Made by a program: the position numbers and the translations under genes. A DNA stretch of 64,000 nucleotides, taken from positions 29,078,001-29,142,000 of the forward strand of contig NC_135759.1 in NCBI RefSeq assembly GCF_052425735.1, read 5' to 3'. This document shows positions 1 to 64,000 of the stretch, in pieces (the first letter of the stretch is position 1; each line of letters begins with the position of its first letter). Below the pieces are notes generated by a model. That model searched no databases and was not told the origin of the DNA. It saw only the letters and a list, made by a program, of their open reading frames with translations. This stretch comes from Oculina patagonica. Its lineage: Eukaryota.

Positions 1-909
1 AATCCAATATAGGGATCTCAAAATGAAGGCCTTGACAACGGAATTGCGGCCATCGTCCTGTCTGACCTCTGCTTGTAGCGGACGTGAAGCCGTAATATTT
101 TGGGTTTGCGGATAACTTTACTTAAACTTTTCAGTTATCAAACTTTTGGAGATGGTTTATGTTAGGCCTCAAAGCAGTACTACCACCTTTTTTAAACATG
201 ATCCTGAGTACTTTAAGCTTTGACGCCTTTCTTCTTGCATTTTCATTTCCTCATTTATATTTACTATATATGTCATTTCATGTGCATGTATCTGATGTCT
301 CGCAATAATAATTTACCAGTAAGGTGTCTGGTTTTAAAAATAATCTTCAGAACTTAACTGTAGTAGGTGACGGTTGTTTGAAGTAAGGTATTTATTGGAT
401 ACGATGTTTGTTTACACCTCCTACGGATGTTGTTAGCACAATTGCTTTGAATGCAAATTTTATCTTTCGGATCTACTGTTTTTATTTTTATTTTTATTTG
501 TAAGGGCCATGATCTCTTTTTTAAACGTTACTGTAAACACAAATTTTATTTTAGTTATTCTCGTCACAGTTTTGGTCAGTATATTAAAAGGTAAATATCT
601 TGCGATCTATATTTTCCGTGCAGGCAATTGCCCTCTTGACAAAAAACTTAATATCACATTTACATGATAATAAACTGCGGAACAAAGAAGCGAGGCAATT
701 AAGTTGGAGGGGAAAACTGCAAACCAGCTATCAAGATTTCATTTCTAGTCAACATCTAAACCTACTTTTGATTACAAACAGTTAAATTACTGAATCTAGA
801 TCTATACTACTTATTTTAAATGTTAAAACCGTTTTACCAGCTTAAGAGAATGAGGATGTTTCGCAGCCTTTGCAGTTGCCTTGATATACATGCTAAGTTT
901 CATTGTATT

Positions 910-1232
910 GCAAATTAGAAACGTTATGTATGAAATAAGCCATTTTCCTTATGGTGCTTCCAAAACATCAAAACTTTTAACGCATATCTAACTTGTATCT
1001 AAAATCGATCTAAAATCTATGGGGTCATCCATGGATTTATCGCTGCGTTTAACTGTAAGCTAAGAAAAGTGCCCACGTGCAAATTAGAAACGTTATGAAA
1101 ATATCATCCATTTTACTCTTGATGCTTCCAAAACATCAAAACTTTTAACGCATCTCTAAATTCACTTTTCCTAGCAGCATAAATCCACGGATTTATTGCT
1201 GCGTTTGAGTAAGCTAAGAAAAGCGCCCACGT
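910..1232. repeat. Tandem duplication of the 3' end (TM7/helix 8/stop) of the adjacent GPCR
   Basis: 910-1078 and 1079-1232 both begin gcaaattagaaacgttatg and share tgcttccaaaacatcaaaacttttaacgcat and taagctaagaaaag.gcccacgt. The first copy has indels and stops. Confidence 0.85.
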
Positions 1233-2007
1233 TCCCCAAGACTCCATTGTTTTGTTCTCCTGGCACGAACTGTCCTTCTCTGAAGCCACTTCAGCTATGG
1301 AAAAGGCCAGGGCCGGCAAGGAAGTCAAAATAAAAACGCCAATAACAATAGCAATCGTTATGGAGGCCTTTTTGTTGTGCATTTGGCTTGCTAACAGCCG
1401 AACCGCTTTGCTGTCCGATAGCTCTGGACTGTCGAGATGCTTCTTTAAAAATGCAAATATAGCAGTAAGAAATTAGAACACCTGGGATAAAGAACACTGT
1501 AGAAACAGCTATGATCCAATAAATGTCTTCGTTGATAACCAAACGCAGGCTAGCGATGCAGCTTGAAATAACCCAAGCAGACGCTACAGCGTATCGAAAG
1601 CGTCTTGCGGTTACGATGGCGTTGTATCGCAAAGGCAAGATGACTCCAACATATCTTTCCAAGCTGACAGAACACAAGTTATATGTTGATATACCAACAG
1701 ACAAAACGTAAACACAGTCCACAGAAATACTCAGAGGATGTTCCTCGTCGGCGACAGCTAACAGTGATCGTGTGATCCAGAGCGGTAGTGCGACGATCCC
1801 GACAAAGAAATCACCGACTGCTAGAGAAGCAAGGAAATAGTTTGTCACAGAGTGAAGAGTCTGCTTCTTGTAGATTGCTATGAGTATTAACACGTTCGTT
1901 GTGCAGGCGGTGATAGCAATAAGCAGGCCGAGGATAGTCGTTAAGACTACGTTCCATTTTGCTGTTGGAAGTTCATGACAAGCTTCGTCGGCCGCCATCG
2001 TCTGCAT
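1113..2007 (-). pseudogene. Class A GPCR with one frameshift in ICL3 (pseudogene or sequence error)
   Basis: ORF 1291-2028 (first in-frame ATG 2007) gives TM1-TM5 (LAVGD, ERY). ORF 1113-1382 gives TM6-TM7 (KKASITIAIVIGVF, NAAINPWIY). Removing one base near 1398 joins them as ...QQSGSLLASQMHNKKAS... Confidence 0.8.
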
Positions 2008-4534
2008 CTCGGTCGGGACTCTTTCCAATACAAGTCATTTAAAAACTTCCGTTCAGCAGCGGATAAATAATCACAATAATAGCAAAATATACCGGCTGCA
2101 GCACATTAAAATTAGCCCTTACGGATATCACTTTGAATGAATTAATGCCTCTGAGCTGGTGGCTATTAAGGCATGATTCGATCTATTTTCATAGAAACGA
2201 GTCTTGTGGTTTAACTAAATGTAAATGACTCACGTTTTTCGGTGTTTATTTTTGTTTTCTGTTTGTCTTTTTTTATAAATGCTTTTTGAATAAATAATTT
2301 TTATCCTTATTCCTATTTCTTTATTTTCTTTTCTCTTTAACTTTTGTAAATACTCGGAGCCACCAGGATAAATAACTAATAAATTTGTGTCTCTCTTCAA
2401 ATGAAGTTCATCATAAATAAATGCATGATTGCTTTTATTACTTAATGCCAGACTAACGATGATTATTTAAGTTCAGCCAAATGTTTTTTTTATTCAGGAA
2501 TATTAGTGTGCGGTAAGTTAATAACAGATGCATGAGCTATTTCCTTTTTTTACTGTCATTTTTGCCTTTTAATTTATTCATCTTGTAAGGAAGATATTAA
2601 TTGAAACGGAAATTTTGTGAACTGAAAACATCACGGAAATTTGAGAACTTAAAACATGCATCACGGCAGTAAATTTGCAACACGTACACTATATTGGTTC
2701 CCTTGCGTTGCCGAAGGGCTCTGATCGATACTTTTGAGTTTGATGCAGGTAAATTCAGGAAAAAAGGAGAAATTTCAAAAGTACCAATTCCCGCATTGAA
2801 GCAAATGATTATTCATAAGACCATTTCCTAAACTCTTCACTCCACCGTAAGGCTAAATATGCTAAATTAAGCTGTTCACTGGTTCCAGGATTCTGTGAAT
2901 TTTGTGTCTCGCTTATCGAGAAAGCAAGGGACAGAAAGGAAGAAAGGTCCCCAGTTCTATAAATGGAGTTATAAGCCGTTGCCAGGCAACAGCGCTCAGA
3001 CTAGTACGGACACAAGTAATGTACAAGTCGTAATAATTAATCTAGCTGGTTGAAAGATCCTTTGTTTTTGTTTGTTTTTATAATATATTTTAATATAAGC
3101 GAACGTCCACCACATTACTTGAAATATAGCAAGAAAGCAATAATCAATTTCGTAGGACACTAATTCCAAGTGGAGATTAAAGGATTTCAAAGATTTTTCA
3201 ACAACTAAAGCTACACCACCTTGCCTTGTGTTGCCCTTAGCTGATCCACGGCGTCAAAATGAGATCAATAGAGCCTAAGTTTTATGGATCATTTGTCCCG
3301 TGTTTCCTTGAGCGGACAACTCCCCACAAGTCTACCATAATTGTAAACTCCACCATTTTGAGGCCACATTTGTCCAAAAAAACGCAAAGCCGACGTTGTT
3401 TTCGTTTTTCGAAAAATTAAATGGCATTCGCTGTCACAAGTGAAACGTTATACCCGGCCATCTTGGAAATGCCATGAGTTAACATGATACTTATTTATTC
3501 CTTTCCTTCGAAAACAGCCGCCTTGCATTGATCCCAACGCCTTGGAGATGCCTAATGCGCTTAAAAGCGATGCGAGGTAGTTGTTTTCAAAGGATATCAT
3601 TTCATTAATTTGTGAGCAGAAAAATCAGCATTCAAGTGAATGGCACTCTCAATTCGCTTCGAACTTAAGGCAAGTCAGTCCTTGTAAAATTGAGAAAAGT
3701 TCACTTGGTTTTAACGTTTTACAGTTGATAAACAGTGGAAGACAAAAAAAGTGCTAAATGGAACCGGAGACTAGTGGGTTAAGTTCGGTGATTCTCATTT
3801 ATAAACCAAATAATGATAAGAGAAACATCTGGTAGTCTCACAAAAATGGTGATCAATTAAAATAAAAACGCGTAGTGACGCCAACCCATTAGAGATAAAC
3901 AGGAGAAGTCTAGTTCCATTAATAATGGCCTACTTTTAATTACAAGAAGATGCATTAAAACTCCATTGAAGTTAAAGTTTTGTTTAGATTTAAGTTTTGA
4001 TTGAACATCATTTTGCGAGAATGTAAAAATGTAAAAAATGAATGAACTAAACGCTAGCAAAAATTAGGGAAATAAGCAAGCATGGCTTTTGGAGGGTAAA
4101 ATCGATCGCAGTAGATACGGAATTATGTCAGTTTATCAGTCTAGGTACACAGGTTTATATAATTATTTGCGTGACTCATGGTTAGCTAGACTAAACTTAA
4201 TATGCCTAAATACACCATCGGCAAAAAGGTTTTCAAAGTCTGTTTTTCACTGCAAATTTTTATTTTACATAAGCCGCAGTTAAACAGGCTTACATATTAA
4301 CTGTCGTCTAGATTAATCTACGGTTTTAAAGTGATAAATGGAAGACAAAGAGCTTCTGCTGCACGAAAACCAAACATTTCAAAGGTTTTTGGTTTATTAT
4401 GAAAAATTTTGGTCAGTTTTGGGGTTCTAAGGTTCCGAAGACGCGAGGCTTACGAACCGTTGACTCCAGACATTCTGGCTCCTTAAAGACAATTGAAAAA
4501 CCAAAGCTGTTTCCTCCTTGGAAAGAGCGAGTGA

Positions 4535-5482
4535 TTATCTCTCTCTTTTCGTTTTGCAGAAAAACATCCGAGAGCATTCTTTCTTAATATCTCTCTTAAA
4601 AAGTGCGTAGGCGAAAGGATTTGCACCTGAATTTATAATCAGAAGCAGAGCTAAGGTATATCTAACAACTTCCTCTGGTTGCGATTTTCTACAAGACGTA
4701 AAACAAGCACACAACGAAGATAAAGACTGGCATATGTAACAGGCTAAAAATACTCCAACCATAATACTGATCAAGCGAGCTGAAGAAGCTTCTGATTTTC
4801 CTTGCATGAGGCGGCTCGGCTGGTTGAACTTCAGCTGCTTCAATAGCAGTGATGTGCGCCTCGAATGCTTGCTTGCTATCTTAATCATTTGTCGCGTTGC
4901 TATCGCTAAGAAAAAACACGGCGAGATCTGAAAAATCACCATGCTTGTAATTTGTGCGATCTTCTCATTTGACAACAAAAGTGTGGGAATTGTATCCAAA
5001 ATGAACGGCGCCAACCAAGCAGACATCAGAGTGAGACCGATCTTCGTCTTGGTCATTATGCTTGGGTACTTGAGAGGCATGACTATAGCAAAATAGCGAT
5101 CCACAGTGAAGGCAATTATGTTAGTAACAGAAACTTCCCCAAAGTAAGAGACTAAATACAGGATCACTATTGAGTGGCTACAGCCAACCATCTGGCAGGA
5201 GAAATGAGGCGGAATAAATACAACAACTAACATGAGATCTGCTGTGGCGAGCGAGAAAACAAACCAGTTTGCTTTGGTGCGAAGCCGACGGCGGGTCATG
5301 ATGAGATATATAACCAGAGCGTTGCCAAGTATTGCTATGATAGTAAGGACCAACGAGACGATCCAAAACCACATTGCTGAAGAATCTTGAAAAAATACAG
5401 TTCTTGCTAATGTAGGAACGACGCGAAGTTGATTTTCCTCGGTGATAAAATTGATTTGGCATTTATTTATGTAAATTGACAT
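4535..5482 (-). CDS. Orphan class A GPCR, intronless CDS (cluster family)
   Basis: GN in TM1, LATAD in TM2, DRY, NSGANPFAY, helix 8 FKRDIKKE. The start may instead be the ATG at 5374 (MWFWIV), which follows a pyrimidine-rich AG. Confidence 0.92.
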   Translation of the reverse strand: MSIYINKCQINFITEENQLRVVPTLARTVFFQDSSAMWFWIVSLVLTIIAILGNALVIYLIMTRRRLRTKANWFVFSLATADLMLVVVFIPPHFSCQMVGCSHSIVILYLVSYFGEVSVTNIIAFTVDRYFAIVMPLKYPSIMTKTKIGLTLMSAWLAPFILDTIPTLLLSNEKIAQITSMVIFQISPCFFLAIATRQMIKIASKHSRRTSLLLKQLKFNQPSRLMQGKSEASSARLISIMVGVFLACYICQSLSSLCACFTSCRKSQPEEVVRYTLALLLIINSGANPFAYALFKRDIKKECSRMFFCKTKRER

Positions 5483-5719
5483 TAACAGTATTTCATTAAT
5501 GCCATTTTCATAGGCTAGTGTTTCGTTGCGTTTGTTTTCTCGCCCATTACCGTATTAAGTTTAAAGCACTCATTGGTTTACACAGTTCAATTTGTCCCAG
5601 TATGTATAAGGTTAATTTGGGTAACTTTACCAGTTTATTTTAGGGATCACTCATTATTTATTTAGCGGGATGATATAAGACGGGCTCAGTTGATTTCGAC
5701 ATAAGTAAATGAGTGCCTT

Positions 5720-6400
5720 ACGTCACTTTTCACCGCTCGCTGCAGCATTGGCCACCGGCGAAAAGCCTTTTTCATCTGAAAGTTTAAAATTTTATTCAAA
5801 TTAAGCAAAAAAGGAATTGAAAGTAAAAAGGATGGTTTCAAAAGCGTCTGGACTGACAATCACATTAAGACACAGGCGCGTCAGGTGGATTCTGTTATTA
5901 TGACAGATAATAAAATATATGGTGCCAACATTTAGGGGTGTGTAAAACATTCCGTTTTAATTTTCCGCCTCATAAAGCAGGAAGGAAATATTTGCACCAC
6001 AAAAAAATTGGTCATGCTTCGTTCAGTACTTATTCCTTGTGGCACAACTTCATGAATGTTTTTGTTAAGTCCATTGTTACTGATTTATGTAAAAGCATTT
6101 TTTCTTTGTTTGAAAGGGGGGTTACGGGGGGGGGGGGGGATGTGAGATGTTCCGATCATTATTCATTATTCATTACAACGAAAATATATATCTTGTGTCA
6201 CTTTGTTGTGCGAAGTATACCACTGTCGACCTATATTTATTCGCGAGTACTGCAAACTAAAGCACCTACATGTAACAAAACTGCTTTTTGACGCACGCTG
6301 TCTCTAGCCCGAAAACGCTATGCGAATTTCGCAGGGTCATGTCACCAGGGACATGTGCCTTTTAATACTTTTGTATATTAACAGTTTGATGGGAGTTTCA
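5720..6400. repeat. Diverged copy A of a ~700-bp segment also found at 8180-8900
   Basis: Collinear anchors: tggattct (5886/8361), cctcataaa (5968/8432), gagtactgcaaactaa (6245/8663), gcacgctgtct (6293/8738), ctatgcgaatttc (6318/8787), gagtttcaata (6393/8890). Confidence 0.7.
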
Positions 6401-6603
6401 ATAATGCAAGTTTACGGTTAACTGTCGTTTCCTTTAAACTCAATTGTAATATTGAATACAATGCCAACTAAGTAGTTTAACAGGGTGGGGAGCGAAGGGT
6501 GAAGTTTTCGTGTCAGTGCATTTTCTATCCATTACTAACGTGGTCCTTTTGACTAACATTTGTTTGGTCAAAATTAATGACCTATATAATTTTAGTTGGA
6601 TAA

Positions 6604-6672
6604 CAAATAATAATAATAATAATAAATATATTTTTATAGCGCCTATCCAGGCCTGCTCTAGGCGCTTTACAA
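6604..6672 (-). mobile_element. 3' terminal fragment of an L2/CR1-type LINE or SINE
   Basis: The minus strand reads tgtaaagcgcctagagcaggcctggataggcgctataaaaa...(tat)n: a stem-loop followed by a short-repeat tail, typical of L2-group 3' ends. Confidence 0.55.
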
Positions 6673-7096
6673 ATGTTTAAAAAAAAATTAAAATTAAATT
6701 AAAAGACTTTTACCATTTCTTTTGACGGCAACGATTCAACAGCCTCGAGCTCATTAATTACAGCCTTGAAAACTGTATAATTACTAGCTCTAGTTCCATT
6801 CTTGTTCATTTATGAAACGAGCATTTTTTTAGTGTAGTGACACAACCAAACCATTTAAGTTAAATAATAACATTAACCAACAACAACAAGAATATTACAA
6901 CAGCAAGAACAACAACAACAACAACAGCAAAATAAACGTCAAAGGTGATATTTATTTAAACGTTTAATTCTAACAATTTTTGCAGGTTGAACTTCATTGC
7001 ATTATTGTGCAAGATTAAAATATTACTATTAGCATCAGTTATAAGTGTTCTTAATTGTTAAGGACATCCACCTTTGGTAACATTTTTGGCTCATCA

Positions 7097-7794
7097 TTAA
7101 AACCGTTTCTGGTAACGGATACGGATTTTACGAACTGCTTTTCTGAGTATCTTCCTAAGTCGGCGACGACGAAACGTCCTTCGGAACCAGCCTGGTCTGG
7201 GTCGGGGGTCCTCTTGCCTCTCACTAAAACAGGATAAAAGAAACAGGGTTAAACTCCCAAAAAGATACTATTAGGAATATATTTCCCAGGGTTTGCTGTC
7301 AACGGTATATTAATCGTAAAACGTTCAAACTTTGAGAATATGAAGTGATTCTCTTGTCAAAAATAACTTACATGTAAGAACAGGGATTAAACGTCTCTTC
7401 ACTGAAATTTCTCTGTGATCGCATGGTGTCAGCAACGAAATGTGGGAAAGTGTGTTTCTATTGCAGGACAAACCCTTCTCGCTTACCTTTGATATTCTCC
7501 CAATTCTTCGTCATTTTGGTCTTCGTCGTCATCATCATCATCTTCAAAGGGATCGGCGGGTTTGACTTCAACATCAAGATCATCACTCTCATCATTGTCA
7601 TCATTCATGCCATCATTATCGTCTTCTACGGCGCTATCTTCGTCATTGAACTCATCCGGAGAGGTCAGCTTCTGTTCATCACGTTCTATTCCATTGTACT
7701 CATCATAAGCTGAGTCCGGGATTCGTGACTTGACGGCCTGCAAAGCACAGCCAAGAAACAATCCCACAAGAGCAAACACCACTATACCTCTCAT
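7097..7794 (-). CDS. Secreted prepropeptide (144 aa): signal peptide, acidic pro-region and cationic C-terminal peptide; arminin-like antimicrobial peptide candidate
   Basis: Exon 1 is 7794-7487 (MRGIVVFALVGLFLGCALQA, D/E-rich, donor AG|GTAAGC). Exon 2 is 7223-7097 (acceptor cttttatcctgttttag, phase 2) and encodes SERQEDPRPRPGWFRRTFRRRRLRKILRKAVRKIRIRYQKRF*. AATAAA lies at 6951-6956 on the minus strand. Confidence 0.88.
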
Positions 7795-7864
7795 CTTATG
7801 GAAAGCTCGCTGGCGTAGTTTGAGTAGCTTGCTATGAGTGACAATTTGGACTGCTTTAAAGCTT

Positions 7865-7872
7865 CTTTTATA
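7865..7872 (-). promoter_or_regulatory. TATA box of the prepropeptide gene
   Basis: TATAAAAG about 70 nt upstream of ATG 7794, with an Inr-like TCACTC about 30 nt downstream (near 7840). Confidence 0.6.
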
Positions 7873-8179
7873 AAGACCAACCAGGAAGTAATGAAGTTTT
7901 AAATTTAGCTCTCGGTGTTCACGTTGAAACACAATATATAAAATTGCCTCAGAAGATTCTCAGAAGAGATTTTATTTCTGCCTTAGTTCCTAAAATAAAA
8001 CGATTTTGTTACTGTGGTTTTTGAAAGGTTTTGATAACGTTCTTCGGTTAGACATCCAATTACGTCATAAATCACGATAGGCGCAAACGTACCGATGCTT
8101 ACATGGAATTTGCTAGACGTTTGGCATTTTGCTTAAAAAATGACAATGCTTTACTTTACTTTTTACAACTTGCTGAGGC

Positions 8180-8900
8180 ACTGGTCACTTTTAGTCAATT
8201 TCCATCTGAGCCTTTTTACCCAGTCCGAGCAAGAACGAACTGGAGATGTAAAGGAAGGTTTCAATATTGCCTGGAGTGCCGCTGGAGGTAATACTACTAA
8301 TAGTGCAAAGCGGCGTTGCTCTTTCCGGTACTACTACGGGAAGGCGCGCAAAGCGAGGTTTGGATTCTCTATTAAAAAGAAATTAAATAAATATATATTG
8401 TGCCATCAAAAAATACCGATTAGATGTCCCACCTCATAAATCACGAAAGTGCTCCCATCGGGTATATGCACTACACAAATTGAGGCATTCTGTATTCATT
8501 CATTCTGACAGCTTCGTGGAGACATTGCTTAAAGGCATGATCACTCTTTTTCTAAAAAGAAAATGTTTCGAGAGGGAGTTTTCGAGATGTGTAAGCCGTT
8601 GTGATGATTTTAACATTTTCATTACGACTGTGTATTACCATCGACACCCCGAATTTGCTCGAGAGTACTGCAAACTAATACATCTACCAACATTTTGTTT
8701 ATTAGCTATTACCTTAACAGTCAAACTGCCTTTTGGAGCACGCTGTCTTTAGGGCGAATACAGCTTTCGCGCTTTTTCCGACCCTACTATGCGAATTTCT
8801 CACGGTCACAATATATGATATGGCTATTTAAAAATATGCCACACAGGACAAGTGCCTTTTCATTCCCTTCAATATAAAGAGTTTTATTCGAGTTTCAATA
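8180..8900. repeat. Diverged copy B of the ~700-bp segment at 5720-6400
   Basis: Same collinear anchors as copy A, in direct orientation. Confidence 0.7.
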
Positions 8901-11611
8901 CAGCCTGTTAAGTTGACTAAATAAACTTTCCCTTGATATTTTATTAAAATGTGATTTTTTTTTATTTGTAGAGCACTAGTATGAGCTAGATGTGTATCCC
9001 AAGTGTAATAAGCTTTTGCTTGTACGCATATACGTAGCGGTATGCTATAGTATTACGTAGATTTATAAAAATGCAACTCCTTAAATTTGGAACTTGAACT
9101 TGGAAAAGTTTAGTTGAATTTAAAATCTTTGATTTACTCCTCTGCGTTTAATTGGCCTGACCGAACGCAACGCTTCAGCTTAACGCAACAGCACAAAATC
9201 GCTTCGACTTTGTCTTCATTGGGCTAGCATTCGGGTGCACTTGTATTGACTTCGATCACTTGCGGGACTAATCAGGGACGAGGAGCTTGAAAATTACACG
9301 TAAGTGCGAGCAAGCCAACGGTATACTATACAGAGGTTTGTAATAAAAATTTCAGTTAAAATTGCTTTCTTTTTGGCCAAGCCTTACGCCAAGACTACAG
9401 TGGACAAGAGATCAGAGACTCGAGAAAGCCAGAGAACGGCAGAGCACAGGAGCGGAGAAGGACCGAACGACAAGACGACAGGGACGAAGAACAGGAAAAC
9501 CACACACTTGAAGAGAGGAGACCACAGCAGAGACGAGCAGGGGGAAGCGAAGGAAGAAGTGAAGGGAAATGAAGGAGAGAGAGCCAGACGACCGAGTGAA
9601 TGATTTGACTACATCCTTACATATACTAATAGAACAGTACTTTGTTGTTTTATGTTTAAATTGTTTGTAGCTTGGGATCAAGAGGGTGATACTGCGCGAA
9701 AATGCCCATCGTTAAAAGCAAAATCGCAATTCCAATCATAGTAACTAAAACTTAACATTTCCAAATATACAAGTTCGCAAAATAGAAAAGGAATGGTGTT
9801 TCAATATTGTATATGAACGGTGTTACACCGCGTTTATGTTATTTATGTTATTATTAATAAGTCACTTAATGACGTAGTTGGTGCAGTGTGCAGCGTGCAG
9901 CGTCTACGAGCCTTAGTCATGATTACTCTAACATATTTCAGTTTGTAGAATTGTTTGCACGGAAGGTATTAAATTAAATGTCATTGCAAAGTATTCTGTC
10001 AGTGTCTAATTTCGAAATTTTTGCCCTAAATTGTATCACAGAAACAATGCATTAAGCTGTTTCAAATACTTAGTGAAGTAGTTCTCTCGAAGCGACAATG
10101 GAATTTTCTACAGAACTTGAAATATTGTCTTATTTTGCGGCGAGCAACAATATATAACTCTATAAATTTACGAGTATGTGCTTAAAGTACTCGAGAATAT
10201 AAAGCATTTAAAATAGGTATGGCACAATATTTATTGGTGCCGAAAGCCGTCCGGTAAATATCAACGAGTTAAAACATCCGTTTTAACTCTGAAACGAAAT
10301 TGTAACTGAGAAATGTAGGAACGGAAATGAGCATGCACTAAAAATGATCTAAAAATACAAGATACGCTGATGTGCAATACCGAGGGTCGGTTACGGAGCT
10401 GATATATTCGTTGGCAGAAAGTCAAAATAAAAACATGTTGTGACTTTACTTGATCTTGACTATAAACCTTGTTATCACGGAAGTGCCAGACGTTATTCCA
10501 CAGAGTTGGTTAGGATAGCTGATTTATTAGTCAACAAATTGTCAACGAGTCGCATTTTGGCAACTACATAAAGTATATCGTTGAATATCTGTGATATACG
10601 CTGGTCAGAAAAGACCTCCTAAAAACCACCTACTGGTGAGCGGAGCCTGAACTTATATATTGTTGTTTCCATTGTTTCCATTGTGACAACGACTTCCTGA
10701 CCGTTATGTGGACATCGTGACAATTCTACTTGAGTTACAATGCACTATATCAGTACTTTAAGTCCAGAAACTAATATTAAGAGGTATGAAAAATAGTTCC
10801 TTTCAAGGCTGAAGGTAAGTTGAAAGAAAATATAAGAACCAGCAAACCAATTAACAAAAAACGTCAAAGTAATAATAGAAAATAAAAATATCGCGTTGGC
10901 TCTTAAGCGGGTAAACACTTCAACCAATTACCATTGACGAGGGTTAAAGTAGTATTTTGGCATATGACAGGCCAAAATTGTTTACCTTCAAAAAGACATT
11001 GATTTACAGAAATAAGAAGATAAGTAGTCAAAACAGAAAGAAAGCAATCGCGACCGGGTTCCTTTGAAGAAGGCGGAAGTCTCAAATTTTATTTTCGGTT
11101 TTTTTTTTGGAGGTTCGAGAAATCCAGTTCCACTATATAGTAGTTTGTAACCATGCTGATCATTTTAGGGTTCACTATAACCTCTTTCATATTAATTTTT
11201 TTTCTTACTACAGAAATTGAGGATTTCTAGTTTTTGCCTTCGTTTTGAAGGTAATTTTGTCTAATTTTTTACATACAGGAAGCCTTTTTCAGTTGTTTTT
11301 TTTTTATTGAGCCCTCACTCGCACGTTATTCATTATTTTTAGCTCCGTGACAAGCTCGATGATATTATAGCGGTCCAGTTCACTTTTAAGTATCGTGAAT
11401 TGAGACTAAAAAAGTAGCGAACACGAGTTTTATTAGAGAGCTGGTCGGTTGTTTACAGAAAGAACACAATAATACGGGTTAAACCTCAACACTAAGATGA
11501 TGTGTTCTCTGTTTACTATAACTTAAGTCTTCAAAACATGGCGATCCATATACCTACAGGGTAATTGATCGGAGACAGTCAGTCAGAATATTTATAATGC
11601 TTGCTGCCTTG

Positions 11612-12622
11612 CTACATTTTAACATATTTTAACAATGCGGCAAAACGACTACAAGTTACAGCAGCAAAAGCTGCTGCTATGCCGCCAACAAGGATACAAA
11701 CGACAACCAAAATCAGCATTACGGAAATGTAGAAGGTAAAAACGGTAAGAAACTGATAGATAGCTGACATAAGTTGTTGTGAAACATCCTTTCGAGACTT
11801 TGTAAAAAGCTTAAAATTAACTGCAAGAAAGTTAAAAAGCCAGAATAGAGAATCGCGCAAAGGTACTGATGTTTGCCGTTGGCCTGGAACCTGCACGTTT
11901 GTCAACAAGGATTCGATATTTTCTAGATTGGTATCTAAGTCCATGATATCTCTAGCCATTTTTTGCCTCTTCTTCTCTAACAGTTCTCGGTAATTACACA
12001 CTACGTTTACTTCAGCTGTTTGAACCCTGGGACGATCCCAGAATCCAATCGACTGAATGTCCTTTAAGGCTTTTTTAGTGTTAGGATCTTTTCTAAACAA
12101 AGGTTCCTGCAGAACCTTCGTTATAGCATCGATTGCTCGAAGCTTCTCATCATGGCCAAGTCTCTGATTGGGTGCGTCTCCCCATAGATTCTTCCAAACA
12201 TCAACAACATCACTTAGGACCCTTTCAGAGACATTGAAGTAGGAACACCGCCGAAGAAGCTGTAGATATCGTAAGCCGCCTATCGATTTCTCGCCGAAGT
12301 AAACCCGAGCGATTTCCGATGGTCCCGATACAGCATCGTCCCATTTAGAACTGTTGGAGACCCACCAAGCAATCTTTGTTGGATCACGGTGGTAACTGGT
12401 GATGGCTTGAGCCCACTTACAGCTGTGTGTATTATGCTTTCGAGGAGCATAGGTACAATGGCATTTTGTTCCAGACCCTACCATGGCTGTTATGAGATCG
12501 TACAACGCTTTGATCTCCTTTGCTGCAAACGACTGTAGCACATCTGATAGTAATAACAGAGCTTGCCCTACTTCAATCCAGTTTCGGTATTCATCGTTTG
12601 CAAGTCTGGATTCCAAATGCAT
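11612..12622 (-). CDS. CXorf38/DUF4559-like (HEPN-fold) protein with coiled coil and C-terminal transmembrane segment
   Basis: The N-terminus RLANDEYRNWIEVGQALLLL, then C-x-C...CKW...H...W...W...EIARVY and LLRRCSYF, matches the CXorf38 pattern as I recall it. Heptad region near residues 215-245; hydrophobic C-terminus. A polypyrimidine AG just upstream suggests a 5'UTR intron. Confidence 0.8.
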   Translation of the reverse strand: MHLESRLANDEYRNWIEVGQALLLLSDVLQSFAAKEIKALYDLITAMVGSGTKCHCTYAPRKHNTHSCKWAQAITSYHRDPTKIAWWVSNSSKWDDAVSGPSEIARVYFGEKSIGGLRYLQLLRRCSYFNVSERVLSDVVDVWKNLWGDAPNQRLGHDEKLRAIDAITKVLQEPLFRKDPNTKKALKDIQSIGFWDRPRVQTAEVNVVCNYRELLEKKRQKMARDIMDLDTNLENIESLLTNVQVPGQRQTSVPLRDSLFWLFNFLAVNFKLFTKSRKDVSQQLMSAIYQFLTVFTFYISVMLILVVVCILVGGIAAAFAAVTCSRFAALLKYVKM

Positions 12623-14755
12623 CTTAAATTATATGACTGTTTCTGAGAAAAAAAAAAAACGAATAAATTCTGTTTTAATCTCACGTTGATTTTTGTAAAA
12701 AAATTAAAACCCCACCTTTGCAACACCCCCTTTAGACAATTTATTCGTCTCCTGCTGCTATTTAAAAGGACTGTTAATTTGATATTAATATTAAAATAAA
12801 TTCCTATCAGGCGCCGGGCACAGCGTAATGGGGCAGGTTGGACTCCACAGCCGGAGACGGAAGGGCCCCGAGCGACGACGGCTCGGACGCGACGACAGGA
12901 GAACAGCCCAGGGGAGAAAGGAACACGCAGGCCGCATGACCCCCCCCCCCCCCCAAGAAGAACATGCAAAAAGGGCGAGAAGGGCAGGAAACAAAGCGCA
13001 CAGCCACGGCAGAGCAAAAAGAGCTCGAGCCCTGGGCTATATTTAGGGATAAAGCCACATCAGCTCTAGCTGGTTTTCATGCGGGTCATCTTTCCAAGTC
13101 GAATTGGACTATGTATTAATTATAGTTTATGCTTTCTCCAATCCACAAAAAAACTTATAATACATAAATAAATAATAAATAAATGTATTACCAAAATGGA
13201 ATACAATATAAACAATTTAACATTTAGTCAAAGTATAACAATATAATAGATGAAAAGAAGGGAGCAGGGTACATCCAATGAAGCAAATTAATTGTGTCCC
13301 TTAACTAATTATAAATTAATAATTACAAAGTGTTGTTAGCTATGGAAAATGGTTTATTGCTGCATTTTACCACTGGCGGAACAGTAAAATTACATTTTTA
13401 AAACTCCGATCCAAACTTTGTGCGTCGTTGCGTGACATTCCCCTCCCAATAAAAAAAAATATGCAAGGGAGACTTGTCATGACACGGTCACTGGCGCATG
13501 GCAAATCGGCCCGTCGATAATTTAACATATTTGAGACGTCTGTTGGGTAAGCGTAAAAGAAAAGGCGATGGTTATTAAAAATATTTACCTTTTTATATTT
13601 GTTTATATTTTTTATGTGAGTATTGGATGGGTTTAAACCCACAAAGCGCGGTTTATTTAAGTATTTTTAAAAATTCACTGCAGGGCTTCATAATCTTTGA
13701 TAGGGATCGAAAGTAGAATTTTATGAATATTTAATCATCGTTTTAGATGTCCGTGTATATTTTTCCTAAACACAACCTACACCGCGCTATAGGCTATGTC
13801 TAAAGACATTCACATTCAGACGAATACTGCCTAGCTACATATGCACAGCCTGGTTTAGGAAATGGGAAATATTGATCTTCAACATCAATATGCTAATTTG
13901 GATATAGAAGACATGACCCGTAACACTGTTGTGATGAATCATCGTTCAACCGCATTGTTTTGGCCTGTATCCCTCTTACCAATTACGCAAACTACTTAGA
14001 GTTGAATTAAGGCAATTTCATTTGTTCCTCAGCACCTCTAAAGGCATTTTTTTCTATGCAGTACAAGATAATGTCGAAAGCAGTACAGATGATGGATCAG
14101 TAAATCAGTATAAATTATCAGTCACAATGGATGCGATTCAGACCAATGTCTCATATAATAACTAGCTGAGCGTTTGTTAACGGGTTGTTATTTGTTATTG
14201 TTAATATCAAAGACAGTTAATCCCGAGGAAATATGGTTAATGACAATACGTAAAACTTGTTCCATCAACCCATTCGAGCAGCAGCCAGTCGATCCAACTA
14301 CATTGTAGCGTGTTTACTTTTATGTTTAGGGTCTTTAGGCTCTGGGTCACATTGCACGTAAAAATGTTTCGTCCGGTTAACAACAATATGCAACAATTGG
14401 CGAGGGACAAAACAAGTGAACGTTTTAAAATTACACGTCAAGATAAAAAAAAACATACCTTAACATTGAATGTGTAACTTTCGCTATTGTTAAGTTTGGC
14501 GATGGCGCTGTCGCACTTTCGAGATCACTCAAACAGCTTTGCGAATATTTAACATGCAGCATTGCGTGCATGCATTTCAATCCCATGCAAATTACGTTAT
14601 CCGCTGACCACTGGGACAGAACCGCGCGCATTAAGTTACGTTGAGTCTGTGTAAATTCGGTGTTTTTGAAGATCTTAGATGCAATTTTGCTAATTGTAAT
14701 TCAGGGTCCGTTTAGGATTAATATTTACTTTGTTGTTGTTTTGACAAACTCGTAA

Positions 14756-14842
14756 GTCGTCTCATTCGCAACCGTTATTTGGGTCGTCACGCAGCACTCA
14801 CGGTGCGTGACGAACCCAATAAAGCGGCAGCGAAGGAGACTA
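14756..14842. mobile_element. Short palindromic MITE-like element
   Basis: Imperfect inverted arms gtctcattcgcaaccg...gtcacgca / tgcgtgac...cggcagcgaaggagac. Confidence 0.55.
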
Positions 14843-14857
14843 ATTCGCTTGTAATGC

Positions 14858-14910
14858 TAACCTGCGATCAGGCAGGCGTTCTACAGAAAAGAACGCCTGA
14901 ACGCAGGTTA
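14858..14910. mobile_element. 53-bp palindromic mini-element
   Basis: taacctgcgatcaggc ... gcctgaacgcaggtta, with gtaatgc near both flanks. Confidence 0.55.
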
Positions 14911-16567
14911 AAGTAATGCAAAATAAATGTATCGTACGATGTCTAGAGCTTACTGACTGAATGAATGTCCTATCACACTAGATGTAGCGATAGAATTGTT
15001 TTATGTTTCTCTGGGATTGTGGGATCCTGCAGTTATTTCGACGATTGAGGCGACAGCAGAGACAACCGGCGGAGTTCAGATAAGACATCCTTTTGCTTTA
15101 ACTTAAATCATTTATTAGAAACATAATGTCAGCATCGACCAATCTGATCGAAATCTGAGGTAAGATGTGAGAGAAACCTTTCGCTAAAGCAAGGCCTTTA
15201 AAAAGTCAGTTGGTTCTAACAATTGATGCTGTAAATGGTAAGCCACATCGTTACAAAGTATATTAGAGAAAAGAAGAGTAGGCCGTAAGGTAGGAAAACG
15301 GCGCGCGAGAAAGAGAAAGAGGAGAGGCCGGTGGAGGACGGCGCGGAAAAGAAAAACCGACAGACCAAGTGGAAAATCTGACAGAAGTGAGTAGAGAAAG
15401 ACGACTGCGGGGCGCAAGAAAGGAAAAAAAAAAAGAAAACAGCGCGAAAGGGAGGAGGGAGGAGAGGACACAGAATTGGAGTTGGAGAAGCGGCGAGAAA
15501 ACGCGTACAGCGAGCGCAAAAACGGTGAAATTCCTGACCTGGGAAATTCAGACATAAAACCAAAAAACGGCTTTTTCGTTAAATAATAATTTCCGCTACA
15601 GGACCCCCATTCTAAATTAAATTGTCCCCGATAAACAACTTTCGATTCTTTCTTCTGAAAGATGAATAAACGAAAGTGTTTCCTCAGTGATGCGCATCAA
15701 AAAGTCTCTTCTTTTGCTCTCCAATGCAACCGTATCCCTACCTTTGTAAGGACGCCGTTTGAGGTTATGTGACATAATAGACCATAATAACCAGCAAATA
15801 ACCATTAAACTTTGTATACAGATAGCTCAAGGTTGTCCACGTAAGACAGAATTATTTTTAGTGTTAAGTAATTTATAAACCTAAAAGGGGGTTGAGGGGT
15901 GTCCATCAACCCCCTTGTACAGTCGTGGGCGTATGATTTTTGATGAGATATATAATTAAGACGGTCAACACTGAACTCCTCTGTGGCTCACATTGCAAGG
16001 CCATTTTGACTAGTAATATAGTCAAAGCGTTGGATTAACCTGTTGATTATTTGTATGAAACAGGACCAAGTGAAAAAAAGTCAAATTCAGGGAATAGATA
16101 TAAGAGAGTGACATCAAATTCAAACTAGCCATGTACAGCCACAACTGCATGTACTATCAGAATTGAACAGTAAAATTTGAAAAAAAAAGTAACACACGAT
16201 TAACGTCCAGTTCAAATGAAGGTCGCCGTATAATTTCCGTTCACTGAAATTTATGCCCAAACAATCAGAATTACTTCACGTTTTGTGCTAAATATGGTAA
16301 ATATAATATTTAAATACACAAATAAGCACTATAGTATTGTCTGGGAATGAAGCATTCTCACTCAGGTGACCAGCATCTATGCAAATTAATAGGAACAAAA
16401 AGAGGCGTTTACATAAAAAAGACTTGGTACACCAACACGGCTGCCGTTTCATCGGAACACCAATCATGTGAAAACACTGTATACGACGAATAATAAATTT
16501 TTATTGTGAATTGGCGCAATTCACAATAAGAACTACAATTTTTCGTATCGGGTTGGGAAACAAACAA

Positions 16568-16934
16568 GGCCATCCCAATAAAATTTTTCGTTTCCCATCG
16601 CCCGACCGACCCATTTTTTTTTTTTCAAAAAGTAAAAAAAAAAAAAAAAAAAAATGCAGATTCACTAGTCAAAGAAGCAAGTACTTTAATTTACAAGCAC
16701 ACGATCTTGTTTTATCAACAACAATTGGCATTATGATGTCCTTGCCTTTAATTTTGAATAAAGAAAGAATAACGGAAATATAACGAGCGAAATAGCCACC
16801 TTTTCTCATTCGTAACCCGAGGCTTTCCTCCTTCAAGCTCCATCTTTTTTTTTTTTTTTTTTTTTGCCCGACCGACCGACCCACTATCACAAGAGACGAG
16901 GCGATGGGAAACAAAACATTTTATTGGGATGGCC
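16568..16934. mobile_element. MITE, PIF/Harbinger-like
   Basis: TIRs of about 35 bp (ggccatcccaataaaat..tttcccatcgcc / ggcgatgggaaac..attttattgggatggcc) and a 3-bp TSD, CAA. Confidence 0.8.
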
Positions 16935-18945
16935 CAACAAGTTGGGAAAAAACATTGCTGAATCTAGATCTTAGTGTCTGACTCAATGTGGTTTTGTCAT
17001 TCTTTATATTGTCAGTATTCTGATATTTCACTTTATCGTCGTCTTATTTACTAGGTGGTACAAGGCAGCAATGAAATAATAAATCTGCGTAAATATAACA
17101 TAAAGGTTTGAATTAAAAAGCGGTCTCTTTTCAATAATATATACAGAAATATATCGTTTCTAGAACTAGTAAGCCGCATTGATTGTGTAACGTTATTAGA
17201 TATTGTTATTAAAAAATAGAAATGAAGAAGGATACGGTACTTTTATGCCAAAATGAACTACCCAAAACACAGTAGCATGGAGTTTGTGCTATTTTTCACC
17301 TGTCCAAATAGCGTTAAAGGCGCACTCAAAATACAGAATTGCAATTTATTTTTAGGTATCACCTCTTGTCTTGCATGTCGTATTAACTTTCTTTCTTTTC
17401 TCATGCAAAAACCGTGAGTCTTTTGCTTGGAAGAACTTGTAATAATTGGGTTTCCCGGCAGACGTCCAAATATTTAAAAATAAAGATAGATCAGATTATA
17501 CTGTTGTTAAAATTGCTTCTTGAAAGTAAAATGTATTATGTTCTCTTAATTGAAACGCAGAATAAAACAAACACAGGCCGCAAAGATGTCACATTGTGTG
17601 CACTTGCCTAAATGTGACAAATAAAATACAACCATGGTTGTTGCTTTGACATTCTAAACCTAGTCCCTGAATGTTTTGTCCATAGAACTCAGAATATAAA
17701 CATCCCTGCAAATTTGAGTTCAAGGTGAGTAGTACACGGTTTATAGCACTGAATAATGTCTGAGTGCTACAGACGTCATCTTTTACCCCATAGTTAATTT
17801 TATTCTAAGATATTCTTCTAAAGGTGTTGTAAAATAGGTTTGATACATTTTGTTTCCAGTTATGGATAGATTTTCTTTTGTTTCACCTGGTCAGTTGACT
17901 TGAAACTCTTCACCTAGAACTACACAATTGTAACATTGTGTTTTGCAGTATTTTTGGGGGTATATTGTAGATGATTCTTCGGATCGACATTGGCGTAATG
18001 CCATCAAACATTGTCCGTAATGAAGCCGACTAAACCTTAACAATTAAACGCATCGTGTCTTTTTGAACTAAATTCCTTATCCTTTTCCGTGCACTTCGCC
18101 TTAATTCGGCTCAAGAAAGCTTGGAAATTATCAAGTCTTCGACCGTTAGCTGTCATAGCTGAAAGTTTTCGAGTGAAACTCCATGTCCTATGTAAAATGA
18201 ACTGGTAAACAATTATAATGATAAGGAACATTTTGAGGTTTGCAGGATCTTCTAACATTTTTTTTTTAAATTTTTAATTGAAGATGGTTTGCAAACAGTT
18301 AGTAGACGCAAGCAGCAAAAAGACATCACACGTAAAATTCAAGTCGAGTTTAATTCAAACCCAATTCTTCCATTTTTAACCAAGTTAAAATAATGAACCT
18401 GAATTTTTCAAAGTTAGTCTTACTGAAAAGTTCCTATATAACTAGTGTTTTCCTGGGAAATTAGCTTATTTAGGTTCTTAAGACGGATCCGCTGAGCGAG
18501 AAGAGAGCCAAAATCCACCAGCAGACGGAAAGACCAGACGGACCCCCAAAAGGAAAGCACCCGAAAGACGCGCGCCTGTGAACTGGCGCAACGTCGGGCC
18601 TCCACCGGGCGGGCACACTGGCGGGGACTTGCCTGTTGCTCGAAAATTGTGCGGAAACCATCTTAATTTTTTGAGAAAAAAACCCGTTGCTCGTTGATGG
18701 TAGAATTTTGGTGCGGTATATCGTAGATACAAAATATGCATCTTATTATGCTTGATGACTACAAACTAATCAAATAAAAACCTTATTCTAGGTTTTCGTA
18801 TTTCATATATTTAAAAATATCAAAATTACCAAAAAAAATTTCTTAAGTTTTAACTGAATTTTATAAAATAAGAAGGCTTAAACAGGTTCTTATGTAAAGG
18901 GTCTAAATATCCCCTAACAGGTTCTTAACCTGTAGGTCCTTGTAT

Positions 18946-19053
18946 TTGGGCCGTAACTAGCAAGAGGTAAGACGAGGCACTTGGAGGGCATGTCCTTAGA
19001 ACCCCCTAGAAAGATTTTGCGTCGTCTATGGCAAAGGTCTGGTTACGGCCCTG
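18946..19053. mobile_element. Short hAT-like MITE upstream of a GPCR
   Basis: TIRs gggccgtaactag / ctggttacggccc; cttgtat on both flanks. A related sequence lies in reverse orientation at about 62863-62898. Confidence 0.6.
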
Positions 19054-19325
19054 CTTGTATGTGGGATTTTACTGTATTTCTGGTGCGATTTACATAAACA
19101 AGGCTGTAACTTTTACACTGCTGATGTTCGAATCGTAGAATTGCGAATTGTGCGTACTCTCTGTGTAAGCATATCACAGTCTTTGATAAACTATAACGAC
19201 CCTATAACGGGAAGTCGATTAAAAGAGCGTGTTCCGTATACCCCTAACTAGAGGACCAAGGCTATCGTGGTTTACTTTTTACATTCACATTGGGAACTTA
19301 TTCTTTTATTTCTGACAACAGTGAG

Positions 19326-20309
19326 ATGAACGAAACGAATTCAAGCGTTTCATCAAGTGAAGTACTTCTACCAAGTGTGGCTTACTGGTCTCTCAAGGCC
19401 ATCATATCCATTGTGGCTGTTCTTGGAAATGGTGTAGTAATGTGGTTAATCTGTACCAGGAGACGGTTACATTGCACAGCAAACTGGTATGTTCTGTCAT
19501 TGGCTTCAGCTGACTTTTGCACTGGCTTAATTATTACACCATCGGAACTCATTTGTCTTTGGAAACCTGCCATGTGTATTTGGCCATTGGTGGTGCGCGG
19601 TTCCTTTTACAACTATCCAGTCAACGTATCGATATGTTGCCTTTGCGTGCTGACATTTGACCGTTATCTCTGTGTGTTATCTCCGTTACAATACACTAGA
19701 CGCATGACGTCAAAACTGGTAGTTGGTCTTATATCCTTGTCGTGGATATTACCAGGGATTTTGACCTTCGTCAGCCTTTTCTGGCTTAAAGCTCCAACCA
19801 ACATACAAGACACCGCTAATAAAGTTCTCACGCTTATTCAGATTTTCCTCGTGTCATTCCTGCCTTCGATCTTTTTAGTTTACGCGTACACTAGAATATT
19901 GTTTGCGGCTATGAAACAGTGGCGACGATCGGCCGAACACATTTCTCAGCTGCGATTTAATCACGTGGAAGACGAATGCGAGCGAGTTAAGTCCCAAGGA
20001 GGTCGCGAGCGTTCTTCGACAGTGAAAATACTCGGTTTTGTTATAACATTCTTTGTGTTGTGTTGGATCCCCTCTGTGTATCGTGCCATATGCGGAGCTT
20101 TCCTCCCGTGTACTGTGTCTGCACCTATCGTGCAAATCTCACGGCTTCTCATTTTACTAAACTCAGGAATGAACTTCGCCGTTTATGCGTTCTTAAAGCA
20201 GGATATTCGCAAAGAACTGTGCAAGACGTGTCGAAAGACAAGAGGTCGATCGAGGGAAAGCTTCCATCTGATGGAACGTTCGTCTAGAGCTTCTAGTAAT
20301 CAGTTATGA
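19326..20309 (+). CDS. Orphan class A GPCR, intronless CDS
   Basis: ATG 19326 (MNETNSS, N-glycosylation sites); GN, LASAD, DRY, CWIP, NSGMNFAVY, LKQDIRKEL. Confidence 0.95.
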   Translation: MNETNSSVSSSEVLLPSVAYWSLKAIISIVAVLGNGVVMWLICTRRRLHCTANWYVLSLASADFCTGLIITPSELICLWKPAMCIWPLVVRGSFYNYPVNVSICCLCVLTFDRYLCVLSPLQYTRRMTSKLVVGLISLSWILPGILTFVSLFWLKAPTNIQDTANKVLTLIQIFLVSFLPSIFLVYAYTRILFAAMKQWRRSAEHISQLRFNHVEDECERVKSQGGRERSSTVKILGFVITFFVLCWIPSVYRAICGAFLPCTVSAPIVQISRLLILLNSGMNFAVYAFLKQDIRKELCKTCRKTRGRSRESFHLMERSSRASSNQL

Positions 20310-21372
20310 CTATAATCGCAGCTCAATAAAAGCGTCGTTGTAGGCTTATTCCATGATGCAAATGAAAGGATGTGAAGCAAAAAAAAAGGCTTACTTTTTT
20401 TTACTGCGGAATGACGATTTTAGCTGGTCTTCTTCACCAAATTGGCCTCTTCTCTTTTAATGTGCTCCTGTATTCATGTTTGAATAGCCCGTCCTATGAG
20501 CTCATACAGAATATCGAGCCATGCCGGTAAACGTTGTCAATTTCCGATGTTTTTTGAGAAATTTCTTTGTTTGTCATAAACATCAGACGTGTGATTTTGC
20601 TAGTTTCACAGAGAGCGCTCACAACGTATCGTCACATTCAAGTGAGCTAATTATGACGGCTACTAAATGCGCATGCAATAAAGGATATCGTGGGAGAGGA
20701 TTATTACGAAACAGAACCTTAAACTTTAAACCTTAAACTTTGATGGATTGCCAAAAATATATAAGAATAAAATGTTCTCTGTTTGACTTCGAATAAGTCG
20801 AAAAATATTTTCAACCGTCGTTTTTGCATGAAAACATAAGTAAATGGACCAAGTGATGAACTTTACTTTGACCAAGAAGAATTGCTTCAAAATGTGTCTT
20901 GAAGTTTTGTTTTGACGAGGGGAAAGTTTCGTTGACTTTCTTATTTGCGAGTCCTACATGTGACGTCATAATGACTAGAGTTACTGTCTACATCATCCTG
21001 TGTTAATTTGGTGACCATCAGTAAACGGTTTCAAAGTTACGGTGTGGAGGGGGGGGGGGGGGGGGATAGAATAGAATTTTTTCATTCTTCTTTGTCCTAA
21101 TTGAGAATAATTCTCGATTACTTAAAATTCAACTAAGTGCAATAACTGCTACAATCAGGAACGAGTACTGTAATTGGCCAGTCACGACCATACAAAGCAA
21201 GTTTCCTTGTGTTTATGCGGTGTTTCATTTTCACACGGCATAAAGCGAACGCAAGCACGAGCGAAAGCACAAAAAAGAAAACAGAAAGATCCTTGTGCTT
21301 GTGCTTCACGGTGAAATAAGAGTTGTTATGCTTGCGCCTGTGCTTTTTATATCAAATTGGATCGCTTTCTTA

Positions 21373-22273
21373 AGGTGGATTTCCACTGACGGGTAAATAT
21401 TTACGTACGTAAAACGTGCGTAAAAAAAGATACGTAGGCAAATTTCCACTGTCGCGTAAAAAGTAATAAAAAGCGTTTCCTTTTTACGCGCGTTGAACGT
21501 GCGTAAAAGCCCGCCATACTGAATTATCAAGTTGGTGAATAGAGTGCGTGATTGTCGGCCATATTGGAGAAGTGAAACAATAAGTTGTTTTTCCTTTGGG
21601 AAAAAATCATTGACATTTTTATGCAAATATCTTGTTGTTTGACTCTTCCAACATGGCTGCCATGAAAACACTTTGTACCAAACGCTAGAAAAAGAAATGC
21701 GTGAATATGACCAAGAGGCATTTTATAAATACTTCCGAAAGACACCATCAAGTAAAAGAGGATTTGAGCCGACCTTCCCGGATTCTCGGTTCAAAGTCTA
21801 CGTGATCTGACGCCAGGCGTTTTCTTTCACTACTGCGTTCGTGTAATTTAGTTCTGTAGCCAGTGCTATAGATTTTTTTTTTAAATGTTAAGACTTTCTC
21901 GATAAGTAGTGTTTTTACATCTGAATGTTTCCCCAAGTAAATCGATGGGCGATTTAAAACAAAATGGTTTTCCACATGGTAAGTGGTGTCATGTGACGAA
22001 ATCCTAAAGTATGATTGGGTAAATCGTTGCGTAACCGCAGACAGCCGCGAAAAAAGTTGAACTCGGTTCAACTTTTTTCAAAACCCCCCAAATCGCTACG
22101 TGCGTAAACGTCGCGTCACGTGCGTAAATACCTGGAAAAAACGTGGCATTGGAAATTGGACAACGTAAATTCGACGCACGTAATCGCGCGCGTAAAATTT
22201 CATTTTACGCACGTTTATAATTTTTACGCCCGTTAACGTGCGTAAACAAAAACGCGACAGTGGAAATCCACCT
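21373..22273. mobile_element. Non-autonomous DNA transposon (PIF/Harbinger-like) with a nested small repeat
   Basis: TIRs aggtggatttccactg / cagtggaaatccacct, TSD TTA on both sides, and subterminal acgtgcgtaaa repeats. An unrelated MITE-like piece sits at about 21538-21674. Confidence 0.8.
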
Positions 22274-23316
22274 TTAGTCATTAGTTCTCCGGACTTAACG
22301 CTGCGAAGTAATCATATTCTCAATAACTTTTTTTGTAGCTCGAGGTGAAAAAAATTCGGCTCAGTTCGCCACGTTGACGCGACAATTTACCAATTTACCA
22401 CGTCCCGAATAAAAGTTCCTTGCAATCCATCATTTTTTTTTCTCTCATGTGATTGGTCTAAACACGTCAACACGCCAGCTAAAACTGGAAAATTTCAGGT
22501 GATATTCTTCAGACCAATTTTCCAACTTTGCGTTTACGTTCGCACCCTTGATTTCATCCCGAGTAAATTATTAAATTGGATAGAAGTGAACATTTTGAAC
22601 AGGCTTTAGATATTTTGAACGCCGACAAAATTACTTGCAAATCAGTGCATATTGTCGCGCCAAATGGAAGCTATTGTAAATATAGTCTGAGGTCTTTGAA
22701 CCAAACAGAAACGGCTAGAAATGCAATATCCGAGGTTAAGAATTTATTAAAAAGTCATAGATCTCGTAACAACGTTATGTATATCTTTGCAAAAAACGGT
22801 TATTTTATGAGATGCCTCAAATCTAATCGTATAGAACTTAGTTAATTAAATAGCTCTTTTGAGAACAGCAACGAATTGAACGTATTCAAGGCGTCCAGCC
22901 ATATGGAAGTCTGTTTAAGGCGAATGTGGAACAGTGATTGGTGTGAAGTGTTCTTTCGAAAAATGAGTCATGGCATCCAATACAATAAAGTCGGAGCTTC
23001 TATGTCTAGCTGATTTATGGCCCATCTCTTCCTCTTGTTTATACAGCTGAGGAGTCAAAACTAAGCTTATTTAAACACGGAAAATTACCTAATTAAATTT
23101 GAATATATTTCTTTTGCCAAAGATACACACAATTAAGAGTTTGTGGACATTGAGGCAATCAGCAAGTTGCTTGAACACGGTTTCTGTCAATTAACAAAGA
23201 TTTAACCAATTTGTAGTGTTAATTGACGAATTAAAACGTTCAGTGTTAACAATAAGCCTTTCACTTTGAATCACTTAGAGCAAAGATAAGACGAAAGAGG
23301 AAGACAATTTATAACC

Positions 23317-36147: not shown

Positions 36148-36774
36148 TGCTAATTTTTTTTAGATTATTCTATATCGCCTGGAAAGGAAAAAGAAAGAAA
36201 GAAATTAAACAGCTAATAGTATTTTTTGAAAGAGTTTTCTAATGCAGCAGTTCCATACCTTGTTTGCAAAGGAAACTCGTTTAACGGGAACACCGTGAAG
36301 CCGGATGCAAGACCAAACTAAAACTGAACAAACATTAAAATCTTGGCTCTTTACAAAGAAAATTGTAGTAAGAATGTAATCTAATTGGCATCATGTATTA
36401 AGTATACCAACAGCCTTAAAACACCCTTAATTTTTACCAACTGCCTTAAAACACCCTTAATTTTTGCTTTAAGTGCTTACAACTCAAAAACGAGCTCGGT
36501 GAGCCAATTTCATTTTATCACTGGGTAATAATCAGCATGTAAATACGCAACATTTTGCAAAGGAAAATTAACACAAAGTTTCTACGTAGCGGTGTCAGAG
36601 CCGCCTTAAATTTTCGAAAATTTAGTAATATTTGAGATCATATTTGGTAAGTAAATAAATCTTGTTTAACTTGGAAATAAATTCTTATTTTCCAGTGACG
36701 GTTGCGGTGTTTTCCTTGCACTTTATCTAGAAAATCAATGCCCTAAGAAGTATACAAAGTCAATGTCAAGGACT

Positions 36775-36915
36775 ACTGGAGAACGATATTCTTCGCCCCA
36801 GTTATAGTAAAATTCATGGAGATTTAAGGAACCTTGATATAACGAAACCTCGATTAATAACAAACATATTTTTTCAGTCCCTTGACCCTTCTTTATTATC
36901 AAGGTTTCATTGCAA
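36775..36915. mobile_element. Degenerate Tc1/mariner-type MITE fragment
   Basis: Repeated aacct(t/c)gatataacgaa motif and a terminal tcaaggtttcattg. Confidence 0.4.
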
Positions 36916-37101
36916 ATACACAAGTAGAAACAATTCCAAGAAAAGCAACAATTCCAAATAATGTTGAAATCAGTACATTAAAAAAAGGTTTCTGCTAGAG
37001 AGTTCTGTTATTTTTTAAAATTTACTTATAGGAAATACATACCGTTATAACCGCTTACCTTCTTTATTTTAGTTCGACCGTGGTAACCAGGGGCAGCTGC
37101 G

Positions 37102-37376
37102 TTTACAGAATAACGAAGTAAATATAATTTGGAATACCTTAACGAATCTATTTAAACGCAAACTTTGATTATTTTCCTCAATATAAAACAAACCCCAAAT
37201 CAATCATTATTTCATGTAATCACACATTTACAGAAGTAACGTTAAATATAATTTGGAATAGCTAACGGACTCTATTCAAATGCAAACTTGTTTTGATGGT
37301 ATTACCTCAATAAAAACTAATTTTAGTGGTTAATCCCCAAATCAATTTTATTTCATACAATCACACATTTAGAGAA
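37102..37376. repeat. Tandem duplication, about 125/140-bp units
   Basis: Two copies of tttacagaa..taaatataatttggaata..ccccaaatcaat..aatcacaca. Confidence 0.85.
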
Positions 37377-39403
37377 TTAACCTAGACGGCGCGAGTTAAT
37401 TTTTAATAAGTTTATAAGGGCGTTAAAGAAGGTCGCTGGAACTTTATCGTTTCACAATACGGATGTTTAGATTAAAAATTATTTGATAAAAGTTGACACT
37501 GGCTTAAAATATGTACAGGACGTTTCGGCTACTGCTGTAGCCTTCCAGCAATAGAGAGGTTAAGCATGACGTTTACGGCAAACGGCAAACGGCAAAAATG
37601 AAACTAGCCGTCTTCTTAGTTGTGTGTACAGAGATGAAACCATTTGTATTTGCAATGAATAGTGGGATACGATCAGTGTGAACGAAGAAGAAAAGAACCA
37701 AAATCAGAAGTTGCCGCCGGCCCGCCACGCCAACCCCAAGAAAACGGCGTTGGAAGGAAAAGTGAAAGGGGAGCGAAAAGGAGGGGAAATGGGGATAGGA
37801 AAGGAGTGTGGACGGGAGAAGTGGGCCACGTCGACAAGCACGAAGAGCGAAGGGAAGAGGTGGAGGGAGGGAACGGATGTCGAGAGGAGAAGAAGGTGGC
37901 GGAGGGCGAGCAGAAACAGACCCCCGCGAGACCCCTTAGTACATTACTGAGGGGGGGAAGGAGGGAAAAAAGCAGAAACAGAGCGCACCAGATTACGGAT
38001 GTTTTTTGATTACTTTCAATAACCGTCTTCGTCAAGATCAAAGTAAATAGTTAATTACAATTTTTCTTTAAATTACAACAAATTACAAAGTAGAAGGAAG
38101 CGAGATGGAATCACTTTAAGATTCAATTCGTCATTCTTTTTTATACATGCACCTCTCAAATGCGATACTGAAGAACATTTTATCATTATGGCAAATATTT
38201 GCATATTTTCAAAAGTACATTTCTTGTAAGGAATTTTTATTTTTGTTTGTATAAAACTTTTAAGTAATGCTGCTATAGTTAAATAAAAAAAAAATGTAAC
38301 TGTTGTCACATTACAAAGGACCGGACGGCGCTTAATAAACTTAGTTAGCAACCGGGCCGACAAAGGTAGTCATTTAGGGGAACGACTTACACCGACAAGA
38401 AGATTAATTTGATAGCTTATGACACCTCTTGAAGTCGACGATAGACTGTTATTTAGTGTTGGCGACCATGACCAATAGCTGGTGGATTTTCCCACCCTTT
38501 GGATATAGCCAACTGGTCTGCCTCCATCCATGCAAATTAACTACTGGTAATTGCGTTTAACCAATAAAGTTATGTTACTTCTTTGTAATCTACCGAAGTT
38601 CATAACTAAAATCAGCGTCTGCACGAAGGATATCCCTGTGAAGGAATAAAAAACGCCTAAACTATCTTAATAAATTTCAGTGACTAAATTTCAGTTCACG
38701 CTCTTGTTATACATAAACTTTTTTGAGATTACTGCTTATACAGAAATAATCAGCTTGTATAAACTGTTGTAATTATAAAAAGTCCTGTTCTGTGAAAAAA
38801 TGCTTTCTTCATCAGTTTAGTATGTAATTCTCAATCCCAGGCCCTTGAGCTTCCTATCTCCCTCCCCCGTTTTTCCAGTGTTGTTCGCAACGGTTGCAGG
38901 CCCGCTCACCCCACTTCATCAGCAGCATTTTCGTACAAAGCTGAGTCAGTTCAGTTGAATTAACATTTACTATTTGGAATCATCAAACATTAGATCGACA
39001 ATTTAACTGTGTTGGGTGATGACATATTTATCTTTCGAGGTAATTATTAACTCAGCATCTGCAACAGATTTGCATGGCAAATGTGGCATATTTGCGTTTC
39101 GCCTGTGTATTTTACGTCAACTTTGAGGCAAAATCTGCATAATGCCGAGTTTTAGAGCTTTTAAAACGTTTAAGCGTGCTACACTACAGTAGTGTTTCTT
39201 ATCCTAAGTCATTCAAATCAAAAGATGGTTTAACTAATATTTTTCAATAACGGCCATGGAGTCTCAGTTTGATGAAAAAATATAAAGTACATGTGCAAAC
39301 AGACGCCCAAGCAAGCAACCTTACTATTATATTTTGTATTGCCATGAGAGAGGATGTCTTGTGTCTAACAGCTAGTAGAACGTATTTAATCTGGGTTAGA
39401 AGT

Positions 39404-40450
39404 TTACTGTTTGTTTAAACTTGTTGTATTCCTCTTTAGGGCTACCATGCAGATGCGCGTCGTAGCAAATTCCGCTCGCAAATCACTTTTGAACAAAATA
39501 AATACGATCGGATTTATTGCAGGGTTGAAAATCATAAAGAGCCACGTGATTCTAACAAATGTCAATGGTACATTGCACAGTCCGAGATACCGGCAAAATG
39601 ATGCGTACAAGGACAAAGACCAACATACAAGAAAAATTGTTATAACTGCAATAATTACTTTTACGGAAGATCTCTTCAATCGCCCTCGCTGTATCTTTTT
39701 TCGAAATTCTTTATTGCTTCTTACTTCTAGTCTTGAAAACGAACGATGACCACTGAATGAGTTTTCTTGAGAATCTACATGTACCTTAGTTTGCCTTGTA
39801 TTGTCTTTGTAGACAGCCCTTTTCTCACGCTCGCTCGGACCACTGGATGAAGTTAAAATGGATCCAATTTTATTGAAGTTTATTCCATGCAATTGAGCTA
39901 TGGTTCTTTTTGAATGCAACCTGGCTACCTGGATTATCTGTACATTTGCCACCATTAACAAAATGCAAGGAATGGCCACCATGAAAATCGTTTCCATAAT
40001 GGTAAAAATGCGAAACCATGTCGTTCTTGTTGCAGGGTCTGCATAGAGCCAAGAGAAGTGAAGACCAAAATTCACAATGGGTATTCCCCACGAAATTGCA
40101 ATCGTCTTCACGGAACCAGCCGTAGTCATACAATTTGGATACTTCAAAGGGTAAACAATGGCAATATAGCGATCAACTGTCACTGCACACAGATTAAAAA
40201 TTGATTCGTACAGAAAGAGTTCTTCGAAGGCACTTTTTAGATAAACGTCACACGTTTCTAACTTCTTACATGCAATGTATAATGGTGTGATGATCAAACC
40301 AACCAAGAGATCACTGACAGCAAGCGATAGAATAAGCCAGTTGGTGGTATTGTGAAGTTTCGCTCTTGTTGTGATCATCCAAACGACGAGTCCGTTTCCT
40401 ATTATTGCAATGATACTGATAGTCAGACTTGTACACATGTACCAAGACAT
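39404..40450 (-). CDS. Orphan class A GPCR, intronless CDS, long ICL3 and acidic TM3
   Basis: GN, LAVSD, DRY, NPAINPIVF, FKSDLRAEF; almost no N-terminal extension. Confidence 0.95.
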   Translation of the reverse strand: MSWYMCTSLTISIIAIIGNGLVVWMITTRAKLHNTTNWLILSLAVSDLLVGLIITPLYIACKKLETCDVYLKSAFEELFLYESIFNLCAVTVDRYIAIVYPLKYPNCMTTAGSVKTIAISWGIPIVNFGLHFSWLYADPATRTTWFRIFTIMETIFMVAIPCILLMVANVQIIQVARLHSKRTIAQLHGINFNKIGSILTSSSGPSEREKRAVYKDNTRQTKVHVDSQENSFSGHRSFSRLEVRSNKEFRKKIQRGRLKRSSVKVIIAVITIFLVCWSLSLYASFCRYLGLCNVPLTFVRITWLFMIFNPAINPIVFILFKSDLRAEFATTRICMVALKRNTTSLNKQ

Positions 40451-42083
40451 TGTCGTCCGCTGCTTTGGTTTGTTTAAAGTGCATAAATCAGTTCTATTTT
40501 ATACGCAACGAAATAAACTGCTGCTTGAATTGTTACAATGGGAAGGTTTGATAGTCAATGGAAGTCGCCTGTTAACCTATGTCTTGTTGTAGCTGTATTA
40601 GGAGCGGCGAGTTCTTCTTGTAAGTCACTATACGGCTGAGTCACATTTGAATATTGACTTCGAAAAGCAATTTTAACTAAGTACACAGAATTTTACTATT
40701 TGGTTAAAACACCTGCAAAAACAATTTCTTTCTACTTCAGTTCTAGTACTTTACCGCGACGTATAAAAAAGGCTAAGGCCTGCTCCAATCACTCTTAAAG
40801 AAATTACTTTTTTTTATTTTACTTTAATCACCTACAGAATTGCCCCCGACTTATTCAATATTATGATCTGCTACTATAAAATCAAGTTTTCAGTTCATGA
40901 CAAATACATGTGAAGACAGACGCTTATTTGTTCATGCCCATCTCGTATTTATAGATTTTCTGTCAGTTTGTCAGCTCTGCACATTCGAAATTTAAATTTT
41001 GTTTTGCGTTATCGTCGCATTTTAATAAAAAAAAAATCGATTTTAAAATAAAAGTAACAGTCTTTTTTTCTGATTATCTTGTCGATCCAAGTATGTTGTG
41101 ACTTATACAAATAATTATAAAAAAATCTGAGTCGACTATAGCGTATATATTAATTTGTCACAAGCTAAAACCAAACCATATATTTCTATTTTTTTTTTTT
41201 GGTGTAGCTGAGGTCATTGTGATTCATAAGGAACTTTAAAAATCAATCAGTAAGTCGATTTGAGTAGTTTTCTACATGATATGTACCGGCAAAACTATCA
41301 ATTGAATGAAGACTAAAAATCAAACGCGATTGTTCGGTTCATGTTGTTTAATGGTTTATGTTAATATTGCACTTCCTAGCAAGATCGGTTAGTTATTATG
41401 GTCATGTTATTAATTTGCTCAAATAAATCAAGTCGGATTGAAAACAACCAATTGCAAAATATGCTAAAATTAAACGCTACACGAAAAAATTAAATCCGTG
41501 ATCAGGGTGTCTAAAACATTTAGCAGATCGGCCGAAACTTTGGCAAATACCAAGATCAAAATTAATACTTGGACGCCTACGGAAAAAAATCGAAAGCTCT
41601 TCGAGAGAGAGTCGAAAATCTTCGGCCGATCTTCGTGAGCGGATACTTTGTAATTCTTTGATCTTTTCAAAATAGTCCTGAAAAGGCATGAGGTAATTTA
41701 GCCACACAGTATTTTCTTTGGCTGTGAAATTTCCTTTTGTATTTATTATATTAATTATAAGTACAACCTAATTAAAGTTGTTTGTAAAATTAAAAAGGAA
41801 ATTTTTAAAATGGGGGGGGGGGGAAAAAAAAAATTTAAAGGGGGATAATTGTTTATTATTCAACGAATTGCCAACAGAAAATATTTTAGAGCTAACTATA
41901 CTGTGTTTATGTTGCGCTTTGCAAGACTTTGAGACAATTCTACTTATATTTCAGGATTTCTGTTTTATTCGGGTAACGGATAAAAATAATAACTATGGGC
42001 ATCGTGACAATTTGTTGCATAATAATAATTATGAAACATGAACAACTTGATCAAAAAACGCCTAAGAAAGATTTATATATTAA

Positions 42084-42563
42084 ATAGACTTAGCCAAGCA
42101 GAGCTCCCTGTTATTTACTTTGCCGTTTTTGTAAATCCGAAGTTATTGACCGTTGACAGAAAAATATATACTTGAGCCCGCGATCCAATACAAGCCATAA
42201 CTTGGTCAGCGGACATTTTTAAAAAACATTCGGCCTCGACGAATTTTATATCTGATATGGTCATGTGATACTAGTCAGCGGATACCTTGTTTTGAAAGCT
42301 GTCAATTGACCATAACATGAATTTCCAGTATCAAAGATGTAAGCTGACGTTACCTTAACCTTACCCTATTTTTGGAGTATGACCGCCATTATTTAAATAA
42401 ATAAATAAAGAGAGGCGACGTACGTTGTCGCTAGGCGCACGCGCCCGCTAACCATGCCGCTAGCCATGATGACCATGAAATTCCAAAAGCATGGTTCTGT
42501 AAACTTTCTATGGATAAGGGGCTTTGCTCTGCAGCCTTTCGGGCCGCTGGTAGCTTCGCTAAA
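42084..42563. repeat. Probable interspersed repeat, class unresolved
   Basis: Non-coding segment from tagacttagccaag to gcttcgctaaaa with an internal repeat (gtcagcgga x2). Recognised only by resemblance to abundant coral repeats. Confidence 0.4.
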
Positions 42564-44251
42564 AGTGTCTTTTTTAAATGCAAAGTTTTAATTTAAAAAA
42601 CTGGGACTAAAATGCTGCTTCTAATTAATCTCTAATGGCAGAGTCAGCCATGGTGTTAGGGATGCCTTCGAAAACTATCTTGCAATCTTAGATTATTTGA
42701 AATTTCTGCATGATGAACGTTGCCGCGAGATCGTGGACAAAAACACAAAAAATAAGCCATTCGCATAATATAGTAAAAAGAGTCGAGCAACTATTTTCAT
42801 ATCGACGTTTTGTATTATTGTTGTTGGTGCTGGGAATTTATCTGTGAACACTTAAAATAGCACGTTTAATTTTCTGCTGATTTACATATACTTCAATTAC
42901 TGTCGAGGTTTTGTCTTGTTTACGTTAGCATAAAAGAAGTATGCTTGTTATGTCTGCTTAGCAAAAAGCCTAAGTAAAATAGAAAAAAATAAGCTTTTAC
43001 AATAAACAACTCTAGTGTAAAAGCAGGGTTAACTATTGCTATTGTGATGGATTTGAAATTATGAAGTGCACGTAAATAAACAAAAAAAAAAACATAAAGC
43101 AATCATACTTTTGTACCACAAATGTTCAGTCCATCTTCAATATCTTCAATTGAATACTTCTTTAGTGCCATACAATTACTACCTTTTTTTTCTGCTGTTT
43201 CTTTTGCAGGTGAGAAACATCTGCCACATCAAGCTATCACTCTAAAGCTGACATTCTTTAAAGATGGCGGCCTTTTATGTTCTTTAGGATTAATTAACTT
43301 TGATTTAAATCACTGGTAATATACAACTACTGTCAACACATAAAATAAGAGTTAGAGGTTCTACTAATCTGCCTCAACTTGAAATTTTCTCTTCTCTTTC
43401 AATTCCCGGGCTTTGTTGAATGCCCGCTAATTTGAAGCTTACAATGTTAGTGTTAGTTTGTTTTTCTCTTTGGTTTACAGTTCCTGAAAGTTTCTTGGAC
43501 AACTACCAAATTCATTTTATTTAAAATTTCAAGTAAGCGCTATACTATTTTTGCAATCTAAGATAACGATCATGTGATTTATCTTGCTGTTATATGATAA
43601 CTTCATAAAATATTTCTTAATGGACTTTTTATCTTTATTGAGCCTTTTTATTTTTTGTGGCCTACGCATCAAGAAAATATATTTCTATAAAAAGATGTTT
43701 TGGAAAAAATCGTCCAGTTTTACCTCTTTAACTGTGAAAAGAGCGTACAACAAATGCGACTAAAAATTAAAACGTATATTAAAAAAGCCTTTTCATAAAA
43801 TGACCGTTTACAAATTTATTTAATTTTTTTCCGACACATTCAAATTTGATCTATATGCCAAGCGTACACACTTCAAAAACAATAAGTAATTTCAATTTCA
43901 ATACCTTTTCTAGGGCCCTTTTTAGCTGTTCCATTATTTGAGAGGGGGCGGTCGCTGTTGATTTTATACAGGTGTCGAGAAGTGCTGATAAATATACTAA
44001 CAAATCCACCAGTACTAGTATAAATCATTAAACATTTGATCGAGATCATGGCATCGTGACGACGACTAACCGTTGCCGATGAAGAATGGACAATTTATCC
44101 TTCTTTATACCGAAAAGGCAAGGGTTCGATTTACTCGTTGTATAGAATTTTCTTTGTTAAAAAGGGACGTTCAGTTGAGATGGTAACTGACTAAAGTAAG
44201 TGGATTGCAAATATATCAAGGAAACGTAATTTTTTTTTATGAAAAGCTGTG

Positions 44252-45250
44252 ATGATGAAAAACGAGACCTTTACCAACGCTGAATCAAACAACAACAGTT
44301 CAAGTTCGTTGCCACTCTACTACTTCGTCCTCGCACCGCTTATAGCGTTCGTTGCCGTGCTTGGAAATGGAATAGTGATCTACCTCATTTGCACAAGAAG
44401 GCGACTCCATGTAATGACTAACTACTTTGTAGTTTCTCTTGCTGCGGCAGATTTCTTGGTAGGCCTGTTTCTTCCTAGTTTTATCATCGCTTGTAATTTT
44501 TGGTCGGACTGTGAAATCACTATTTACAACATGTTCTTTAACCTGTTCACCTTAGTCTCAATAGCGAATTTATTTGTCATGACAGTCGACCGATATATAT
44601 CCATAGTTCATCCATTGCGTTATCAGTCGTATGCCACTTCCAAGCGACTAGTTGGTGCTATGTTAGCATCCTGGATCATTCCAGCCCTGCTATCGTTCTC
44701 TCCTCTCTTCTGGAAATATTCAAGCTCAGAGAAAGTCAAGAGTTCGGCAACAAAGGTTCACGCATTTATTGTTATAACTGTATTCGAACTTGTACCCACG
44801 GTTGTCATGCCAGCAATGTACATGCATATTTTTCGCACCGCAAGAAAACACGCACGGCAGGTCGCAGTGCAAAGAACACAACTTGAGTTCAACAGCACAC
44901 ACAGTGAAGTTTTCAGTGAAAAGAATACGCTTGAAATGACAGCACCAACAAGCAAAAGAATTTCTTATGCCTCACAGCAAAAGAAAGGGGAAAGGACGAC
45001 CGATGGATCAAGCATTGCCGTGTTGGGAGCTGTTATCGGTCTTTTTGTTTTGTGTTGGTCGTTTGATACCGTTATTTCGTTTTGCAGTAAATTAGAATTA
45101 TGCGTTATAAATGATGGCCTTTTTAGGGTATCCGACCTGTTGATTTTTGTGAATTCTGCTATTAATCCACTCGTTTATGCCTTTTTGAAGAAGGACATTA
45201 AACGAGAACTTAATGTTGTTTGCCGCTGTACCTTAAGAGAAAATGAGTGA
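44252..45250 (+). CDS. Orphan class A GPCR, intronless CDS
   Basis: ATG 44252 (MMKNETF); GN, LAAAD, DRY, NSAINPLVY, LKKDIKREL. Confidence 0.95.
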   Translation: MMKNETFTNAESNNNSSSSLPLYYFVLAPLIAFVAVLGNGIVIYLICTRRRLHVMTNYFVVSLAAADFLVGLFLPSFIIACNFWSDCEITIYNMFFNLFTLVSIANLFVMTVDRYISIVHPLRYQSYATSKRLVGAMLASWIIPALLSFSPLFWKYSSSEKVKSSATKVHAFIVITVFELVPTVVMPAMYMHIFRTARKHARQVAVQRTQLEFNSTHSEVFSEKNTLEMTAPTSKRISYASQQKKGERTTDGSSIAVLGAVIGLFVLCWSFDTVISFCSKLELCVINDGLFRVSDLLIFVNSAINPLVYAFLKKDIKRELNVVCRCTLRENE

Positions 45251-46580
45251 AAAGCGATACTTTGTTATTCACGAAGGCTTCCCGTTAATTATCTTCACTG
45301 CATTCAGTGATTCCAGTTGTTCCGACACTTGTCATGATGAAAATTTTCATAAAAACACATCTAAATTACCTTTATTTATTATTATTATTATTATTTTTTT
45401 AAATTGCCTATGTTTTTTTATTTATTATATTATTTAAATCTTAAAAATAAAGCAGATCTGAGTTTGAATATGATCACAAAAGTAATCGGTATTACCAATT
45501 CAACAAAAACAATGACAATTTGATTGTTTTGACAAAAAAGGTAATTCAAGAGTGGAAAACAACGGAAAAGAAATGGACATTTTGTTTAAAAGAATATATC
45601 GCTTGCGTTTATCGTAACTTCACGGCCAATTTTTAACTTTGCAGTTAATGAATAAAAGAAATGTCGCATCTGACTAAGTGTTATGTCAATTACTTAGCTG
45701 TAACTTGAAATTTCCGTATTCATAACCACGCAATTAGTAAGTGTATAAAGAAAACAGAAATGCATTAAAAAACTTGAAACTTTCGGAACCTGCGCCTGAG
45801 CACATTTTAACGCCCTAAGGGATTAATACTGTTTGCAGACCTATGCCTGAATGGTCTATAAATTATTAATTATATGCCATTCAAAGATGAGGGCTCATGC
45901 AGTTGCGTATGCCACGTTTTAGAATTGACATTTCTTCTGTTGGCTCCAATTTTGTCAGTAACTAATGCTTCAAATTAAAATTTTTTCCTAGCTAGCTATA
46001 GTCGAAATTGAATAACAGCGATGCCTAACTTATCCTCTGGCATCGTTGCAAAAATTCCACCATTTGACTCCATTTTTGTGTGTTACAATACGCACAATTT
46101 TTAACAAAAAACATATGATAAAAGAGATTAGTCCCTTCTGCAACTTTACCCGGTAAATATAGCACGAGATTAACTTAAGGTTTGAATATTATTCAAGTTG
46201 TACATGAAATTTCCATGACCTTTGTCAACAGCATTTAATAACTTGGAAGTTTTGTATAGTTCATTACTTTTTTATTATAGCCATCTGCAAAATTAGAAGG
46301 ATGAGCATTATCTTGAAAGTTTTAGCTGTCAATCTCAGACACTAATTAACATCAGTTAGGCAATTTTCATAACATTGCATTTCTTTTTTCATCCCTTTTC
46401 CGTATGTTTACTTATACCGAGAAATAATTCATTGATATAGGTAAACTTGCACATGTTTGTTTCTTCTAAATTATGTTTTAATTAAACACTTTGATCGATT
46501 ATTTAAGACGTCATATAGTAATCAGTGAGATCTAATCAGCACCGCTTCGAAAAAGAAGCAGAGAAAACTTCTTCAGTACA

Positions 46581-49516
46581 TTACAGACACGAGTTCTTGA
46601 TAATCACATCTGTGCATATTTTGCAGCTGCATGGCTCATCAACACTGGCTTTGCAATTACAAAATCTCTTCTGGTACGTTGCTTCTCTTTTGTAACCACG
46701 ACCACAGCACATAAAGGTGCAATCATCTTCCTTGTGAGTGTTTCTTTGGCACCGGCGGCCGCGTGTTCCCGAAATGTTGTACTCATCTTGGCGGTAACAG
46801 TAAGAGGGGGACTGATTGAGGTAAGCCAGGGAAGACTTTTTTGGTTTTTTGCCATTAGGTCGGCCATTGTATTTCCCAACGGCTCGTAGATAAAACGACC
46901 TTTTTCGTTCTCGCCTTTTGGCAATGACCCTGGTAGCTTTATAATATTTTGCTTTAAGAATCCGGCTGATCTTTTGGAGTGATGGTAAAGTTAAGTGACA
47001 CGACTTTACTCTGCCTGATTTTCCCACCGTGCATTTGACCACTCTATTTTCATTTAATGCCTGATGAAAGTGAAAAGAAATCATTCAAAAATGAATGAAA
47101 TGAACTCGTCTTCCAATATAGAGAGAATTTAACAAGTTAAATATGTATTTTCTCGAATTTATTAAACTTTTTATTCCTGTACCAAAAGAGGGAAATTATT
47201 CGAGGAAAACCAATTAATCAAGGGAGCGATTATTTCAAATATTTCAAGTCCCGGCTTATTTGAACACGCACAGAGTGCTTATACTGATTGCCAATCAGCT
47301 TTTAGAGCATTAAAGTCTGAGTCTGCGCACAAAGACTAGAAGTCAGTGTATCGCGGACTTTTCTATTGGAATTTTCTATTTCTCAATTGCCCATAATACA
47401 TTTTGTTTCCCCCCCCCCCCCCCCCAAAAAAATTTTGCATAAACTATTGTTTTCAAATTCTCTTGGGAGGACTGCATATTTCCAAAACAATAGTTTATGC
47501 AAAATTTGGGGGGCAAACAAAGTGCATTATGGGCAATTGGCCATGGAAAATAGAGAATAGGCCGAGACTTTGCTAGAGCCTGCGTTCTTGTTGCTGACCA
47601 AAAAAGCGGGCTCTGGGAACAAGATTGTTGAAACCTAAGAAAAAGTGACTGATCTTACTGGCCATGATATACTCTAAACCAGTTATCTTCTCAATCCATT
47701 TTATTCATTACTCCTTACTGTTGCTTCGATAAAATTATATGAGACGTGCAGATGAATTATGAGTTGACCGTTTCAATGCCAACAAAATAAAAAGAAACGC
47801 AACCAGGAACCTGAAAGTTCTAACAACATCGAGAATATGATCTGCATACGCAAAACCCTTTCTTCAGTATCCCCTGCTTTCTTTTCACAGTCCGTCGCAT
47901 CATATTACAAGAGTGAGAAAAGTTTCTAGATTATTAGTTGCATTATTATACTTACCTCAAGTCCAACTCTAACATTTTGTTTCATTATTGTGTTCATCTC
48001 ACTGTTGTTGCCTCTCCCACTCAACATAAACCGCTCGGCAGAGTAAGTTCCAAATCGCACGTTTTCACTGCACCCCCGCCATTTCCAGGATTGACCATTC
48101 AAAGGGCGTTTGACTCCCTCGCAGCTGCATTCCGTTACATCTTTTGCTGTGCAGGCCTTCGCCACGCTGAAAGCTATTGCTGCTGACAGTAATGCGGTGG
48201 TAAAAGCTGCTTCTTTGGTTCCATCTGTAGAGGGAGATTATAATAATAATATATGTTTTTAGAAGGCTTTCCCTGGAATTAAAACCTGAAGAATCACTCA
48301 TAGGCATTAGTTAGACTCAACCTTAATTAAAGCTGTCATGGTTCTATTTTAATTTAAGTTTACCGATACGGTTACGATGCTGCCTACAAAGATAACCTAT
48401 ATTCTCCTCTTTTATTATAGCCCTTCCGTCTACCTAAATTTAACAAGAAGGAACCCTTTTGGGAAAACAGTAGTAAATTTAAGGATAATAGTTTCACAAA
48501 CTTAGACTCGAAACAGGTAGATAGGACAAAATACCTCGTAATAAAAGACTATGTAACGTCTACAATTGCAACAAAATTGAAGGATGAAACTTACTTTTTG
48601 TTAGATTGCCAAAGCTATTCTCCTATACGAGACATATTCTTCTCTAAAATAGAACCTAAAACCCCATGCTACGATTATTATCACATGAAACCTTATTATC
48701 ACTTCGTATGAATTCCACTGACTGCTTTATAAACATTCAGCTACCCAATTTTATTTATATCGGCGTGCTTTGAATTGAGAGACAATCTCTTTACAATGTT
48801 CACCCCTTGAATGGTTAAAAATGGAGGGGAGATTTGGGTGTCGGGTGCCGAGTGTGGGGGTCTCTGACGATTATTGTAATTCTTTTTATTTTATTTTACT
48901 CTGATGAGATTTGACGCCAGGCAGGCTGCCGGAGCAGGTCCGCTCCCTTTCTGGCCGGTGGCTTGAGTCTTATTGTTTGGAAGCCTTGTCTTCTGTTTTA
49001 CTAGTTATCTTAGTTAATTGGGGGAAATAACAAGTAAAGCTGGCTTTTGCAATAGGGCTTCTGTATTCTGATTTACTTGGTTGGGTCCTTATTTTCTTTT
49101 TCGAAGTCGATGACGTCATCATGCAGTCCTCTTCTCCTTTTTTTTTTTCTTTTTTTTTTTCTTTTTTTTTTCCTATCTCTTTTTTCCTTTTCCTTTTTAT
49201 AAAGCTTGTTATTGTTGCCTCAACAAAGTTAAAACACAATATAACAAGGGTTACATGTTTCTATACCGCGTGTTTTCCTTTTTTTCTTTTTGGTTTCTAA
49301 TTAACTCTCCACTACCAGTTGGGCGTCTGTTGTATTATTACGATATGAATAATTAATGAGTTTGAAAAAAGAAATGCTCTGCGTTAGTCATAACTAGCCG
49401 CAGCAGCAGCGAAAAAGCTGTAAAAGATGCAGATGCAGCAGCAAAAATAACAACACGAACAAGAACAAGAACAACATTCGACGACAATGACGACGACGAT
49501 GGCAGCGGCGAAGAGC

Positions 49517-49548
<32 letters not shown>

Positions 49549-52035
49549 AAGAAGAAGAAAGGTATTCAAGGAAATAAACGGGACCGCATTCATCAAGTAA
49601 AATACTTAGCCCAGAAGCAAAAATAACGATGAATGCGGACCTAACCGGGTTTGGCACGGGTTTCAAAATGCTAGATAAACACAACGATAAATCTGGTGAA
49701 GTTATCATTTGACAAAGGAACAGCAACATTTACCAGTAATCAGTAAGTAACCACTATAGTGCACGTTTTTTTTCTCGTATCGTTAAATGTAGTATACTCT
49801 TTTGAAAGATAGCAACAGAGCTTTTATTTGAGGAATTTCGAAATCCGTCACGGTAACCCTGCTGATAGGTCCACCTCAGTTTTACGGCCGTCTTACTGCC
49901 ATATATATACTTTTTTCCTCACTGCGAAATTAGGCAAGCGATGTGTTTGCAACGAATAATGATACAGAACTGAAGTTTTTCTTCAAAACAAGAACAAATT
50001 TTCAGTAAACAACCACGTCATTAATAAATACTTAAAGTGAACTCAGACCGAACCGACCGAACCACTTTAAATTAAAAAGGTCGTTCCACGTACGCATGCA
50101 AGACTGCACGAAGCTTTGAAACTTCTAAAGGTGAACATTGGCCGGATTATATAAAGCATTGTTGATTTTACTGAGTAATCTTAGACAGCCAAACTCTTTT
50201 CTTTGTACCCGGACCCCAAGCCAATTATATTTGTCAAACCAAGCCCTCCCGCACAGCCCAAAAAGCACCTTAATAACCTTTCAGTTGCCTAAAATAACAG
50301 ATGTTGGAGTTAACAATAACAAGATACTGTTGTTTTGAAGACAATTTTGATACACAGTGATATGGCCTACCTGGTGCTCGGCGTAGAAGGCTCTTTTCGT
50401 CAAGCAAAGTGCAGTTCCATCTATTCCACTGAAATTCTCGTTCGCATTCTTGTAATCCTTTCTCAATTCCTTTCTTTATTGCAGTCTGAAGTCCAGGGAC
50501 TCTAAGACAAAGCTTTCTTTGACTTGGAGAGAGTCCTGGCGCTTTCTGGCACCACAGCTTAGGGCGAGATGACCTCTTTGCTGTGCAACTGTGAATAGGA
50601 AAAATTAAAGAACATGCGCGCTAGTTAGTAACATATTCGTGATTAAAGAAGCAAGTGGGTAGCTTAACCAACGCTCTCCGCACTCTGTTGGCCTAGGTAT
50701 CTCCTATCTTCAATTATTAAGAACCGCCAACCTGAAATTTCCTCATCACAATGAAGACACTTTCATCCGTCATCTTATTTTTGCTCCGACTAAGAGTTAA
50801 ATCAACTAACTTTCGATACTTTCGAAATGTCAGCTTTTCAAACTCATTACACGTTTTTCCATAGTTAATTTACCTTTATTAACTCATTTCTAGCTTACAA
50901 TTAGATAATTTTAATATCAGGGTTAGATTCAGTAGGAAAATACGTTTAAAAATGCATTCACATCTAAAGCACAAATTTAACCCCCAGAATGCAAGACTTT
51001 TTCAAAAGTCTAAAAACATGATTATATTTCTGTCGACGGAATTCACTTGAATGCGATATCCTGCTGTCCGAGTGCGCACAGACTTTGGGTCTCACGCTGG
51101 TTTGTTTATGACGAACCTCGACGATTAATATTTCGAGCTACTCTTGTAAACATTATCATAATGGAGTATGGACTAAATATATCTTTATTAATTACCGGAG
51201 TTGTAAATGGACATTGCCTTCTCTAGGCCAATACGTTGACCTGTTAATAATGTAATTAATGAGTCGACGAAATCTTATGTCTCGATATGCTTAGGTCAAG
51301 CATATATAGATTTTTAAACAAATTATCACTATTTGATTATCTTCCCCTTTCGTACGAATTTTGAAACAGCGTTGACAAGTTCGACCGAATTAATTTGTCA
51401 TTCCATCATACGCCTCACGCTCACACTACCTATCTCGCTTTTTGCGTTTCATTTTGTCATGAAAGGAGGCACTTTGCAAACAGCTGTTTTTTATTAAAAC
51501 TCATCTTACTGGAGACAAAGGCACGACGAAGGCCTTTCGGAAGATTAGAGGCTAAGTAAGTAAATCATTCGTATGTTTATTTGTCTGTAATGCTAAGTTG
51601 CTTCAGACATGATGCCTAAAATGCCATTTTCTAAAATTCATCAAGAAAGCAAAGGGTAACAAGTCTCATAAACGATGACAAGTTGGATCTCAACAGTGGC
51701 ACGCTGGGAAAGACAAGCATTTCTTGATGTTCAATACTAGATTTTGCTACACAGTTTTAATCAGCTTCGATTAGTGGTGAAGAGAATAGTTATTAAAGTT
51801 GACTTAATTTTGCGAAATCCGGAAAGACCGTGCTCTCCTTGCAGTTCAATTGGCCACTAAAAAATGTCTTGAGTGAATTTCTAATTAAAATCTTAATGGG
51901 TGTAAATCGTTTTAAGTCTTCACGTCATTCTGCAAATGAAATACAGCTTTCACTCAGCTACCACTCCAGTCAAAGTTGAACTACTCACCTCAAAAACAAA
52001 ATTACAAAAGAGATCACTTCTGTGAACAACTTCAT
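46581..52035 (-). CDS. Divergent Wnt-family protein (337 aa, 4 exons)
   Basis: Exons 52035-51989, 50588-50371, 48224-47956 and 47060-46581; all introns GT-AG, phases 2/1/0, frame open throughout. Signal peptide MKLFTEVISFVILFLSCTA. Wnt motifs ECEREFQWNRWNC, GTKEAAF, WKWRGCSENV, YLNQSPSYC, GTRGRRC, MCCGRGY. Subfamily not assignable by eye. Confidence 0.93.
47371..47560. mobile_element. Palindromic MITE in Wnt intron 3
   Basis: Long inverted arms caattgcccataat..aaattttgcataaactattgtttt / aaaacaatagtttatgcaaaattt..attatgggcaattg. Confidence 0.8.
48440..48790 (+). mobile_element. Degenerate non-LTR retrotransposon ORF2 C-terminal zinc-knuckle fragment (RTEX-like) in Wnt intron 2
   Basis: Translates with a stop and a frameshift as RLETGR*DKIPRNKRLCNVYNCNKIE/DETYFLLDCQSYSPIRDIF. 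Confidence 0.7.
49400..49560. repeat. Compound (CAG)/(CAA)/(CGA) low-complexity microsatellite
   Basis: Direct reading. Confidence 0.85.
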
Positions 52036-54215
52036 CGTGGCTCTACAAGCGCGTAGTTTTGTCACCTTTTCAACGCAGTCGTTTTCAAGACCGAGGGACA
52101 CAGATCGTATATCGTAACACTGATCCGCTACTGCAGTGAGTATCACTAACCTGTTTTGGGAAACAAGAGTCTTTTACACAGCTTGAGAAACAGAAAATTT
52201 GAATTCCATGGCTTTTTAAAGAATGTTTCGAATTCCGTGTCGTATTTTTCTCATGGCGGAATAAGTAGAACGACTTACGATTCTAACAATACAACCTTGT
52301 CTAAAGCAGTCTTTTCCCTCGGAATTAACTGTCAAGTTGGCTGCACTTGGGCCATGGCGCCATTGCTTTACACCTGATCAGCGTTTGTCAGTTCCCAGAC
52401 AGAGCTCAAAGTTAAGCAGATATAATGTCTTTTTTCGGATTACACGGCACGCCGAAGAAAGCTCGATTTTACCCAGACAAATCCTTATTTAATTATATTT
52501 CTACAAAGGCAGTTCATTTGTTAAATTGACCTCAGTAACCATACCTTAGACACGGCACTCAAGACGATAATCTTGTATGCACGGATAACACCTTAAAACA
52601 TCTTGTCCACGAAGTTTTCTTTTCCTGTTGCTGGCCGTGACTGTACATTTTTTTTTTAGTATTTTGGTTCGCTTCGCTGTCATTGTAATTGATCATTGTC
52701 ATTAATTGTCATTTCCATTGTAATTAGTTTTAGCTTGTTACAAGAGAGGATATATCCTCTCTTGCTTGTTACAATTTCCTAAAATAAAATGATACTTTTC
52801 TCCAGACTGTTAAACTAGAAAAAACACCCTTTCTTTGATTAATATAGCAGTAAGTTGTATTGCTCCCGCCCCCTTCCCTCTCATACCTCATACTGTTGGA
52901 CCCCTTTGGGAAAAATCACGAGGAAACAAGTATATAAGTAACGCCAAAGTCTTTTGAAGCATAATAAAAATCTCACTACATAAGCAAAAAAAATTGCAAA
53001 ACATTTCTTTTTTACTTTTAGTTTGGGGATGTGGAGTGTGCAATATTTAGTCAAGGGTGGGAATAACCCTCGCTAAGTAATGGAGATTATGTCTGTGTTT
53101 CGTTTGGAAACACGATAAACCATAGGATAATGAATAACGATTACAAAAACATTGACTACGTGATGTTGACTCAAAATTTTTATCATGCGGATAATCCCTT
53201 ATTTCCTTAATAGGACTTAATATATAAGGTCTGAACAAGATGTAATGTCTAGAATTTAACAAAGCGATAATGTTTATATAATGGTTTTATTTCTCCTTAA
53301 TAAATCGAACGTGATGACAATTCATAATTAAAAAAACGAAAGATCAGGGATACTCAGCCTTTCATCCCTTTTATTTGGAGATCCACGTGAGAACCTGACC
53401 TTTCTGTTGCTGCTGTTGTTATTGGTGGTGTTTTTACAATCTTTATTGTTGTTGGTACGCACTTGCAGTTAAATCCAATTACACGATCGCGGCTCCTCTG
53501 TAACTGGATGGCTGACATTCAGGAAGTAAAAAACGGAGATAGACTTTTTTGAACTAACTTAGAACTTTAACCAGAAGTAGGCGAGTGGTAAAGAACTAAA
53601 TCTGGACCTAAGTTTTCAATGGACGCATTCTAAGACTCCTTCTGTCTGTGGCGTCAATGCATTCCTTGCCTAAGCATATATCAGATCAGAATACCAGACA
53701 AATAAACAGTTTAGTTTGTAATCAACTTCTACAGGTCTTGATAATATCCAGGTCTAATATTGTTTTCTTTGAACAAAGACCCGTATTCTTGTTTTAGTGG
53801 AAACGTATCACAACATACCATTTTGCGGAGTTTCCTAGAGCCGCTATTCTTGCCCTCACATGCGCAATTAAGAGTAATGCACTGGGTTCCTAGTAAGCTC
53901 AAACAATGTCACTCGTGTTTTTTCACACTAGTAGGCAGATTTTTTTGATGGTAGGAAGTAGTTGTAATAAAATACCAGTTATTTTGACTAACACTATTTA
54001 TTCAGGTCCAAGTTCTCCCTGCTTCAAGTTGTCATCAAGAAAATAGAAGTTTTTATCTACATGTCTAATACTCAGACTACTGACAATTTTAAATAAATAG
54101 TTCTTAAAATATACTCTACTATGTTAAACTTTTTGTTGCTAACTTAGGTTTCATGGTTTATTCAGCTTATCTATCAGCTGTACGCACGGCTAACATTGAA
54201 CAAAGGTAAAAATGC

Positions 54216-54608
54216 CCCGGGGGGGGGGGGGACCCATATAACGGCCATACGGGGAGGCCCGCCCGAAAGGGGCACCTTTTTCATGCTTCAGGTATATAAA
54301 AGGGTAGCGATTTCAAAGTTTAGGAATGAAAGGGTATGAAAATCCGTCATTTAGGTTTTTAAAAGGCCTGTAATAAAATATTTCGAACAGACGCACTTTA
54401 TGGCTGTCTTATTTAATTTATTAAGCGCTACATAAAAATGAGAAGAAAACGTCCTGTTCTAAGGCTATGTCACGTCTTTAGGTAGAAAGGGGTACCCGGA
54501 AAAGGAAGAAAGGGGACAATTCTGTCAAAATGGTATATAAAAGGGTAAGGGGAAGAGCGGGGCGGAGCCTCCCCGTATAAAATTTTTTGAGTGCCCCCCC
54601 CCCCCGGG
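54216..54608. mobile_element. Non-autonomous DNA element with CCCGGG+poly-G/C termini
   Basis: Inverted ends (cccggggg..atacggggaggc / gcctccccgtat..cccccggg), aaaatgc near both flanks; a second partial copy at 62603-62772. Confidence 0.75.
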
Positions 54609-54664
54609 GGGAAAATGCATGGGCGGTCTCATAATGGCTGCCATAATGAGACACTACAAGGCTA

Positions 54665-55636
54665 CTATGGCCGCGAGCGCCCGCTCAGCCTGGTAAGACT
54701 AACTCCTCTAACAGTAGCTAATACCTCGTTTTGGCATTTAAACAACCTTCTCAGTTCCGCCCGAAAATCCATCTTGAGCAGAGCGTACACAATAAAATTA
54801 ACAGCACAGTTTACATGAACCATAAGCAAGGAGGCGATGCGCACATTAGCAGATGCAGAACACAGCCTAAAATTTGAACAAAAAGATACGTATATGCTGA
54901 TAAAATAGCAAGCTACAAACAGTGAAATAACTGCCCCTAGAATTTTGGCAGATACTCGTGCCCGTTCGTTTCTGTTTTTCATACGATGAGTAGTGTTAAA
55001 TGATAGCTGTGCTCTTTGAGATGCGACGTGTCGAGAATGCTTACCTATTATTGCCAGAATTCTTACGTAAATTACCGCGAGTAGAAGGCAAGAAAATATG
55101 CCAAACCATAAATCTATTAAGATCCGGTAATAGATATCTACTTTGGCCCTTAAATTCTTATCATATAGCCATAACAGACGAATTGATGAAGCGAGCAGTG
55201 AGGTAATCCACGGTAATGATATTATGATTATTGTTCGCTTGGTTGTCATTCGGTCAATGTATCTCAAAGGGCATACGATGGCATTATAGCGGTCGTAAGC
55301 CATTGCCCACAAGTTTAAAGTAGATGCAAATAGCAAAAAGTTATAGAAGACAAGTTGCGGGCGCCAGTCGCACCTTACCCAGTAGGAACAGGCTAATCCA
55401 GTTGGTGTGACCAACAACCCGACACAGAAGTCTGATATGGCGAGAGATATGATGAACCAGTTGCAAGTCACCTGGAGACTCTTCCTTGCCGTAATTAGGA
55501 AAATAACAAATCCGTTGCCTAAGACGGTGATTACGGAGATGATTATTCTTAAAGACCAGTACCATGTTATCTGAGGTTCTAGTGAATAATGCTTTCGCAT
55601 TGAATGATCGATCTTTACCTCTGTTGTATTATTCAT
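54665..55636 (-). CDS. Orphan class A GPCR, intronless CDS
   Basis: MNNTT; GN, LAISD, DRY, NCAVNFIVY, LKMDFRAEL. Confidence 0.95.
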   Translation of the reverse strand: MNNTTEVKIDHSMRKHYSLEPQITWYWSLRIIISVITVLGNGFVIFLITARKSLQVTCNWFIISLAISDFCVGLLVTPTGLACSYWVRCDWRPQLVFYNFLLFASTLNLWAMAYDRYNAIVCPLRYIDRMTTKRTIIIISLPWITSLLASSIRLLWLYDKNLRAKVDIYYRILIDLWFGIFSCLLLAVIYVRILAIIGKHSRHVASQRAQLSFNTTHRMKNRNERARVSAKILGAVISLFVACYFISIYVSFCSNFRLCSASANVRIASLLMVHVNCAVNFIVYALLKMDFRAELRRLFKCQNEVLATVRGVSLTRLSGRSRP

Positions 55637-57135
55637 CGCACTTCAGGTTGTTACGCACCAATTCAACACGTTCCTGTTGTTGATTTTCCAGATACCTCAC
55701 ATAACCATTTCTTCTTCCCTTTTTACCGTTTTCTTTTTTTCCTTGAATAGCTTTTTTGTAGTTATATGATTTTATAGGTTTTGCCAACCATCAAAGGCGA
55801 ACAACAATGATTCGTACTCTGATATAAAATTTCCTTAAGGAAGAAGCTGGCCTCAGTGAAACAAATAAATCCAAGAGAATAGAACTGATTGATCGGTCGT
55901 CGTCCTTTTCTATCCTTTCAGGTCTGTCGCCTCCTGCAGCTCTTGTCAGCCTCGAGTTTTCCAGAGAAAATCTTTCTATTCGAGAAATTAACGATAATTT
56001 CTGTGCGTAAATAAAATCGAATCCTCATTTAAACTATTGTGCAAGCTTGTTAATTTTAATGCGTTTTTCCCTACCTGATCAGTTTGGGTCGTCTGCAGTC
56101 GCCTTTACCAAGAACAAAATTGTAAGACTCAGACGTTTCAGCGCCTCGATTAGTTTTAAAGCGCGCGGCAACTTCCTTTTTTTAACTAACTCGTCGACCA
56201 CAAATCAGGCACTAACTGAGCGATCGTGCAGCAGAGTTCCTCTTTTGAAATAAGTTTATGATAATTTGCATTAAGGTGAACAAAGTAATACGACACTGAT
56301 ATAAAATGTTTACTTTTGGGCAAATTGCGTCAATGAATAAAAAGCTGATTCAAGAGTAAAAAAGGGTCCTTGGGAAAAAAATAAAAACAACTTCGATAAC
56401 ACATTGATAATTGAAAAATCTCCTATCTTGTCATAGGAAGTAACAGTAGTCACTTTAACTTATCTTTAAATTGGTCGCACTGAAAGGAAAAAATAAACAC
56501 ATTATTTCATGTCGAAGAGCTGAGTACGTGGATACAGTGTGGCAGCAGTTATTTGCGTTTTGAAGAAGGTGTCATGCGGGTATCTAGAACACGTCAGTTA
56601 AAGGCGTCGGTCCTTATTTAGCATATATTTGAAATGACTTGTAGAACTAATATACCATGTTTACGTTCGGGCACTAAAATAAATTTAATTGAAAATTTTC
56701 CTTTAAATAGCGAAAAAGTAATTAAGCGAAGGCAAAATAACAATTTAAAAAGGAGGAAATGAAAAATTTAAATCAATGGAGCTGATCGCTATCCTCTATC
56801 TAGACTACGTGCAGTACCTATTTTTCGCAGAGTTTTTCGTTTTTCGCGGAGTCCCGTCGAGTGAAAAGCGAAAAAATAAATGACCGCCCGAAAAATGGGG
56901 ACGAGGCGGGCGAGGCACGCCCGGGAACAGTTTCAGTTTCTAATCTTTTTAACCTCAAGTTTGATATAATGCAGTTATTGGGGAAATACGGAGTAGCAAT
57001 ATCCTCTAGTTGGAAATTTTACACACCTCATCACTTTCTTTATTCCACCGAACTCAAATTTAATATTACTGGAAGGAGAAAATTGATATTGATCACATTC
57101 ATTGCAAACGTAAATTTCACCACACCAGGTCCTTT

Positions 57136-57290
57136 GAGCAGTTTTCAGTCGAGTGACGTAAAACCACAACCAAAAGTAATTACTCTGACCAATCACAGGG
57201 GACACTTACAGCTCAGTCAGTAAACCAATTAAAACTCGAAGTAATTACATGAAGTCGTCACTATTCAAAGCGCGCGAAAACGTGCCCGAG
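57136..57290 (+). mobile_element. Partial copy of the 25394-25675 repeat
   Basis: Shared gagcagttttca..aaagtaattactctg.ccaa..aaaactcgaag..gaaaacgtgc. Confidence 0.75.
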
Positions 57291-58601
57291 TACACTCACA
57301 GTTGGTGAGAGTGTGTGCACTGCACAGGTGTGCTTACAAATAATAACATTGCAGCAGTAATACAAACAGCAAAAAGAACAGCAAAATCAATTTTATTATC
57401 ATTGAGTTCATAAACAACAATAAAAAACAACATCAACAGCTTACAATATGGCAGCAACTGCCACCATCACCACCACCTCCACCACAACAACAACAACAAC
57501 AGTGGTCTTTAATAAAACTAAAAGCTTAAAACTGTCAAAGCCCAAACGCGCAGATTAAGTCACAATGCTATTAGCCTGCAGAGCATTTTTTCTTGTCTGA
57601 GAATGCAAAGGCGCGTGAACATGCGTGGAACTAGACGGAGAGCAAACAAGAAAAAAAGGCAGAGGGAGGGGAGGGGAGCGGGAGGGAACGAGGCAGTCGT
57701 TTGCTTTCCAAAATGAAGCTTGACGCGCTCTCGAAAAAAAAAAAAGTTTTATTTTCGCCTCGCACCCCACGCTTCACGACCATCTCGCGTCCGCGGAAAG
57801 AAATTAAGACGCAGGCTGTATTATTATGCTCTTTCCATATTACGGGAATATTGAAGTTAAATGCAGGCGCATTATAGTTTATCAGTACATCAAATCTCTA
57901 TGGTACACTGCAACAACTAAATAAAGTACTTTTATAAAGACTACTCCAGCAATGTTTACGTTAGAGGTAACAGAAAGTCTTTGACAAACTGTTTATTTTA
58001 GCTGTTGTTATTTTTTGGAAGCAACTGACGTTTTCTTCATTTTCGTTTTCTACTAATGCATCTTTTATTTATGTTTACTTTTCTGTTTATGTTTTTTCTC
58101 TCTTTTTTCCTAGGGCACTTCAATTATCTTTCATCGGTCCCCGCAAGGCTTGATTGAATGACAATAACACAACCGAGATACGTTTTGTCCGGCATGTTTT
58201 AACGATCGCAAAATTAATAATGACTGATCAGGAGGTGGCAAAAGCGGTAAACACTGTTATCTATAGATCAAAAAAGCTGAAATTAAAACTTATTGACTGC
58301 AATTGTAAATTTAACGGAAAAAAGGCTTTTTCCTTAATGACAGTCTATTCCTTCAATTTTCTATTTGAATAGTCTCGACACCTAAAACTATTCATAACAT
58401 ATTTAATTTGGTTGAATACATTTCGCTGCAGCTGTCTGGAGTAATAAGAACATATTTACTTCACGGCGGGTCGTAATATAGTTCTCGTTAAAATTTTCTT
58501 TTTGCTGAACATTTTAAAACGTAAAACATATACCGGTGCCTTTTATTCGTCAGTTTCAGGTGAGTGAACTTGACAGAAATATAACAAGTGCAGTTGGTAA
58601 A

Positions 58602-58997
58602 AGGGACTATGTCACGGGGATTTTGCAGTTTTGTGGTTTAAACTGTTCTAAAAATAAGTGGTCGACAATTTTACCCATGAACAACATTGTCTTAGAACAT
58701 TTAACAGAAGGTATAACCTTAATTTGGGGATAAAAATCAAACTTCAGCTATAAATATCGATTTTTATTTGAAGGCGCACGAAAACAACTTGAAAACCTTG
58801 GCTAACGTTTTTAAATTGCAATCCGGCATTTCTATCCGAGCCATATCCGCAGCCAAACGTGCTTTTAAACAGTTTTAGTGCTCTAAAAACAGCAATTTTC
58901 AATAAAGATTGGACCATTGTTTTTAGGTTTCCTCCGACACAAATATAAATTTGGGCTAGCTGTTCAAAAGTCTGTCCAAACCCGCAACAAAGTCCCT
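58602..58997. mobile_element. Kolobok-like non-autonomous DNA transposon
   Basis: Imperfect TIRs agggactatgtcacg / cgcaacaaagtccct; TTAA on the right flank, TAAA on the left. Confidence 0.6.
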
Positions 58998-60107
58998 TTA
59001 AGTTTGTGTAGGCTGTAGCAGAGTTTTGCATGTAATTTGTATGTTGCCTTTGATAAGGCCCGGATAAGAGAAACCAATTGAAACGATGGCTTTGAATTTT
59101 GTTAGCGATCTCATATTCAAAACCAAGAAGACGACTTAAGCGTCTAGTAACAGGTTTGGCTGAGCTACAATAAATTGAAACGGCATGAAAATCTTTCTTA
59201 ACATTCATATGTTAGCCTCAGTTTAATATGGGACCATATGACTTGTGTTTTTTTTTTTCATTCAAGCCATTTAAAGCCATTTAACAGAGCAACTGTAAAT
59301 ATTCCATTTATTGAGTTTTCCTTTCTGCCGCAATGAGTCGTTTTTCCAGAAGCTCACTCACGTAGCGACAAAACAGGAAAGCTGAAATACTGTTTACTTA
59401 TTTGATCACAGAGTTAAAATGAATAAAAATAGAAAGAATTTCATCGCCAATGATTCGTAAACACAAACGTTTTTCGAATAAAATGATGCATCAATGAATA
59501 CAGCAAAAAGGTAATTACAGATGATGTATGTACACATTTTTGCTATAAAATGCTACGAAAATCTTTGCTCTTATTATTTATACAGTGATTGTGCGCTATA
59601 ATAAATAAAATGTGAACTTTAAGCTACAACATTGGCTAGAAGTACAGCTGAGCTAACATAAAAAATAAGAAGTCAAACAGTTACAAGCATATGACTTGCA
59701 AAAGAATAGGAAAGAGAAATTGCAACTTAAGAATGACATTACTTGGCGATTCATGTAAACGCGGGTGTTCTAATCAAACGTATCATGGCAACATGTTCTA
59801 TTTTGAGCACCTAAAAAAGGTTTACTGGCTGTTAGGTTCCCAGAAAAAAAAAACCGAGAGAGGTAATTTGTTTTGATCTGATCTCCAACATTGTTTCGTT
59901 ATGGTGCTTGCTATTTGTGGGCGTCAACTGTGAAAAATCTACCAATCACATTACAAATTTCAAACTGTATACCTTGTATCACCCTTTTCCCCTTCGTCAA
60001 TGTTTTTAGGCTGTGTGTATTACATGACATTAAATTGGTCAAGTAACAACTTTACAAGAGGGTAGGGGGTCAGAAGCAAAAGAATTGCTTCTTTTTTAAA
60101 TACACCC

Positions 60108-60326
60108 AATAGGCCATTTTACAGTTTCTGCTCAGTGACCTGGCTGATGGAAGTGAGTCTGAAGGTGACCGTGTTTGATACATACCTCACTGCTTTTGTT
60201 TTGTTAATCATGTTTTATGATGCTTATTAGTTTGTATTTACATAATAATGCAGAGAGGTGACATGCAAGGTCACCCCGCCCACACCATCAAAGGCCAGGC
60301 GGCAGCCAACTGTAAAATGGACTATT
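60108..60326. mobile_element. MITE upstream of a GPCR
   Basis: TIRs aataggccattttacagtt / aactgtaaaatggactatt. Confidence 0.75.
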
Positions 60327-60772
60327 GCAATAAAGTTGTCATAGAAAAAATAGGAATTAATTAAGAGCATGCATGAAATTTATTTTTACAAATGACCTCA
60401 AAATGCCTCAAAATACGAATAAATCAATTTATTTTGTTACAGCATGCATAAAAAGGGGGACTAAAAGTTTGCAAATAAAAACTCGTTATAGTTTTCTGTA
60501 AATCCTACTGTGTACCAGGGATGAAAATACGCAAATTGATTGCTATTTAAGGCTTATTTACCTTTTTTCCTCTTTATTTTTTCTATGACAACGTTATTGC
60601 AATTAGGTGTATCTGAACGTATTAACGGAGAAGGTAACGCTTTATGTGTCCAACCATTTTGAAACTGGTAGCTCGTTAACGTACTCATTATTATTCGTTT
60701 ATCACTAACTACTTTTAGATTTCATACTCCTGAATTATTTCCCTGATGAAAAATTGAGATAACTGTGGATCA

Positions 60773-61780
60773 ATGGATCGCATACGTGAGAGAGATGCGT
60801 ATTGGTATTGGATTGTAGTAGTCTTTATCGGAGTGACAACAGTTTGTGGAAACACGGTGGTTATATATTTAATCTTGACGCGGAGATGTCTTCACATCAC
60901 AGCCAACTGGTTTATACTCTCACTGTCGTTCGCAGATTTACTCGTTGGACTGGTGGTGATACCAACATACATTATCCATACGTTCTGGGTACAATTAAAC
61001 CTTCATGCACTGTTGAAATTCTACAACCTTATTTTATATGTGTCAGTTGGCAACTTGTGTGTTATGACTGGAGATAGATATCTTGCCATCACAAGACCAT
61101 TGAATTACGTCTCACTTATGACTCGGTCGAAGGTCCTGATAATGATATTTACTGCCTGGTCAATACCTGCAGGTATTTCACTTTTATCTCTGCTGTGGCA
61201 AACGTCGGACACGAACGGAAAAACGGACACAGTACATAGAGTATACGGTGGCTTAACTGTGGTGTGCTTCGAAGTTATTCCGTGCTTAATGATGCTTTTA
61301 GTGTACTTTCACTTATATTTAATAACACGAGCTCATTCTCGTAGGATCGCTGCACAGGAAAGTGTGAAGGAACGTCACAGCGGAGAAAAATTTACGAAAA
61401 GAAGAAGACAAAGAAATAGGGAGAGGTCCAATCTGAAAGTGTTCGCATCAGTTGCGCTGTTGTTCGTCTTTTGCTGGCTTCTTTCAGCCTATCGTGGATT
61501 TTGCCACGTGTTCAGCCTGTGCTCTGTGACCATAGAATTTGTACAAGTATCCAGAATCCTCATTTTCTTAAATTCTGCGGTTAATGTTGTAGTGTATTCC
61601 TTTCTGAAGAGGGATATAAGGACAGAGTTGAAACGTTTATTGAGGTGCCGAACACGTCAAGAATCGCTTGACTTTAGTCTCGTGCGTATACAGGAGTCAA
61701 CAGTGGCGAATCGTTCGCTGGAGGTTGAGACAGAAGCACCAAAGAACGGTCAACAAGAACCGGGACCTAGTGTGAATTAG
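60773..61780 (+). CDS. Orphan class A GPCR, intronless CDS
   Basis: GN, LSFAD, DRY, NSAVNVVVY, LKRDIRTEL. Confidence 0.95.
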   Translation: MDRIRERDAYWYWIVVVFIGVTTVCGNTVVIYLILTRRCLHITANWFILSLSFADLLVGLVVIPTYIIHTFWVQLNLHALLKFYNLILYVSVGNLCVMTGDRYLAITRPLNYVSLMTRSKVLIMIFTAWSIPAGISLLSLLWQTSDTNGKTDTVHRVYGGLTVVCFEVIPCLMMLLVYFHLYLITRAHSRRIAAQESVKERHSGEKFTKRRRQRNRERSNLKVFASVALLFVFCWLLSAYRGFCHVFSLCSVTIEFVQVSRILIFLNSAVNVVVYSFLKRDIRTELKRLLRCRTRQESLDFSLVRIQESTVANRSLEVETEAPKNGQQEPGPSVN

Positions 61781-61831
61781 ACGAGGTGTGGAGAAAGTTG
61801 ACTTGTATGACATGATTGCTTATAGACATGT

Positions 61832-62239
61832 AATACTTGGCTTCACACTAGAGCTCGTAAATATAATCTAAGTGCACTTGAAACCTACTTTGAGTGTGAA
61901 GGGGTAATGTGGGTTAGTGTTGGTAGGGGGTGTGGGGGGGGGGGGGAAAATCGTACTTGAACTTTACTTGGTGACCATGGAAACTTTCGTAGTTCAAGGA
62001 AGCCGAAGTACGTCGCCAAGTATGGTCTACGCCACACTTGAGAACGGATGGAAGCCAAAAAATCGGCGTGCAGCGTTGTCGCGATTCTGAAGATGATTGA
62101 CAGCTTGTACCTCAAGTAATATACTTTGTCATCAAGTGTGAAGCCAAGTTTTGTAAAGTGCGACTTGAGATTTTTAAGTGCGCTTGAGTCAAGTGCTTAC
62201 TTGAAACTAGGCTTAGCACCTAATGTGAAGCCAAGTATT
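61832..62239. mobile_element. MITE just downstream of the GPCR stop
   Basis: Perfect 16-bp TIRs aatacttggcttcaca / tgtgaagccaagtatt; internal cttga/tcaag repeats. Confidence 0.75.
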
Positions 62240-62602
62240 GTCTTACATCTTGGACGTGCCACTTGCATTTGAATCCGTTGTTAATTTATCTTGATAAACG
62301 TTCTCAAAGAACACAGCACACGGAAGCTATAAAATAAAAAACCGGCACCGTAAAGTTAACGTTCCCCTGCCCGCATCTGCCTCCATTCAATAAATCATGA
62401 TCGGCGCTCCATGACACATGTTCGCGTGTTAGCTACCCGAAAGTAACTACTACTTGAATGTTGCGACCCTCCAAAAGAAGCGAGAGCAGAGACTTATCCG
62501 GACTTCTGGTATAGACGATGCAAAAGTTGTGAGTTTTGAAGGTACGAGCCGTTAGCCGGGTCTGGAAAGAAACTGATTTTGAAATCTAGAATTTCTGAGA
62601 CC

Positions 62603-62772
62603 CCCCGGGGTGTGTGTGGAACTCCTTATATTGGCCTATACGGGAGGGTTCCCCCCAAAATAAGGGGATACCTTTTTCAGGCTTCAGGTATATAATAGGG
62701 TAGGGATTTCACAAGTTTAGGTATTTGAAAGGGTTGGAAATTCTGTCATTAAGGTATTTAGAAAGGCCTTTA
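62603..62772 (+). mobile_element. Partial copy of the CCCGGG-terminus element at 54216-54608
   Basis: Shared ccttttttca.gcttcaggtatataa.agggtag.gatttca and gtttagg...gaaaggg. Confidence 0.75.
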
Positions 62773-63207
62773 AAAAATCAGAAAAATCAATCAGGTTCAA
62801 CTGGGGATTATTTTCTCACCTGAACGTATGTTTGTTTAATTTTGGGTTAAAATCAGACGAGGCAAGTGCCTCGTCTTACCTCTTGCTAGTTACGGCCTTG
62901 GCGATAGGAATCGGCTGCTAAATCTGTAAATAACGAGGGTCGTTACTTTCGCAGCTTTTATTTCGTTTTGAGAGAACAAACTCAGTCGATTGCCCTGAAC
63001 TATATTAGCTGATCAACTGAAGTCAGTTTGGCTTAGACAGCCTATTTCGATATTTAATCATTTTGCAGCCTGTTTTTAGTAAACTGAACTCAACTTGGTG
63101 AACGTTACAAAGGACATTCCTTTACGATAGCGCCCTGCTACGAGCCCGATGCCCGATTTTCATAGCTCGGTTAAAAGTACTAGTCATTTCCACTTTAGTC
63201 CACTTAA

Positions 63208-63260
63208 TGGGACACTGTCACGGAGATTTTAATGCTTTTAGGTAAAAAGTACTTAAGAGC
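63208..63260 (+). mobile_element. Left terminus of a Kolobok-like element (other end not seen)
   Basis: TTAA followed by tgggacactgtcacggagatttt, similar to the 58602 terminus. Confidence 0.45.
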
Positions 63261-64000
63261 GAAGGCACAGATTTTTGAAGCAAACCTTGTCCACGGTCAA
63301 AAATAAAACCCTCCTTTATTTTTAATTTATAAACAGGTTTAAGTGAGTTTTTAAAGGTTTCGGGGTTTATTTTTCAAAATACCGCCGACTTTCGGAAATA
63401 TTTGAGAAAATCGATTTCGCACTATTGAAGGCTAAAAATAGCCGAATTAAATAGCAAAATTAAGCATTCGCAAAAACGTTCTCGCGTTGTTGATAGAAGT
63501 TATATCATCGAGAATTAGAAACATATACTTAAAGTTGAAGAATAAATCAATGTTTTTATGCCTGTGTTTCGGTTTTAGATTATACTTTTCACAGCGAAAG
63601 TAACGCTCTTTGATGACAATTTTATAACTGCTTTAGTAAATACAGTTTCACCTCATAATAACAAGATTACTTTTCGATATGTGGCCATTCTTTAATCGGC
63701 TTCATTTTATGGCTATAAAATGCCCAAAGACTCTTCTTTATCTACATATAAAGATTGGTTCGGGTTTTTAAGCGAGCGCGTTTTAAAACGCCATCAAAAT
63801 ATGGGTAATTTAACTAAAATTTGAACTAATTTGCATATCACCGTTTTGATGACATGTTACATGTAACAGCCGCATTCGCGTAAAAGCTGCAAACTCTGGT
63901 TTTCCTTAAATTTGTGCTTAACACTAAATTAAACTTGAAATCCTTTTCTATCCCTACTGAAAGGATCACTTACCTTTTATATTGCTGCGGTAGATACAGC

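Follow-up and report, generated by a model that had tools for sequence, protein, structure and literature searches.

The 64-kb window, i.e. the whole stretch of DNA that was analysed, carries on its minus strand a gene of two exons which, judged by comparison with orthologous loci, is real, was previously unannotated and encodes a secretory prepropeptide. It appears to represent an unannotated new family within a known kind of molecule, namely secreted peptide precursors with an anionic pro-part and a cationic mature part. By analogy with such precursors we give a probability of roughly 0.5 to the reading that the secreted precursor would release a cysteine-free helical polycation acting as a host-defence effector.

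Gene model and precursor product

Strand reading and scripted splicing gave a gene that starts with an ATG at 7794 and consists of exon 1 (7794-7487) and exon 2 (7223-7097). If exon 1 is left unspliced its ORF stops at 7485-7483, and this TAA lies within the consensus splice donor AAAG/GTAAGC. The acceptor at the other end of the 263-nt intron is the pyrimidine-rich TTTTAG/T. Joining 7487 to 7223 yields an in-frame CDS of 435 nt and a product of 144 aa. This hidden second exon had been proposed in the original prediction, and both the comparative evidence and the transcript of an orthologue described below bear the gene model out. A second AG is found 6 nt 3' of the acceptor (TTTTAG/TGAGAG/G; 7217-7225, minus strand), forming a NAGNAG-like alternative whose use would remove Ser-Glu in frame; it is also present in loci L011 and L012 and absent from the other loci.

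The product begins with a signal-type N-terminus of approximately 20 residues, built of an n-region MRG, a hydrophobic core of 15 residues and then the small residues GCA/LQA. It is followed by an Asp/Glu-rich region, the sequence Q-E-D-P-R-P-R-P and a tail comprising the last 31 residues. As had been predicted, the tail holds 12 Arg and 4 Lys but no Asp/Glu and no Cys, which corresponds to a net charge of +16 and an Arg+Lys content of 52%; the predicted succession of signal, acidic pro-region and cationic cysteine-free part is likewise present in the spliced 144-aa product. From the end of the signal peptide to the RP of the junction motif the pro-region has a net charge of -32. The whole precursor comes to -16, and 25 of its 144 residues are Asp. 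Only one copy of the gene is located in the window.

A TATA box and a polyadenylation signal had also been predicted and both are present (see the table of features). The TATA box is kept in 7 of 8 aligned orthologous loci, and several blocks upstream of the gene are kept across the loci as well. On the orthologous contig L020 the 5' end lies approximately 55 nt upstream of the ATG, which in a loose alignment is close to the start site expected downstream of the TATA box. AATAAA is a candidate signal, as the cDNA contigs of the orthologue extend past the corresponding site, in one case by more than 370 nt. Some further elements were noticed in these flanks: a block resembling an ETS site, ACTTCC[GT]G (7881-7889, minus strand), is situated just upstream of the TATA box and kept in all 8 aligned promoters, the block GCAGAA.TA.A.TCTCT..TGAGAAT is likewise conserved at a distance of about 150 nt 5' of the ATG, and a (TTG)n microsatellite at 6900-6935 (minus strand), which has a shorter form in the closest loci, is found just downstream of AATAAA.

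The gene is surrounded by at least 10 intronless ORFs for class-A (rhodopsin-type) GPCRs that are distributed on both strands across the window. Cnidarian receptor clusters are the nearest to the GPCR that follows the peptide gene directly on its downstream side, and a downstream GPCR neighbor recurs in loci L004, L005 and L006. Receptors of cnidarian type, together with the Tara origin of some relatives of the gene, agree with the coral assumed in the original prediction, most likely a stony coral. In L004 the order DUF4559 ORF, peptide gene, GPCR is the same as in the window, which indicates an orthologous region.

Features of the peptide gene and its neighborhood in the window (GPCR, G protein-coupled receptor)
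Feature	Position	Strand	Remark
TATA box TATAAAA	7866..7872	-	72 nt upstream of ATG
Signal peptide and start codon	7735..7794	-	about 20 residues; putative cleavage site
Acidic pro-region, exon 1 part	7487..7734	-	LDVEVK.AD.F and NDEELGEYQ blocks
Intron	7224..7486	-	263 nt, GT-AG, phase 2
Exon 2 start, S-E-R then QEDP-RP-RP	7193..7223	-	motif at 7216-7193, invariant in family
Cationic Cys-free 31-mer (GWF...KRF)	7100..7192	-	net charge +16
Stop codon TAA	7097..7099	-	read from sequence
AATAAA, candidate polyadenylation signal	6951..6956	-	141 nt after stop; kept in most aligned loci
GPCR ORFs	1291-2028, 4535-5482, 19290-20309, 27898-28908, 31169-32164	both strands in set	
GPCR ORFs	35713-36147, 39404-40450, 44249-45250, 54665-55636, 60773-61780	both strands in set	
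DUF4559 ORF, 336 aa	11612-12622	-	match to DUF4559, E 2.6e-11; hydrophobic C-terminus; upstream of peptide gene
Wnt gene, last exon	46581-47084	-	Pfam wnt, E 6e-29

Conservation, splicing and extent of the family

A search with exon 1 returned 16 unnamed proteins, every one of them an ORF call ending in ...GEY[QH]R with its stop within the splice donor. We inspected the contigs behind these matches, which belong to coral-type metagenome and SRA assemblies. Nine distinct loci share a donor AG/GTAA, an acceptor [CT]AG/TGA behind a pyrimidine tract and phase 2, with introns of 263-494 nt. Their second exon reads S-[DE]-x-QEDPRPRPGWFRK...RIRY[QE]K[RK]F, the stop follows K[RK]F at the identical position in 9 of 9 loci, and indels within this exon comprise whole codons only. 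Four further contigs (L008-L010 and L016) end short of the position expected for exon 2.

Among orthologues exon 2 is 71-86% identical. Pairwise dN/dS (Nei-Gojobori) ranges from about 0.02 to 0.75 in most pairs and is mostly near 0.3; the value of 1.19 against the closest relative is based on small counts, the high ratios of the two closest pairs being derived from fewer than 10 substitutions. Between L005 and L003, 10 synonymous changes face 1 non-synonymous change. In distant pairs intron identity falls to 0.42-0.58 while the exons can still be aligned. The acidic region has accumulated many indels and is the part least constrained in length, and the pro-region is no better conserved between orthologues than the tail. 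By these comparisons exon 2 is under purifying selection. Since the same splice phase is kept in 9 loci, its frame can hardly be a chance ORF, and the excess of synonymous changes, together with the junction found spliced in two orthologue contigs, further argues for a real coding exon.

The spliced form was found by a wider profile search, which returned a protein of 138 aa (P0044) in which ...ELGEY-D-S-DVQEDP... runs directly into the cationic tail. It is encoded on two contigs, L019 and L020, from two SRA runs. When aligned to the genomic locus L013, positions 38-359 correspond to 1273-1597 and positions 358-701 to 2065-2440, so that both contigs are without exactly the predicted 469-nt intron of L013. 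The evidence for the junction thus comes from contigs of an orthologue and not from the window genome. We infer that L019 and L020, and with them the SRA runs, are RNA-derived, because they follow the genomic 3' flank and differ abruptly from each other at the 5' end.

In the 5' part of L019 (1-405) the terminal portion of an ORF with three ShK domains (Pfam E 1e-22) comes first, together with its stop and trailer; the peptide mRNA then takes over 24 nt ahead of the ATG. No ShK ORF adjoins the peptide gene in the window or at the other loci, and the join on L019 is probably a chimeric assembly. We also considered a retrogene or intron loss as the origin of L019 and L020. This is unlikely, as the L013 3' flank is matched beyond AATAAA; the sharp upstream difference and the unrelated ShK ORF on L019 fit a chimeric RNA assembly.

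Profile searches extended the family to 66 proteins. All are unnamed and come exclusively from Logan, ENA and JGI assemblies, some of them from Tara metagenome samples, and no annotated NCBI or UniRef protein was among the matches. Run against 1.84 billion proteins, the profile of the signal and acidic exon matched coral-type ORFs only. The 66 proteins have in common the acidic region and a very similar signal peptide (...FAL[VL]GLFLGC[AT]LQAVKS...), which is the best conserved part of the superfamily with invariant L, F, L, G, L, Q and S. Pfam gave sub-threshold noise only and PDB sequences nothing, a word search with exon 2 in a set of 5.8 billion proteins returned no candidates, and the junction motif strings had no match in a full-text literature search. 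Neighbors in the ESM Atlas, i.e. osteopontin/BSP clusters for exon 1 (≤0.83) as well as HCV core and adenovirus protein VII for exon 2 (≤0.48), were set aside as compositional and taken as no evidence of kinship. Gene callers miss the family: the database ORF calls stop inside the splice donor, and most expression and proteome studies of corals therefore probably lack it.

Outside the signal peptide, the strongest conservation is found in the junction QEDP-xP-RP. Two distant paralogues, L015 and L017, originate from one sample and are located on separate contigs of about 1 Mb; their exon 1 ends in ...EDPR and the phase-2 intron is kept. Their exon 2 again reads ...QEDP-AP-RP-(G)W and then continues into Arg-rich tails of quite another sequence, 58 and 33 residues long, which end in Pro-rich, Pro/Arg/Ile-Val-rich stretches. 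Including these two, the 11 aligned exon-2 peptides all keep Q, E, D, P, P, R, P and W. The X-Pro run that had been pointed out before the tail is accordingly a fixed property of the family, DP-[RA]P-RP being invariant in 11 of 11 aligned members. The residue preceding the junction Gln is variable (R, V, L, I, D or E). A further subfamily of the P0021 type (P0021, P0023, P0032-P0038 and others), mostly from Tara-type metagenomes and with one cluster of 79 members, uses the same signal/acidic cassette and ends in ...DNDRLEK. For this type a cationic exon was not found within 2 kb downstream in L018, where a weak donor ACAG/GTTGGA is present.

Two additional arrangements were noticed. Contig ctg20967 (ERZ25067872; 1.65 Mb) carries two paralogues, L001 and L004, approximately 80 kb apart. 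Every part of the two has a dN/dS of 0.6-0.7, and one of them is followed 4 kb downstream by a retrotransposon polyprotein of the Ty1/copia type. P0019, an ORF of 150 aa in another assembly, begins with the N-terminal half of a GPCR and continues, without a change of frame, into the latter half of the acidic region (...DLDVEVKAAD...GEYHR). Its GPCR half closely resembles the window receptor at 4535-5482, and the fusion could be due to rearrangement or mis-assembly or could mark a pseudogene.

Predicted processing and rival readings

Using the exon-2 alignment, AlphaFold2 predicted that residues 12-41 of exon 2 form a helix (mean pLDDT 76, core 74-89), which begins exactly at the Gly-Trp after the X-Pro run. 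For the full precursor we modelled the spliced orthologue P0044 in place of the window protein. This model, which is of low confidence, runs from a signal helix through a disordered acidic stretch of about 85 residues to a helix at the C-terminus, and contains no globular fold. The original prediction had seen in the tail an RK-hydrophobic periodicity suited to an amphipathic helix. This did not hold up: the hydrophobic moment of the 31-mer is 0.16 as compared to 0.27 +/- 0.13 in composition-matched shuffles (p=0.76), and the best windows of 11-18 residues gave shuffle p-values of 0.04-0.4. Arminin 1a-C yielded a moment of 0.15 and p=0.74 in the same test. Since this bactericidal peptide behaves identically, the test speaks neither for nor against an antimicrobial role.

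The layout, the invariant junction and the absence of any fold are the reasons why we read the product as a prepropeptide. The signal peptide would direct the precursor into the secretory pathway, where the anionic pro-region (-32) would keep the polycationic tail (+16) masked while the precursor is transported and stored. Cleavage at or close to the invariant junction would then free a Cys-free peptide of about 31-38 residues. Judged by known cnidarian precursor processing (PMC7523074), its N-terminus might arise in two ways: a dipeptidyl aminopeptidase could strip DP, RP and RP to leave GWF..., or trimming could stop at the invariant Gln and give a pyroglutamate-protected peptide of 38 residues. 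The freed peptide would become helical on polyanionic surfaces and could serve as an antimicrobial or as a membrane- or polyanion-binding effector. The working thus proposed for the coral precursor is that of Hydra arminins, promelittin and other precursors with an anionic pro-part and a cationic mature part, and an antimicrobial function is plausible. Several properties fit it less well. The tail is full of RR, KR and RK pairs at which prohormone convertases could cut it small, its good conservation among orthologues contrasts with the hypervariability that mature peptides show in many AMP families, and the single copy in the window does not form a tandem AMP cluster.

The net acidity of the precursor also counts against the antimicrobial reading, and because the whole protein comes to -16 some weight has to be given to an unprocessed product. 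This would be a small secreted acidic protein, binding calcium or belonging to the skeletal or extracellular matrix, whose basic tail anchors it to polyanions or folds back on the acidic part. Besides its charge, its Asp content and the lack of a classical dibasic site between pro-region and tail agree with it, as do language-model neighbors of exon 1 in osteopontin and bone sialoprotein clusters, which at 0.71-0.76 stay under the lead threshold. We nevertheless hold it to have a rather small chance. The conservation of QEDP-xP-RP resembles a signal for processing or N-terminal protection, the acidic region itself is indel-rich and poorly constrained in length, and in the paralogues the tails have changed completely yet are still polycationic. 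In addition neither Pfam nor PDB gave a match to a known matrix protein family. That the feature is non-functional, a chance pair of ORFs or a pseudogene, is very improbable: although its matches include no annotated NCBI or UniRef protein and the transcript comes from an orthologue, structure, frame and stop are kept in 9 loci with dN/dS <1, the promoter is conserved and the orthologous transcript is spliced.

The location among clustered class-A GPCR genes of cnidarian type, at least 10 in number, and the recurrence of a downstream GPCR at other loci suggest that the gene could instead encode a signalling peptide, possibly one directed at one of the neighboring receptors. The active part would be, for example, pyroGlu-EDPRPRPGWF, cut at RR/RK, or else short pieces of the tail. 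A fixed QEDP-xP-RP-(G)W in front of a variable tail speaks for this reading, and cnidarian neuropeptides commonly have a pyroGlu or X-Pro N-terminus and stop at basic residues (PMC7523074). However, no Gly precedes the RR/RK after GWF, hence there is no amidation signal, each precursor holds one copy, and the candidate peptide contains Glu-Asp. The peptides in cnidarian neuropeptide preprohormones are short, free of acidic residues and often present in several copies, and they end in Gly plus basic residues (PMC7523074). The residue before the Gln is not conserved, the tail is under purifying selection with a fixed stop in a manner unlike a mere spacer, and GPCR neighbors are to be expected anyway in an orthologous GPCR-rich region. 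Taken together we regard a signalling role as unlikely. Slightly less likely still is a polycation of cnidocytes or gland cells, either a linear cytolytic venom peptide or a counter-ion condensing polyanions in secretory capsules. Promelittin of bee venom is the precursor of a venom cytolysin and has the anionic-pro/cationic-mature layout, as do the cupiennin precursors of spider venom (PMC7889660). The extreme charge density of the tail and the joining of one cDNA contig to an ShK-domain transcript, probably an assembly chimera, point in this direction as well, but with a mean hydrophobicity as low as -0.78 (Eisenberg scale) the tail seems poorly suited to lysing the zwitterionic membranes of animals.

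Comparison with known precursor systems

To our knowledge the only characterised stony-coral AMPs are cysteine-rich, ShK-like molecules. A conserved, transcribed, Cys-free family of polycationic peptides would add a second candidate effector type in corals, with possible relevance to the control of the coral microbiome and to resistance against Vibrio disease. In Hydra, arminins are AMPs that have been shown to shape species-specific microbiota, and the family would give this system a coral counterpart. The invariant QEDP-xP-RP junction offers a concrete, testable candidate for a processing signal.

The prediction had set the tail apart from damicornin and AmAMP1 as Cys-rich peptides, which agrees with their description as six-Cys, ShK-related folded molecules (PMC11767717). 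The coral precursor resembles these in its stony-coral host and in being a secreted precursor for a cationic peptide. It differs in that its mature part is without Cys and is predicted to form a single helix in place of a fold with six Cys.

In promelittin X-Pro dipeptides stand directly before the mature N-terminus and are substrates for stepwise removal by dipeptidyl aminopeptidase. Prepromelittin moreover resembles the coral precursor, as read here, in having a signal, a helical cationic peptide and an anionic propiece to neutralise it, with X-Pro at the junction, whereas precursors of the frog dermaseptin type share the two-exon plan and a conserved prepro cassette joined to a variable mature part. 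In contrast to prepromelittin, cupiennin and frog precursors, only three X-Pro dipeptides are found here, and the other approximately 80 residues of the pro-region would need an endoprotease. There is no sequence similarity to these precursors, the coral subfamily lacks a C-terminal amidation signal, and its tail is far less hydrophobic and far more charged. For cnidarian peptide precursors processing at acidic residues and N-termini beginning with Q or X-Pro have been described, and a dipeptidyl aminopeptidase has been proposed (PMC7523074).

The closest likeness in layout is to the arminins. In these the signal peptide precedes an anionic N-terminal part, which is conserved, and a cationic C-terminal part, which varies (PMC4820302; PMC6217004), and bipartite anionic/cationic precursors are typical of Hydra AMPs (PMC10945409). 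Arminin 1a-C has 31 residues, is Cys-free and carries a charge of +13 (PMC6217004); it is helical only in a membrane mimic and bactericidal (PMC6217004; PMC4820302). The similarity of layout and physico-chemistry proposed for the coral gene stands up to this comparison: signal, anionic front and a Cys-free cationic tail of 31 residues are found in both, with +16 in the coral and +13 in arminin 1a-C. On the other hand the cationic part of arminins is described as poorly conserved, while the coral tail is well conserved among orthologues. Arminins are reported to be confined to Hydra and arranged in tandem clusters (PMC10945409), whereas the coral gene is present as one copy in the 64-kb window and elsewhere as two paralogues 80 kb apart.

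Kinship is a different matter. The tails of the family and of arminin 1a-C align in one register that is always anchored at [KR]-P-(G)-W, and in the window tail 10 of the first 16 aligned positions are identical to arminin 1a-C. Against composition-matched shuffles the local alignment scores of five family members reached p-values of 0.02-0.37, a comparison that included the arminin 1a-C 31-mer only. The sequence similarity behind the term arminin-like is thereby marginal, and the exon-1 profile matched coral-type ORFs only. We regard it as improbable that a single ancestral cnidarian gene gave rise to both the coral family and the Hydra arminins; in such a reading the same cassette may also drive other polycationic tails in corals, such as those of L015 and L017. 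If this were true, arminins would not be orphan genes of Hydra, the ancestor of anthozoans and medusozoans would already have possessed linear Cys-free host-defence peptides, and both groups would share a secretory/acidic cassette together with an Arg-rich 31-mer initiated by [KR]-P-(G)-W. In view of the marginal score, the coral-only profile matches and the reported confinement of arminins to Hydra, we classify the coral gene as arminin-type in its working and not as an arminin: it would be an analogue that works like an arminin-type precursor rather than a demonstrated member of that family.

Follow-up and report, generated by a model that had tools for sequence, protein, structure and literature searches.

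In the textbook picture Wnt proteins contact Frizzled at two sites, a lipidated thumb and a hydrophobic fingertip, and in the Janda 2012 complex the Phe, Trp and Cys-Cys of the fingertip reportedly make the site-2 contact. In solved complexes the serine at the thumb tip bears palmitoleate (site 1), and the index finger is the other arm gripping the Frizzled CRD (PMC10112924). The window, by which we mean the whole 64-kb stretch of Oculina patagonica DNA analysed here, holds a Wnt gene that appears to lack the residues of both contacts, and this raises the question of whether it is a maintained gene and what kind of ligand it could encode. The original prediction, made from the letters alone, described an intact four-exon Wnt reading frame with both Frizzled-binding hairpins degenerate, and proposed a lipid-free protein acting as an antagonist or through a different receptor.

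The gene lies on the minus strand in four exons (Table 1), which together give 1014 nt and 337 aa with 22 Cys; GT..AG is found at every intron border, and a stop stands in frame upstream of exon 1 at ~52147. RNA contigs from three studies contain joints that equal the predicted introns exactly and cover all three splice joints, 47059/47955 in contigs of runs X1 and X6, and 48224/50371 and 50588/51989 in contigs of X1, X5 and X6. These contigs span 46400-47059 on the exon 4 side and 51989-52200 and further on the exon 1 side. Contigs of a DNA run, X14, follow the genome without such joints. The runs list 11 coding variants, eight synonymous and three conservative. The spliced product is identical (100% over 337 aa) to P0310, the RefSeq 'protein Wnt-7b-like [Oculina patagonica]', and the gene already carries the automatic annotation 'Wnt-7b-like'. 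Thus, the Oculina gene is transcribed and spliced as modelled, and the four exons stand up to the RNA-seq mapping that the original prediction had suggested as a check. Orthologues occur in at least seven genera (Oculina, Orbicella, Pocillopora, Desmophyllum, Porites, Montipora and Acropora); the named members of this clade are all stony corals (Scleractinia), with both major lineages represented.

Table 1 Features of the Wnt gene and its neighbours in the window (positions of the whole stretch)
Feature	Position	Strand	Description
Exon 1	51989..52035	-	Start codon and signal-peptide-like N-terminus MKLFTEVISFVILFL; 5' UTR extends beyond 52200
Exon 2	50371..50588	-	N-terminal Wnt core (CQKAPGLSPSQRKLC ... 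ECEREFQWNRWNC); Pfam wnt E = 2.9e-11
Exon 3	47956..48224	-	Helical core (GTKEAAF ... WKWRGCSEN ... QNVRVGLE); Pfam wnt E = 3.7e-19
Exon 4	46581..47060	-	Thumb, basic linker, C-terminal domain with index finger, stop codon (included); Pfam wnt E = 5.6e-29; 3' UTR continues below 46400
Thumb	46998..47033	-	C188-C199, CTVGKSGRVKSC; from HMMER alignments to WNT7A, WNT3 and WNT3A and the orthologue alignment
Ser193	47016-47018		Thumb tip in Oculina
Basic linker	46821..46928	-	Residues 223-258 (KRRERKRS ... KKPKK)
Index finger	46614..46661	-	C312-C327, CNCKASVDEPCSCKIC; from the orthologue alignment
Cys322	46629-46631		New Cys beside the fingertip
GPCR neighbour	44249..45250	+	Intronless, rhodopsin-type; Pfam 7tm_1 E = 1.2e-39; outside the Wnt gene
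GPCR neighbour	54665..55636	-	Intronless, rhodopsin-type, other side of the Wnt gene; Pfam 7tm_1 E = 1.3e-25

Membership of the Wnt family is clear from each of the three larger exons, as exons 2, 3 and 4 taken separately score 43.9, 69.8 and 102 bits against the Pfam wnt profile (PF00110, cutoff 20.3), and the top match by sequence among solved structures is human WNT7A (E = 2.8e-50). The AlphaFold (AF2) model, with a mean pLDDT of 88.1 and a pTM of 0.82, has a two-domain Wnt fold with both hairpins, the thumb at residues 185-202 (strands 185-190 and 196-202) and the index finger at 301-336 (strands 301-315 and 323-336). The N-terminus (MKLFTEVISFVILFLSC) is hydrophobic and is modelled as a helix at 2-18, followed by a low-confidence segment. 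The best structures returned by Foldseek were WNT3, WNT7A, WNT3A and XWnt8 (E from 1e-24 to 1e-15), with WNT3 (6ahy) at a TM of 0.81-0.87 and WNT7A (8tzo) also matched, and a search of the ESM Atlas gave nothing more specific than 'Wnt'. On the WNT7A, WNT3 and XWnt8 structures (8tzo, 6ahy and 4f0a) the predicted coral fold superposes with a TM of 0.68-0.87, and its thumb and finger hairpins are predicted at equivalent places; the contact residues of both tips in the solved complexes are missing or unconstrained in the coral clade. The Cys framework (~24 canonical positions) keeps 20 positions and has lost four, two in the inner pair of the thumb and two in the vicinal pair of the finger, and one invariant Cys has been added, which leaves an odd Cys count in most orthologues. 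On the model, then, the Oculina protein would retain a Wnt fold that includes both hairpins.

The Oculina thumb, C188 to C199, reads VVKCTVGKSGRVKSCH. HMMER alignments to human WNT7A, WNT3 and WNT3A set its GKSG against GxSG, show a deletion of the His and of the Ser-Cys, and put Val where the second Cys would be. The outer disulfide pair is retained, the inner one has gone together with the His and the subsequent Trp, and the hairpin is three residues shorter. In place of the acyl-acceptor motif CxCHGxSGxCxxKTCW, Oculina has KCTVGKSGRVKSCH. Every orthologue likewise has a thumb with the outer disulfide only, shortened by three residues; also conserved across the clade are its G-x-x-G tip and a KSC stretch. 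In the index finger the motif CxCKFxWCCxVxCxxC is replaced in Oculina by CNCKASVDEPCSCKIC, and the Phe, Trp and vicinal Cys-Cys, absent in every orthologue, have given way to variable polar or acidic residues (fingertip entropy 1.49, against a protein mean of 0.73). The added Cys322, beside this tip, is invariant across the clade. The losses in thumb and finger are those that the original prediction had read, and the letters of its very basic linker (KRRERKRS, KKPKK) are as quoted. Its word 'degenerate' for the hairpins fits less well: both tips belong to the protein's most variable parts, but the AlphaFold hairpins are well formed, and we prefer 'remodelled' because the scaffolds are conserved and predicted as regular beta-hairpins. 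Such a double loss is rare. Among 186 other Wnts fetched, each of at least 300 aa, both motifs are kept in 177 and both are missing in none, and the literature searched yielded neither a described coral Wnt without the acyl site nor a paper on this coral clade.

The origin of the clade was addressed with trees, which included few non-Wnt7 cnidarian Wnts. In the PMSF tree of 51 rows the clade joins anthozoan Wnt7 with a support of 99/98, on a stem of 1.7 substitutions per site, and the N-terminal half alone gives the same union at 100/99. The tree of the C-terminal half (stem 2.5 substitutions per site) is unresolved and did not tie that half to one or the other of the alternative 3' exon sets found in Wnt7. 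It is mainly the N-terminal half that supports the placement with Wnt7. Union with Wnt16 or with Wnt2 was rejected by the AU test (p = 0.021 and p = 0.0036, respectively). Inside the clade, branch lengths resemble those of canonical coral Wnt7.

The clade's closest relative in these trees is canonical anthozoan Wnt7 (Nematostella Wnt7A/7B; coral genes labelled 'Wnt-7b-like', among them Oculina P0182/P0183), which corals have retained with its CxCHGxSxxC and FxWCC motifs intact, and whose proteins align to the Oculina gene exon by exon at ~31-35% identity. Both are basic Wnt-fold proteins, secreted in the canonical case and putatively so here, and have in common an intron position ahead of the thumb-encoding exon; this exon 3/4 border is the point of divergence between the canonical anthozoan Wnt7 isoforms, which use alternative 3' exons (PMC3909931). 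Canonical Wnt7, with 25-26 Cys, keeps CxCHGxSxxC...TCW and CKFxWCC, whereas the coral gene has a single 3' exon, has lost the inner thumb disulfide, the His and Trp and the fingertip Phe/Trp/Cys-Cys, and has gained Cys322. In Oculina the two lie on different chromosome-scale contigs (46.5 Mb for this gene and 34.0 Mb for canonical Wnt7). Judged by its sequence, the gene is a fast-diverged paralogue that derives from Wnt7 and has to date been seen in stony corals only. The search for relatives and the tree had been suggested by the original prediction, which had missed the Wnt7 origin, the stony-coral-only range, the existing 'Wnt-7b-like' label and the invariant finger Cys.

Pairwise dN/dS (NG86) is 0.11-0.22 in 15 pairs, from a table without Acropora and Porites (genomic locus L003); the closest pair has a dS of 0.59 and an omega of 0.17, and distant pairs are dS-saturated. 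The NG86 values were used because ML pairwise dS was unstable in four pairs. The window contains at least nine rhodopsin-type GPCR genes, and the same GPCR-array neighbourhood surrounds the orthologues in three genera, Oculina, Orbicella (L001) and Porites (L003). The gene is intact and held under purifying selection; what had been called an otherwise maintained gene is borne out by these ratios, by the range of genera and by the conserved synteny, and instead of a silent gene with dN/dS near 1 we find one expressed in three studies.

We favour, at a probability of roughly 0.6, the reading that this is a divergent Wnt7 paralogue encoding a lipid-free Wnt-fold ligand without the canonical two-site Frizzled grip. 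An anthozoan Wnt7 would have been duplicated, would have changed very rapidly on the stem and would then have come under purifying selection. The clade as a whole would be independent of Porcupine-mediated palmitoleoylation and would lack the canonical two-site grip on the Frizzled CRD, giving a secreted Wnt-fold protein without lipid, as in Drosophila WntD, that may act via conserved surfaces away from both tips, whether by engaging a different partner or by modulating other Wnts. Since the acyl serine is not conserved and the tips are variable, a lipid-free, non-canonical mode is plausible, and the protein probably signals unlike an ordinary lipid-bearing Wnt. WntD carries no lipid modification and needs neither Porcupine nor Wntless for its secretion (PMC2427328), and it is the only analysed Wnt without lipid (PMC10112924). 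Like the coral clade, it is a natural member of the family without a conserved acyl acceptor, and it provides a functional precedent for a Wnt without lipid; it is not orthologous, however, as the coral clade groups with Wnt7 and the match to WntD is weak (E = 8.9e-8, N-terminal part only).

The alternative that survives best, although we consider it unlikely, is a Wnt that is still acylated and binds Frizzled, with the tip Ser/Thr palmitoleoylated in most species, site 1 kept, and a finger that retunes Frizzled or co-receptor specificity. The GxSG serine noted earlier is indeed present in Oculina (Ser193), and a Ser or Thr occupies the tip in the Oculina protein and in 11 of the 16 other sequences compared, within the conserved G-x-x-G turn, so that acylation could still occur in the species concerned. 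The thumb also conserves its outer disulfide and KSC stretch, and its hairpin is predicted with good confidence; the well-formed hairpins therefore leave room, on sequence grounds, for some Frizzled contact. The serine itself is, however, not conserved in the clade. Across the 17 sequences position 193, among the most variable of the thumb, is Thr in seven, Ser in five, Arg in four and Ala in one, with Arg in Acropora and Montipora and Ala in one close relative of Oculina, and O-acylation is therefore not a conserved requirement of the clade. In addition, every mammalian Wnt has the serine at the end of hairpin 2, which is stabilised by disulfides and inserts into the tunnel of Porcupine (bioRxiv 10.1101/2021.07.19.452875), whereas the coral thumb has neither the inner disulfide nor the His and has a loop three residues shorter. 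Loss of the thumb motif in combination with that of the finger motif is seen in none of the 186 other Wnts.

Somewhat less probable still is the antagonist of the original prediction, a secreted decoy that would tie up LRP5/6, heparan sulfate or other Wnts while Frizzled is not activated. WntD shows that a Wnt without lipid can be inhibitory (PMC2427328), and both CRD-contact tips are lost in a protein that is otherwise conserved. The net charge is very high, with K+R of 59-67 against D+E of 23-28 in the clade and a pI of 9.8-10.05 in all its orthologues, compared with 9.0-9.5 in canonical coral Wnt7. Wnts are generally basic proteins, however, the canonical ones included, and the linker, although basic in all orthologues, varies more than any other mature region (entropy 1.20 against the mean of 0.73). 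Of the original overall reading, the intact, expressed and maintained gene with both Frizzled-CRD contact motifs absent in every orthologue stands, and its decoy we consider doubtful.

Two further explanations are very improbable. A decaying duplicate or transcribed pseudogene would fit the very long stem and the loss of near-invariant motifs, but is ruled out by the dN/dS values, the open frame conserved in at least seven genera of both scleractinian lineages, the expression and the synteny, and is further opposed by the 20 canonical Cys kept, the new invariant Cys and within-clade branches like those of canonical coral Wnt7. An annotation artefact, in which other exons or isoforms restore CKCHGxSG and FxWCC, is suggested by the alternative 3' exons of canonical anthozoan Wnt7 (PMC3909931), but tblastn with the gene's own product and 11 canonical Wnts ruled it out within the 64-kb window, finding no further Wnt-like exon there (the canonical queries match exons 2, 3 and 4 only), and the exons joined in the RNA contigs are precisely these four, the RefSeq model does not differ and orthologous transcripts of other corals end alike.

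Returning to the lipid-free Wnt7 paralogue, a bolder version, which we hold only tentatively and think improbable as a whole, is that the ligand dates from about when stony corals arose, abandoned the Frizzled CRD grip for a new partner, possibly as a Cys322-linked disulfide dimer, and perhaps works in aboral, skeleton-forming tissue. Transcripts called 'Wnt-7a' are reported to be strongly enriched in the aboral, skeleton-forming tissue of Pocillopora (PMC13581030) and in Acropora colony bases (PMC4320547), and in both cases they may be of either paralogue. Given the automatic labels 'Wnt-7a/7b-like', expression studies may therefore merge two very different ligands. The range of known members, reef-building corals throughout, together with the aboral and basal transcripts reported for coral 'Wnt7', makes the gene a concrete candidate for a role in coral patterning or calcification. 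The clade dropped both near-invariant Frizzled contacts and yet stayed under purifying selection in both scleractinian lineages; if the favoured reading is true, it would follow WntD as only the second Wnt lineage independent of the lipid, and would be a natural experiment on what the Wnt fold can do without binding the Frizzled CRD.

Splicing of the four minus-strand exons gives a Wnt frame of 1014 nt (337 codons, 22 cysteines), and Wnt chains of solved structure are matched by the full-length protein and by exon 4 alike, the best being human WNT7A (E = 2.8e-50). When RNA contigs from X1, X5 and X6, three data sets that come from separate studies, were compared with 46400-52200, the stretches 47060-47955, 48225-50370 and 50589-51988 appeared as exact gaps. 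X14, a DNA run, is collinear with the genomic sequence there. The product is identical at every residue to P0310, the NCBI entry 'protein Wnt-7b-like [Oculina patagonica]'. The exons of the original prediction are those of the RefSeq model, with exactly the predicted introns skipped in the RNA contigs, and the peptides it quoted were all found: the thumb KCTVGKSGRVKSCH, the index finger CNCKASVDEPCSCKIC and the linker segments KRRERKRS and KKPKK. No further Wnt-like exon was detected within the 64-kb window.

Two introns carry repeats. In the nested palindromic, MITE-like element of intron 3 the arms, 32 nt and 24 nt long, are 91% and 100% complementary, respectively. Relative to the flanks, its word depth is raised several hundredfold for the DNA run and about 40-fold for the RNA runs, which indicates a high-copy repeat in the Oculina patagonica genome. 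The long triplet-repeat run of intron 2, adjoined by poly-T/CT tracts, is covered by no RNA contig.

Features of the window in and around the Wnt gene
Feature	Position	Strand	Remarks
Wnt exon 1	52035-51989	minus	GT..AG borders
Wnt exon 2	50588-50371	minus	GT..AG borders; separate Pfam wnt match
Wnt exon 3	48224-47956	minus	GT..AG borders; separate Pfam wnt match
Wnt exon 4	47060-46581	minus	GT..AG borders; separate Pfam wnt match
MITE-like element	47384-47539		intron 3
Triplet repeats	49420-49560		intron 2; CAA/CAG/GAC
Poly-T/CT tracts	49126-49200		
GPCR gene	1291-2028		7tm_1
GPCR gene	4535-5482		7tm_1
GPCR gene	19290-20309		7tm_1
GPCR gene	27898-28908		7tm_1
GPCR gene	31169-32164		7tm_1
GPCR gene	39404-40450		7tm_1
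GPCR gene	44249-45250		7tm_1
GPCR gene	54665-55636		7tm_1
GPCR gene	60773-61780		7tm_1
336-aa ORF	11612-12622	minus	Pfam DUF4559, E = 2.6e-11; among GPCR genes

With exon 4 as query, an exhaustive HMMER scan returned five close representative clusters at 58-80% identity; after a gap, ordinary Wnts followed, none above 39% identity. The members of this clade were named by word-based searches and by looking up the clusters: Oculina patagonica, Orbicella faveolata, Pocillopora meandrina and Desmophyllum pertusum, of the 'robust' scleractinian lineage, and Porites harrisoni, two Montipora and five Acropora species, of the 'complex' lineage. Every named member is a stony coral; sea-anemone matches are canonical Wnt7 only, at about 35% identity. 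Corals also possess canonical Wnt7 with intact motifs, and that of Oculina lies on another contig (34.0 Mb, versus 46.5 Mb for the divergent gene). Around the Wnt gene, rhodopsin-family GPCR genes without introns form an array of nine or more members that occupies both strands, and such genes also flank the orthologues in Orbicella (locus L001) and Porites (locus L003), a common setting that supports orthology across both coral lineages.

In a 51-row PMSF tree made with IQ-TREE the clade groups with anthozoan Wnt7 (support 99/98) on a stem of 1.7 substitutions per site; branches within the clade are short (0.04-0.28), as they are within canonical coral Wnt7. The same union is recovered from the N-terminal half by itself (100/99), and the tree of the C-terminal half, where both hairpins lie, is uninformative, with a stem of 2.5. 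Union with Wnt16 (p = 0.021) or Wnt2 (p = 0.0036) was rejected by the AU test. The point at which canonical anthozoan Wnt7 isoforms diverge is exactly the exon 3/4 border of the divergent gene. Within each species the N-terminal halves of these isoforms are identical, and everything after 'AGRQ' or 'VGRE' is wholly different (P0182/P0183 in Oculina, P0191/P0196 in Acropora, P0193/P0203 in Montipora, P0165/P0162 in Nematostella); the alternative-3'-exon arrangement known for Wnt7 of Nematostella and Edwardsiella (PMC3909931) thus appears in coral RefSeq models too.

The gene is constrained. Pairwise dN/dS (NG86, six species) is 0.11-0.22 and not near 1, with an omega of 0.17 at dS 0.59 for the closest pair, Oculina and Orbicella, which bears out the earlier view of a maintained gene. 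Eleven coding differences are listed between sequencing runs, eight of them synonymous and three of them Ser/Thr exchanges. The dN/dS values and these mostly synonymous variants rule out a pseudogene.

In the HMMER alignment C188 and C199 match the first and last thumb cysteines, which we take, by the WNT3A disulfide list of UniProt, to form the outer thumb disulfide. Neither cysteine of the inner pair is left: Val stands in place of one, and the other is deleted, as is the canonical His. After the last Cys, Trp has given way to His, and three residues are missing from the loop. Ser193, the aligned counterpart of the acylated serine, is Thr in seven, Ser in five, Arg in four (Acropora and Montipora) and Ala in one (a relative 87% identical to Oculina) of 17 clade sequences, and its entropy of 1.78 is near the top for the thumb. 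Gly191, Gly194, Lys197 and both thumb cysteines are invariant. The index finger retains C312, C314, C324 and C327, with variable residues in place of the Phe, Trp and vicinal Cys-Cys, and the fingertip (315-321) has an entropy of 1.49 versus a mature-protein mean of 0.73. Cys322 is new and invariant in the clade, giving most orthologues an odd number of cysteines. In four Montipora copies (P0155, P0357, P0359 and P0360) Arg replaces the Cys327 equivalent (CKVRTDVV), which breaks a canonical finger disulfide, and the Cys322 equivalent is kept, a pattern that hints at rearranged disulfide pairing.

An AlphaFold2 model from a 70-sequence alignment (mean pLDDT 88.1, pTM 0.82) has regular beta-hairpins at 185-202 and 301-336 and superposes on WNT3 and WNT7A with a TM of about 0.8, which suggests that the tips are remodelled and the hairpins not collapsed. 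The original prediction called both hairpins degenerate; this is true of the canonical tip residues, but the hairpins themselves are predicted to be well formed. Of the 186 other Wnts sampled, each 300 aa or longer, 177 retain both motifs, eight have lost one and none has lost both. A tandem double-Wnt of 692 aa, P0006, has Lys where the acyl serine is expected in both thumbs (CRCHGFKGC) and retains the vicinal Cys-Cys finger motif (RYHWCC). This protein, too, may lack an acyl acceptor.

The altered-hairpin gene is already publicly annotated as 'Wnt-7a/7b-like', and, within the literature available for searching, no paper was found that describes its altered hairpins or a divergent Wnt7 clade confined to corals. 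Under the 'Wnt-7a/7b' name only, enrichment is reported in Pocillopora aboral tissue (PMC13581030) and Acropora colony bases (PMC4320547), and Acropora gastrulation data list two 'Wnt-7b-like' genes, again by name only (PMC12360431).

The substrate of Porcupine is a serine that sits at the tip of hairpin 2, a hairpin stabilised by disulfides (bioRxiv 10.1101/2021.07.19.452875; PMC10112924), and the Frizzled CRD is held by the lipidated thumb and the finger together (PMC10112924, citing Janda 2012). Since position 193 tolerates Arg and Ala, it is not an essential acylation site for the clade; the hairpin recognised by Porcupine is altered as well, and the CRD-contacting fingertip residues are absent and unconstrained. 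Taken together, these features make it most likely, as judged from sequence, that the clade does not use the canonical two-site Frizzled grip. As the main rival reading, orthologues with Ser or Thr at the thumb tip may still be acylated. The freedom of the acyl position to vary across the clade strengthens the structural part of the earlier proposal of a possible Frizzled-independent or decoy Wnt, a proposal supported in part. WntD, alone among the Wnts analysed, carries no lipid, and its secretion needs neither Porcupine nor Wntless (PMC2427328); by analogy the clade protein would work likewise, although the two are not orthologous.

For action without the two-site grip, the candidates for the functional surface are the conserved parts rather than the tips: the N-terminal helical core, the hairpin scaffolds, the C-terminal CTDV(I/V)IxNxC tail and Cys322. 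The clade protein is unusually cationic (pI 9.8-10.05, versus 9.0-9.5 for canonical coral Wnt7; K+R 59-67 versus D+E 23-28), which would fit matrix or proteoglycan binding. It may be an antagonist, a ligand of another receptor or a covalent dimer.
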